This document shows, piece after piece, positions 1 through 64,000 of a stretch of 64,000 nucleotides of DNA (position 1 is its first letter; each line of letters opens with the position of its first letter). Below the pieces are notes generated by a model. That model did no database searches and was not told the origin of the DNA. It saw nothing but the letters and a program-made list of their open reading frames with translations. The position numbers and the translations under genes are program-made. Origin of the DNA: Macrostomum lignano (taxonomy: Eukaryota); contig NIVC01001641.1 of the NCBI GenBank assembly GCA_002269645.1, positions 124,001-188,000 on the forward strand. The letters run 5' to 3'.

Positions 1-3000
1 CACAGGGCATCAGTCTCTGGGGTTGGATTGTGGTGAATAGATCACTGGGCATCTGTCTCAGGTTAGATTGTGGTGAATAGATCACTGGGCATCAGTCTCT
101 GGGTTAGATTGTGTTGAATAGATCACTGGGCATCAGTCTCTGGGGTTGGATTGTGGTGAATAGATCACTGGGCATCAGTCTCTGGGGTTGGATTGTGGTG
201 AATAGATCACAGGGCATCAGTCTCTGGGGTTAGATTGTGGTGAATAGATCACTGGGCATCAGTCTCTGGGGTTAGATTGTGGTGAATAGATCACTGGGCA
301 TCAGTCTCTGGGGTTAGATTGTGGTGAATAGATCACAGGGCATCAGTCTCTGGGGTTAGATTGTGGTGGATATATCACAGGGCATCCGTCTCTGGGGTTA
401 GATTGTGGTGGGTCGATCACAGGGGATCAGTCTCTGGGGTTAGATTGTGGTGAATAGATCACAGGGCATCAGTCTCTGGGGTTAGATTGTGGTGAATAGA
501 TCACAGGGGATCAGTCTTTGAGATTAGATTGTGGTGAATAGATCACTGGGCATCAGTCTCTGGGGTTAGATTGTGGTGGATATATCACAGGGCATCCGTC
601 TCTGGGGTTAGATTGTGGTGGGTCGATCACAGGGGATCAGTCTCTGGGGTTAGATTGTGGTGAATAGATCACAGGGCATCAGTCTCTGGGGTTAGATTGT
701 GGTGAATAGATCACAGGGGATCAGTCTTTGAGATTAGATTGTGGTGAATAGATCACAGGGGAATAGGGGATCAGTCTCTGGGGTTAGATTGTGGTGAATA
801 GATCACAGGGCATCAGTCTCTGGGGTTAGATTGTGGTGAATAGATCACAGGGCATCAGTCTCTGAGGTTAGATTGTGGTGAATAGATCACAGGGCATCAG
901 TCTCTGGGTTAGATTGTGGTGAATAGATCACAGGGCATCAGTCTCTGGGGTTAGATTGTGGTGAATAGATCACAGAGCATCAGTCTCTGGGTTAGATTGT
1001 GGTGAATAGATCACTGGGCATCAGTCTCTGGGGTTAGATTGTGGTGAATAGATCACTGGGCATCAGTCTCTGGGGTTAGATTGTGGTGAATAGATCACAG
1101 GGCATCAGTCTCTGGGGTTGGATTGTGGTGAATAGATCACTGGGCATCTGTCTCAGGTTAGATTGTGGTGAATAGATCACTGGGCATCAGTCTCTGGGGT
1201 TAGATTGTGTTGAATAGATCACTGGGCATCAGTCTCTGGGGTTAGATTGTGGTGAATAGATCACAGGGCATCAGTCTCTGGGGTTAGATTGTTGTGAATA
1301 GATCACAGGGCATCAGTCTCTGGGGTTAGATTGTGGTGGATATATCACAGGGCATCCGTCTCTGGGTTAGATTGTGGTGGGTCGATCACAGGGGATCAGT
1401 CTCTGGGGTTAGATTGTGGTGAATAGATCACAGGGCATCAGTCTCTGGGGTTAGATTGTGGTGAATAGATCACAGGGGATCAGTCTTTGAGATTAGATTG
1501 TGGTGAATAGATCACAGGGGAATAGGGGATCAGTCTCTGGGGTTAGATTGTGGTGAATAGATCACAGGGGATCAGTCTCTGGGGTTAGATTGTGGTGAAT
1601 AGATCACAGGGCATCAGTCTCTGAGGTTAGATTGTGTTGAATAGATCACAGGGCATCCGTCTCTGGGGTTAGATTGTGGTGAATAGATCACTGGGCATCA
1701 GTCTCTGGGGTTAGATTGTGGTGAATAGATCACAGAGCATCAGTCTCTGGGGTTAGATTGTGGTGAATAGATCACTGGGCATCAGTCTCTGGGGTTAGAT
1801 TGTGGTGAATAGATCACTGGGCATCAGTCTCTGGGGTTAGATTGTGGTGAATAGATCACAGGGCATCAGTCTCTGGGTTGGATTGTGGTGAATAGATCAC
1901 TGGGCATCTGTCTCAGGTTAGATTGTGGTGAATAGATCACTGGGCATCAGTCTCTGGGGTTAGATTGTGTTGAATAGATCACTGGGCATCAGTCTCTGGG
2001 GTTGGATTGTGGTGAATAGATCACTGGGCATCAGTCTCTGGGGTTGGATTGTGGTGAATAGATCACAGGGCATCAGTCTCTGGGGTTAGATTGTGGTGAA
2101 TAGATCACTGGGCATCAGTCTCTGGGGTTAGATTGTGGTGAATAGATCACTGGGCATCAGTCTCTGGGGTTGGATTGTGGTGAATAGATCACAGGGCATC
2201 AGTCTCTGGGGTTAGATTGTGGTGGATATATCACAGGGCATCCGTCTCTGGGTTAGATTGTGGTGGTCGATCACAGGGATCAGTCTCTGGGGTTAGATTG
2301 TGGTGAATAGATCACAGGGCATCAGTCTCTGGGGTTAGATTGTGGTGAATAGATCACAGGGGATCAGTCTTTGAGATTAGATTGTGGTGAATAGATCACT
2401 GGGCATCAGTCTCTGGGGTTAGATTGTGGTGGATATATCACAGGGCATCCGTCTCTGGGGTTAGATTGTGGTGAATAGATCACAGGGCATCAGTCTCTGG
2501 GGTTAGATTGTGGTGAATAGATCACAGGGCATCAGTCTCTGGGGTTAGATTGTGGTGAATAGATCACAGAGCATCAGTCTCTGGGGTTAGATTGTGGTGA
2601 ATAGATCACTGGGCATCAGTCTCTGGGGTTAGATTGTGGTGAATAGATCACTGGGCATCAGTCTCTGGGGTTAGATTGTGGTGAATAGATCACTGGGCAT
2701 CTGTCTCAGGTTAGATTGTGGTGAATAGATCACTGGGCATCAGTCTCTGGGGTTAGATTGTGTTGAATAGATCACTGGGCATCAGTCTCTGGGGTTAGAT
2801 TGTGGTGAATAGATCACAGGGCATCAGTCTCTGGGGTTAGATTGTTGTGAATAGATCACAGGGCATCAGTCTCTGGGGTTAGATTGTGGTGGATATATCA
2901 CAGGGCATCCGTCTCTGGGGTTAGATTGTGGTGGGTCGATCACAGGGGATCAGTCTCTGGGGTTAGATTGTGGTGAATAGATCTCAGGGCATCAGTCTCT

Positions 3001-6000
3001 GGGTTAGATTGTGGTGAATAGATCACAGGGGATCAGTCTTTGAGATTAGATTGTGGTGAATAGATCACAGGGGAATAGGGGATCAGTCTCTGGGGTTAGA
3101 TTGTGGTGAATAGATCACAGGGCATCAGTCTCTGGGGTTAGATTGTGGTGAATAGATCACAGGGCATCAGTCTCTGAGGTTAGATTGTGGTGAATAGATC
3201 ACAGGGCATCAGTCTCTGGGGTTAGATTGTGGTGAATAGATCACAGGGCATCAGTCTCTGGGGTTAGATTGTGGTGAATAGATCACTGGGCATCAGTCTC
3301 TGGGGTTAGATTGTGGTGAATAGATCACAGGGCATCAGTCTCTGGGGTTAGATTGTGGTGAATAGATCACAGAGCATCAGTCTCTGGGGTTAGATTGTGG
3401 TGAATAGATCACTGGGCATCAGTCTCTGGGGTTAGATTGTGGTGAATAGATCACAGGGCATCAGTCTCTGAGGTTAGATTGTGGTGAATAGATCACAGGG
3501 CATCAGTCTCTGGGGTTAGATTGTGGTGAATAGATCACAGGGCATCAGTCTCTGGGGTTAGATTGTGGTGAATAGATCACAGAGCATCAGTCTCTGGGGT
3601 TAGATTGTGGTGAATAGATCACTGGGCATCAGTCTCTGGGGTTAGATTGTGGTGAATAGATCACTGGGCATCAGTCTCTGGGGTTAGATTGTGGTGAATA
3701 GATCACAGGGCATCAGTCTCTGGGGTTGGATTGTGGTGAATAGATCACTGGGCATCTGTCTCAGGTTAGATTGTGGTGAATAGATCACTGGGCATCAGTC
3801 TCTGGGGTTAGATTGTGTTGAATAGATCACAGGGCATCAGTCTCTGGGGTTAGATTGTGGTGAATAGATCACAGGGCATCAGTCTCTGGGGTTAGATTGT
3901 TATGAATAGATCACAGGGCATCAGTCTCTGGGGTTAGATTGTGGTGGATATATCACAGGGCATCCGTCTCTGGGGTTAGATTGTGGTGAATAGATCACAG
4001 GGGATCAGTCTCTGGGGTTAGATTGTGGTGAATAGATCACAGGGCATCAGTCTCTGGGGTTAGATTGTGGTGAATAGATCACAGGGGATCAGTCTTTGAG
4101 ATTAGATTGTGGTGAATAGATCACAGGGGAATAGGGGATCAGTCTCTGGGGTTAGATTGTGGTGAATAGATCACAGAGCATCAGTCTCTGGGGTTAGATT
4201 GTGGTGAATAGATCACTGGGCATCAGTCTCTGGGTTAGATTGTGGTGAATAGATCACTGGGCATCAGTCTCTGGGTTAGATTGTGGTGAATAGATCACAG
4301 GGCATCAGTCTCTGGGGTTGGATTGTGGTGAATAGATCACTGGGCATCTGTCTCAGGTTAGATTGTGGTGAATAGATCACTGGGCATCAGTCTCTGGGGT
4401 TAGATTGTGTTGAATAGATCACAGGGCATCAGTCTCTGGGGTTAGATTGTGGTGAATAGATCACAGGGCATCAGTCTCTGGGGTTAGATTGTTATGAATA
4501 GATCACAGGGCATCAGTCTCTGGGGTTAGATTGTGGTGGATATATCACAGGGCATCCGTCTCTGGGGTTAGATTGTGGTGAATAGATCACAGGGGATCAG
4601 TCTCTGGGGTTAGATTGTGGTGAATAGATCACAGGGCATCAGTCTCTGGGGTTAGATTGTGGTGAATAGATCACAGGGGATCAGTCTTTGAGATTAGATT
4701 GTGGTGAATAGATCACAGGGGAATAGGGGATCAGTCTCTGGGGTTAGATTGTGGTGAATAGATCACAGGGGATCAGTCTCTGGGGTTAGATTGTGGTGAA
4801 TAGATCACAGGGCATCAGTCTCTGGGGTTAGATTGTGTTGAATAGATCACTGGGCATCAGTCTCTGGGGTTAGATTGTGTTGAATAGATCACTGGGCATC
4901 AGTCTCTGGGGTTAGATTGTGGTGAATAGATCACTGGGCATCAGTCTCTGGGGTTAGATTGTGGTGGATATATCACAGGGCATCCGTCTCTGGGGTTAGA
5001 TTGTGGTGAATCGATCACAGGGGATCAGTCTCTGGGGTTAGATTGTGGTGAATAGATCACAGGGCATCAGTCTCTGGGGTTAGATTGTGGTGAATAGATC
5101 ACAGGGGATCAGTCTCTGGATTAGATTGTGGTGAATAGATCACAGGGGATCAGTCTCTGGGGTTAGATTGTGGTGAATAGATCACAGGGCATCAGTCTCT
5201 GGGGTTAGATTGTGGTGAATAGATCACAGGGCATCAGTCTCTGGGTTAGATTGTGGTGAATAGATCACAGGGCATCAGTCTCTGGGGTTAGATTGTGGTG
5301 AATAGATCACAGGGCATCAGTCTCTGGGGTTAGATTGTGGTGAATAGATCACTGGGCATCAGTCTCTGGGGTTAGATTGTGGTGAATAGATCACTGGGCA
5401 TCAGTCTCTGGGGTTAGATTGTGGTGAATAGATCACTGGGCATCAGTCTCTGGGGTTAGATTGTGGTGAATAGATCACTGGGCATCAGTCTCTGGGGTTA
5501 GATTGTGGTGAATAGATCACTGGGCATCAGTCTCTGGGGTTAGATTGTGGTGAATAGATCACTGGGCATCAGTCTCTGGGGTTAGATTGTGGTGAATAGA
5601 TCACTGGGCATCAGTCTCTGGGGTTAGATTGTGGTGAATAGATCACTGGGCATCAGTCTCTGGGGTTAGATTGTGGTGAATAGATCACAGGGCATCAGTC
5701 TCTGGGGTTAGATTGTGGTGAATAGATCACTGGGCATCAGTCTCTGGGGTTAGATTGTGGTGAATAGATCACAGGGCATCAGTCTCTGGGGTTAGATTGT
5801 GGTGAATAGATCACAGGGCATCAGTCTCTGGGGTTAGATTGTGGTGGATATATCACAGGGCATCAGTCTCTGGGGTTAGATTGTGGTGAATAGATCACAG
5901 GGGATCAGTCTCTGGGGTTAGATTGTGGTGAATAGATCACAGGGCATCAGTCTCTGGGTTAGATTGTGGTGAATAGATCACAGGGGATCAGTCTCTGGAT

Positions 6001-6890
6001 TAGATTGTGGTGAATAGATCACAGGGCATCAGTCTCTGGGGTTAGATTGTGGTGGATATATCACAGGGCATCAGTCTCTGGGTTAGATTGTGGTGAATAG
6101 ATCACAGGGGATCAGTCTCTGGGGTTAGATTGTGGTGAATAGATCACAGGGGATCAGTCTCTGGGTTAGATTGTGGTGAATAGATCACAGGGGATCAGTC
6201 TCTGGGGTTAGATTGTGGTGAATAGATCACAGGGGATCAGTCTCTGGGGTTAGATTGTGGTGAATAGATCACAGGGCATCAGTCTCTGGGTTAGATTGTG
6301 GTGAATAGATCACAGGGCATCAGTCTCTGGGTTAGATTGTGGTGAATAGATCACAGGGCATCAGTCTCTGGGGTTAGATTGTGGTGAATAGATCACAGGG
6401 CATCAGTCTCTGGGGTTAGATTGTGGTGAATAGATCACAGGGCATCAGTCTCTGGGGTTAGATTGTGGTGAATAGATCACTGGGCATCAGTCTCTGGGGT
6501 TAGATTGTGGTGAATAGATCACTGGGCATCAGTCTCTGGGTTAGATTGTGGTGAATAGATCACTGGGCATCAGTCTCTGGGGTTAGATTGTGGTGAATAG
6601 ATCACTGGGCATCAGTCTCTGGGGTTAGATTGTGGTGAATAGATCACTGGGCATCAGTCTCTGGGGTTAGATTGTGGTGAATAGATCACTGGGCATCAGT
6701 CTCTGGGGTTAGATTGTGGTGAATAGATCACTGGGCATCAGTCTCTGGGGTTAGATTGTGGTGAATAGATCACTGGGCATCAGTCTCTGGGGTTAGATTG
6801 TGGTGAATAGATCATAGGGAATCAGTCTCTGGGGTTAGATTGTGGTGAATAGATCACAAGGCATCAGTCTCTGGGGTTAGATTGTGGTGG
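1..6890. repeat. 42-bp satellite array (CACAGGGCATCAGTCTCTGGGGTTAGATTGTGGTGAATAGAT), about 160 copies, continues off the left edge
   Basis: Unit starts at 1 and 43 and recurs with minor variants to about 6890; no ORF in the track over this span. Confidence 0.98.
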
Positions 6891-7596
6891 GTTAACTTAG
6901 AGAATCGATTTTGGGGATCGGCTTAAGTGCTTAGTTTTAATAATGGATTTATGAAATCATAAATTTATGCAAAATGTGATCAGGTTAATAAACAGATCTC
7001 AATGACAGCTCGTCCTGCTTCCTTCAGTTACCTCAGATTTTACACTCCCGGCAGTCAGCAGAAGCAGCAGCAGCGGCAACATTGAGCAGCCTGTCAAGAG
7101 TTCGAAGATGTTCCTCGAACTCCTCAGCATTTCGGGAAGCAAGTGTTTCTAAAATCTGCTTCCCACCTTTCAGCTGAACGTCTGTTGAAACCTGGAGCAG
7201 TTGTGCCGTGTTGTTTGTGTCTACCTGGACTTGTTACTGACAGACAAGTGCTAAGATTGCAGCTCCCAGGCTACTCAAACCGGGCGCACTTATTAAATGC
7301 AGGTGCATTCATATTGGATTGGAACTCTGAGGCCGGAAGGAGTGAGCGGGTCTTTTCTTAGAAACGGCCATAAATGGAATGCGAAATAAAGCGTGACGAG
7401 ATTTTGTTTGGCGACGTCTGCTGCCAGTCAGGACGTGGTGGCTTAGCGCTTCAGCAGTCAGCGCCGCTGTCTCCGGGGTGGCGGCTGCCAGCCAATCCTG
7501 GCTGGGGGCGGGGGGGCTCTCGCCTCTCTTCTTTTTCTCACCTGACTCTGTCTCCTGCCTTCTTCTCATTCTCTACTCGGCTGCTGATGCCGAAAT

Positions 7597-7905
7597 CTCC
7601 CCTCATGCCTCTCTCACTTTCCTCTTTTTCTCTCTCCCTCTCTACTCTCCCTCTCTACCCCCTGTCTACTCTCCCCTATCTATTCTCCTTCTATTTCTCT
7701 CCCTATCTACTGTCCCTCTCTGCTCTCCATCTCTTCTCTCTTTACCTCTAGCCCTATTTCTCTACCCTCCCTCTCTACTCTCCCTCTCTGCTCTCTCTAT
7801 CTCTCTCCCTCTCTAGTCCCCATCTACTCTCCCTCTACCTCTTTCCCTCTACTCCAAGTACCACTCTATAAATTTTAAACTCTTCTCTCCACTCTCCCTC
7901 TCTCT
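7597..7905. repeat. CT-rich low-complexity tract
   Basis: Almost exclusively C/T with ctctcc/ctctac motifs. Confidence 0.85.
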
Positions 7906-8969
7906 GCCTTGCTGTTATACTGTCCTTCTGCCCTGCGCACTATGTGACCATCGGGAGAATCGAGTGTGCACCTTCAATAATCGATTCGATACCGGAAGTG
8001 GCAGTGCAGTGCTTTATGGTGGAATTGGGGGAGTTTTGGGCCACCGTAGCAATCCTGTTGGGATCAGCACAGACTAGAGATTTATATGCATAGAACCCGT
8101 GATTCAAGGCAAAGGTATGCTGCATTTCCATGCCGAAACCTGCTAGTGATCCAATGCAACTGGGCATTAAAGTTGAGCTTGGAGCATAAAACTCCAACGG
8201 TTTTGCAGTGAAGCATTTTAGGGTACTATTGAATCCAATGAGTTTGGTATGCCTTTGTTGGAATCTGTTTGATCAGCTTTTCCATGCATTTTTAGCGTTA
8301 CAAAAATAATAACTGTATGGACTGTGCTGCTAGCTGTAACTTGATCGTATAACTTTAAAAAAATTGTTGTACCAGCTAGACTTTCCTTTTTTGGTAGTCA
8401 AACAAGACCTCATCGATACACACAAGACGTTTTCATGTTACATTGTTACTATGCATGCATTATGTTCATGTAAATACATGTATACACGTACAGCAGTATA
8501 ATTTACATGTACTGCGGAAACTTTTTAAAGCTCAGAAATTTCAAAAATTACAATGTTAAAACTTGAAACTATACTAACTACGAGCTATCATACTTGCTGA
8601 ATTCGAAACGTTGCCTTTTCCTTTTTTTGTTTGCCAAGCACATGGACGTATGTAGCAATGTACTGTAAAACGCTGCAATACGCGCGCGTGTACATGTAAA
8701 GTGTATTAATAAAGTCTTGCTTCGGATTTTTTAAGCATACATGTATAAGAGCAAGCTAGTGTAAAAGACCTAAAAAAAATTAAACTCCGCGTGAATTATT
8801 GCTGAATCCCACCGGTGCTACACCAAATTTAAAAGGTTCAAAATTATATAAACTTGAATCAATTGCTAACTCTGGTTCGAGTCGAATTACTAATGAGTAG
8901 CATCTCGCGGACAAGCGATATAACACTAGGCGGAATTTGGCTAAGTCTCGCCCGTCCTAGAATTCCCTT

Positions 8970-9050
8970 GGGCTATTTGTCTCTCTAGGATTCTAGATTT
9001 CCGCTGAGCTATTTGTCTCTCTAGGACTCTAGATTTCCGCTGGGCTATTT
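8970..9050. repeat. 36-bp short tandem duplication (about 2.2 copies)
   Basis: gctattt recurs at 8972, 9008 and 9044. Confidence 0.8.
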
Positions 9051-10256
9051 GCATATATTAGTAATCCTATTTCGTTATTAGTTATTTTGACATTATTACG
9101 TATACATGTATGTAATCCAAGGAGCCCTATCACACTAAGGACCACTGTAAATTAGTATAACTGTGTAACTAAATGTTATAACTGTAGTATAATGTATTAT
9201 GAGAGCTTAACTGTACACTTTAGGTGTATGAACTTACTGCACTTCAAAAGAATTTTTAATTATTAAACATACATGAAACACAATTCGCTCGTGTCTACAG
9301 CTTGCTTTTAACTTTTATGCAAATTTAGCTGTAAAGCATACCTTTTCACAGTGTCAATTTCCAATAACTAGAAAAATCTAGTACAGTACGGCAACAGCAC
9401 AGTCTCAGAGCGATTGTCTCTGCTCCGCGCGCGCAGTATTCTCCGTGAAAAGTTCCGTTTGGTCATAATAGCCGAAAAATGTTTTTATAAGCCCCACAGT
9501 TTCCTACCAAACATAGATTCGTTACAAAATAATATGTTAAGTTGGCATTCTTGACTATAATCTAAGTTTTCCGAGAAAAATCTTGTTCGAGATCTCGAAA
9601 AGGGTAAAAATTAGCGCAAAATGCATTACTTGATTTTCTAGCAAAAGCCGGAGAGAATAGAAACAAAGAAAACTTTTTTTCGGTGAAAAAAATATTGAAG
9701 GCAAAATATTTTATTAAGTAGCAGCATTTTATTCTAGTTTATTAAAATTTACTGTGCTACATTATTTTTTATTTTGTATCATTAATTGCTCACACAATCG
9801 TCGTGTTACATCACGAGCTGTAATTGGCCTTGATGCGAACTGGTTTCGCATGACCTTATGTGAACGTGACTAAAAGTACTCTAGGTTCGGACGGTTGGAC
9901 CCTACATTACCTTAAAAAAACCGAATTCTGTTAGCATTATTGTGATATTGGCATTGTCTACATACATTGTCTACATATATACAAAATGTACAGTTGGATT
10001 GCATATGCTTATAAAATTAAAAATTAAAATATGGTAATAATCAGTCCTATCGTTGCGATCTTTACATCTAAAACAAAAAATTGTAGGCCTAGCTGCTTAG
10101 TCCTGGCTAGAGTGCATCATGCTTGCAGCTTGTTTGCATAGGTAGGTCTAGCCATCTAGGTGTAGGTAGGCCTATCTAAAGCTAGAAATAATAATTTGGC
10201 CTAGCCAAGTAGGCCCCTGGCTTAGGCATAGGCAGGATTTTTTATGCAAATAGGCC

Positions 10257-11532
10257 TAGGGTGTAATTTACACCCTGAAATTTGGATTTGCACCCACTTT
10301 TTTGGCACTGGATGCAACTTGTGCATCTGCATTTTTTGAGATCAAGATGCATGCAAGTCATTTTTTTAGCAAAAGTTACAAACAAAACATCATGCATAAA
10401 TATTTGGCAGTGCTTATTTAGCCGGCACCGGTCAAATAAGCGCGTCACTATTTAGCCGGCAGTCCTGCCCCATTGCCAGTCAAATAAGCGCGTCACTATT
10501 TAGCTGGCAGTCCTACCCCAGTCCTACTGCCGGTCAAATAAGCCCGTCACTATTTAGCCAGCAGTCCTACCCCACTGCCGCGGTCAAATTAATAAGCTAT
10601 AACCCATTCATCCAAGCGATCCTTGCCCTCTCGTGTGCTACAAACAGTAGGGCCTATACATGTACAGTATGGCCAGGGCCCACAACTAGGTGGGTGTCTG
10701 TCTCCAATTTTCAGGTTTATAGCTCCGCCTCCTACATGTATCTAATTCTGTACCTCCCACATCTATCCACTGCACTACGTGTTATATATGATATATATGT
10801 AAAAGTATTGGAGTAAAATAAGGCCTTTGATGAGTTTATGCGCCGTCGTTTGCTCTGCTTGCCTAGGCTATATGACTAAAGGCTAGTAGCTACATGTGCA
10901 TGTCAAGGAATTTAAGTTCACTTGTTTCTAACCGGCCCTCGGGCGAAGATTGAAGCTTCCGCCCGGTTTTCATTGTTGTTTTCAAGCATTAATATTAAAA
11001 TTGGAAAAGACACTATATACTCACTGGGGCAAAGGGTGGGGACTTTTCAATGTTGCTAAGTATACTTTCATGACAAGCAGTGCAGCTATAAAATGTATTA
11101 AATGTATTTTGACCAGCGTGGCCATTGGGGGCCAGGATTGCCGGCTAAATAGTGATGGGCTTATTTGACCGGCAGTGGGGCAGGACTGCCGGCTAAATAG
11201 TGACGGGCTTATTTGACCGGCAGTGGGGCAGGACTGCCGGCTAAATAGTGACGGGCTTATTTGACCGGCAGTGGGCAGGACTGCGGGCTAAATAGTGACG
11301 AGGTTATTTGACCGGTGCCGGCTAAATAGTAGCGAACTTATTCGGCCGGTGCCGGCTAAATAAGCACTGCCTAAATATTTTGTTTCAATACTTTTTTGAA
11401 TCTTCATTGAATACTTTCCCTAAATTTAGACCTAGATGCAAATGCAAGTTGCATCCTGGTTTTCATATTTGCATCCATTTTTTAAGCTTAAGATGCAAGC
11501 TTGCATCCGCATTTTTGGCAGAAAAAACCCTA
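10257..11532. mobile_element. Possible older ~300-bp hAT-like MITE interrupted by the foldback element
   Basis: Ends TAGGGT...ACCCTA; flanks aataggcc / cataggcc (7/8 match); GATGCAA/TTGCATC motifs repeated in both halves. Confidence 0.35.
10406..11371. mobile_element. Non-autonomous foldback DNA transposon (Mutator/MULE-like; Merlin not excluded), 966 bp
   Basis: TIR GGCAGTGCTTATTTAGCCGGCACCGG at 10406 with its reverse complement ending at 11371. Perfect 9-bp TSD TAAATATTT at 10397-10405 and 11372-11380. ~50-bp subterminal tandem repeats in inverted orientation in both arms. No transposase ORF. Confidence 0.88.
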
Positions 11533-13918
11533 CATAGGCCTAATTCATTTTGCATATTAACTTAACAGTTGAGGCTAGGCCCTAGGCTTAGTTCTATTTA
11601 TTAAAATAACTTAGTACAACTTAACTTTTACAAAAGGGAGCCAAGATATTAAAAGTACTCAATTTGCTCTTAGAAGTTAGAGTATTCCTTTTAATGTGTT
11701 TAAATGAATTATAAAAAAATTACTTTGGTTATAGTCAATTCAGTAACAATAGGCCCTAGTAGTTGCTTTGGTGACATTCATTGTAGTAACAGGTTAGGGC
11801 CTTGCCCTATTCAATGCGGCAATTATCAAGTTTTATTTGTAACATTTTGACTCTAAAAATATTTTGTATCAAATTTGTATCAAAATATTTTAAATACAAA
11901 TAAATACTTTTAAGAGACTTAAGCCTGATCAAGCACTAATTCTAAGCCTATGCTTCAAAACTTATTATAATGTATCTGATACCAGAAAGTTATAATAAGG
12001 CAATAGGCCTAGCCTAGTCTATGGCCAAAATGTTTAAACATTTTTTTGACTAATAATAGGCCTATACTATAATGTATAAAGCTTTTGCTATTCATTGGCA
12101 GTTTGCCTATAGACTAAAATACCTTTTATTTGTTTTTGTTAAGACTTGTTCACCCAGTGAGAAAAAGGTTGATGGCTCTGTCAATAATATTGCGGTCGTA
12201 TCGTAGGCAAGCTGCCATCAAGATATATCAAGAAATGCTAGCAGCCTGCCAATGTTTTTCCCACTGGGAAGCTATAAACAATAAGCTATAGACAATATGA
12301 CTTTTTAACTTTATATTTAACTTTTGTGCAATTAACCAGTAGCGCACTGAGCTTTTTTCCACACATAGTCACTATTGATACCAATATAGCTAAAGTGGCA
12401 ATATATGCTACTTATTTGCCACTTGATTTATTTTTTGAAAAACTTTTACTGAGCTCACTAAATAGTCCAAGGAGCTATGCAAAACCATAAGTTGACTATT
12501 TTGTTGTAGAAATATGTTGCAACAAAAATGCATGCTACTTCTCTGGTGGCAATTGCTGGTGGCCTGCCCAGGGCCCATTCTCACTTTCCTACTGGGCATT
12601 TGATAATGTTTTGACCATAGACTAGGCCTATTATAGCTTTTCAATGTTATATAAATTATAACAAGTTTTGAAGCATAGTACTATTAGTGCCTAATTATGT
12701 TTGTCTCTTAAAAATAGTTATTTGTACTTAATATAGTTTGTATAATACTTTTTAGAGTCAAAATAATTTAACAAATGGAACTTGACAATTGCCCTTAATG
12801 TTTATAAATATAATAAGTAAAAAGTAGGCCCACTAGGCCTATTTAAAAAAAGAATGATAAGAGAATGATAAAGCATTATTTATTATCATCAAAAGCAACT
12901 AAAGCTTAGGCCCTTATAAATATTAGACATTTAGCCTAGTATTCATTATATATTTGATTTAGCCCAAAGTAATTTATTACCAAAACAGATATTTGATATC
13001 AATCATATTGATTAAGGCCTATTTCCAAACTAGGCCTAAATCAACTAATTGTTACCAGAGACAAAATAACTGGTTCTTGATTCATTTTTAATGTCTAAAG
13101 TATTTATTTAATCTTTAATGGCAATATCAATGACAATGATAATATAATTGTCTTTATTTATAAATAAATAGCGACTTACATGTGTGTGTTGCCTATAGAA
13201 ATGGCCAGGTGATTCCCAAGGTTGCACACTTATGTATGCCAGGATATACACTAATGTGTGCTGAAAAATGATAAGTATCCTTGTTATATGTCAGGAAATC
13301 CTAGCATACATGTCACTTTCCAAACTATGGCATATATTATAAAGCTTATTTTTCATAATGAAATATTGCTAAGTCATAAAAAGAGATATCCCTAATGGCA
13401 TCATTTTTTGGTACAAGTATAAATGATATCATTTGAAGGGACTTTACTTAATTATCTTCCAAACAATATATTTTAATGGATGACTGCAATTATTAAATTG
13501 TATAATTTATGATTTATCCAATATTTATTTTATGGATAATTGATAGATTGGTTATTAGATAAAAAAACAAAAAAACTATGCTTAGGAAGATGTGAGTATT
13601 ATTTTAGATTTGTTCATATTTCTAGTACTACTTAGTAGCTAGCACTTATTAAAAAGAGATTTTTATCTTATTATCACATTATAAACAAATGTGCAACTGC
13701 TAGTCGACCTGGCCAATACTACCTTAATTCGTGGTGGACCAGGGATAAGTTGCAAAAATGCCCATCCCAAAGATTGAATACAGATGTAGTACTAATTAGT
13801 ACTAAAAATGCATTACGAATTCCTGCAAAGGGTGGCAACACCTGTGCTTCAACCGCACCATTTTCTTAGCTTAGCTGCTAAGGACAGTAATTAGCCATTG
13901 ATCAGCGCTATCCAGAGG

Positions 13919-14744
13919 ATGTCTGTCAGCCAGCCATCTAGTAGCAATGAAGATGCGTCCAGTGCATTGGCGCAGCAGAATTCAGCTGGTCCCAATGCCG
14001 CCGCTCCCGTGATAGATGCGCCACTGCCTAAAGAGAATCCCTGGCTGAAGAAGATCATTGCCAGCGCCGAGCCTGGGCCGTCGGTCTTGAAGAAGAAGAT
14101 GCCGGCCCCTGCTCATGCTCAGCAGCAGCAGCAGCAATACCATCAGCAGAGACAGCAGAGACCTGCCAGGCAGCAGCAGCAGCAGCCAGCAGCTGAGCAC
14201 AAGAAGCGTTTAGCATTCGCCGATCAGCAGGAGTCGGCTGGCTTCAAAGCCAAAACCGCCGCCTCTGCCACAGCCGCAGCCAACGAGGACTGGCCAACGC
14301 TGAACCAGTCGTCAGCTTCTAACAACGCTGTTTCTGGCAAAGCCGCAAGCCTCGGCGAAGATCGCGCCAGCAAAAGTAATCAAGAAAATACCGCTTGGCA
14401 ACAACTCGATCAAAAACTCGATCATGCTGGCCAAGAGCAGCAAGAAGCGGCTCCAGCAGGCAATGGCAGCTCTGTAATGCCGCCACCCCGCCGTCAGCCT
14501 GGCCAGCCGATCCGTCCTGCCCGACCTTTCAAACGATTCGCTCGCACTGGGCGTGCAAAACAGCAGCAACAGCAGCAGCATCACCAGCAGCTGCGTCAGA
14601 ATCAGCAGGGTGCCAATAATCAACGCGTGGCTCGGATGCACAACTTTCCTAACAACCGCCCGGCTGCTCGCAACGGCGCCTTCAGACGGTTGCACGGTGG
14701 TGGCCTCGGCGACAGTCTGAAGGATATCGAGATTTCTCGATGCG
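13919..14744 (+). CDS. LARP1: La-related protein 1, coding exon 1 (N-terminal disordered region, KENPW and DWPTL motifs)
   Basis: ATG at 13919 in ORF 13898-14797; donor G|GTCAGT at 14745; phase 1. An upstream coding exon cannot be excluded. Confidence 0.8.
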
Positions 14745-14793
14745 GTCAGTGGCTCAGATTGGATGATCCCGATTGGGGCAGAGGGGCTCACGG

Positions 14794-16112
14794 TTAGACA
14801 GACAAGCAGATAGAGAGCCACAGGTAGACAGGTAGATTTACAGACACGGGTAGATAGACAAGCAGATAGACAGCCACAGGTAGACAGGCAGATAGACAGG
14901 CAGATTGACAGACACAGGTAGACAGGCAGATAGACAGACACAGGTTGACAGGCAGATTTACAGACACAGGTTGACAGGCAGATAGACGGACACAGGTTGA
15001 CAGGCAGATTTACAGACACAGGTTGACAGGCAGATTGACAGACACAGGTAGACAGGCAGATAGACAGACACAGGTTGACAGGCAGATTGACAGACACAGG
15101 TAGACAGGCAGATAGACAGACACAGGTAGACAGGCAGATAGACAGACACAGGTTGACAGGCAGATTGACAGACACAGGTAGACAGACAGATAGACAGACA
15201 CAGGTTGACAGGCAGATTGACAGACACAGGTAGACAGGCAGATAGACAGACACAGGTTGACAGGCAGATTTACAGACACAGGTTGACAGGCAGATTTGCA
15301 GACACAGGTAGACAGGCAGATTTGCAGACACAGGTAGACAGGCAGATTGTCAGACACAGGTAGACAGGCAGATTTACAGACACAGGTAGACAGGCAGATT
15401 TACAGACACAGGTAGACAGGCAGATTGACAGACGCAGGTAGACAGGCAGATAGACAGACACAGGTAGACAGGCAGATAGACAGACACAGGTAGACAGGCA
15501 GATAGACAGGTTGACAGGCAGATAGACAGACACAGGTTGACAGGCAGATTGACAGACACAGGTAGACAGGCAGATAGACAGACACAGGTAGACAGGCAGA
15601 TTGACAGACACAGGTAGATAGACAGATAGACAGACACAGGTAGACAGGCAGATAGACACAGGTTGACAGGCAGATTGACAGACACAGGTAGACAGGCAGA
15701 TAGACAGACACAGGTAGACAGGCAGATAGACAGACACAGGTAGACAGGCAGATAGACAGGTTGACAGGCAGATAGACAGACACAGGTTGACAGGCAGATT
15801 GACAGACACAGGTAGACAGGCAGATAGACAGACACAGGTAGACAGGCAGATAGACAGGCAGATTGACAGACACAGGTAGACAGGCAGATAGACACAGGTT
15901 GACAGGCAGATTGACAGACACAGGTAGACAGGCAGATAGACAGGCAGATTGACAGACACAGGTAGACAGGCAGATAGACAGACACAGGTAGACAGGCAGA
16001 TTGACAGACACAGGTAGATAGACAGATAGACAGACACAGGTAGACAGGCAGATAGACACAGGTTGACAGGCAGATTGACAGACACAGGTAGACAGGCAGA
16101 CAGACAGACAGA
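14794..16112. repeat. ~26-bp minisatellite (GACAGGCAGATAGACAGACACAGGTA), LARP1 intron 1
   Basis: Direct tandem repeats; source of the spurious minus-strand CLS/VNLP ORFs. Confidence 0.95.
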
Positions 16113-16268
16113 AGGTAGTCATAAGTTTCAATAGCACTGCAAAACAGGAAGGCAAATAGATCGGCAGATAGGCAGATTAGTAATTAAAAGTCTAAGTCTA
16201 CGAATTACACCCCTGTGTGGCCACTTGCTAGTTTTTTTAATTCGGCAGTGCGATTCCCAAGGTCGCAG

Positions 16269-16496
16269 ATTCTGTACCTGCTATTTCCCTCGTTCCTTCG
16301 TCAGTCGCCTCAACCAAATCGGACGATAGCGACGACAACCCGTACTACTGCCTGCCTTACTACGATGACCAGACCTTGCCGGCCTTCACTGGCAATGCTG
16401 TGGCTTCAAATATTACGGAGAACGGATCGCGTCAGCTGGGCGCCGCGCCTGGCGTGTACAAACCGGCCAATGTGATCGCCGATGGCGCCTTGCCCG
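16269..16496 (+). CDS. LARP1: LARP1 exon 2
   Basis: Acceptor gtcgcag|AT and donor G|GTGAGG; 228 nt, phase 1/1, open frame DSVPAIS...GALP. Confidence 0.75.
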
Positions 16497-16588
16497 GTGA
16501 GGCTTTGAGAAATTTAGTGCATGTGGACTAGCACAGGAACCCCATGCAATATTTAGTTATATAGAATAGCAATATTTAGTTATATAGA

Positions 16589-17168
16589 CTCAATGAGCCT
16601 ATAGAAATCTGAACAATACCCAATGAGCATATAAGAATCAGAGCAATACACAATGAGCCTATAGAAACCTGAGCAATACCCAATGAGCCTATAGAAACCT
16701 GAGCAATACCCAATGAGCCTATAGAAACCTGAGCAATACCCAATGAGCCTATAGAAACCTAAGCAATACACAATGAGCCTATAGAAACCTGAGCAATACC
16801 CAATGAGCCTATAGAAACCTAAGCAATACACAATGAGCCTATAGAAACCTAAGCAATACCCAATGAGCCTATAGAAACCTAAGCAATACCCAATGAGCCT
16901 ATAGAAACCTAAGCAATACCCAATGAGCCTATAGAAACCTAAGCAATACCCAATGAGCCTATAGAAACCTAAGCAATACCCAATGAGCCTATAGAAACCC
17001 AAGCAGTACCCAATGAGCCTATAGAAACCTGAGCAATACACAATGAGCATATAAGAATCAGAGCAATACCCAATGAGCCTATAGAAACCTGAGCAATACA
17101 CAATGAGCCTATAGAAATCTGAGCAATACCCAATGAGCCTATATGAATCTGAGCAATACCCAATGCAC
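16589..17168. repeat. 30-bp minisatellite (CAATGAGCCTATAGAAACCTGAGCAATACC), LARP1 intron 2
   Basis: About 19 tandem copies. Confidence 0.95.
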
Positions 17169-17404
17169 CTATACTCGCAGAAATCTGAGCGATGACCCTA
17201 TGAGAGTTTATAATCATAGTAAATATCCCATGACCTACATCATGCACCTTTGGCGTCTAAATGCACTTAAACGGAGCCTCCATGAACGGATAGCTTCAGT
17301 TCGTTTTAACTGTCAATATATTCTGTGTTTTTTCTACTACTATTAGTAGTTGGCACTGAAACCTGAAGCTCTGTTAACCCTCATGCATTATCTGGCAACT
17401 GCAG

Positions 17405-17781
17405 AGGGCCTGGCCCTGATGTACGCCAGCAGCGGTCACATGCAAGACTTCATGCCCATCGATGAGCTCGTCGACCCGGTCACGGGCACCAGATCCGTCA
17501 TAGTTAACGGCTTGTTCTTCTTCCCGGAAAATTTCGACAGCGACGCCATGTGCGACGTTGTGTTCACGCAGATTCGCAAACAGATTGAGTTCTACTTCTC
17601 CGATGACAATCTCAATCACGACCTGTTCCTGCGCAGCATCATGGATAGCGAGGGCTACGTCAGCCTGCAGACGCTAGCGGGTTTCAATCGGGTCAACTAT
17701 TTGAGCAGCGGCAATATTGAGGATGTGGCCGCTGCTATTGATGCTAGCCACGACCTGGAGCTGAGTCCGGATAGGACTAAG
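17405..17781 (+). CDS. LARP1: LARP1 exon 3, La motif
   Basis: IRKQIEFYFSDDNLNHDLFLRSIMDSEGYVSLQTLAGFNRV is a La motif; ctgcag| acceptor and AAG|GTGAGG donor. Confidence 0.95.
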
Positions 17782-17807
17782 GTGAGGCTTTTGCCCAGCT
17801 TAGCGGC

Positions 17808-18553
17808 TGCTGGGTCAGCGGTTGGGATAAGTTGGGTCACAGTTGCTGATTGCTGGGTCAGCAGGTGAGATAAGATGGGTCACAGTCGCTGATCAGTGAG
17901 TCAGCAGGTGAGATAAGATGGGTCACAGTCGCTGATCAGTGAGTCAGCAGGTGAGATATGGTGGGTCACAGTCGCTGATCTCTGGGTCAGCAGATGAGAT
18001 ATGGTGGGTCACAGTCGCTGATCTCTGGGTCAGCAGATGAGATATGGTGGGTCACAGTCGCTGATCTCTGGGTCAGCAGATGAGATATGGTGGGTCACAG
18101 TCGCTGATCTCTGGGTCAGCAGATGAGATATGGTGGGTCACAGTCGCTGATCTCTGGGTCAGCAGATGAGATAATATTAGTTAGAGTTGCTGATCTGTGA
18201 GTCAGCAGGTGAGATAAGATGGGTCACAGTCGCTAATCTGTGAGTCAGCAGGTGAGATAAGATGGGTCACAGTCGCTGATCGGTGGGTCGGCAGGTGAGA
18301 TAAGGTGGGTCACAGTCGCTGATCTCTGGGTCAGCAGGTGAGATAAGATGGGTCACAGTCGCTGATCGGTGGGTCGGCAGGTGAGATAAGGTGGGTCACA
18401 GTCGCTGATCGGTGGGTCAGCAGGTGAGATAAGGTGGGTCACAGTCGCTGATCGGTGGGTCAGCAGGTGAGACAAGATTTGTCACAATCACTGATCTGTG
18501 AGTCAGCAGGTGACATAAGATGGGTCACAGTTGCTGATCTGTGAGTCAGCAGG
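17808..18553. repeat. 43-bp minisatellite (GTCAGCAGRTGAGATA..GGGTCACAGTCGCTGATC..), LARP1 intron 3
   Basis: gtcagcag recurs every 43 bp (e.g. 17943, 17986). Confidence 0.95.
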
Positions 18554-18674
18554 TCTGCCACAGTTTATGATCAAGTAGAGTCAGAATCAGGTCAGACTGC
18601 TACAGATGCTGGTACAAGAGATGATTCTTATTTAATCGGAGCCGTCAATCAATCGCACCGCCCGCCTGTCCCAG

Positions 18675-18978
18675 GTGCGCCGGCGCGACAACCCCCACCT
18701 GTGGCCAATCGATCTGGACACGTACGAGCGCGACAAAGTTGATGCCGCTGTGCAGGAGAGCCTGGAGCAGCAGCTGCTGCAGCAACAGCGGCGGGAAGAG
18801 TCTCACGACGAGAATCAGATTGATGATGCCGAGAATCGCAACTATGATGAGGCTGGAGAGATTCTGGCCCCATCTGCGGCCGAGGTCAACAACAATGACG
18901 CGGGCGTTGGAACCGAGCTGCCAGCTCTGAACATCGATGCTCCGGAGTTCGTTCCCGTGTGGGGCGGCGCTGCTCAAG
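18675..18978 (+). CDS. LARP1: LARP1 exon 4 (end of La motif VRRRDNPHLWP; PAM2 motif)
   Basis: cccag|GTG acceptor; matches the LARP1 KVRRREEPEKWP segment; LNIDAPEFVP; donor G|GTTTGT. Confidence 0.92.
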
Positions 18979-19122
18979 GTTTGTTGGTGTCAAAAAAATT
19001 TTATTTTCAACCTGTAACTGTCAGTTAAGCAAAGTTGGCAGTGGTTAGTACATTTCGAATGCAGTCTAGTTGAAGCAATTCATAAACCCTGACAGGTTTT
19101 TTATTTCGCTGGTCAATTTTAG

Positions 19123-19212
19123 TTGCTAACCGGCCGGAGCCGCAGCAGGAGTTGCCTGCGAACGATGCAGCGCAGCATTTCTCGGCCAGTCTGCCTCAGG
19201 ATATTGGCCGAT
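19123..19212 (+). CDS. LARP1: LARP1 exon 5
   Basis: ttttag|TT acceptor and T|GTGAGT donor; 90 nt, phase 1/1; FSASLP motif. Confidence 0.8.
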
Positions 19213-19237
19213 GTGAGTGAAGATCTCTATCTACTGC

Positions 19238-20036
19238 TTAGTTAGTTAGCTAGTCAATTAGTTAGCTAGCTAGTTAGATAGTTAGCTAGTTAGTTAGTTA
19301 GTTATAGCTAGTTAGTTAGTTAGTTAGCTAGTTATTTAGTTAGTTAGTTAGCTAGTTAGTTAGTTAGCTAGTTAGTTAGCTAGTTATTTAGTCAGTTAGT
19401 TAGCTAGCTAGTTAGTTAGTTAGCTAGTTAGTTAGCTAGTTAGTTAGTTAGTTAGCTAGTTAGTTAGCTAGTTATTTAGTTAGTTAGCTAGCTAGTTAGT
19501 TAGTTAGCTAGTTAGTTAGCTAGTTAGTTAGCTAGTTAGTTAGTTAGTTAGCTAGTTAGTTAGTTAGCTAGTTATTTAGTTAGTTAGCTAGTTAGTTAGC
19601 TAGTTAGTTAGCTAGTTAGTTAGATAGTTAGTTAGATAGTTAGTTAGTTAGCTAGTTAGTTAGCTAGTTAGTTAGTTAGTTAGTTAGTTAGCTAGTTAGT
19701 TAGATAGTTAATTAGCTAGTTAGTTAGTTAGTTAGCTAGTTAGTTAGTTAGCTAGTTAGTTAGTTAGTTAGTTAGTTAGCTAGTTAGTTAGCTAGTTAGT
19801 TAGTTAGTTAGCTAGTTAGTTAGTTAGCTAGTTAGTTAGCTAGTTAGTTAGTTAGTTAGCTAGTTAGTTAGTTAGCTAGTTAGTTAGTTAGCTAGTTAGT
19901 TAGCTAGTTAGTTAGTTAGCTAGTTAGTTAGCTAGTTAGTTAGTTATTTAGTTAGCTAGTTAGTTAGTTAGCTAGCTAGTTAGTTAGCTAGTTAGTTAGT
20001 TATTTAGTTAGCTAGTTAGTTAGTTAGCTAGCTAGT
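19238..20036. repeat. (TAGT/TAGC)n tetranucleotide microsatellite, LARP1 intron 5
   Basis: About 800 bp of tagt/tagc units. Confidence 0.97.
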
Positions 20037-20533
20037 TCGCTCGACGAGCCTTGGTTCAATTCCTTCGGGGAAATTGTCCAAGGAGGGCTTGTGCGATTCA
20101 CACCCGTGATGGGCCAACCCCAAAGGCCTGACGATTAGAAAGTCAGGGCCGCTGTACATGTACACCCTGTGTGAGCGTGTGTAGAAGTGCCTGTCTGCGT
20201 ACAGTACTGGTGCGCTTGTACATGTATGTGCTCAGTAGTTAGCGCTAGTTGTCGGACGATGTCGCTGAGGCTGCCCCTCCTGCAATTAATATTCTCACTG
20301 TTAGCTAGTCAGTCTGTACAGAGCGGCTCTCTTACCTTTTCATAATCAGACAGTGTACACACACTGGCCGCGTGTGCAGAATCGAACCCACGACCTGTTA
20401 CCACTGAAAGCTGCTCAGATTTTACTACTTATTTAGTAGCTTAGCAGATTCATTTACTTGAAATTACTCAACATAGAGTAGAGAGATACAAGAAATTCCA
20501 ATAAAAAATCATGGCGACGTTCCGTTCCCATAG

Positions 20534-21278
20534 CAACCGCATCGGACTCGAGGACAGCGCAGACGGGCTCAGACGCCGACAGTCAGGAGTGGACGCAGGT
20601 GGTGCAGCGTCGGCGTTCTAGAAGGCGCTCTGGCGGCGGCGGAGTTTCCGGTTCCAGCGCTTCCGCCCCGCAGCAGGCGCAGCAGCAGCAGGATGAGCTC
20701 GACTTCATGTTCGACTGCGAGACCGAGCCGTCGGCCTCGTTGCAGCCGCCGCCTGGCTCGGCGTCCGGCCGCGGTGGTGGCAGCGCCGGCGGTGGCGGCA
20801 GCAGCCGGTCCCGGGCGATCTCAACCACCGAGGACGAAGTGTCCGAGTCCGATCTCAACCGGCTCATCATTGTGGCGCCCTACGGCGGCGGTGGCGCTTC
20901 GGGATCGGGCGGTTCAGCGGCTGGCACTTTGCAGCAGCGGCACGGAGGCGGCGGCAGCGGCGCCACGGCGAAGCACCCGGGCGGAGACCGGCGCTCGGCG
21001 GCTGACCACGTGCCGAGGTGCAACCGGATGACTCACGAGCTCGCCAGGCAGATTGACGACGGCTTGGTGAACTACGAGGCCGAGATCTGGCGCGTTGCTG
21101 GCGCCAGCGGCGGGTCGGCTGCCGCGGCAGCGGAAATCTCGCCATCGTCGTCGGTGACATCGTCAGCCGCTTCAATCGGCGGCGGGCATCGCAAAGTGCA
21201 GCTGGTATCGGAGGAGAGGCTTCGGGCGGCTCAGAGGAGCCTGTCGGGCTCGCGGGAGCATCTGCAGCCTCCGCAGCA

Positions 21279-21320
<42 letters not shown>

Positions 21321-21548
21321 CCCGTCCTCCGCCTACTCAGCGATGGGCCAGGCTGGCCGCCCCTCCGGCCGGTTCTTTCCCGTGTACGCCGAGAAGCAGG
21401 TCAGCCAGCCGCCAAGGGAGGGCGCACCCAGGAAGCAGAAGACTCGGCACAGCGCTAACCCGCCCCAGGAGCAGAGCATTGGCTACGTGTTCGACGTCAG
21501 GGAGCACCGGGTTCGGTCCAGGACCTCCTCTACTAGCAGCAACTACAG
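20534..21548 (+). CDS. LARP1: LARP1 exon 6 (central conserved blocks, poly-Pro)
   Basis: DELDFMFD, HPGGDR, ELARQIDDGLVNYE, RFFPV and PRKQKTRHSANPP match LARP1-family blocks; cccatag| acceptor and AG|GTGCAG donor. Confidence 0.93.
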
Positions 21549-21585
21549 GTGCAGAAGGCGGTAGAGGAATGCAGCATAATTATCC

Positions 21586-22352
21586 CTGAGCTTCACAAAC
21601 TGATTGGAGCTTCACAACCCTGAGCTTCACAAACCCTGAGATTCAAAGACCCTGAGCTTCACAAACCCTAAGCTTGACAAACCCTGAGATTCACAAACCC
21701 TGAGCTTCACAAACCCTGAGATTCACAAACCCTGAGCTTCACAAACTGATTGAGATTCACAAACCCTGATCTCCACAAACCCTGAGATTCACAAACCCTG
21801 AGATTCACAAACCCTGAGATTCACAAACCCTGATCTTCACAAACTCATTGAGATTCACAAACCCTGATCTTCACAAACCCTGAGATTCACAAACCCTGAG
21901 ATTCACAAACCCTGAGCTTCACAAACTGATTGAGATTCACAAACCCTGATCTTCACAAACCCTGAGCTTCACAAACTGATTGAGATTCACAAACCCTGAG
22001 ATTCACAAACCCTGGGATTTACAAACCCTGAGATTCACAAACCCTGAGCTTCACAAACTGATTGAGATTCACAAACCCTGATCTTTACAAACCCTGAGAT
22101 TTACAAACCCTGAGATTCACAAATCCTGAGCTTCACAAACTGATTGAGATTCACAAATCCTGAGCTTCACAAACTGATTGAGATTCACAAACCCTGAGAT
22201 TCACAAACCCTGGGATTTACAAACCCTGAGATTCACAAACCCTGATCTTCACAAACTCTGGGATTTACAAACCCTGAGCTTCACAAACCCTGATCTTTAC
22301 AAACCCTGAGATTCACAAACCCTGAGATTCACAAACCCTGATCTTCACAAAC
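21586..22352. repeat. 16-bp minisatellite (CACAAACCCTGAGATT), LARP1 intron 6
   Basis: Tandem units with 16-bp period. Confidence 0.95.
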
Positions 22353-22483
22353 CATGTGATCAGCGGGATATACGATTCAATTATTATTATAAAGAAATAC
22401 TGTTTTACATCACGTCAAATTCACCGCTCGTTAACAACTGCCCATTCAACTGTTGGAATCTCTATCCCTCTGCCTTCATCCAG

Positions 22484-22641
22484 CGAGTTCAGCTCTGTGG
22501 CCTCCAGCCTGCCCAACAATCTGCCCAGCTGCGTGCCCCAGTGCCCGCCTGCCACCGGCGTGCACCCTTCGCAGGTGCTGCTTCAGGAGCAGGGCTTCAA
22601 CTTTGTCGATTATAACCATTATCATAGGCGCTGTCTGCAAG
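22484..22641 (+). CDS. LARP1: LARP1 exon 7 (start of DM15 region)
   Basis: HPSQVLLQEQGFNFVDYNHYHRRCL; catccag| acceptor and G|GTGAGC donor. Confidence 0.93.
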
Positions 22642-22705
22642 GTGAGCATTGACCATTGGATAGTCTCAACTTTATCGTCAGATATTCCCACCATTTAGTT
22701 TAGAT

Positions 22706-23060
22706 TATCTCACCCTCTATTCAAATTTCGCCTACATTCACATCTCACCCTCCATTCACATCTCCCCCTACATTCACATCTTACCCTCCATTGACATCTC
22801 ACACTCCATTCATATCTCACCCTCTATTTCACATCTCATCCTCCATTCACATTCTAATCCTCTATTCACATCTCACCCTACATTCACACCTCACCCTACA
22901 TTCACATCTCACCCTACATTCACATCTCACCCTACATTCACATCTCACCCTCCTTTCAAATCTCACCCTGTATTCACATCTCACAGTCCATTCACATCTC
23001 ACCCTCTATTCACATCTCATCCTCAATTCACATCTAATCCTGCATTCACATCCCACTCTC
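22706..23060. repeat. 18-bp minisatellite (CATTCACATCTCACCCTA), LARP1 intron 7
   Basis: Degenerate tandem units. Confidence 0.9.
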
Positions 23061-23093
23061 CATTCTCATCACGCCGCCCTTCACCGCCGCCAG

Positions 23094-23485
23094 ACCGCGA
23101 GAAGGAAGGCCCGGGCCACTCGCAGGAGATGAACACCCTGTACCGGTTCTGGTCATTCTTCCTGCGCGACAACTTCAACTGGAAGATGTACCACGAGTTC
23201 CGCCGGGTGGCTCTGGAGGACAGCGCCGCCGGGCACCGCTACGGCCTAGAGTGCCTGTTCCGCTTCTATTCCTACGGCCTGGAGAAGCGCTTCCGCAAGG
23301 ACATCTTCCGCGACTTCAACGAGGAGACGCTGAAAGACTTCAAATCTGGCCAGCTGTACGGTCTGGAGAAGTTCTGGGCGCTGTTTAGATACTCAACTAT
23401 CGATCCCGATGCTCTGGAGATGAGCCCCGTGCTCAGGGAGGCCCTGACTCGCTACACTTCTATTGAGCACTTTAGAAGCGATAAG
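23094..23485 (+). CDS. LARP1: LARP1 exon 8, DM15 repeats (cap/TOP-binding)
   Basis: [18 protein letters not shown]...[20 protein letters not shown]...LYGLEKFWA; ccgccag| acceptor and AAG|GTACGT donor. Confidence 0.97.
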
Positions 23486-23571
23486 GTACGTCACGGAGTC
23501 TTTGTTCATCTGTTTTTGCTAATTCTTGTGCTTTTAGAGTCCTTGCCTAATATGATTGATGCCTAGCATCA

Positions 23572-23825
23572 TGCAGCTTTAGGTCTTTGTCCAATCTGAT
23601 TGAATGCTGGCATCAGATTCTGTAGCTTTGAGGTCTTTGTCCAACCTGATTGATTGGCACCATCAGATTCTGTAGCTTTGAGGTCTTTGTCCAACCTGGT
23701 TGAATGCTGGCATCAGATTCTGTAGCTTTGAGGTCTTTGTCCAATCTGATTGAATGCTGGCATCAGATTCTGTAGCTTTGAGGTCTTTGTCCAATCTGAT
23801 TGATTGCTGGCATCAGATTCTATAG
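23572..23825. repeat. 50-bp tandem repeat (about 5 copies), LARP1 intron 8
   Basis: tgaatgctgg recurs at 23601, 23701 and 23751. Confidence 0.9.
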
Positions 23826-24108
23826 TCTTTGTACCGGTACTATAGGTACCTATAAACTGTATTGAACGCGTAGGTTTTTTGTGCGGGTGAGAATAACAAT
23901 TGTGGAGTCTCGACTGACTCCGCTGCTTTACATTTGTTAGTAAGTGAAGCGTGCACGTTGGGTGTATACACCTGGCCGATTGGCTAAATGTTACGCAATG
24001 CCTGAGTTGAATACAATATTGTTGAAACATAAATACAACTGAAGTACTCAATACTAGTACTCACGCCACAAAATCCCCACTCCCCAATCCCCACCCCAAA
24101 ACCCGCAG

Positions 24109-24354
24109 TTCATCCCGCCCCAGGGCTTCTTCGTCCGCAAGCGCAACCGGAACTCGCGCTGCTACAGCGAGTCCGAGGGCGCAGCCGCCGCTGTTGCCGC
24201 AGCGGCAGCAGCCGCCGTCAACAACGGGCCAAGCAGCGGGGGCGCGAAACAAAGACTCAGCGTTGGCCAATCAGCGCCGGCCACGCGCTCGGCATCCGCG
24301 GCAGCGTCTGGCGCGGCCACGCCCGTGCTGGGCAGCAGCGCGCCCTCCGATTGA
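24109..24354 (+). CDS. LARP1: LARP1 terminal exon 9
   Basis: cccgcag|TTC ATC CCG CCC CAG, phase 0; FIPPQGFFVRKRNRNSRCYSESEG...SD, stop TGA at 24352-24354. Confidence 0.8.
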   Translation, partial: FIPPQGFFVRKRNRNSRCYSESEGAAAAVAAAAAAAVNNGPSSGGAKQRLSVGQSAPATRSASAAASGAATPVLGSSAPSD

Positions 24355-24778
24355 GTCTTTGTTGCTGTTTGTTTATCTTGATTGGATTTTTGACGGTTTG
24401 AGTTCCGGTACATGGACTGCTAATGCGGGATTAGCTGGACTGGAAACTGACGCAAGTGAAGTGGCCGCATAATTATTTACCAACTGCCATTCGCTTTGAG
24501 AGTTTATTTTTTCTGAAAATGATTTCCTTCCAGTCCAGCTGCTGTTTGTTGTCCATGGTTTGTTCAAACGTATAAGCAGCGTATTTTTTAATATTTTTTC
24601 TTTGAGCGAATCGTGTGAAACCGAAGACAAAAAAGCGGCATGATTTTTTTCTGTAATTTTTTGTCTAATTAACTTTTTTAAATAGTTGGTCCGCGCTATC
24701 CTACTGTAAGTAGCTGCACAGTTGAACATATTTAATTCTAACTTCTATGCGTGTTTCTTTGTCTTGGACTCTTGGAAT

Positions 24779-24906
24779 AATAAAATTTCTCCCTGCCCTC
24801 TGGTTTCGGTTGTTTGCCGTGCTGTGGAGACCTGCGGCCCTTGTTCACCTGTAATTGTTTGTTTTTTTACAATTTTACTTATTTAAAATGCTTTGTCAAT
24901 AATAAA
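24779..24906 (+). terminator. Candidate LARP1 polyadenylation signals
   Basis: AATAAA at 24779-24784 and 24901-24906, following a U-rich 3' region. Confidence 0.45.
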
Positions 24907-25689
24907 CAGCTCGCCTAACTTTTGTTAATTATAATATAAAATTTCTTCAAATTCTTGGCGCCTTAATTAATACAAAAACAACTGCCACAGTCCCTGAGAT
25001 CCCTGGACCGCATGCTTGGTACCGTCTTCCCAAATTTTTTAATTAACCCCGAGCTGACACAAATAGGACTTAACTTGCAATAGCGGTAATTCTGTTTCTA
25101 CTGCAACTTCTCTGCTTGAAGTCTGCTTTTTAGAAGAATTAAAATTTAAATTGCTGTGCATCATTTCAATAATATTAATAATATGTTGCATAGATGATTT
25201 GTCCTTGTTTATCAATTACCGCATCGCTTATCATTGTCCCATGCTTATATTGCCTATTGATTTGTGTTAGGGATATCGTGTCAACTTCTATACTTAATTG
25301 AGTGTTTTAGAGTAAGTATGTGTAAAGTTATGTAATTTCTTGCTTCAGGTTTTAGTCGCTATCATTACTCATAAGTCTTTTTACTTTTTCGAGAGAAAAA
25401 AATTAACCCCACTCTAACTGACTACTGTTTCCCGCTCCAGTCAGTAGTATAATTGTATCGGTTTTTTCTTGCTGCGAATTTAGGCCGCACTGTTTTTTGC
25501 ATGCCAACTAGTGCTGCTAAGTCTATTGCTTTAATTAATCTGTTGCTTTGCCGCTGTTCAGGTAAATAAAATTGCTAGCTAAAAGTTTTGGGAGTATTTT
25601 GTCACTTCTCCCCCTCCCTTCTTTGGTGGCTGATCCGCTGAAATCCTCGAGCAACACTTTGTTTGCTAATTTGAGTTTAAGAGGATCCT

Positions 25690-26283
25690 GGCTGTTTCAT
25701 AAGCTATGTCAGGCTGTGTCATAAGCTGTCAGGATGTGTCATAAGCTATGTCAGGCTGTGTCATAAGCTGTCAGGATGTGTCATAAGCTGTCAGGATGTG
25801 TCATAAGCTATGTCAGGCTGTGTCATAAGCTGTCAGGATGTGTCATAAGCTATGTCAGGCTGTGTCATAAGCTGTCAGGATGTGTCATAAGCTGTTAGGA
25901 TGTGTCATAAGCTGTCAGGATGTGTCATAATCTATGTCAGGCTGTGTCATAAGCTATGTCAGGCTGTGTCATAAGCTATGTCAGGCTGTTTCATAAGCTA
26001 TGTCAGGCTGTGTCATAAGCTATGTCAGGCTGTGTCATAAGCTATGTCAGGCTGTGTCATAAGCTGTCAGGATGTGTCATAAGCTATGTCAGGCTGTTTC
26101 ATAAGCTGTTCCAGGCTGTGTCATAAGCTATGTCAGGCTGTGTCATAAGCTATGTCAGGCTGTGTCATAAGCTATGTCAGGCTGTATTGTAAGCTGTGTC
26201 AGGTAGTGTTACCAGCTTTCAGGCTGTGTCATAAGCTGTCAGGCAGTGTTATTAACTGTGTCAGGCTGTGTCATAAGCTGTCG
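25690..26283. repeat. 20/22-bp minisatellite (GTGTCATAAGCT(AT)GTCAGG(C/A)T), intergenic
   Basis: Tandem units. Confidence 0.93.
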
Positions 26284-26974
26284 TTTGACATGAGATCAAG
26301 CTTTGTATAAGCTTTCCAGAGCTGTGTCAAGCTATCATAAGCTGTCATAGTTTACATGTATTACAATCATCATTTGTCATGAGAGCCTGTGTCCGGTGCC
26401 CGGTGGTGCCTTAGGCGAATGTCGAAAGCACAATCGGCGTCGTTAAGCTTGCGTTCAATGGATCTGTCCATTTAATATTTAATCGCAACATATCGGTAGC
26501 CAGTATCGGTTATTTGATAAGTCACTCCCTCCAGTTGCTGCAGATGCACTTCTCTGGCTCAGTTTCATAGGGGGCAGACTGACAAGAGAGCTTTGTGGGG
26601 AGAAGCCCAGTCTAGGGGGAAAACGATCCCAAGCTACCTCAGTTCTTCCCTTGTTCTTTTCGACAATAAAATTGCAGTCTTTGAGGACAGTGAGACAGCA
26701 GACTGGCTCGCTATTCAGTTTGGGTTTGTATTGTCTCAGTCACGAACCGCTGGGATCTTTGCTCGTCCACCTGTCAGTCTCGCTGGTAGTCCTTCCGATT
26801 GTTCGCGAGTTTCACGAATTGAGAGTTTTTATTGGAGTTGGCTTGTGTGAGTGCGATGGAAGCAGTTGGCCATTTTTGTTGCCATTTAATAGTTACATGA
26901 AATTATGGTGCCATCTGACATCTAGTTAGTAATGCTTATTAGGGTGCCCACTGACAACCCTCTAGCATCTATTT

Positions 26975-27443
26975 ATGGCATGTGGCATTATCTGACCCCA
27001 ATTATGGCATCATCTGACACCTATTTGTGGCATCATCTGCGACACCTGTTTATGGCATTATCTGACACCTATTCATGGCATCATCTGACACCTATTCATG
27101 GCATCATCTGACACCTATTCATGGCATCATCTGACACCTATTCATGGCATCATCTGACATCTATTCATGGCATCATCTGACACCTATTCATGGCATCATC
27201 TGACACCTATTCATGGCATCATCTGACACCTATTCATGGCATCATCTGACACCTATTCATGGCATCATCTGACACCTATTCATGGCATCATCTGACATCT
27301 ATTTGTGGCATTATCTGACACCTATTCATGACATCATCTGACACCTATTTGTGGCATCATCTGACACCTATTCATGGCATCATCTGACACCTATTCATGG
27401 CATCATCTGACATCTATTCATGGCATCATCTGACACCTATTTG
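26975..27443. repeat. 23-bp minisatellite (CATCATCTGACACCTATTCATGG), intergenic
   Basis: Period 23 (27061, 27084). Confidence 0.93.
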
Positions 27444-27693
27444 TTAGCATAGTCGACCTCTGACCCCTACTACACATATCGGCATATTTTTGAAAGATCG
27501 GGAAAAACAGTCCCCTAAAACTTCAAACGCAGACTTAAGTATTTCCGCCACAATTACCGCGCAAAGCCAAATGCTCATTGTGCCTATAAACAGCTTTGTT
27601 GATGAGCATACATACCGCGCGCTACAACTTTTGGCCAGTCTCTCTGACACGTATCTTAGACTAGACTGTAATTCTAATGACCTGAACAAATTT

Positions 27694-27719
27694 ATTGGCC
27701 CAATCTTGTTTCAGCCAAT
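27694..27719 (+). promoter_or_regulatory. Three CCAAT boxes about 350 bp upstream of the RBM24/38 start codon (candidate promoter)
   Basis: ATTGG at 27694, CCAAT at 27700 and 27715, followed by GC-rich sequence. Confidence 0.3.
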
Positions 27720-28067
27720 GGGCAGAGGGCGTCAGATGCATAGGCAGTTGTATGCCTGTTCTGTCTGCCAGCAATTGTGTGTGCTGGTGGCTCCTGCGCC
27801 CCCCCCCCTTCCCCACCCCTCCAAGGGGGCAGAGGGCCGCCCGATGACGGAGGGGTGTTGTTTCGGCGGAGGCTGGGGTGGCCGCTGGCGGGGCTGGAAA
27901 TTGTTTTGCAACTGTGTAGCCGCCGCATCCGAGGGCGAGCCGGCCGGGTGTGGAATAAAAGGTGCCCTAACCCTGCTTTTTCCGCTGTGCAGCAGCAGCA
28001 GCTCTCTTTAGCTGACAGCCCCAACCGCAAGTTCGCCCAGGAAAAAGCAGTAGCAGGTTCAGCGACA

Positions 28068-28256
28068 ATGTCTTCCAACTCGTCATCGCCGCTGGTGCAC
28101 CAGAAGGACACAACCTACACGAAGATCTTCGTGGGCGGCCTGCCGTACCACACCACGGACGAGACGCTGAGGAAATACTTTGAGCAGTTCGGTGACCTGG
28201 ACGAAGCGGTGGTCATCACGGATAGGAACACGAATAAGAGCCGGGGCTACGGATTC
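28068..28256 (+). CDS. RBM24: RBM24/RBM38 (SUP-12/SEB-4) family RRM protein, exon 1
   Basis: [52 protein letters not shown] is near-identical to the RBM24 N-terminal RRM; donor TTC|GTGAGT. Co-ortholog of vertebrate RBM24 and RBM38. Confidence 0.95.
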
Positions 28257-28287
28257 GTGAGTAGCCGCCGGGACTGGGACAGCCGGG

Positions 28288-28705
28288 CTGAGATTGCGAG
28301 ATTCTGGAGTGAGATTGTGAGATTTCAGAGCGAGACTGTGAGATTTTCGAGTAAGATTGTGAGATTCTGGAGTGAGATTGTGAGATTTCAGAGCGAGACT
28401 GTGAGATTTCAGAGTGAGACTGTGTGATTTCAGAGTGAGATTGTGAGATTTTAGAGGGAGACTGTGAGATTTTTTAGTGGGACTGTGAGATTTTGGAGTG
28501 AGATAGCGAGATTTCGGAGTGAGATAGCGAGATTTAGGAGTGAGCTTACGAGATTCTGGAGTGAGATTGTGAGATTTCAGAGCGAGACTGTGTGGTTTCA
28601 GAGTGAGATTGTGAGATTTTAGAGGGAGACTGTGAGATTTTTGAGTGAGACTGGGAGATCATGAGATTTCAGAGTGAAATTATGAGATTGAGGCTGAGTG
28701 AGAGT
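28288..28705. repeat. ~21-bp degenerate minisatellite (GAGATTGTGAGATTTCAGAGT), RBM intron 1
   Basis: Tandem units starting 31 nt after the donor. Confidence 0.85.
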
Positions 28706-29954
28706 TTAAGTGAGATCCTCACCTCTGGTGGTGAGACTTTAGGAAGAAGAGTGAGGCAACCGGAGCCCAGACTTCAATATCTACAGGTGGAAAAAGTTAG
28801 AATACAAATTTCGAATGCTCCGCTGCTAATAGCGAAATAGCGAAACAGTTCCAGCGGAGCACCTGTGCGATGGCGCCCCAGTCTGGATAATGCAACTGCA
28901 AAATAAACTGCCTCTGTGGGTCAATTAGGCAGGCCGGGAACCTGCAGAGCTGCCCCATGGCTGCAGCGGACTTACCAACCAGCCTCCAACCCCCATCCCA
29001 AAACGCCCCTGTTGCTGCCCACCGCATTCCGTCCGCCTGTGAGGCTGCGTGAGATGAGGCTTGAAGTTATTGTTCCACCAACGTTGCCGCCCGCGTCCTC
29101 AATGCAAATTTCTGCAGTTTAACTGAGGCTGGAGAGCCCGCAGCCTCCTGTCTCCCTCTCTGCCCCCCTCTCCTTCCCACCCCTTCCCTGCTTCTGTTCT
29201 GTCAGCCGCTGGGAACCCATACAATCATCATTTTTAATAGTTTTATATTTTCAGCTAAACACTATTTCTCTTCTAAAAGCTGCAAATCTGCCTGATTCAG
29301 CTTTTGGCTTGCCCGATGGCCCACTGGTAACACCTGCAGACAGTCCAAGACTTTGCCATCAATAAAAGCAAAGGTTAATTGCCCGCCTGACCCCGGGGGG
29401 GGGGGCAGCCCCCTAGCCAGTTTCTTCAGCCGTTGCTGATGGAGCTGCGGGCACCAAAAGCGGAAAACTTTGTACAGCCCCAGTCGGTTGATAAGAGAAC
29501 AAACCATTTTCTGCTTTCTGTGCCGGGCTGGTCTGACCCAAAATCCTACGCCGGCACAATTATCCCCGCTTTCTTCCCCTTCCCACTCTCGTCCCCTCTC
29601 GGCCGAGTCTGTACACTCGAACAGCGAAGCGCGAAAGCCAAGGGGATTTTGGAAGATTTCGTGTGCGTCATGCGTCACGACTGCGCCTAGGGAGGGGGGG
29701 GGGGCTCCCAGCAGACCCTCCAGCAGCCCCCAGTCCGAGATTATCAGACTGAACCTTCTGTACCTCTTGTACCTATTTTGGAGGCTTCGCGTTTGTTAGC
29801 AATCCAGCTTTTTGCATTTTTTGCTTCAATGTTGCAGAAGTAACAACTGGCAATGCCTTTTAAGCTGATCCTTTGAAACCGATGCTTACTGACGGTTTCC
29901 CTCCGATTCTCTGCCCCGACAAATTTGAAATGAGAAATACTTTCGCATTAAGTT

Positions 29955-31187
29955 TGGCTTAGTCCTGACACTGGTATTAGCCTGGTCCTGACACTTGAAT
30001 TGGCTTGGTCCTGACACTGGTATTGGCTTGGTCCTGACACTGGTATTGGCTTGGTCCTGACACTGGTATTAGCTTGGTCCTGACACTGGTATTGGCTTGG
30101 TCCTGACACTGGTATTAGCTTGGTCCTGACACTGGTATTGGCTTGGTCCTGACGCTGGTATTGGCTTGGTCCTGACACTGGTATTGGCCTGGTCCTGACA
30201 CTGGTATTAGCTTGGTCCTGACACTGGTATTGGCTTGGTCCTGACGCTGGTATTGGCTTGGTCCTGACACTGGTATTAGCTTGGTCCTGACACTGGTATT
30301 GGCTTGGTCCTGACACTGGTATTGGCCTGGTCCTGACACTGGTATTAGCTTGGTCCTGACACTGGTATTGGCTTGGTCCTGACGCTGGTATTGGCTTGGT
30401 CCTGACACTGGTATTGGCTTGGTCCTGACGCTGGTATTGGCTTGGTCCTGACACTGGTAGTGGCTTGGTCCTGACGCTGGTATTGGCTTGGTCCTGACAC
30501 TGGTATTGGCTTGGTCCTGACGCTGGTATTGGCTTGGTCCTGACACTGGTATTGGCTTGGTCCTGACGCTGGTATTGGCTTGGTCCTGACACTGGTATTG
30601 GCTTGGTCCTGACACTGGTATTAGCCTGGTCCTGACACTGGTATTGGCTTGGTCCTGACGCTGGTATTGGCTTGGTCCTGACGCTGGTATTGGCTTGGTC
30701 CTGACACTGGTATTGGCTTGGTTCTGACACTGGTATTGGCTTGGTCCTGACGCTGGTATTGGCTTGGTCCTGACACTGGTATTGGCCTGGTCCTGACACT
30801 GGTATTGGCTTGGTCCTGACGCTGGTATTGGCTTGGTCCTGACGCTGGTATTGGCTTGGTCCTGACACTGGTATTGGCTTGGTTCTGACACTGGTATTGG
30901 CTTGGTCCTGACGCTGGTATTGGCTTGGTCCTGACACTGGTATTAGCCTGGTCCTGACACTGGTATTGGCTTGGTCCTGACGCTGGTATTGGCTTGGTCC
31001 TGACGCTGGTATTGGCTTGGTCCTGACACTGGTATTGGCTTGGTTCTGACACTGGTAGTGGCTTGGTCCTGACACTGGTATTGGCTTGGTCCTGACGCTG
31101 GTATTGGCTTGGTCCTGACGCTGGTATTGGCTTGGTCCTGACACTGGTATTGGCTTGGTCCTGACGCTGGTATTGGCTTAGTCCTGA
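29955..31187. repeat. 23-bp minisatellite (TGGTCCTGACACTGGTATTGGCT), RBM intron 1
   Basis: About 53 copies; source of the spurious SGPSQYQCQDQANT ORFs. Confidence 0.97.
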
Positions 31188-31580
31188 GGTTCACACCTGA
31201 GCGACTAAGCTGATTACGGCCATCCAGTGCAGCAGTTAAACTTGTTAAGTTTGAGATCAGAAAAATGATGAGGGAGAGAGGCTGGGGAGACTGGCCGCCC
31301 CGCAGTTGCACAGGCGGCAGCTCAGTCCTGTCACAGACGGCCAGTGGGATCTGCAAATTAAAAAAACCAAAAAAAATTTATTGACGACTGTTTGTCTCCA
31401 GTGCTCATCTATTAATTATTATTCACAAATTTATTTTGTTGAAAATGTTGACCAGGCAGCCGTGTGTGCGGCAGGGAGCAACCACGCTCGAGGTGGTCAG
31501 GGCTCAGCTTTTATCCTAGACTGGGTTGGGAGCAAAGATGAGAGATGGATGGGCTTGCTGCTAGCGCCTGACCGGGTAAC

Positions 31581-33497
31581 GTGGGAGTCAGGGTGCTGTG
31601 TCAGTGGGAGTCAGGGTGCTGTGTCAGTGGGAGTCAGGGTGCTGTGTCAGTGGGAGTCAGGGTGCTGTGTCAGTGGGAGTCAGGGTGCTGTGTCAGTGGG
31701 AGTCAGGGTGCTGTGTCAGTGGGAGTCAGGGTGCTGTGTCAGTGGGAGCCTAGTTGCTGTGTCAGTGGGAGTCAGGGTGCTGTGTCAGTGGGAGTCAGGG
31801 TGCTGTGTCAGTGGGAGTCAGGGTGCTGTGTCAGTGGGAGCCTAGTTGCTGTGTCAGTGGGAGTCAGGGTGCTGTGTCAGTGGGAGTCAGGGTGCTGTGT
31901 CAGTGGGAGTCAGGGTGCTGTGTCAGTGGGAGTCAGGGTGCTGTGTCAGTGGGAGTCAGGGTGCTGTGTCAGTGGGAGTCAGGGTGCTGTGTCAGTGGGA
32001 GCCTAGTTGCTGTGTCAGTGGGAGTCAGGGTGCTGTGTCAGTGGGAGTCAGGGTGCTGTGTCAGTGGGAGTCAGGGTGCTGTGTCAGTGGGAGCCTAGTT
32101 GCTGTGTCAGTGGGAGTCAGGGTGCTGTGTCAGTGGGAGTCAGGGTGCTGTGTCAGTGGGAGCCTAGTTGCTGTGTCTGTGGGAGTCAGTGCTGTGTCTG
32201 TGGGAGTCAGTGCTGTGTCAGTGGGAGTCATGGTGCTGTGTCAGTGGGAGTCAGGGTGCTGTGTCAGTGGGAGTCAGGGTGCTGTGTCAGTGGGAGCCTA
32301 GTTGCTGTGTCAGTGGGAGTCAGGGTGCTGTGTCAGTGGGAGCCTAGTTGCTGTGTCAGTGGGAGTCAGGGTGCTGTGTCAGTGGGAGCCTAGTTGCTGT
32401 GTCAGTGGGAGTCAGGGTGCTGTGTCAGTGGGAGTCAGGGTGCTGTGTCAGTGGGAGTCAGGGTGCTGTGTCAGTGGGAGTCAGGGTGCTGTGTCAGTGG
32501 GAGTCAGGGTACTGTGTCAGTGGGAGCCTAGTTGCTGTGTCAGTGGGAGTCAGGGTGCTGTGTCAGTGGGAGTCAGGGTGCTGTGTCAGTGGGAGTCAGG
32601 GTGCTGTGTCAGTGGGAGCCTAGTTGCTGTGTCAGTGGGAGTCAGGGTGCTGTGTCAGTGGGAGTCAGGTGCTGTGTCAGTGGGAGTCAGGGTGCTGTGT
32701 CAGTGGGAGCCTAGTTGCTGTGTCTGTGGGAGTCAGTGCTGTGTCTGTGGGAGTCAGTGCTGTGTCAGTGGGAGTCATGGTGCTGTGTCAGTGGGAGTCA
32801 GGTGCTGTGTCAGTGGGAGTCAGGGTGCTGTGTCAGTGGGAGCCTAGTTGCTGTGTCAGTGGGAGTCAGGGTGCTGTGTCAGTGGGAGCCTAGTTGCTGT
32901 GTCAGTGGGAGTCAGGGTGCTGTGTCAGTGGGAGCCTAGTTGCTGTGTCAGTGGGAGTCAGGGTGCTGTGTCAGTGGGAGTCAGGGTGCTGTGTCAGTGG
33001 GAGTCAGGGTGCTGTGTCAGTGGGAGTCAGGGTGCTGTGTCAGTGGGAGTCAAGGTGCTGTGTCAGTGGGAGTCAGGGTGCTGTGTCAGTGGGAGTCAGG
33101 TGCTGTGTCAGTGGGAGTCAGGGTGCTGTGTCAGTGGGAGTCAAGGTGCTGTGTCAGTGGGAGTCAGGGTGCTGTGTCAGTGGGAGTCAGGTGCTGTGTC
33201 AGTGGGAGTCAGGGTGCTGTGTCAATGGGAGTCAGGGTGCTGTGTCAGTGGGAGTCAGGGTGCTGTGTCAGTGGGAGTCAGGGTGCTGTGTCAGTGGGGG
33301 TCAGTGCTGTGTCAGTGGGGGTTAGTACTGTGTCAGTGGGAGTCAGTGCTGTGTCAGTGGGGGTCAGTGCTGTGTCAGTGGGGGTTAGTACTGTGTCAGT
33401 GGGAGTCAGGGGTCAGTGCTGTGTCAATGGGAGTCAGGGCGAGCTATGTCAGTGGGAGTCAGGGTGCTGTGTCAGTGGGGGTCAGTGCTGTGTCAGA
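31581..33497. repeat. 23-bp minisatellite (GTGCTGTGTCAGTGGGAGTCAGG), RBM intron 1
   Basis: About 80 copies; source of the spurious VLCQWESGCC ORFs. Confidence 0.97.
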
Positions 33498-33614
33498 GAT
33501 GCGCTAGAGTTAGTAGGAGTTATTAGGTTGTGTCAGTTTGAGCAATATTTCCTTGTCAGTGGATGTCAGAAAAGCCCTTAGCTGCAATCGTGAGCTTCAA
33601 ATCCGCTGCCGCAG

Positions 33615-33738
33615 GTGACCATGAAGCGGGCCGAAGACGCCTTCAGAGCCATCCAGGAGCCGAACCCGTGCATTGACGGCCGCAAAGCCAACGTGAACCT
33701 GGCTGTGATCGGCGCCAAACCCAGGAGCATCCCTAACG
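33615..33738 (+). CDS. RBM24: RBM24/38 exon 2 (C-terminal half of RRM)
   Basis: [37 protein letters not shown]; ccgcag| acceptor and G|GTGAGC donor. Confidence 0.95.
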
Positions 33739-33796
33739 GTGAGCGGCTGCGGGATTGGGGATTCGCAATGCTCTCCTGGCCGCGTCTTCGCCTGGC

Positions 33797-34520
33797 ACCT
33801 CCTCTCTCCCTCTCTGCCTCTCACCCTCTCACCCTCTCCCTCTCTGCCTCTGCCTCTCTGCCTCTGCCTCTCTGCCTCTGCCTCTCTGCCTCTGCCTCTC
33901 TGCCTCTGCCTCTCTGCCTCTGCCTCTCTGCCTCTGCCTCTCTGCCTCTGCCTCTCTGCCTCTGCCTCTCTGCCTCTGCCTCTCTGCCTCTGCCTCTCTG
34001 CCTCTGCCTCTCTGCCTCTGCCTCTCTGCCTCTGCCTCTCTGCCTCTGCCTCTCTGCCTCTGCCTCTCTGCCTCTGCCTCTCTGCCTCTGCCTCTCTGCC
34101 TCTGCCTCTCTGCCTCTGCCTCTCTGCCTCTGCCTCTCTGTCTCTGCCTCTCTGCCTCTGCCTCTCTCCTCTCTCCCTCTCTCCCTCTCCCTCTCTGCCT
34201 CTCACCCTCTCACCCTCTCCCTCTCTGCCTCTGCCTCTCTGCCTCTGCCTCTCTGCCTCTGCCTCTCTGCCTCTGCCTCTCTGTCTCTGCCTCTCTGCCT
34301 CTGCCTCTCTCCTCTCTCCCTCTCTCCCTCTCTCCCTCTCTCCCTCTCACCCTCTCCCTCTCTGCCTCTCTGCCTCTCTGCCTCTCTCCCTCTCCTTTTC
34401 TGCCTCTCTTCCTTCTCTCTCTGTTTCTCTCTCTCTCTCGCCCCTCTCTCTCTCTCTACTCTTTTCCTCTTCCTTTTCCTCGCACCATCTCCCTCTCCTC
34501 CTCCCTCTCTTCTTCTCTTT
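33797..34520. repeat. (CTCTGC/CTCT)n polypyrimidine repeat, RBM intron 2
   Basis: Nearly pure C/T with a periodic G. Confidence 0.95.
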
Positions 34521-35281
34521 TTAACCCCACCTTGATCTCTTATCTCAGTTCGTCTCTTTTGGGTAACGCATTAAGAAGCGCCTTGTCTCCATTCTGATTT
34601 CAATCGATCCTCATTTTCCCAGATTCTGGGGATCAGCATTTTAAAAAAGCAGAGCTACCTCAGCTGCCCCAGCTGCCGTTTCTTGCTGCTTTTGTTGTCC
34701 TGCCGTGCTCTGAGCATTTCCGCTCTGCCGGGGGTTGGGGGTTCTCAAAACTTCCTCAAGCTAGTCTTATCCCTAACCCTAAGTCAGCCTAATAAGCTGC
34801 CCCAGTCCAGACAGCCTGAAGACTTCGGTCGGTTTGCGCGTGGACAAAGGATATATTTTTTACAAGGGGAAGCCAGCAAGGAAGAGGGGGGAGAGACGAG
34901 AAAGAAGATCTTTAGAAGTTTCATGTCGGCACTCAGCAAGCCATGCTGCTTGAGCTGTCCGGGTTTTGAGCAGCCTTTGAGATATTGGCGTCATTTTTAT
35001 ATGCAGTACCTGCACACATTGACTTGACTGGGTAGCCTTTGTTGGCTGCATCTCCGGGGAGCGGACACCTCCGCCTGCGCGAGGCTTGTCAACGGGAAAC
35101 CCCTTCTTGGCGTCCGGTTCTGGTGCGGAGCCCGCGAGCGGTGATTTTTTTAGGCACGCGGATGCCAGCCCTGCCTTGCAGGCTCCGCGCCTCGCGAAAT
35201 GTTGATTCTTATTCACAGAAAATACCCGCAACTGTGGATGCCCTTTAACAGAGCGTGGTTATCTAAGCAGTATAATATTAA

Positions 35282-35642
35282 ACACTTTTACCCTCTCTGA
35301 TCTTCTCTTACCCTCTATGATCCTCTCTTACCCTTTATGATCCTCTCTTACCCTCTATGATCCTCTCTTACCCTCTATGATCCTCTCTTACCCTCTATGA
35401 TCCTCTCTTACCCTCTCTAATCCTTTTTTGCCCTCCCTGATCCTCTCCTACCCTCTCTGATCCTCTCTTATCCTCTCTGATTCTCTCCTACCTTCTCTGA
35501 TCCTCTCTTACCCTCCCTGATCCTCTCCTACCCTCTCAAATTCTCTCTTACTCTCCTTGATTCTATCCTATCCTCTCTAATATTATCCTGCCTCTCTGAT
35601 CCTCTCCTACCCTCTCTGATCCTCTCCTACCTTCTCTGATCC
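35282..35642. repeat. 20-bp minisatellite (CCCTCTATGATCCTCTCTTA), RBM intron 2
   Basis: Tandem units. Confidence 0.9.
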
Positions 35643-36112
35643 TGTCCATGCCACTGTGGATACTGTTAAAGTCTGTCCTAATCACAAACATATTTCCATC
35701 TCCCCTTTCATTTTTCCTGTTGAGCAATGAATTTGAAATTTCCCTACTGCAGCAACGAATCCCCACTAGAAATCACTATCGCTGGTTTTCTGCCCTTGAG
35801 TTCAAAATTTTAAGCCGAAGGTCCGTTGATTAAATTTTAGCCTTTAGCAGAGGCTTTTCGAATGACTTTGAGCCTTGTCGGCTGTGGAGGCAGCTGAAGA
35901 GGAGAGATCAGAGAGAGATGATGGAGCTGGGGAGCTGCTGTGGAGGGGATCAGAGAGCAACAAGTTTCACCAGGGGATGCCCTCAAAGACAGACGGCCTT
36001 CACTGACTTGTGCGGCCTCTAATCCGAGCTCTAGAGACAAGGTGGGCCCAGCCTCCGCCCCGGCTTCGCTAATCCCCATCTAGCTCGTGCTGCATCCCAC
36101 TGCCCGTGTCTA

Positions 36113-37082
36113 TCCTCACTCATGAACTCACTCAAGAACTCACTCATGAACTCACAGATGAACTCACTCACTCATGAACTCACACATGAACTCACTCAAG
36201 AACTCACTCACGAACTCACACATGAACTCACTCAATCATGAACTCACACATGAACTCACACATGAACTCACTCACTCATGAACTCACACATGAACTCACT
36301 CAAGAACTCACACATGAACTCACACATGAACTCACTCACTCATGAACTCACACATGAACTCACACATGAACTCACTCACTCATGAACTCACTCATGAACT
36401 CACACATGAACTCACTCACTCATGAACTCACACATGAACTCACTCAAGAACTCACTCATGAACTCACACATGAACTCACTCAAGAACTCACTCATGAACT
36501 CACACATGAACTCACTCACTCATGAACTCACTCACTCATGAACTCACTCACTCATGAACTCACTCAAGAACTCACTCATGAACTCACACATGAACTCACT
36601 CAGAACTCACTCATGAACTCACCCATGAACTCACTCATGAACTCACACATGAACTCACTCAAGAACTCACTCATGAACTCACACATGAACTCACTCACTC
36701 ACTCATGAACTCACTCACTCATGAACTCACTCACTCATGAACTCACTCAAGAACTCACTCATGAACTCACACATGAACTCACTCAGAACTCACTCATGAA
36801 CTCACACATGAACTCACACATGAACTCACTCAAGAACTCACTCATGAACTCACACATGAACTCACTCAAGAACTCACTCATGAACTCACACATGAACTCA
36901 CACATGAACTCACTCAAGAACTCACACATGAACTCACACATGAACTCACACATGAACTCACTCAAGAACTCACACATGAACTCACACATGAACTCACTCA
37001 TGAACTCACTCATGAACTCACTCTGAACTCACTCATGAACTCACTCATGAACTCACTCATGAACTCACTCATGAAATCACTC
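36113..37082. repeat. 12-bp minisatellite (CATGAACTCAC(T/A)), RBM intron 2
   Basis: Tandem units. Confidence 0.96.
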
Positions 37083-37869
37083 TTAAACTTTCTTGTTAAC
37101 TCACTAACACTCTCTGAGTCTACATAAAACGTATTCAGAGAAGATCCAAACCAACGAACTCTAATAATAGAAAGCCAGCTAAAAGCAGGTGAACCAAATG
37201 CGGTGCAATTTCATCATAGAATAAAAATCTGAAACTTCAAGCACTGCAACACGCCGCACCATTCAGAGCAGAGCTGCTCAAATGAACCCGCCATAGATAG
37301 TGTGGGAAAGACACAAGCCCGAGGCACAAGATAAGATGAGCCATAAAGCTCGAGAGTGAGGAGGCGGCCTTACATCTTGTCTAAGCCGGCAACTGTTCTC
37401 TTCTTCATCATTCTGAGCACTCTCTTTGCCTCTCTGTCTGTTGAGCCTTGTTGTTTTGCGAGTATTCAGGGGGAAGCTGCTGTCTACAGTTCGAGAGCCG
37501 CTCCGACAGAAGCAGACAGTCTCATTGTCCTCCCTGCCAACAGCGAAATGGCGCTGCAGGGTAGCTCTGTGCCCGGCCGGGCAGATCGGTCCGTGAGTCA
37601 TGGAGAGTCTCAGTGGGTCTCTATTAAAATTATCTGCCCTGTAGCAATCTACCTATCTGTCCTAATGCTCTCAAAGTGCAATTTAACCACGTGTTTTATT
37701 GGGCGGGGGTTGTTGAGGTGGTTTTACAGCCTGCTTTTGTATCAATAGTTGAGCAGTTCGAAATGCAAAATCTCTGCTTGGTTGGGGTGGGTTTTAGTTG
37801 TAGAATTTGTAGCAGATGAAGAGTTTTAAAAATGCTGCTTGTCCTTCTAGTGAGCCTGAAGCATTTTTA

Positions 37870-38848
37870 GACTGAGTTTTTTACCTGTTGGAGTGGGTTT
37901 TTACCTGTTGAACTGGGTTTTTTACCTGTTGGACTGGGTTTTTACCTGTTGAACTGGGTTTTTTACCTGTTGGACTGGGTTTTTAACTGTTGGACTGGGT
38001 TTTTACCTGTTGGACTGGGTTTTTTACCTGTTGGACTGGGTTTTTTACCTGATGGACTGGGTTTTTTACCTGATGGAGTGGGTTTTTTACCTGATGGAGT
38101 GGGTTTTTTACCTGATGGAGTGGGTTTTTTACCTGATGGAGTGGGTTTTTACCTATTGGACTGGGTTTTTACCTGTTGGATAGGGTTTTTTACCTGATGG
38201 ACTGGGTTTTTACCTGTTGGAGTGGGTTTTTACCTGTTGGAGTGGGTTTTTACCTGTTGAACTGGGTTTTTTACCTGTTGGACTGGGTTTTTAACTGTTG
38301 GACTGGGTTTTTACCTGTTGGACTGGGTTTTTTACCTGTTGGACTGGGTTTTTTACCTGATGGACTGGGTTTTTTACCTGATGGACTGGGTTTTTACCTG
38401 TTGGATAGGGTTTTTTACCTGATGGACTGGGTTTTTACCTGTTGGAGTGGGTTTTTACCTGTTGGAGTGGGTTTTTACCTGTTGAACTGGGTTTTTTACC
38501 TGATGGAGTGGGTTTTTACCTGTTGGAGTGGGTTTTTAACTGTTGGACTGCGTTTTTACCTGTTGGACTGGGTTTTTTACCTGATGGAGTGGGTTTTTAC
38601 CTGTTGGACTGGGTTTTTTACCTGATGGAGTGGGTTTTTACCTATTGGACTGGGTTTTTACCTGATGGAGTGGGTTTTTACCTGTTGGATAGGGTTTTTT
38701 ACCTGATAGACTGGGGTTTTACCTGATGGAGTGGGTTTTTACCTGTTGGACTGGGTTTTTACCTGTTGGATAGGGTTTTTTACCTGTTGGACTGGGTTTT
38801 TACCTGTTGGACAGGGTTTTAACTGTTACACAGAGTTTTACCTGTTAG
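37870..38848. repeat. 21-22-bp minisatellite (TTTTTACCTGTTGGACTGGGT), RBM intron 2
   Basis: Tandem units with a variable T-run. Confidence 0.95.
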
Positions 38849-38969
38849 ACAGGGTTGCAACGTGTTGAATTAGAACAAGGTTGTAGTGCTTCATTAACAA
38901 GAAACGCACGTTAATTACGAATTTAACAATATAATTGCATCCTTGAACTGCTTCGCCTGTCAATTCCAG

Positions 38970-39027
38970 CGCACCTACAGGCCCTGGCACTGGCGAGGAT
39001 GCAGCAGAGCGTGCCGAATCCTGCGGG
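38970..39027 (+). CDS. RBM24: RBM24/38 exon 3 (58 nt)
   Basis: attccag|CG acceptor and GG|GTGAGT donor; AHLQALALARMQQSVPNPAG; bridges the phase 1 end of exon 2 to the phase 2 start of exon 4. Confidence 0.72.
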
Positions 39028-39175
39028 GTGAGTGAGGGGCCGCTACGCTGGGTGCAGATTCCAGCAGTCCCAGCTGTACTCATCTCTGTGCTTGAGACCA
39101 ACTCTACATGTGTACTCACCACATCAGGACTAATCCTCCTCTGACCTGATCCTCCGTCACTTCGAACTAATTTTA

Positions 39176-39945
39176 TACCCTCCCTGACCCTCTCCTACCC
39201 TCCCTGACCCTCTCCCACCCTCCCTGACCCACTCCTACCCTCCCCGACCCTCTCCTACCCTCCCTGACCCTCTCCTACCCTCCCTGACCCTCTCCTACCC
39301 TCCCTGACCCTCTCCTACCCTCCCTGACCCTCTCCTACCCTCCCTGACCCTCTCCTACCCTCCCTGACCCTCTCCTACCCTCCTTGATGCAATATGCAAC
39401 CAAATCAGTTCTGAAAACCGATTCTTAGGTTAACAACTCTCTCCTACCCTCCCTGACCCTCTATTACCCTCCCTGAGCCTCTATTACCCTCCCTGACCCT
39501 CTCCTACCCTCCCTGACCCTCTCCTACCCTCCCTGACCCTCTCCTACCCTCCCTGACCCTCTCCTACCCTCCCTGACCCTCTCCTACCCTCCCTGACCCT
39601 CTCCTACCCTCCCTGATGCAATATGCAACCAAATCAGTTCTGAAAACCGATTCTTAGGTTAACAACTCTCTCCTACCCTCCCTGACCCTCTATTACCCTC
39701 CCTGAGCCTCTATTACCCTCCCTGAGCCTCTATTACCCTCCCTGACCCTCGATCATACCCTCCCTGACCCTTGATCATACCCTCCCTGACCCTCGATAAT
39801 ACACTCATTGACCCTCTCCTACCCTCCCTGATTCTCTCCTACTCTCCTACCCTCCTTGACCCTCTCCTACCCTCCCTGACCCTCTCCTACCCTCCCTGAT
39901 CTTCTCCTACCCCTCTGATCCTCCCCTACTGTCTCTGATTTACTC
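39176..39945. repeat. 20-bp minisatellite (CCCTCCCTGACCCTCTCCTA) with a 229-bp internal duplication, RBM intron 3
   Basis: The unique insert gatgcaatatgcaaccaaatcag... occurs at 39386 and 39615. Confidence 0.93.
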
Positions 39946-40439
39946 TATCTTTCTACGCCAGCAACTTGTTATGTTTACAAAATGACAAATAATTATTCAA
40001 TCACAGTCGAAGCCGATAGCACATAATTGCTGGCCAATGCCACCAATACCAACACAAGCTGTAAGCTCGTTAAAAAAGCATTGAAGTGCGTGCAGTGCGT
40101 TCGTAGCTGATGAAATTTGTCAGCCCACTTTTTAAACATCGAAACGTGAAAGGACAATTGATTAAATTCCACTCTTTTGCGCTTGCAGTTTAGTCCTGTT
40201 TGAAGTACAGAGTGTCGCCTAATTCTTAAACGTTATCATTTTTACTTTATAAATTCACTCCTTGTCGGTGGCGGGTTGCACTTAGCATGGCAGTTTAACA
40301 TGGGGTCACAGGGTGAATGACGGATATTGGCAGCCTGTATTTTATTTCCGAGTCTGATTGGAGATCTGCAATTAATGTAGAGAGATGGAGCTAAAGATGG
40401 AGGGGAGACTGAGGAAGAGGAGGAAGACAAGGAGAAGAT

Positions 40440-41325
40440 TAAGATAGGGAGAGACGGGAGAGTTTAGAGAGAGGAGAGAAGGGAAAGAGGGTAGAGAGGG
40501 GGGGAGTGTAGAGAGACTGAGTGGGGTAGAGATGGAGAGAGAGGGGATGAGAGGCAGAGAGAGACTAGAGAGGGGGAGAGAGGGTAGAGAGGGGGAGAGA
40601 GGGTAGAGAGGGGGAGAGAGGGTAGAGAGGGGGAGAGAGGGTAGAGAGGGGGAGAGAGGGTAGAGAAGGGGAGAGAGGGTAGAGAGGGGGCGAGAGGGTA
40701 GAGAGGGGGAGAGAGAGGGGAAGAGAGGGGGAGAGAGAGTAGAGAAGGGGAGAGAGGGTAGAGAAGGGGAGAGAGGGTAGAGAGGGGAGAGAAGGGTAGA
40801 GAGTGGGAGAGAGGGTAGAGAGGGGGAGAGAGGGGAAGAGAGTGGGAGAGAAGGGTAGAGAAGGGGAGAGAGGGTAGAGAGGGGGAGAGAGGGTAGAGAA
40901 GGGGAGAGAGGGTAGAGAGGGGGAGAGAGGGTAGAGAGGGGGAGAGAGGGGAAGAGAGTGGGAGAGAGGGTAGAGAAGGGGAGAGAGGGTAGAGAGGGGG
41001 CGAGAGGGTAGAGAGGGGGAGAGAGGGTAGAGAGGGGGAGAGAGGGGAAGAGAGTGGGAGAGAAGGGTAGAGAAGGGGAGAGAGGGTAGAGAGGGGGAGA
41101 GAGGGTAGAGAGGGTAGAGAGGGGGAGAGAGGGTAGAGAAGGGGAGAGAGGGTAGAGAGGGGGAGAGAGGGTAGAGAAGGGGAGAGAGGGTAGAGAGGGG
41201 GCGAGAGGGTAGAGAGGGGGAGAGAAGGGTAGAGAGTGGGAGAGAGGGTAGAGAAGGGGAGAGAGTGTAGAGAGGGGGCGAGAGGGTAGAGAGGGGGAGA
41301 GAGGGTAGAGAGGGGGCGAGAGGGA
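40440..41325. repeat. 20-bp polypurine minisatellite (GGGGGAGAGAGGGTAGAGAG), RBM intron 3
   Basis: Almost pure G/A with one T per unit. Confidence 0.95.
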
Positions 41326-41744
41326 ATGAGTATCGGGCAGATTAAGGAAACATGAATCAAGGAAGGGTGGTTCGAGTCAGCGGCGGGCCACTTTTCTGTG
41401 TGATTCTGTTTTGCTGTTGCTGTTCACACCATGGCAGAGGCAGGAAGCTCTCATTTTGTGAACCCGAGGGACCCGGACTCCAGTGCGAACTTCCTCAGCA
41501 TTTTTGTGCCGTGCGGGTGTCCTATCATTACATGTACTTTTCCAACTGTTACTGTGTCCCAAACCATCGCTTCAATAGTAATTATAAGTGTGCGCGTGTT
41601 TGTGTTGCCGTGAAAATATTTTGCTGTAGTCACGTGACTTTCCTTCACTATTGAACCTCAGCGGTGGTCTTGGGTGTAGCGAGACTTGCTCTGAAATTCT
41701 GGTCCCGACGATGAGAGGAGGGCATCAAGGGTGAGAGAAAAGAT

Positions 41745-41985
41745 GAAGCTGAGATGAGGGACAGAGCCTGAGATGAAGGACAGAAGCTGAGATGAGGGAC
41801 AGAAGCTGAGATGAGGGACAAAGCCTGAGATGAGGGACAGAAGCTGAGATGAGGGACAGAGCCTGAGATGAAGGACAGAAGCTGAGATGAGGGACAGTAG
41901 CTGAGATGAGGGACAGAAGCTGAGATGAAAAACAGAAGCTGGGATGAAGGAAAGAGGCTGAGATGAAGGAAAGAGATGAGATGTT
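41745..41985. repeat. 19-bp minisatellite (GCTGAGATGAGGGACAGAA), RBM intron 3
   Basis: Tandem units. Confidence 0.9.
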
Positions 41986-42602
41986 TAAGATGCAACCTAG
42001 AGTTCCTGAACTCTTAGACTAGCAAAGTTTTAAGACTGTGGAATCTGCAGCCGCTTCCCAATGTAGCGGAGATTAAGGATTTGATGGAGATCGAGGGGCA
42101 GCTGGCCTGTGCTGAAGAGTTTTTGGTTGAACCGCTTTCTAGACAGACAGACAGACAGGCAGACAGGAGGAATGGACCCAGGATCGGGGCTGAAGATCCT
42201 GCAGAACTGATGACTCATGTTGGTTCCCCCGCCGAACATGCCACTTCCATACCAGGCTGGTCAGTCTTACAGTCATATATTTTACTGCCCCTATTCCGGG
42301 AAAAAGGTCTGCCTATCATCTAGAAATTGTCTGCTTCTGCGGTTCAACTGCGGCCTTCTTCAGCCCCCCCCCCCCCACTGCCCGGGTGGCCCGGCTGCGC
42401 CTTTTACCTTCGCAGGATAAATGGAATAAGTTAGCCGAAAGTGCGAATATAAGGAGCTGGGGCGGGCAACTTCTAATGGATGACGGATGCAATTGCGCGC
42501 AGAAGGGATTGGGGAATGATAGGCAGGCTGGCTTGTGGGCGCTGACCTTGCCTGCGCTGGCGGGCGATAGCGGTGCAAGAAGGGATAGTAAATAATTAGT
42601 AA

Positions 42603-42887
42603 TGACGTCATTGAACTGCTTGCCTATGAGGGCACGGTGCTTTTAGATTGAGACATAATCTAGCAGTTAGACTATGACGTCATCATCCAGTTAAACAATG
42701 TCGTCATCATCTAGCAGCTAGACTATGACGTCATCATCTAGCATTTTGACGATGATGTAATTTACCTTGTTAGATAATGACGTCATCTAGCAGTTGGACG
42801 ATGACGTCATTTTCCCATCGCTATTTGACAATTAAGTTATTTAGTAGTGAGAGAATGACTTCATCTAGATGCAAGACTGTGACGTCA
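42603..42887. promoter_or_regulatory. Cluster of six perfect CRE palindromes (TGACGTCA) in a degenerate tandem repeat
   Basis: TGACGTCA at 42603, 42675, 42726, 42778, 42802 and 42880. Function is inferred only. Confidence 0.45.
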
Positions 42888-43065
42888 TCTGTCATATAAG
42901 ACTGTGATGTATTCGAACTGGAAGATTAAGAACTCATCTTACGGCTACATTGCGACGTGCTGTACATTTGATAGAATGGCGTCCAGTGACACATAATTCC
43001 TACTTTCAAGTAGTATGGCGAGTTAGCGAGCGATTCGACCTGATTTCACTCCCTGATTTTTACAG

Positions 43066-43243
43066 CCTGCAGCAGATGGCCTCAGCCTACGGCTACCAGC
43101 AGCAAGCGGTAATGTCGCCGGCCAGCCTCATGGCTTTGTCGGCGGCGCCGCAGCTGGCTGGGGGCGCCGGCAATTCGTCCGCTACCGCCACGGCCAGCTT
43201 CCTGGCAGACTACGCCGCCACCGTGGCAGCCGCTCAGCAGTTT

Positions 43244-43276
<33 letters not shown>

Positions 43277-43321
43277 TTATACTCTGGTCTGTCCGACTCT
43301 GCCATGCTGCAGCTCGCTCAG
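43066..43321 (+). CDS. RBM24: RBM24/38 exon 4 (Ala/Gln-rich, poly-Q)
   Basis: tttttacag|C acceptor and CAG|GTGGGT donor; FLADYAATVAAA resembles the RBM24 DY..AAY block. Confidence 0.82.
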
Positions 43322-43581
43322 GTGGGTGACTGGGACAGCGGGCTGGATGCGGTCTGGGGTTCGAGTCACAGAGAAATATTTTCAGCTTACCTCTACCTTT
43401 TTAGAATCTCACCCATCTCACAGGTCTTTATAGCATCTATCTCGCTAGAATCCCACGGCTCTCAACGCAATCTCACCCTTTATCTAATTGGAATATCACC
43501 ATTTATGTTTATGTATGTCTCACCCTTACAGGTACAGCATCTCACTAATGTTTCTCACAGATCTCACCCGTCCCCCATCAG

Positions 43582-43791
43582 GCCTCCTACCTGCCCCAGT
43601 ACTACGCCGCTGCCTCGATGCAGAGCGGCGGCGGCACTGGCGGCCTGCAGAGTCTGGCCGGCGGCGGCGCCTCCACGGTCAGCGTGGCCGGTCAGGGCTC
43701 AGCCTCCTCTGCGGCTGCGGCGGCTGCGGCTGCGGCAGCTGCCGTACAAAACGGCTTCCTACTGACCGGAGCCCAGGAGCGGGCGCAGTAG
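43582..43791 (+). CDS. RBM24: RBM24/38 terminal exon 5
   Basis: ccccatcag|GCC acceptor; ASYLPQYYAAAS...poly-Ala...QERAQ*, resembling the family's DRMQ* ending; 210 nt. Confidence 0.85.
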   Translation, partial: ASYLPQYYAAASMQSGGGTGGLQSLAGGGASTVSVAGQGSASSAAAAAAAAAAAVQNGFLLTGAQERAQ

Positions 43792-43917
43792 CCGCTGGGT
43801 GCTGCCACGGCCGGCCCAGAAAGCCTAAAGTTCATTTTGCAGATTGCATAAGGCTGCTGGGGCAGTCTTCATCGGGTTCAGCTGACTTATTAACTAACTC
43901 GTGTGTACTTTTGTATT

Positions 43918-44657
43918 GATCCTTCAGCGGGTGCCGCTACCCTCTCTGATCCTTCAGCGGGTGCCGCTATCCTCCCTGATCCTTCAGCGGGTGCCGCTAC
44001 CCTCTCTGATCCTTCAGCGGGTGCCGCTATCCTCCCTGATCCTTCAGCGGGTGCCGCTACCCTCTCTGATCCTTCAGCGGGTGCCGCTACCCTCTCTGAT
44101 CCTTCAGCGGGTGCCGCTATCCTCCCTGATCCTTCAGCGGGTGCCGCTACCCTCTCTAATCCTTCAGCGGGTGCCGCTACCCTCTCTGATCCTTCAGCGG
44201 GTGCCGCTACCCTCTCTGATCCTTCAGCGGCTGCCGCTACCCTCTCTGATCCTTCAGCGGGTGCCGCTACCCTCCCTGATCCTTCAGCGGGTGCCGCTAT
44301 CCTCCCTGATTCTTCAGCGGCTGCCGCTACCCTCACTGATCCTTCAGCGGGTGCCGCTACCCTCTCTGATCCTTCAGCGGGTGCCGCTATCCTCCCTGAT
44401 CCTTCAGCGGGTGCCGCTACCCTCTCTAATCCTTCAGCGGGTGCCGCTACCCTCTCTGATCCTTCAGCGGGTGCCGCTACCCTCTCTGATCCTTCAGCGG
44501 CTGCCGCTACCCTCCCTGATCCTTCAGCGGGTGCCGCTACCCTCCCTGATCCTTCAGCGGGTGCCGCTATCCTCCCTGATTCTTCAGCGGCTGCCGCTAC
44601 CCTCCCTGATCCTTCAGCGGGTGCCGCTACCCTCCCTGATCCTTCAGCGGGTGCCGC
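43918..44657. repeat. 30-bp minisatellite (GATCCTTCAGCGGGTGCCGCTACCCTCTCT), about 25 copies, 3' of the RBM stop
   Basis: Exact 30-bp period. Confidence 0.97.
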
Positions 44658-44754
44658 GTACGCATGTAATTATAGAAAATCGTCTTAAAATTAAACTCGG
44701 AGATACGATACTACTAATCACAGTAGTCCAGTTTGCATCTGTTTGTGTAGATAA

Positions 44755-44760
44755 AATAAA
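44755..44760 (+). terminator. Candidate RBM24/38 polyadenylation signal
   Basis: First AATAAA after the stop codon; ATTAAA also at 44690. Confidence 0.4.
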
Positions 44761-45136
44761 AAATGTAGTTCAATTATGACCAGCACTCAATTGTTCGGAT
44801 CACGCTAGACAAGAATTACTACTAAGCACACAGTAGTGTGAATCCCTAATGCTCGTTATCTGCTAAATTATTTATGAAAAAAATTTTACTTTTGTATTTG
44901 ATGTAACTTTTATTCTCGAAATTGCCATTTTCGCTGATCGAACACGCGTCTTGCTGCTAACTACAGCTGCTCACAAGTAGCATGCGCAAATTTTTTTCTC
45001 ATTTTTAGACCCGCGTAGGAATGGACAGTTTTTTAATTTATAATAAATTGATGGCTGCTTTATACAGAAACTTGTCACCCCGCTCGTTTCTTCATGTATT
45101 GAAATTGAAATTGAAAACTCCTACTGAATATGGAAC

Positions 45137-45962
45137 CTGTCTCTCCGCTCCCTGATCAGTCCCTGAGTCTGTCTCTCCGCTCCCTGATCAGTCCCTGAGT
45201 CTGTCTCTCCGCTCCCTGATCAGTCCCTGAGTCTGTCTCTCCGCTCCCTGATCAGTCCCTGAGTCTGCAGCTCCGTTTCCCTGATCAGTCCCTGAATCTG
45301 CAGCTCCACTTCCCTGATCAGTCCCAGAGTCTGCAGCTCCGCTTCCCTGATCAGTCCCTGAGTCTGCAGCTCCGCTTCCCTGATCAGTCCCTGAGTCTGC
45401 CTCTCAGCTCCCTGATCAGTCCCTGAAATTGCCTCTCCGCTTCCCTGATCAGTCCCTGAAGCTGCCTCTCCGCTTCCCTGATCAGTCCCTGAGTCTGCAG
45501 CTCCGCTTCCCTGATCAGTCCCTGAATCTGCCTCTCCGCTCCCTGATCAGTCCCTGAGTCTGCCTCTCAGCTCCCTGATCAGTCCCTGAAGCTGCCTCTC
45601 CGCTTCCCTGATCAGTCCCTGAAGCTGCAGCTCCGCTCCCTGATCAGTCCCTGAGTCTGCCTCTCAGCTCCCTGATCAGTCCCTGAGTCTGTCTCTCCGC
45701 TCCCTGATCAGTCCCTGAGTCTGTCTCTCCGCTCCCTGATCAGTCCCTGAGTCTGTCTCTCCGCTCCCTGATCAGTCCCTGAGTCTGTCTCTCCGCTCCC
45801 TGATCAGTCCCTGAGTCTGCAGCTCCGCTTCCCTGATCAGTCCCTGAATCTGCAGCTCCACTTCCCTGATCAGTCCCTGAGTCTGCAGCTCCGCTTCCCT
45901 GATCAGTCCCTGAGTCTGCAGCTCCGCTTCCCTGATCAGTCCCTGAGTCTGCAGCTCCGCTC
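45137..45962. repeat. 32-33-bp minisatellite with a CTGATCAG palindrome core
   Basis: ctctccgc recurs at 45141 and 45173. Confidence 0.95.
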
Positions 45963-46495
45963 CCTTAGGCTCCCACCTTAGTTAAAAGAAGCGAGCTGAC
46001 GGAAAGCTATTGAACACAATTATGCAATAATCAAGGTCACAAGGGTACAGTTTATTTTAACAAAAAAATCAAAGTACCCGAGAACGCGCGCCGGTGCTTA
46101 GCAGATCAGCTTCCAAACAGTTGGAATCAAGGAACTTTCAAGTAATTATTAACAATTAATTAACATCAGGTTTTTAAAACACAGGATTTGAGACAAGAAT
46201 GAACAGAGAATTATTATTAATCAAACAGAATGAGTCAAGAATTTAAAACCGACACAGCATCATGTTTTTACATTGGATGAAGCAAAAGTTAGGAAATGAA
46301 CTCTGTTGATTTCTGTGCTATTGTTGTTATATTGGAAAATTAATATAAAAATATAAAAAACAGGTTAGCAACGACAGTTAACATCAGGAAGTAAATTTAA
46401 TAGCGGCCAGCAACTGGAAAATTTACACAGAAATTCTCTGGGAAAAGTTCAAATAAACTTATCAGAAAATTGCAGACAAACAGATTGGACAAGTT

Positions 46496-47885
46496 GAGAT
46501 TAGAGGGCGTTTGTTGCAGAGATTTGAAGGCGATTCTTGAGGAGATTGGAGGGTGATTCTTGCAGAGATTGGAGGGTGATTCTTGAGGAGATTGGAGGGC
46601 GATTCTTGAGGAGATTGGAGGGTGATTCTTGCAGAGATTGGAGGGCGATTCTTGCAGAGATTGGAGGGCGATTTTTGAGGAGATTGGAGGGTGATTTTTG
46701 AGGAGATTGGAGGGCGATTCTTGAGGAGATTGGAGGGTGATTCTTGCAGAGATTGGAGGGCGATTCTTGCAGAGATTGGAGGGCGATTTTTGAGGAGATT
46801 GGAAGGCTATTCCTGCAGAGATTGGAGGGCGATTCTTGCAGAGATTTGTAGGGCTATTCCTGCAGAGATTGGAGGGCGATTCCTGCAGAGGTTGGAGGGC
46901 GATTCCTGCAGAGATTGGAGGGCGATTCCTGCAGAGATTGGAGGGCGATTCCTGCAGAGATTGGAGGGCGATTCCTGCAGAGATTTGTAGGGCTATTCCT
47001 GCAGAGATTGGAGGGCGATTCCTGCAGAGATTTGTAGGGCTATTCCTGCAGAGATTGGAGGGCGATTCTTGCAGAGATTTGTAGGGCTATTCCTGCAGAG
47101 ATTGGAGGGCGATTCCTGCAGAGGTTGGAGGGCGATTCCTGCAGAGATTGGAGGGCGATTCCTGCAGAGATTGGAGGGCGATTCCTGCAGAGATTGGAGG
47201 GCGATTCCTGCAGAGATTTGTAGGGCTATTCCTGCAGAGATTGGAGGGCGATTCCTGCAGAGATTTGTAGGGCTATTCCTGCAGAGATTGGAGGGCGATT
47301 CTTGCAGAGATTTGTAGGGCTATTCCTGCAGAGATTGGAGGGCGATTCCTGCAGAGGTTGGAGGGCGATTCCTGCAGAGGTTGGAGGGCGATTCCTGCAG
47401 AGATTGGAGGGCGATTCCTGCAGAGATTGGAGGGCGATTCCTGCAGAGATTGGAGGGCGATTCCTGCAGAGATTTGTAGGGCCATTCCTGCAGAGATTGG
47501 AGGGCGATTCCTGCAGAGATTTGTAGGGCTATTCCTGCAGAGATTGGAGGGCGATTCTTGCAGAGATTTGTAGGGCTATTCCTGCAGAGATTGGAGGGCG
47601 ATTCCTGCAGAGGTTGGAGGGCGATTCCTGCAGAGATTTGAGGGCGATTCCTGCAGAGATTGGAGGGCGATTCCTGCAGAGATTGGAGGGCGATTCCTGC
47701 AGAGATTTGTAGGGCTATTCCTGCAGAGATTGGAGGGCGATTCCTGCAGAGATTTGTAGGGCGATTCCTGCAGAGATTGGAGGGTGATTCTTGAGGAGAT
47801 TAGAGGGCGATTTTTGAGGAGATTTGAGGGCGATTCTTGTAGAGATTGGAGGGCGATTCTTGTAGAGATTGGAGGGCGATTTTTG
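46496..47885. repeat. 24-bp minisatellite (GCGATTCCTGCAGAGATTGGAGGG)
   Basis: About 58 copies with two alternating variants. Confidence 0.96.
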
Positions 47886-48072
47886 CGGAGATAAATTGCG
47901 CTGTTTCAAAGACAGGTGACTCTGAAGTCGTTAAACAGTAAAAACTACTCAATGCAAAAAGACAGCAAACTGTGGATTCAAATTTGTGACACCCCAGAAC
48001 ACACGAACTTGACTTGTACAAGCAGAAACTAATAAAAGTACAAAAATCGGTCTCAGAAGTCTCATTCTACAA

Positions 48073-49470
48073 TCATTTCCCGCCCGGGGCTCGAATCGGC
48101 AGTCCCTGAATGGCGTCCCTGTACGCCTGCGGCGGCCGCGTCTTTGGCCGGTCGCCCGGGTGCGCCTCGGTGAAGTGCGTGTCCAGAACTTCGCGCGACC
48201 AGTAGGAGCGCCGGCACAGGTGGCAGTGGTGCGGGAACACGCCCAGGTGGTACTGCACAATGTGATCCTTCAGGCTGTTCAAGCTGCTGGAGGAGCTGGT
48301 GCACACTGAGCAGTGGTAGGTCACCCCGCCGAAGTTGCCACGCTTGCGCACCACCCAGCACTTGGCCAGAGGCGCCGGGTCCACCGCCCGGTCCAGCGAG
48401 TCCGGCATCAGCAGCAGCTCCTTGCCGTTCACCATCACGCTGGCTGGCTGGGCGGCCGCCGTCTCGGCGCCTTCCTCTTCATCGTCCTGCTCCTCATCGT
48501 CTTCCTGGGCTTCGGTCTCAGCCTCCTCCTCTTCCTCATCCTCCCCTTCCTCATCGCCAGCCTCTTCCTCCGCTTCGCCGTCTTCGCCGTCTTCCTCAGC
48601 GCCGTCGTCCTCGATAATCTGCATCTCGGCATCGTCAGCATAGTCTTCCTCATCAGCCTCCTCCTCGTTCCCTTCTTCATCGTCTCCAGCCTCCCCAGCC
48701 TCCTCATCATTGACGCCGTTATCAGCTCCGTCCTCGTAATCTTCCTCTTCATCATCTTGTTCCTGGTCTTCTTCTTCCGACATCGATCGGGGCCGCTTCC
48801 TGCTGCCGGAAGAAGAATTGCCAGAGGCCGAGGCAGCTGCGGAGGCGGCGGCGGCGGCAGCGGCAGCGGCGGCTTCTCGACGAGTCTTGGCGGCCGCGAT
48901 GGCGGCGGCGGAGCGCTGCAGAATCCGCTTGGCCTGACTGGACGGCTTGACGTCCACGCGGTTCATGGCGTAGCGATAGGCCGAGTACTGCAGCAGGTGG
49001 AACTCGCGCTGCGGGTGCTCCAGCAGGTGGTGCCGGAACACGTGGTTCCTGACCGCGTACAGCTTGCCACACACGCTGCACTTGTGCCCGGGAATGCGCA
49101 GGTGGTCGCGCACGATGTGGCCCCGGACTGGGCCAACATTGTGGGAGCCGAACTCGCACCAGCTGCAGGTGAACTGGCACCTGCCCGGCGGCAGCGGCTT
49201 CTCCGACTCGTCAGCCTGGATGACGAAACAGGTTGTGGGGATCTGCGGCCGGTCGGACGAGCACTGCATCTCTGGCGGGACGCCCGCGCTGGACGATGTC
49301 GAATCCTCCGCGTCCTCGCCTGGCTCGTCGGCTGAGGCCACGGAGGTCACGAGTTCCTGGTCGGAGCCGGCGCCCGTGGTTTTGATTTTTATTCGAAGAC
49401 CTTTATTGGGCGAGGCGGCGATGCTGCCGGTGGCCGAGGCAGGCGACACCGAGGCTGCGGGGGTGCCGCT
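48073..49470 (-). CDS. Multi-zinc-finger protein, terminal exon (two C2H2 finger pairs flanking a ~100-aa acidic tract; RKRPR NLS-like motif)
   Basis: ccgttccag|AGC acceptor; 1398 nt to the stop; CSWC..HIVRDH, CSVC..HHLLEH, CSVC..HIVQYH, CHLC..HFTEAH. Confidence 0.9.
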   Translation of the reverse strand, partial: SGTPAASVSPASATGSIAASPNKGLRIKIKTTGAGSDQELVTSVASADEPGEDAEDSTSSSAGVPPEMQCSSDRPQIPTTCFVIQADESEKPLPPGRCQFTCSWCEFGSHNVGPVRGHIVRDHLRIPGHKCSVCGKLYAVRNHVFRHHLLEHPQREFHLLQYSAYRYAMNRVDVKPSSQAKRILQRSAAAIAAAKTRREAAAAAAAAAASAAASASGNSSSGSRKRPRSMSEEEDQEQDDEEEDYEDGADNGVNDEEAGEAGDDEEGNEEEADEEDYADDAEMQIIEDDGAEEDGEDGEAEEEAGDEEGEDEEEEEAETEAQEDDEEQDDEEEGAETAAAQPASVMVNGKELLLMPDSLDRAVDPAPLAKCWVVRKRGNFGGVTYHCSVCTSSSSSLNSLKDHIVQYHLGVFPHHCHLCRRSYWSREVLDTHFTEAHPGDRPKTRPPQAYRDAIQGLPIRAPGGK

Positions 49471-49489
49471 CTGGAACGGAGATTTAAGG

Positions 49490-50152
49490 TGGATGATTAG
49501 GGTGGATTCTCGGGTAGATTTAGGGTGGATTCTCGGGTAGATTTAGGGTGGATTCTCAGCTAGATTTAGGGTAGATTCTCAGATAGATTTAGGGTAGATT
49601 CTCAGCTAGATTTTGGGTAGATTCTCAGCTAGATTTTGGGTAGATTCTCAGCTAGATTTAGGGTAGATTCTCAGCTAGATTTAGGGTAGATTCTCAGCTA
49701 GATTTAGGGTAGATTCTCAGCTAGATTTAGGGTATATTCTCAGCTAGATTTAGGGTATATTCTCAGCTAGATTTAGGATAGATTCTCAGATAGATTTAGG
49801 GTAGATTCTCAGATAGATTTAGGGTATATTCTCAGCTAGATTTAGGGTATATTCTCAGATAGATTTAGGGTATATTCTCAGCTAGATTTAGGGTAGATTC
49901 TCAGCTAGATTTAGGGTAGATTCTCAGATAGATTTAGGGTATATTCTCAGCTAGATTTAGGGTAGATTCTCAGATAGATTTAGGGTATATTCTCAGCTAG
50001 ATTTAGGGTCGATTCTCTGAGATTTAGGGCAGATTTTTAGGTAGATTTAGGGTCGATTCCAAGGTAGATTTAGGGTAGATTCTCAGCTAGATTTAGGGTC
50101 GATTCCAAGGTAGATTTGAGGTTGATTTCCAGGTAAATTAAGGGTGGATTTG
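49490..50152. repeat. 23-bp minisatellite (TAGATTTAGGGTAGATTCTCAGC), zinc-finger gene intron
   Basis: Tandem units. Confidence 0.93.
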
Positions 50153-50226
50153 GGTAGACAAGTTACTTTCATTGTAGGTTTAGGTAAGATGCAGATTTTG
50201 ATGATTGAAATAAAAAATCAACTCAC

Positions 50227-50706
50227 AGAGGCGGCTCTCGCGGGTCGGAGCGGCACCATGCTGGGAAATGCGGCATCATAAGAGGCGGTGGACGCAGCGG
50301 CAGCGGCGGAAACGGCAGCTGCAGACGAAACAGCCGACAAGGCCTCGGTGGCGGCGCCGCCCCTGCCGAGTTTTTCCTCGTTCGGTCCGACCGTGCCCTT
50401 CCACTTGAGTCTGGCCAGCTGGATGAGCAGCGGGTCGGGCAGCAGGCGGTTGTCGTCTCTGCTCAGGCGGCTGGCGTGCAGGCAGGCCGTCTTGAACCTG
50501 TCCGGCACCTTGGCGTGCACGCCCAGGATGTGCTTGCGAATGTCGCCCATGCCGTGCGGGCTGGAGGCGGAGCAGCCGGAGCAGCGGAACACCCGCTTGT
50601 TATCCGACACTGTGCGAGTCACCGCCACCTTGTAGGTGCTGTAGTACTCCATCTTCTCACGCAGAATCTCCATGGTTTCCGAGTCGCAAGCTCCCTCAAT
50701 GAGGAC
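50227..50706 (-). CDS. Zinc-finger protein exon (extended finger module 4)
   Basis: gtgttcag|GTC acceptor and TCT|GTGAGT donor; 480 nt, phase 0/0; CSGC...DIRKHILGVH. Confidence 0.88.
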
Positions 50707-50746
50707 CTGAACACAGCGCCAAAGGCGGATGGGAAACCTTTGTTCA

Positions 50747-51192
50747 GATGGGTCAGTGGGTCCGATAGGGACTGGGGATAAGTCAGCGTTGGATCAGGGA
50801 CTGTCGGTGGGTCAGAATGGGTCAGTTTTGGATCAGGGACTGTCGGTGGGTCAGGACAGGATGGGTCAGTCTTAGATCAGGGACTGTCGGTGGGTCAGGA
50901 CAGGATGGATCAGTCTTAGATCAGGGACTGTCGGTGGGTCAGGACAGGATGGGTCAGTCTTAGATCAGGGACTGTCGGTGGGTCAGGATGGGTCAGTGTT
51001 GGATCGGAGACTTCGGTTGGTCAGGATGGGTCAGTGTTGGATCAGGGACTGTCGGTGGGTCAGGATATGTCAGTCTTGAATTAGGGGATGTCGGTGGGTC
51101 AGGATAGGTCAGTGTTGGATCAGGGACTGTCGGTGGGTCAGGATAGGTCAGTGTTGGATCAGGGAATGTCGGTGGGTCAGGATGGGTCAGTG
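50747..51192. repeat. ~39-44-bp minisatellite (GGGTCAGTGTTGGATCAGGGACTGTCGGTGGGTCAGGAT), zinc-finger gene intron
   Basis: Tandem units. Confidence 0.9.
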
Positions 51193-51255
51193 TCGAAATT
51201 CGGCAGGAAATAATTCCCAAGACAAGTGAGCGCGCGCGATACGTCAGACTCTCAC

Positions 51256-51548
51256 CTGCAGAGCGCTAAACGAATACGGCAGTTCGACCGCCCGCTCCAG
51301 CTCGCCTTCTTCTTCCAGAACCCGCAGGCTGGCCAGCCGCTGCTCCTGGGTGGCCACCTCATGGGGCTGGATTGGCGGCTCCGACCTGCCCAGGCCGCCG
51401 CCCAGCATGGTCGGCGTTGAAGTTGACAGGCCGCCAGCCGACGAGGCGCCGGCGGGCGACGCGGTCGGCGATGATGCGGCGGCGCGGTGCTCGGAGTCGG
51501 CAATGAGGCCCAGGGCGGCTGTTGAAGCGAATTGGTGGATGCGTGAGG
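51256..51548 (-). CDS. Zinc-finger protein exon (linker and start of module 4)
   Basis: tcccag|CC acceptor and CAG|GTGAGA donor; 293 nt, phase 1/0; ends VELPYSFSALQ. The exact acceptor is ambiguous by 6 nt. Confidence 0.8.
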
Positions 51549-51550
51549 CT

Positions 51551-51837
51551 GGGACTGGGAGGCTGACCCAGCAACTGAGGATCTGGGAGGCTGACCCAGC
51601 AACTGGGGATCTGGGAGGCTGGCCCAGCAGCTGGGGATCTGGGAGGCTGGTCTAGCAGCTGGGGATCTGGGAGGCTGGCCCAGCAGCTGGGGATCTGGGA
51701 GGCTGGCCCAGCAGCTGGGGATCTGGGAGGCTGGCCCAGCAACTGGGGATCTGAGAGGCTGGCCCAGCAACTGGGGATCTGGGAGGCTGGCCCAGCAGCT
51801 GGGGATCTGGGAGGCTGGCCCAGCAACTGGGGATCTT
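51551..51837. repeat. 28-bp minisatellite (GGGGATCTGGGAGGCTGGCCCAGCAGCT), zinc-finger gene intron
   Basis: About 10 copies abutting the splice acceptor. Confidence 0.93.
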
Positions 51838-51925
51838 TCAATTTACAAGTGTGCATTACTAGGCTCCATAAAGCTACGAATAGGAAAAGGCCGGTCACAA
51901 AAACACAGCGTGAGCAGCAGCGCAC

Positions 51926-52553
51926 CGGATGAGCTGGACTTGAGCAGCTTGCCGGTCTCGCCAGGCCACACCGGGTGCGAGCTGTACAGCAGGGAGGAGA
52001 ACTCCGGCTGCTGCTGCTTCTTCCCCGCATCGTCGCCGCGCTGCTGCGATTCGCCCGTCAGCATCGAGCAGGAGTCCTCGCCAGGGCCGCAGCCGCTCTC
52101 GTCCAGTCGAGAGTTCTGGTTGCTAAGCGCGCTGTCGTCAAGGGAACGAGGCGCGGAAGCAAAATTCGTGGAAGCCTTGGCCGGCCGCTCGTTGGCCAGC
52201 CGGAGCAGCATCTCGTCCGCGTACAGATGCCAGTTGTTCTCCCGCGAGATGCGGCTGGCCTGACAGCAGGTGGTCAGCATCTCGTGCGAGATTCTGGCGT
52301 GGACGCCCATCACGTGACGCCTGGCGTCGGCCAGGGTGCTGGGGCGGACGCTGTTGCCCGGCCGGCGCACCGTGTGGAAGACGCGGCCGCAGATGCACTT
52401 GTACGCCACGGTTTTTCCGCGGGCAATCTGCCTGACCAGCTGGTACTTGGAGTAGGCCCGCATCTTCGCCACCAGACTGTCCTGGTGCGGCCGGTCGCTG
52501 GCGTCCCGGAGCAGATGGCGGAGCACCGCCTCAGAGAAGGGCAGGTTGATCAC
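51926..52553 (-). CDS. Zinc-finger protein exon (extended finger module 3)
   Basis: ccgccag|GTG acceptor and G|GTGCGC donor; 628 nt; YKCICG...DARRHVMGVH. Confidence 0.86.
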
Positions 52554-52609
52554 CTGGCGGGGAGGCGACGGACAGACACTCCTAGAGTCCGTTCTGCTTA
52601 TTGACATTC

Positions 52610-52942
52610 AGTCTGGCACTCTTAGATTCAGTCTGACACTCTCAGATTCAGTCTGGCACTCTCAGATTCAGTCTGGCACTCTCAGATTCAGTCTGGCACT
52701 CTCCGATTCAGTCTGGCACTCTCAGATTCAGTCTAGCACTCTCAGATTCAGTCTGGCACTCTTAGATTCAGTCTGGCACTCTCCGATTCAGTCTGGCACT
52801 CTCCGATTCAGTCTAGCACTCTCAGATTCAGTCTGGCACTCTTAAATTCAGTCTGGCACTCTTAGATTCAATCTGGCACTCTCAGATCCAGTCTGGCACT
52901 CTTAGATTCAGTCTGGCACTCTTAAATTCAGTCTGGCACTCT
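52610..52942. repeat. 20-bp minisatellite (CTCAGATTCAGTCTGGCACT), zinc-finger gene intron
   Basis: Tandem units. Confidence 0.93.
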
Positions 52943-53067
52943 CCTATTCAATATTTCAGTCTCCTATCTAATGTCATTTTTTCGTTTGATCTGGCACTGA
53001 TACTCAATCTGTCACTATTCTATTCAATCTGTCACTCCGCACACCAGAAAATCTCGCGAGTTCGCAC

Positions 53068-53616
53068 CTCCTCCTCGTCAACCCCGTCGGCCTCCTCAAA
53101 GTGGCTGGGGTTCTGGCCGAAGTGCAGCATGGCGCCTTTCCCAGCCGTATCGGTGAAGCCCGTCGATGAAGAAGCGGTGACAGCGGAACCCGCCGCAGTG
53201 ACGCCGTCCACCGAGGACGGCGTTGACGGCGGCTTCAGCTGTTGAGACAAGCTGGACGGAGGCTCCAGCACCGCGGCAGCGTCCGGGTCAAGCATCATCA
53301 CATCCTCGGCGTCCTCAGACGAACCGGCGGCCCTGGGGTCGGACTGGCGAACCCGAACGAATTCCCTAGCGAGCCGGATGAGCTTGTCGTCGGAGAGCAG
53401 GGTGTACTCAGCCGGGTCCAGGCGGGACGCCTGCAGGCAGTAGCGGAAGTGCTTGGTTGAAATGCCGCAGTGGGCGCCCAGGATGTGCTTGCGAACGTCG
53501 GCCAGAGCGTGCGGCGAAGCGTAATTGCAGGAGCCGCACAGGTACTTCTTGCCGTTGCGGGCATCCACTATCACGTACAGAGTGGAGTAGGTGGCCATCT
53601 TGGCGATGAGGTACTC
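53068..53616 (-). CDS. Zinc-finger protein exon (extended finger module 2)
   Basis: cactgcag|GAG acceptor and GAG|GTGCGA donor; 549 nt, phase 0/0; CGSC...DVRKHILGAH. Confidence 0.88.
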
Positions 53617-53665
53617 CTGCAGTGCGGAGGGGAAGCTGGACTTGGGACTGCGGTGTCTTAAGATG

Positions 53666-53705
53666 TGCCTGCCTGCCTGCCTGTCTGTCTGTCTGTCTGT
53701 CTTAG

Positions 53706-53762
<57 letters not shown>

Positions 53763-53806
53763 GACCGTCTGTCCGTCTCTCTTTAATGTCTTTCTGTCTG
53801 TCTTAG

Positions 53807-53859
<53 letters not shown>

Positions 53860-53975
53860 TTAATGTCTTTCTGTCTGTCTGTCTGTCTTAGTGTCTGTCC
53901 ATCTGTCTGTCTGTCTGTCTGTCTGTCTGCCTGTCTGTCTGTCTGCCTGTCTGTCCCTCTGTCTTAGTGTCTTGG
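53666..53975. repeat. (TCTG)n microsatellite, zinc-finger gene intron
   Basis: Tetranucleotide runs. Confidence 0.93.
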
Positions 53976-54048
53976 TGCCGTACTGTCTGTCTGTTGGTGT
54001 GTCTTTAAATGCAAACCATCAAACATCCAGAAGCAGCCAATCAATCAC

Positions 54049-54186
54049 CTGCGACTCCCTGCTGAAGTGCTGGGTCAGCTGCCTGAGCACGGCGGTACTG
54101 TACGGCAGCGGCACCCGGTGGCGAAAGGCGTCGATGCGCACCGGCCGTGGCAGGCTGCGCTCGTTCTCGGGCTCGGATTTGCGAAC
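54049..54186 (-). CDS. Zinc-finger protein exon (start of module 2)
   Basis: ttaccgcag|GTT acceptor and CAG|GTGATT donor; 138 nt, phase 0/0; RVPLPYSTAVLRQL. Confidence 0.82.
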
Positions 54187-54311
54187 CTGCGGTAAGCGGC
54201 AGATTATAATGAGCGAGTGTACTACTGCCGCTTGGCGGATGTAGTAGTATGCGAGGGACATGAAAAATGCAGTATACAGTGAAACAGTGAATTTTTGGCG
54301 GGGTTGATCAG

Positions 54312-55198
54312 AGATTATTGGGTAGGGTTGTTGAGTAGACTATTTGATAGGGTTGAGTAGACTGTTGGGTAGGATTGGGTAGATTATTGGCTGGGGTTGG
54401 GTAGACTACTGGATAGGGTTGGGTAGACTGTTGGGTAGGGTTGAGTAGACTGTTGGGTAGGGTTGAGTAGACTGTTGGGTAGGGTTGGGTAGACTATTAG
54501 GTGGGGTTGGGTAGACAATTGGGTGGGGTTGGGTAGACTGTTGGGTAGGTTTGGGTAGACTATTGGGTGGGGTTGGGTAGACAATTGGGTGGGGTTGGGT
54601 AGACTATTGGGTGGGGTTGGGTAGACTATTGGGTGGGGTTGGGTAGACTATTGGGTGGGGTTGGGTAGACTATTGGGTGGGGTTGGGTAGACGATCAGGT
54701 GGGGTTGGGTAGACTATTGGATGGGGTTGGGTAGACTGTTGGGTGGGGTTGGGTAGACTGTTGGGTGGGGTTAGGTAGACTTTTGGGTGGGGTTGGGTAG
54801 ACTGTTGGGTAGGTTTGGGTAGACTATTGGATGGGGTTGGGTAGACTATTGGGTGGGGTTGGGTAGACGATCGGGTGGGGTTGGGTAGACTATTGGATGG
54901 GGTTGGGTAGACTGTTGGGTGGGGTTGGGTAGACTGTTGGTGGGGTTAGATAGACTTTTGGGTGGGGTTGGGTAGACTATTGGGTGGGGTTGGGTAGACT
55001 ATTGGGTGGGGTTGGGTAGACTGTTGGGTAGGTTTGGGTAGACTATTGGGTGGGGTTGGGTAGACGATTGGGTGGGGTTGGGTAGACGATTGGGTGGGGT
55101 TGGGTAGACTGTTGGGTAGGTTTGGGTAGACTATTGGGTGGGGTTGGGTAGACTATTGGGTGGGGTTGGGTAGACGATTGGGTGGGGTTAGGTAGACC
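54312..55198. repeat. 22-bp G-rich minisatellite (GGGTAGACTATTGGGTGGGGTT), zinc-finger gene intron
   Basis: About 40 copies. Confidence 0.95.
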
Positions 55199-55201
55199 CA
55201 C

Positions 55202-55789
55202 CAGGGTGATGGCGCCGGCTTTGTTGCTACCCGGAACCGGCTGAGTGAACTTCAGGCAATCTCGCACGGTGTCTCTCGGTATGCCCAGATGAACGCTAAG
55301 CAGATGCCGTTTAAAATCGCCCAGGCCGTAGGGAAAGGCCCGCTTGCATTCCGGGCACTCCGGGATGCGGCGCTGGTTCTCGCGGCCCAGGATTTTCACT
55401 CGATAGCCGCAGAACAGCTTCATCTTGGCGATGAGGGTCTCCGTGGCGGCCGTAGCCGGCCTGGCGGCCCTGTAGGCCTCCTCGTGGAACGGGAAACTCA
55501 CGTACTCGGTGGTTTCGCTGGACACGTCTAGACGGGGCACTTTTGTACCGTCGGCTGTTGCTGGACCGGCTGCGGCGGCATTGGCGGCGGCTGGTGACGC
55601 AGAGATGAGGGAGGCGAGCGCTGAGCTGGGCTGCTCATCCAGTGGCCGCTTCCGAACCAGCTGCAGGAGCTGCTGCTGCTGCTGAGGCTGCGGCTGTGGC
55701 GGCGGTGGCGGCGGCGGCGGCAGCTCCTCAACGAGCGTCTTGGCCAGCATTACGCGAGAAGTGCGAATGTCTTCTTGGAGCAGAGTGGC
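55202..55789 (-). CDS. Zinc-finger protein exon (Pro/Gln tract and extended finger module 1)
   Basis: ttttatttcag|GCC acceptor and CTG|GTGGGT donor; 588 nt, phase 0/0; CPEC...DFKRHLLSVH. Confidence 0.86.
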
Positions 55790-55819
55790 CTGAAATAAAA
55801 GTTGAAATTTGAAACTTTC

Positions 55820-56192
55820 CACTGAGGATCAGGGGAGGATTCCACTGAGGATCAGGGGTGGATTTCACTGAGGATCAGGGGTGGATTTCACTGAGGATCA
55901 GGGGAGGATTCCACTGAGAATCTCGGGAGCGGATTCCACTGAAGATCAGGGGAGGATTCCACTGATGATCAGGGGCGGATTCCACTGATGATCAGGGGCG
56001 GATTCCACTGAGGATCAGGGGAGGATTCCACTGATGATCAGGGGCGGATTCCACTGATGATCAGGGGCGGATTCCACTGAAGATCAGGGGAGGATTCCAC
56101 TGAGGATCAGAGGCGGATTCCACTGAGAATCTCGGGAGCGGATTCCATTGAAGATCAGGGGCGGATTCCACTGATGATCAGGGGCGGATTCC
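55820..56192. repeat. 23-bp minisatellite (TTCCACTGAGGATCAGGGGCGGA), zinc-finger gene intron
   Basis: Tandem units. Confidence 0.92.
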
Positions 56193-58536
56193 CAGTTATA
56201 ACCCGAGTTGGCAGTGCAGCAGAGGACAATAAAATGAGTCGAAGACTCCAGCCCGAAGAAAGGGTTGCGCCACTGAATTTCCCCGCAAGCCTCGCTGCCC
56301 TGTGAAGAATTCAACGAGTCGTTCGCGGGCACGATGACGTCACAATGAATGACGTCATTCTAATCGAAATGAAGCCCCCAGAAAGCCCAAGAGGACCGGA
56401 CAATGATAGAATGAACTCTGGCACAATTGCCCAACAACAAGCCTGCGCAACACTCGACCCTGTTCCACACAACCCCTGCCTCTCTTCCTGTCGAGTCGAG
56501 CCAAATGCAGACGAGACCCGGTCGATGCGGACCGGACAGTCAGTGCAACTCAGTACCACTCACCCACACTGACCGGCCAGTCATTCAGCGCGGTATCTCC
56601 CTCCCTCTCTCCCTCTATAGGGGAGCATTCTGTTCATCCAGACCCGGCCATCTGCGCGGTCCTTCGACAAGCAAGCAGCGGCCGCCCAAGGCCCCGGCAG
56701 TGTTCCACGCCAGCCATGGAGCTTCATCCGTTTTGCCTGCCTTTCCCGCCAACCCCTAGCGCGGCCGGGTTCCTCCCCCACCCACACCACAGGCCTTCAC
56801 TGCAGTCAAGGCCCGGCCGCTGTCGCGCTGCAATCATCCGCTGTGCTTCCTCTCCTCTCTCTCTCTCTTTCTCTCACTGCAGACAGACTCCTGGAGAGCC
56901 TGGAGCTTCAACCGCCGGCCTGCGTCCGTCGGGACGGGGTGAGGATGGAGGAAAGAGAGACGACCGGGGGCCCCAAGGACGAATGCAGCCCCGACAGTGA
57001 AGGGGCAGGCAGGCGGGCAGGCAGAGACGGGCAGGGCCGCTGCGTGTGGAAATGGAAGAGAGGAGAGGAGAGATGGAGGCACTGAAGGCAGGCAGGCCGG
57101 GGGACCCCGCCCGATTCAGGGCTGCCTCGGCGTTGGAGAGGCAGGCAAGCAGGCAGGCAGGCGGGGCTTTGAGGTGAAAAAGGAGGCTCTGCCCGATACA
57201 GCCAGCCAGAGCCCACAGCCGAAGCCACAGCAGGCGCGGTCGTGACGCTGACTGGGGGGGGGGGGGCCGCGGCAAGGCCAAATGAGGCAGGCCTCTGGAC
57301 CTTGGCGGCTGGGCGGGGGCAGAGAAGCAGAAGAGAGACCGAGGAGGAGAAAGAGGAGCCGGGGGGCGGGTAGGAGGCGGACAGGCAGGAGCTGAGCTGA
57401 CTCACTCGATCTCGGCATTCAAACAGACAGCGCAGCGCAGGCAGGAGATGCAGCGAGAATGCGAATAGACAGGCGGGCGCACAGGAAGCAGCAGCAGGTG
57501 CAAAGACTGTTGATGCCGCAGATGCTTTTCCGCCAGCCCTCAGCTTCTATCGCTGAATCTTGCCTTTCCCATTCTGTCTGGATCGTCTCTGATTGCGCCC
57601 CGGCGACGCAACTGCGAAATCTCGCCAAGAGAAGAAGAAAATGAATTAAGAATTTTCCAGAAATTTCTGTCATCGTGGCCGGTGCAAAAGAAACCGCGCC
57701 CCAAAAGAAATCGAAGAGGCGAGACCCGCGAGCGAGGGCCACAGGCCCGCCCGCGGCACACAGGAAGGGGAGCGGGGAGGTGGGGAAACGCACGCGCAGG
57801 GCACAGGCTAGTGGAAAGGCCTGAACAGAGGAAATGGAAGTCAAGCCCCGTCCAGCTTAGAAGGGTGTCGCTAAAGGAGGTCATAAATGCACAACCGCCC
57901 GAGTTGAACTGAGTTGAATGCTCTGGCTTCCTTCAATGCGTCTGAGTTTCCACTCTCACGGTGGGCGCCAAATGTTGAGCTGGAGCACAACTCACGCAAT
58001 GTGTACATAGAGAGAGCAGCCACACACAGTTATAGCATTGCTGAAATCATTCAGCGCATTTCTACTTTCCACCTTCGCTACAAGCGTATGCCGCGCAGAC
58101 AGTCACACACACGCACGCACAGACTGTCAAGCGGCTGACAATCCGGCCCAGCAGACACTGACGGGGTAAGAAAGGCAGGCAGGCGGCCAGTCCAATGCGC
58201 GAGTGCGTACACAACGCGACAGCCACGCAGCGCCCGGCCAGCAGTGACACAGCCCAGCCTGCTAGAATTTAGGTGGGGTGGCGGCAGCGGCTGGAGGACC
58301 CGCGCGAGGCCCGCCTAAGCTTCTAGTCTCTCTCCACTGCCTGTCGCCCTCTCTCACTCGGGGGTCCGCAACCTCCCCGATTCTCTCTCGCTGAGCGGCG
58401 CAGTTGCAGGCTGCAGCCAGCGGCTGGGGAGAGGAGGTCGCTGCAATCTCTCGATGCGGTCCCGGCCTCTGGGAAACAGTGTGAGAGAGGCAGAGAAGCT
58501 CTCTCTGTCAGGCAGGCCGCACGCAGCAGCGCGGGT

Positions 58537-58592
<56 letters not shown>
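58537..58592. repeat. (CT)n dinucleotide microsatellite
   Basis: Uninterrupted ct run. Confidence 0.95.
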
Positions 58593-58597
<5 letters not shown>

Positions 58598-59914
58598 CTG
58601 CCTCTCCTCTCCGTGGCTCGGCCCCCGGGACAGTCCAGACCGCGGGGCTTCCGCTCCCTCGGTCCACCTCAACACAGCGGCAGGTTGCAAAATCTGGGCC
58701 AAGGCCGCTGATTGCCTCTCCGACCTCCGTCACCTCCGTCACCCCCCTCCCCCGTCTCCGCCGCGGCGCTCTCTCGACCCGACCGTCGTTGGTCAGTCAG
58801 CAAGCAACTTGGTTCCGCTGTAACCTTCCGCCTACTTCAAGTTAAGCCTTGCCTAGGTAAAGCCTGAAGACACTGTTATAATCCGCATTAGGGGTCGGCT
58901 CGACTGACTTATGCCAGGTTGCCAGGTTACTAGCGGGCGGCCAGACTGCACAGATTCTATAGCTAGAGCTAGAAGGCCAAGGCAATGGGTGACTTGGACT
59001 GCGACTGACTGCTGAGCTTCATTCTCTCTCAAGCGATCGAGCGGGCAGGAGGCCCACCGCCGCCACCGCCGCTGCCGCCGTGGCACGCGCGCACACAGAG
59101 AGAATTCTCTCTGTCTCGCTCTCTCTTGAATTCCTTCCTTCTCTCTTCTCTCTGCCTGCCCGCCTGCCTCTTCGTCGGTCGCGTCAGCCAGCCAGCCAGC
59201 CAAGGCGGGCGGGCACGGCAGCTTTGAGAGTCCCCGAGGCCAAGAAGAGCCTCGCAGCGTAGCAATATAGAAATGTACACACACACACACACACACTGGC
59301 GCAGCACACGCGAGCGGGCAGTCGCCGCCCCACCCCAACCGCCTCCCTTCAGCCAGCTCGATCTTCTTTCTTTCGAGGCCTTGCCTGGCCCGCCTGCCCG
59401 ACAGACGAAGCCTCCCCGAGGCAGCCAAGGCAGCCAGCAGTCGGGGCAAAGGCACACAAGCGCAGATAAACTCGGCGGCCCACCTCAATCAAGCTGCACA
59501 CACACACACACTGCGCGACATGCCTCTTCAACAACAGAGTGCTGCACTGGTCGAGCAGTCAGTTAACCTGCCTGCCGCCCGCTTTAGCCAGCAGCAGCAG
59601 CAGGTCTAAAATTAAATGACCACTTAGTTACTAGTTGGTGAATTGATATGATCGAATATTGCCTGATTTTCATGCTCTATATATAGGCTAATATGCAGGT
59701 GTGTTTGAGCACTGCTTTGAGACCACTGCTGATGACAGGGCAGGGCCTCCGCTAAACTCGAGAGTTCCAGTGCCCGATAAAGGCAGATAGGTGGCCAATA
59801 ATGACGATATTAAATTTGGAGATTAATATGATGCACTGGCTGTGCATAATAAGAATAATTCCTTTACATACCGAAAGCGAATTGCCCTCTCATTGGGACT
59901 CGTCACCAACAGTC

Positions 59915-60312
59915 GTGAGAATCGCCCTTAATAGCCTTGAGAATCGCCCTCAATAGCCTTAAGAATCGCCTCCCACCTCCAGGACAGCCTTTAGAATCGG
60001 CCCAATCAGGACAGCCTTGAGAAGCGCCCCACTCAGGACAGCCTTGAGAAGCGCCCCACTCAGGACAGCCTTGAGAAGCGCCCCACTCAGGACAGCCTTG
60101 AGAATCGCCCCCCTCCAGTACAGCCTTGAGAATCGCCCTCAATAGCCTTAAGAATCGCCTCCCACCTCCAGTACAGCCTTGAGAATCGCCCCCAGTACAG
60201 CTTTAAGAATCGCCCCCCAGTAAAGCTTGAGAATCGCTCTATTCCCCCCAGGACAGCCTTGAGAATCGCCCCCCCCCCAGGACAGCCTTGAGAATCGCCC
60301 TCAACAGCCTTG
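59915..60312. repeat. Degenerate ~25-bp minisatellite (CAGCCTTGAGAATCGCCC...), zinc-finger gene intron
   Basis: gagaatcgccc core repeated. Confidence 0.88.
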
Positions 60313-60379
60313 AATCACGCCATGACTGCCAGACACTGAGCTAATTAGCATACCGTAAGCAAATGAAAGCTCATCTCAC

Positions 60380-60885
60380 CTCGGGACTGTCAGGATGCGC
60401 AGACGCAATGTGCTCCAGAATCAATGCAGCATCCGTGGCCGCGGCGCCGCACTCTGAGCAGTGGCACAGTGTATAAGCAACAACGCTGGCTCCAGCCTCC
60501 CCAGCATCATCAGATTGCCTAGCGAAGCCACTGCCACGACAGTCGGAGCAGAGATGCCGCAGGAATTTGCCCCAATCCACGGTGGCGAACTGGCAGGCCG
60601 GGCAGCGCAGGCCGAACACGGGCGGTCCGGCGGGTTTCTCCGGATCGGCGGCATCGGATTTGACAGTCAGACTGGCTGACGGCGGGTCGGCGAGAGGCGG
60701 CAGGCTCAGATAAGACACTGGCCGGGCAGCGCACGCCAGGTAGTCAATGCTGGCTATGGCCGTGGCCGGCTGGCTCGGGTGCCGCTTGGCCAGATGGCGC
60801 TGCACTGCCAGCTTGCTGGCGCTCTTCACCAGACAGCCGGGCACCTCGCAATGGTACAGCGGCCGGACGCTCTCCTCCAGGTGGG
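60380..60885 (-). CDS. Zinc-finger protein exon (three C2H2/C2HC-like fingers)
   Basis: ttcgcccag|CC acceptor and GAG|GTGAGA donor; 506 nt, phase 1/0; CEVPGC..HLAKRH, CPAC..HLCSDC, CSEC..HIASAH. Confidence 0.86.
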
Positions 60886-60974
60886 CTGGGCGAAGTAATC
60901 AGGCATGTACTTTTAGATGGAATCGGGGCTATCGGTATAGAGAATATGATTGATTGTGCTCGACTCTTAGGCTT

Positions 60975-62022
60975 AAAGATGAGGGGAGATTCTCAGTGCT
61001 TAAGACCAGGGGCGATTCTCAGTGCTTGAGATTAGGGGCGATTCTCAGTGCTTGAGACTAGGGGAGATTCTCAGTGCTTGAGACTAGGGGTGATTCTCAG
61101 TGCTTGAGACTAGGGGTGATTCTCAGTGCTTGAGACTAGGGGTGATTCTCAGTGCTTGAGACTAGGGGTGATTCTCAGTGCTTGAGACTAGGGGTGATTC
61201 TCAGTGCTTGAGACTAGGGGTGATTCTCAGTGCTTGAGACTAGGGGAGATTCTCAGTGCTTGAGACTAGGGGTGATTCTCAGTGCTTGAGACTAGGGGTG
61301 ATTCTCAGTGCTTGAGACTAGGGGTGATTCTCAGTGCTTGAGACTAGGGGTGATTCTCAGTGCTTGAGACTAGGGGAGATTCTCAGTGCTTGAGACTAGG
61401 GGTGATTCTCAGAGTGCTTGAGACTAGGGGAGATTCTCAGTGCTTGAGACTAGGGGTGATTCTCAGTGCTTGAAACAAGGGGTGATTCTCAGTGCTTGAG
61501 ACTAGGGGAGATTCTCAGTGCTTGAGACTAGGGGAGATTCTCAGTGCTTGAGATTGGGAACGATTCTTAATGCTTGAGATTCTCAGGGTGATTCTCAGTG
61601 CTTGAGATTAGAGGCGATATCAAAGGTAGAGAATAGGGGCGATTCTCAAAGGTAGAGAATAGGGGCGATACTCAAAGGTAGAGAATAGGGGCGATACTCA
61701 AAGGTAGAGAATAGGGGCGATACTCAAAGGTAGAGAATAGGGGCGATTCTCAAAGGTAGAGAATAGGGGCGATTCTCAAAGGTAGAGAATAGGGGCGATT
61801 CTCAAAGGTAGAGAATAGGGGCGATACTCAAAGGTAGAGAATAGGGGCGATACTCAAAGGTAGAGAATAGGGGCGATACTCAAAGGTAGAGAATAGGGGC
61901 GATTCTCAGATTCTCAAAGGTAGAGAATAGGGGCGATACTCAAAGGTAGAGAATAGGGGCGATTCTCAGATTCTCAAAGGTAGATAATAGGGACGATTCT
62001 CAAAGGTAGATAATAGGGGCGA
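60975..62022. repeat. Compound array: 26-bp unit (GATTCTCAGTGCTTGAGACTAGGGGT) then ~26-bp unit (GCGAT(A/T)CTCAAAGGTAGAGAATAGGG), zinc-finger gene intron
   Basis: Unit switch at about 61620. Confidence 0.93.
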
Positions 62023-62090
62023 ACCAGTTGATTTCCAGAGCATCAGAGGCCAAGCCCAGTGCAGGCCGGTGCTGGCAAGAAGAGGCTCAC

Positions 62091-62520
62091 CTGCAAGTTG
62101 CACGGCGCTGCCGAACACCTGGCCGCAGCAGCCGCAGGCGCAGTCCTCCATCCGGCCGCTGTGCAGTCCGTGGCAATGATCGAGAAAGGCGGTCTTGTCC
62201 TCCAGATAGGCTGAGCAGTGAGGACACGGGTACAGGTCCTGGGCGGTGGCTGCGGAGAAGTGACGCAGCTGGTGCTCGCCAATGTCAGCAGCGGGAACCT
62301 GGGTGAGGCAGTAGGGACACACGGACTCGACAGCGTTGTGCTCTGCGGCCGCGTGCTTGCCCAGCTGGCTGGGGTCCCAGGTTGAGTAAGCCAGGCAGAA
62401 GCCGCAGACACAGCAGGCGCTAGCAGACTCGAGTCGGTGCGCCAGCTGCTCATATTTGGCGTGCTGCGAGTCCTTGTCGAGCAGGGCGGCCCGCTGCTTG
62501 CGGAGCTTTGACACTGTCAG
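62091..62520 (-). CDS. Zinc-finger protein, most 5' exon identified (three to four fingers); gene continues upstream
   Basis: catcatccag|CTG acceptor and G|GTGAGC donor; 430 nt, phase 0/1; CGFC..HAAAEH, CPYC..HQLRH, CPHC..HCHGLH. Confidence 0.85.
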
Positions 62521-64000
62521 CTGGATGATGGGGCAAAGTCAATGATTGTAATCTTTAATTTATTTATATTAAGGGAATACTAATAATGTATATTAATATA
62601 GAGAATTTACTTCTACTAATAAATAAAGTACATATATTTACAAGCATGCATATATGTTGCCTATTTGAGCCAACTAGCAGAATCCCCAAGTTATTCCGAA
62701 AATCAAATTATTTTACTACTAAACCCTTGTGTTTTTAATGAAAAACTATTGTTTTGACTTTTAATAGTTTAACTTTCATTTTATATGGATATTGCTACAT
62801 ATACAGACCTAAATTAGTCTAGTCTTTGGGTTTACTTATGTGGCAAATAGATTTCTGGCAATATGGCTAGTTTATATTTTGGTATCCAAATATACACTAG
62901 GCAGCTATCCAAAATGCATAGTCCATATCATGCTTGGAGTTACACCAGAAGAAAACGGATGAAATTTTATCATTTATGCTTGACTTATGTTAGGCTTAAG
63001 CACTGCATGCCAGGCATAATGCTTAGACTAAGGGAGGGGGTGCAGGGCAATTTGTACAAACATTTTTCAATTCAAAAAGTTTCATGTTTCCACTTGTATA
63101 TTATAGTTAAAACTCTATAAATACTAAAGTATAAAAAAATGTAAAAGTTGTTGCATTATAGTACAATTTCTAGATTTTGAACTTTGTTTTTTACTTTCTA
63201 TAAATAATAAAATATAGTTAGTTCTTTGAATTCTTCATTTTATTAGGCTTACAAAATAAGGTAATTTTTAACCAATACATGGTTAGGCCTATTATATGCC
63301 AGGCCAGAAGATAATATAGTTGTTTTTATGCTCTAGCCATTTGTGCCAATCTACTTTTCTATCAATTCTTTTGCTAGGCATTAATACTAAGGCTAATTTT
63401 TTTCTAGATTTCTAGATGCTAGTTTTCTAGTATAATTTTAACAAAATGGACTATGGTCCAAAATATAACCAAAGTGCCTAGAATATTTGTATATATAAAT
63501 AATAACTATGCAATTTAAAATTATTTAGAATAAGTTGGATTTTGTGCTTTTGAAAAAAAATATTGACCATAATTAGGCCTAGCATAAAGAATGTTTTAGT
63601 TAATATTAGGCCTAAGTTTAAAAATTTGATCTAATATTATTTTGATCTATAACTTTCTAAAATATAATTTTAATTGGCTTATATTATAGTTGCACTGTTA
63701 ACATAGGACTTATACTTCTAAAAAGAACAAAATGTTATTGATTAAGTGATAGTTTAAGCAATATTCAACGAAGTCTAAGATTAGACTTTAGACATAGGCC
63801 TAGGAAATCATGATTATGTGCATAGGCTTTTGTGAGTTTTTTAGGTTATTATATTTTTACATATATAGTAGGGCCTACAATTTTTTTCAATTTAAAAGCA
63901 GAGGCATATCAATAGAGCCTAGCTATATTTTGAATTTATTTAGTTTTAAAATATTTTTAAATTAAAAATGCAGCTCTTTGTCATAGGCCTAGAACATATG

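What the first reader, a model, noticed from the sequence alone, without database searches (positions are those of the whole stretch)
50400..55510. Four copies of an unrecognised ~110-aa extended zinc-finger module in a large nuclear protein
By-eye alignment of the spliced minus-strand protein shows a repeated module much larger than a C2H2 finger. The consensus is [VI]x[LF]P[YF][SH]..A/V.[LY][RQ] - helix - [ED]xLxxKMxx[YF]xxY - beta segment - CxxC (CxC in copy 3) - [LM][GA]DxR/K[KR]H[ILV][LM][GS][VA]H - x10 - C(L)xASR[LI] - L..D..L[IL].LA. Copy 1: VSFPFHEEAYR..ETLIAKMKLFCGY..CPEC..GLGDFKRHLLSVH..DC (no ASR tail). Copy 2: VPLPYSTAVLR..EYLIAKMATY..CGSC..ALADVRKHILGAH..YCLQASRL..LSDDKLIRLA. Copy 3: INLPFSEAVLR..DSLVAKMRAYSKY..CIC..TLADARRHVMGVH..CCQASRI..YADEMLLRLA. 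Copy 4: VELPYSFSALQ..EILREKMEYYSTY..CSGC..GMGDIRKHILGVH..ACLHASRL..LPDPLLIQLA. A fifth potential metal ligand (Cys about 10 residues after HxxxxH) is kept in all four. The conservation spans introns (copies 2 and 4 are split across exons), which independently supports the gene model. I do not recognise this as a named Pfam family. It may be a lineage-specific zinc-binding fold for chromatin, nucleic-acid or protein binding (inference).
Basis: partly seen in the sequence, partly recalled or inferred. Interest (0 to 1): 0.78.

Follow-up and report, generated by a model that had tools for sequence, protein, structure and literature searches.

The report
Flatworm-only extended zinc-finger domain, four copies
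A flatworm (Macrostomum) gene really does carry four copies of a roughly 115-residue domain built around an ordinary C2H2 zinc finger; the domain occurs only in flatworm proteins among those whose source organism is recorded, matches no described family or solved structure, and has no known function.

Summary
On the minus strand, a multi-exon gene (about 62.5 to 48.1 kb) encodes four mutually similar modules of 110-125 aa (pairwise BLASTP E 2e-6 to 2e-23). Every full-length ortholog also has four. The window is Macrostomum lignano or nearly identical to it.

Each module has a classical C2H2 core: Cx2C-x13-Hx4H, with CxC plus an 11-aa insert in copy 3. Conserved flanks surround the core. AlphaFold2 folds the whole module as one compact domain (pLDDT 94.8 and 92.1; pTM 0.86 and 0.84).

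Nothing known covers the whole module:
- No Pfam family reaches threshold.
- No PDB sequence is significant (best E 0.17).
- No PDB fold matches (best E 0.3, TM below 0.3).

A profile search of 1.84 billion representative proteins found 51 hits. Every hit with a recorded organism is a flatworm (macrostomid, trematode, cestode or monogenean), and all are annotated only as "C2H2-type domain-containing" or "hypothetical".

It is Cys in only 62% of 142 unique modules, whereas the four C/H ligands are 100% conserved.

Function is unknown. The invariant small residues at DNA-reading positions, the long linkers and the basic charge argue for four independent binding domains rather than a canonical DNA-reading array.

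Verdict: a new variant of a known kind, of moderate interest.

The parts
55202..55507 (-). Module copy 1 (EYVSFPFHEE...CPEC...GLGDFKRHLLSVH...DCLKFTQ...AITL). It lies in one exon (exon A, about 55790-55202). Zinc ligand codons are CPEC at 55357-55346 and HLLSVH at 55306-55289. The C-terminal tail is divergent.
   Evidence: Exon A ends at a phase-0 donor, CTG|GTGGGT, at 55202.
54049..54120 (-). Module copy 2, N-terminal part (HRVPLPYSTAVLRQLTQHFSRESQ), at the end of exon B (54186-54049).
   Evidence: The acceptor is CGCAG|GTT at 54186 and the donor is CAG|GTGATT at 54049, both phase 0.
53359..53616 (-). Module copy 2, C-terminal part (EYLIAKMATY...CGSC...ALADVRKHILGAH...YCLQASRL...LIRLAREF), at the start of exon C (53616-53068). 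Ligand codons are at 53538-53527 and 53487-53470.
   Evidence: AF2 model of this copy: pLDDT 94.8, pTM 0.86.
52185..52553 (-). Module copy 3 (VINLPFSEAVLR...CIC + 11-aa insert...TLADARRHVMGVH...CCQASRI...LLRLANER), wholly within exon D (52553-51926). Ligand codons are at 52397-52389 and 52316-52299.
   Evidence: AF2 model: pLDDT 92.1, pTM 0.84, with the same order of secondary-structure elements as copy 2.
51256..51294 (-). Module copy 4, N-terminal part (RAVELPYSFSALQ), at the end of exon E (51518-51256).
   Evidence: The donor is CAG|GTGAGA at 51256, phase 0. The start of exon E is inferred: acceptor at 51518 joined to the phase-1 donor at 51926.
50404..50706 (-). Module copy 4, C-terminal part (VLIEGACDSETMEILREKMEYYSTY...CSGC...GMGDIRKHILGVH...ACLHASRL...LIQLARLK), at the start of exon F (50706-50227). 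Ligand codons are at 50583-50572 and 50532-50515.
   Evidence: The same join is present in the UniProt model P0013.
48073..49449 (-). Downstream exon of the same gene. It carries two pairs of ordinary C2H2 fingers (CSWCEF...HIVRDH / CSVCGK...HHLLEH and CSVCTS...HIVQYH / CHLCRR...THFTEAH), an RKRPRS motif and an acidic (D/E) tract of about 130 aa, then ends at a stop codon.
   Evidence: It is colinear with the C-termini of P0008 and P0013. The module HMM weakly matches the homologous C-terminal fingers of orthologs with its core only: profile 49-92, E about 0.002.
60371..62514 (-). Upstream exons of the same gene (ORFs 62514-61966 and 60844-60371). They encode the N-terminal cluster of degenerate C2H2 fingers (LESASACCVCGFC..., PGCLVKSASKLAVQRH..., CHCSECGAAATD...HIASAH).
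   Evidence: The region is colinear with the N-termini of P0008, P0002 and P0021. Exact exon ends were not determined.

Best explanation
The four repeats are four copies of a real, autonomously folding domain of about 115 residues. The domain is a classical C2H2 zinc finger (beta-hairpin with Cx2C, helix with Hx4H) elaborated on both sides.

Order of elements in the domain:
- An N-terminal strand with the L-P-[YF]-S turn.
- Two helices, the second carrying L..KM..Y.
- Two further strands that extend the finger's sheet.
- The finger helix, LADxR[KR]HxLGxH.
- Two C-terminal helices, C.QASRL and L..D..L..LA.

The protein is a large multi-zinc-finger protein, at least about 1,400 aa in full-length orthologs. 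The four-module architecture is conserved one-to-one between Macrostomum and parasitic flatworms, so the four-fold duplication predates their divergence.

Inferred mechanism (not shown): each module binds one zinc through its two Cys and two His. The zinc-stabilised, mostly basic domain acts as an independent recognition unit. Four of them on long flexible linkers would give multivalent binding to chromatin or nucleic acid (or to an acidic partner), rather than reading DNA triplets as a tandem finger array does. The fifth Cys is a packing residue on a helix, not a ligand.
For: Shown:
- The four copies are significantly similar to each other. Exactly four are found in each full-length ortholog.
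- Copy-to-copy orthology: window copy 2 is 47-65% identical to the copy 2 of parasites, but 14-38% identical to other copies.
- Among 142 unique modules from 78 proteins, C57, C60, H74 and H79 are 100% conserved and D70 is 95% conserved.
- AF2 gives pLDDT 94.8 / pTM 0.86 for copy 2 and 92.1 / 0.84 for copy 3. Both have the same order of elements, with the flanks inside the confident fold.
- Sub-threshold Pfam and PDB sequence matches fall only on the C2H2 core.
- No full-length match exists in Pfam, PDB sequences or PDB folds.
- There are only 51 hits in 1.84 billion representatives. All hits with a recorded organism are flatworms.

Supporting the inferred mode of action:
- Helix positions -1, +2, +3 and +6 are A/G/T, A/G, invariant D and K/R in all four copies and in all species.
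- No TGEKP-type linker occurs anywhere in the window.
- The modules are separated by low-complexity linkers, from about 20 residues (between copies 1 and 2) to 90-120 residues.
- Copies 2-4 carry net charge +3 to +15 and pI 8.6-10.9.
- Published survey: single C2H2 fingers with extra secondary-structure elements are common and lean towards protein-protein interaction (PMC12774644).
Against: - Zinc binding, fold and ligand are all predictions. AF2 was run without metal, and only secondary structure and confidence were available to me, not coordinates.
- Copy 3 has CxC, an unusual knuckle for a C2H2 site.
- Copy 1 is not consistently basic (net -2 to +7) and has a divergent tail, so the four copies may not share one ligand.
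- Basic charge fits nucleic-acid binding, but the literature on elaborated single fingers favours protein binding. The choice between the two is open.
- No library of predicted structures of cellular proteins (AlphaFold DB), InterPro, PANTHER or HHpred search was available. A described relative outside Pfam and the PDB cannot be excluded.
- Several divergent hits (P0031, P0032, P0043, P0057) come from sources with no recorded organism, so restriction to flatworms is not proven.
Confidence: 0.8

Rival explanations
1. The modules are protein-protein interaction or self-association domains. They would recruit a conserved partner or dimerise, as elaborated single C2H2 fingers do in other animals, and would not contact nucleic acid.
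For: - The fingers are isolated, with extra strands and helices and no canonical linkers.
- The putative DNA-reading positions are invariant.
- Published work shows dimerisation by single C2H2 domains with an adjacent beta-strand. It also predicts that elaborated single fingers are more frequent than clustered ones and lean to protein binding (PMC12774644).
- Whole-surface conservation is very high in copy 2: up to 65% identity between Macrostomum and trematodes.
Against: - Copies 2-4 are strongly basic, which fits nucleic-acid binding at least as well.
- No multimer prediction or partner could be tested here.
- The CGx-hydrophobic motif of the dimerising Drosophila class is not a conserved feature of these modules.
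Confidence: 0.35
2. The module is merely a divergent member of an already described extended finger family, such as BED, ZNF451/ZNF462-type or WRKY-GCM1-like fingers, that sequence methods fail to link. In that case there is no novelty.
For: - The ligand pattern Cx2C...Hx4H preceded by conserved aromatic residues (Y..Y.V) resembles the BED layout.
- Sub-threshold Pfam hits occur to zf-C2H2_7th_ZNF462 (E 0.005) and Zf-C2H2_ZNF451_C (E 0.09).
- Distant unnamed relatives (P0043 group) carry faint precomputed zf-BED hits.
- Foldseek lists a Hermes BED domain and ARS2/SERRATE at E 1-4.
Against: - No module reaches E below 1 against zf-BED.
- Every sub-threshold hit covers only about 20-30 residues of the core.
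- The best Foldseek TM-scores are 0.2-0.28, with RMSD 4.5-12 A.
- The flanking LP[YF]S, KM and ASR/L..LA elements match nothing.
Confidence: 0.12
3. The repeat is an artefact of a wrong gene model or lies in a decaying gene copy, so the four-module protein is not made from this locus.
For: - No RNA data were available.
- The exon D/E join is uncertain. The UniProt M. lignano models need one C fewer near 51505 than the window has.
- The M. lignano paralog model P0008 has only copies 3 and 4.
Against: - All module-bearing frames are open.
- All other junctions are clean phase-0 GT..AG junctions.
- An in-frame D/E join exists in the window, 51926 to 51518.
- The four-module order is reproduced in more than 15 flatworm species.
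- Long exact runs are shared with M. lignano protein models.
Confidence: 0.04

Closest known systems
Classical C2H2 zinc finger (Pfam clan C2H2-zf; zf-C2H2 PF00096, zf-C2H2_4 PF13894)
   Same: Both have two Cys on a beta-hairpin and two His on the following helix. Here the pattern is Cx2C-x13-Hx4H, 100% conserved, with the predicted beta-beta-alpha arrangement around it. Weak sequence matches fall exactly on this core.
   Different: - The module is about four times larger (about 115 aa against about 25-30 aa), with five helices and four strands in one domain.
- The spacing is x13 rather than the usual x12, and copy 3 has CxC plus an 11-aa insert.
- No member reaches a Pfam gathering score (best 19.5 bits against a cut-off of 27).
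- There are no TGEKP linkers.
- DNA-reading positions are small and invariant.
Single C2H2 fingers with adjacent extra secondary structure. Examples: the Drosophila IMZF 'CGx-hydrophobic' dimerising fingers (PMC12774644); the N-terminally extended SWI5 finger 1 (from my own knowledge, not tested here).
   Same: In both, an isolated finger has additional strands and/or helices that pack on the core and create a new surface. Such fingers are reported to be common and biased towards non-DNA functions.
   Different: - Those extensions are one strand or one helix within about 20 residues. Here there are about 50 residues before and about 40 after the core.
- The IMZF class is specific to Diptera and is defined by a CGx-hydrophobic motif, which is not conserved here.
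- Dimerisation was not tested for the flatworm module.
BED finger (Pfam zf-BED PF02892)
   Same: The domain is a Cx2C...Hx3-5H site preceded by conserved aromatic positions, is larger than a plain finger, and often occurs as isolated copies. Faint zf-BED hits are on record for the distant P0043 group.
   Different: - No flatworm module matches zf-BED at E below 1.
- The structural match to the Hermes BED domain is negligible: E 4.3, TM 0.20, 42 columns.
- The C-terminal ASR and L..LA helices have no BED counterpart.
ZFP-1 / ZFP-1-1, the published 'flatworm-specific' C2H2 regulators (PMC5927768)
   Same: These are also C2H2 proteins restricted to Platyhelminthes and conserved from macrostomids to flukes and tapeworms.
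   Different: The ZFP-1 family has three tandem canonical fingers with QRSNLQR and RKDHLxR recognition helices. Neither motif occurs in any frame of the window, and the architecture is unrelated.

Membership tests
Classical C2H2 zinc finger (zf-C2H2 clan) | Ligand pattern C-x2-4-C ... H-x3-5-H | tested here: met
   The pattern is Cx2C-x13-Hx4H in copies 1, 2 and 4. All four ligand columns are 100% conserved in 142 unique modules. Copy 3 has CxC, outside the usual x2-4 range.
Classical C2H2 zinc finger (zf-C2H2 clan) | Beta-hairpin followed by an alpha-helix around the ligands | tested here: met
   AF2 copy 2: strands 50-53 and 59-60, helix 64-75 carrying both His. Copy 3: strands 47-52 and 58-60, helix 74-85. 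This is a prediction, not an experiment.
Classical C2H2 zinc finger (zf-C2H2 clan) | Score above the curated Pfam cut-off for a C2H2 model | tested here: not met
   The best result is zf-C2H2_4 at 19.5 bits (E 0.0016) against a cut-off of 27. Only 6 of 27 modules match zf-C2H2_4 at E below 1, and only 1 of 27 matches zf-C2H2 PF00096 (E 0.86).
Classical C2H2 zinc finger (zf-C2H2 clan) | Binds one zinc ion | not testable with these tools
   This needs metal analysis of recombinant protein.
Tandem DNA-reading C2H2 array (Krueppel/Zif268 type) | Adjacent fingers joined by about 7-residue TGEKP-like linkers, with variable residues at helix positions -1, 2, 3 and 6 | tested here: not met
   No TGE[KR]P occurs in any frame of the window. 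Modules are separated by low-complexity linkers from about 20 residues (copies 1-2) to 90-120 residues. Positions -1, +2, +3 and +6 are A/G/T, A/G, D and K/R in all copies.
BED finger (PF02892) | Significant match to the zf-BED profile or fold | tested here: not met
   zf-BED is absent from the hits of all 27 modules at E up to 1. Foldseek to the Hermes BED domain gives E 4.3 and TM 0.20.
[quoted passage not shown] | Three tandem C2H2 fingers with QRSNLQR and RKDHLxR helices (PMC5927768) | tested here: not met
   Neither motif occurs in any of the six frames of the window. The architecture differs.
CGx-hydrophobic dimerising single C2H2 (IMZF class) | Conserved CGx-hydrophobic motif on a strand adjacent to the finger; dimer formation | tested here: not met
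   No such conserved motif appears in the module alignment. The class is reported as specific to Diptera. Dimerisation itself is not testable here.

The most novel reading that the evidence does not exclude
The module is a previously undescribed protein domain with its own fold topology: a zinc-centred alpha/beta domain that evolved from a C2H2 finger at the base of, or before, the Platyhelminthes. The four-module protein would be an essential flatworm-restricted chromatin or RNA regulator. Because it is absent from vertebrate hosts yet strongly conserved in schistosomes, liver flukes and tapeworms, it could be a lineage-specific handle on flatworm biology.
Probability: 0.35. Interest if true: 0.65.

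Novelty: new variant of a known kind. Interest (0 to 1): 0.5.

Why it matters
The finding defines a clean, testable domain in a protein family that is annotated only as "C2H2-type domain-containing" or "hypothetical" in every flatworm genome examined. It has sharp boundaries, invariant residues, confident models and four copies per protein.

It is conserved from free-living Macrostomum to Schistosoma, Clonorchis, Opisthorchis, Paragonimus, Fasciola, Hymenolepis and Spirometra. It was not found with a recorded organism outside the phylum.

It also adds a large example to the emerging picture that isolated C2H2 fingers are often cores of bigger domains that do not read DNA. Its biological importance depends on the function of the protein, which is unknown.

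Tried and rejected
- Pfam scans of the ORF pieces, five full-length orthologs and all 27 aligned modules gave only sub-threshold C2H2-type hits on the core.
- PDB sequence searches, with phmmer on the 828-aa protein and a profile of 27 modules, gave nothing significant.
- Foldseek of two independent AF2 models against the PDB gave a best E of 0.3-0.5 and TM below 0.3.
- I tried to identify the organisms behind divergent or partial hits (P0031, P0032, P0043, P0057). Cluster look-ups, contig look-ups and a homology search returned only records with no organism recorded, from ENA and Logan.
- Literature searches for Mlig027039 (the locus tag of the M. lignano paralog P0008) and for a described flatworm-specific domain of this kind found none. 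I also searched for orthologs that carry a gene name and found only generic names.
- I considered identity with the published flatworm-specific ZFP-1 family and rejected it.
- I considered the fifth Cys as a ligand and rejected it on conservation.
- I considered exon duplication as the origin of the repeats. The two module-splitting introns are at non-homologous positions, so the gene structure gives no support for it.

Full report
**Where and what**

The window is flatworm DNA. The spliced protein shares exact runs of 46-121 residues with UniProt models of Macrostomum lignano, P0001 (A0A1I8HX04) and P0013 (A0A1I8FQ97). The lineage is Platyhelminthes, Rhabditophora, Macrostomorpha.

The finding lies in a minus-strand gene that runs from about 62.5 kb to 48.07 kb.
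- N-terminal exons (ORFs 62514-61966 and 60844-60371) encode degenerate C2H2 fingers.
- Six exons between 55.8 and 50.2 kb carry the four modules.
- A last large exon (49449-48073) carries two pairs of ordinary C2H2 fingers, an RKRPRS motif and an acidic tract of about 130 residues.

**Gene model**

I read the junctions directly.
- Exon A ends at 55202 (CTG|GTGGGT).
- Exon B is 54186-54049.
- Exon C is 53616-53068.
- Exon D starts at 52553.
- Exon E ends at 51256.
- Exon F is 50706-50227.

All of these junctions are phase-0 GT..AG. The D/E join is the only uncertain one. In the window, the phase-1 donor at 51926 and the acceptor at 51518 give an open frame (...KLLKSSSS-AALGLIADSEHR...). The UniProt models instead read ...KLLNRPGLIADSEHR, which requires one C fewer near 51505. 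They are therefore built on a slightly different copy or allele.

The joins inside copies 2 and 4 are colinear with uninterrupted ortholog sequences. The copy-4 join is present verbatim in P0013. No RNA data were available.

The four modules are:
- Copy 1: 55507-55202.
- Copy 2: 54120-54049 plus 53616-53359.
- Copy 3: 52553-52185.
- Copy 4: 51294-51256 plus 50706-50404.

Pairwise BLASTP among the copies gives E from 2e-6 (copies 1 and 3) to 2e-23 (copies 2 and 4), at 25-41% identity. An HMM of the four window copies finds exactly four modules in each full-length ortholog.

Copies are orthologous one-to-one across species. Window copy 2 is 47-65% identical to the copy 2 of parasitic species, but 14-38% identical to other copies. 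The four-fold architecture is therefore older than the split between Macrostomorpha and Neodermata.

**Anatomy of the module**

I aligned 142 unique modules from 78 proteins to the profile.
- The two Cys and two His are 100% conserved.
- The Asp three residues into the finger helix is 95% conserved.
- The Met of L..KM..Y is 87% conserved.
- The Pro of LP[YF]S is 75% conserved.
- The Arg of ASR is 74% conserved.

The metal site is Cx2C-x13-Hx4H. Copy 3 has CxC and an 11-residue insert in every species.

It is missing from the copy 1 of cestodes, and from copies 1 and 4 of the second trematode paralog. In the copy 4 of parasites it is displaced by three residues (AAAMHCSRL). It sits in a predicted helix (80-89 of copy 2). 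I read it as a small packing residue, not a ligand.

**One domain, not a finger with conserved tails**

AlphaFold2 on the 27-module alignment folds copy 2 with mean pLDDT 94.8 and pTM 0.86. The elements are strand 2-6, helices 11-17 and 23-36, strands 40-44 and 50-53, finger helix 64-75, and helices 80-89 and 102-116.

Copy 3 gives pLDDT 92.1 and pTM 0.84, with the same order of elements. The insert lies in a lower-confidence loop. Only confidence values and secondary structure were returned, so I could not check the zinc geometry.

**Comparison with what is known**

- Pfam (copy dated 2025): no family reaches threshold for the ORF pieces, five full-length orthologs or any of the 27 modules. 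The best hits are zf-C2H2_4 (19.5 bits against a cut-off of 27), zf-C2H2_7th_ZNF462 (E 0.005) and Zf-C2H2_ZNF451_C (E 0.09). All fall on the roughly 25-residue core.
- PDB sequences: nothing for the protein. For the profile, the best E is 0.17-0.4, to MP42, ZNF512, ZBTB17 and a consensus finger, again on the core only.
- PDB folds: the best Foldseek E is 0.48 and 0.30, with TM at most 0.28. C2H2 proteins (Kaiso, ZFP568), ARS2/SERRATE and a Hermes BED domain appear only as short local matches at E 1-5.
- The published flatworm-specific ZFP-1 family is unrelated. It has three tandem canonical fingers with QRSNLQR and RKDHLxR helices, and neither motif occurs in the window.
- A 2026 study shows that single C2H2 fingers with extra strands can dimerise. 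It also shows that elaborated single fingers are widespread and lean towards protein interaction (PMC12774644). That is the closest concept. Its extensions are far smaller, and its defining motif is absent here.

**Distribution**

The profile was scored against all 1.84 billion representative proteins. It found 51 proteins at E up to 1e-3, 32 at 1e-10 and 21 at 1e-30.

Every hit with a recorded organism is a platyhelminth:
- Macrostomid: Macrostomum.
- Trematodes: Schistosoma (many species), Heterobilharzia, Opisthorchis, Clonorchis, Paragonimus, Calicophoron, Echinostoma, Fasciolopsis and Dicrocoelium. The later homology search added Trichobilharzia and Fasciola.
- Cestodes: Mesocestoides, Hymenolepis, Rodentolepis and Spirometra. 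The later homology search added Schistocephalus.
- Monogeneans: Cichlidogyrus and Protopolystoma.

Names are only "C2H2-type domain-containing protein", "Zinc finger C2H2", "hypothetical" or "unnamed". Trematodes have two paralogs: in Calicophoron these are P0098 and P0020, and in Paragonimus P0099 and P0021.

Two very divergent four-module proteins (P0031, P0032) and a group with a half-module (P0043, P0046 and P0057; profile positions 21-86) come from assemblies with no organism recorded. Restriction to flatworms is therefore well supported but not proven. Hits below about 1e-6 match only the finger core.

**How it probably works (inference)**

- The residues at the canonical DNA-reading positions of the finger helix (-1, +2, +3, +6) are A/G/T, A/G, invariant Asp and K/R. 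They are the same in all four copies and all species.
- There are no TGEKP linkers.
- The modules are separated by low-complexity linkers, from about 20 residues between copies 1 and 2 to 90-120 residues elsewhere.

This is not how a triplet-reading array is built.

Copies 2-4 are basic (net +3 to +15, pI 8.6-10.9). Copy 1 is not consistently so.

My best reading is four independent zinc-stabilised recognition domains on flexible tethers, giving multivalent binding to chromatin or nucleic acid. The main rival is a protein-binding or dimerising role. I cannot separate the two with the tools at hand.

**Verdict**

It is wrong on the fifth ligand, and untested on nuclear localisation and function.

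Because the metal site is an ordinary C2H2 site, I class this as a new variant of a known kind rather than a new kind. Interest is moderate. It is a well-defined, deeply conserved, undescribed domain in medically relevant parasites, but as yet it has no function.

Noticed in passing
window 49497-50150, 50782-51193, 51551-51836, 52606-52943, 53669-53964, 54312-55197, 55817-56192, 59933-60300, 60982-62022: Every intron of the gene is almost filled by its own minisatellite, different in each intron. Periods are 20-39 bp, plus a (CTGT)n run, with 10-54 copies at 80-94% matches. Several give long spurious ORFs such as PNPTQQSTQPHPIVY repeats.
   Followed up: partly
window 1-47000: The rest of the window is also dominated by unrelated tandem arrays. 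Positions 1-6889 are 164 copies of a 42-mer. There are at least 18 more arrays of 0.5-1.9 kb with periods of 10-43 bp. This explains the strong local GC and AT skews in the composition profile.
   Followed up: partly
window about 51500-51520 and 51926-51940: The UniProt M. lignano models read ...KLLNRPGLIADSEHR across the exon D/E join. That reading needs one C fewer than the window has (GGGCCTCATT). The window keeps the frame only with a different donor (51926, phase 1). This suggests the window is a different allele or duplicate copy from the annotated one.
   Followed up: partly
P0008 / P0014 (M. lignano paralog BOX15_Mlig027039g1): A second M. lignano gene, 53-56% identical, is modelled with only modules 3 and 4. 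In that model the N-terminal finger region is fused directly to the ...LHFGQNASHFE...EEE segment that precedes module 3. This is either a real two-module paralog or a model that skips exons.
   Followed up: no
L001 3001-4830 (P0043), P0046, P0057, P0086-P0088: Long ENA metagenome contigs of 80-170 kb, with no organism recorded, carry intronless ORFs of about 600 aa. These contain several isolated fingers, one half-module (helix + strand + C2H2, profile 21-86) and faint zf-BED / zf-C2H2-SPIN-DOC hits. Neighbouring ORFs are on the same strand and have no Pfam hits.
   Followed up: partly
L002 485-3214 (P0032) and P0031: Two very divergent four-module proteins come from RNA assemblies with no organism recorded. 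Module E-values are 1e-9 to 1e-14 when searched against only seven sequences. They keep the four-module order, so the architecture extends to lineages not yet identified.
   Followed up: partly
window 42950-43765 (+): A plus-strand ORF of 271 aa has a poly-Q run (QQFQQQQQQQQQQQLY) and Ala/Ser-rich low complexity, just upstream of a 30-bp minisatellite (43917-44657). It may be an exon of a neighbouring gene.
   Followed up: no
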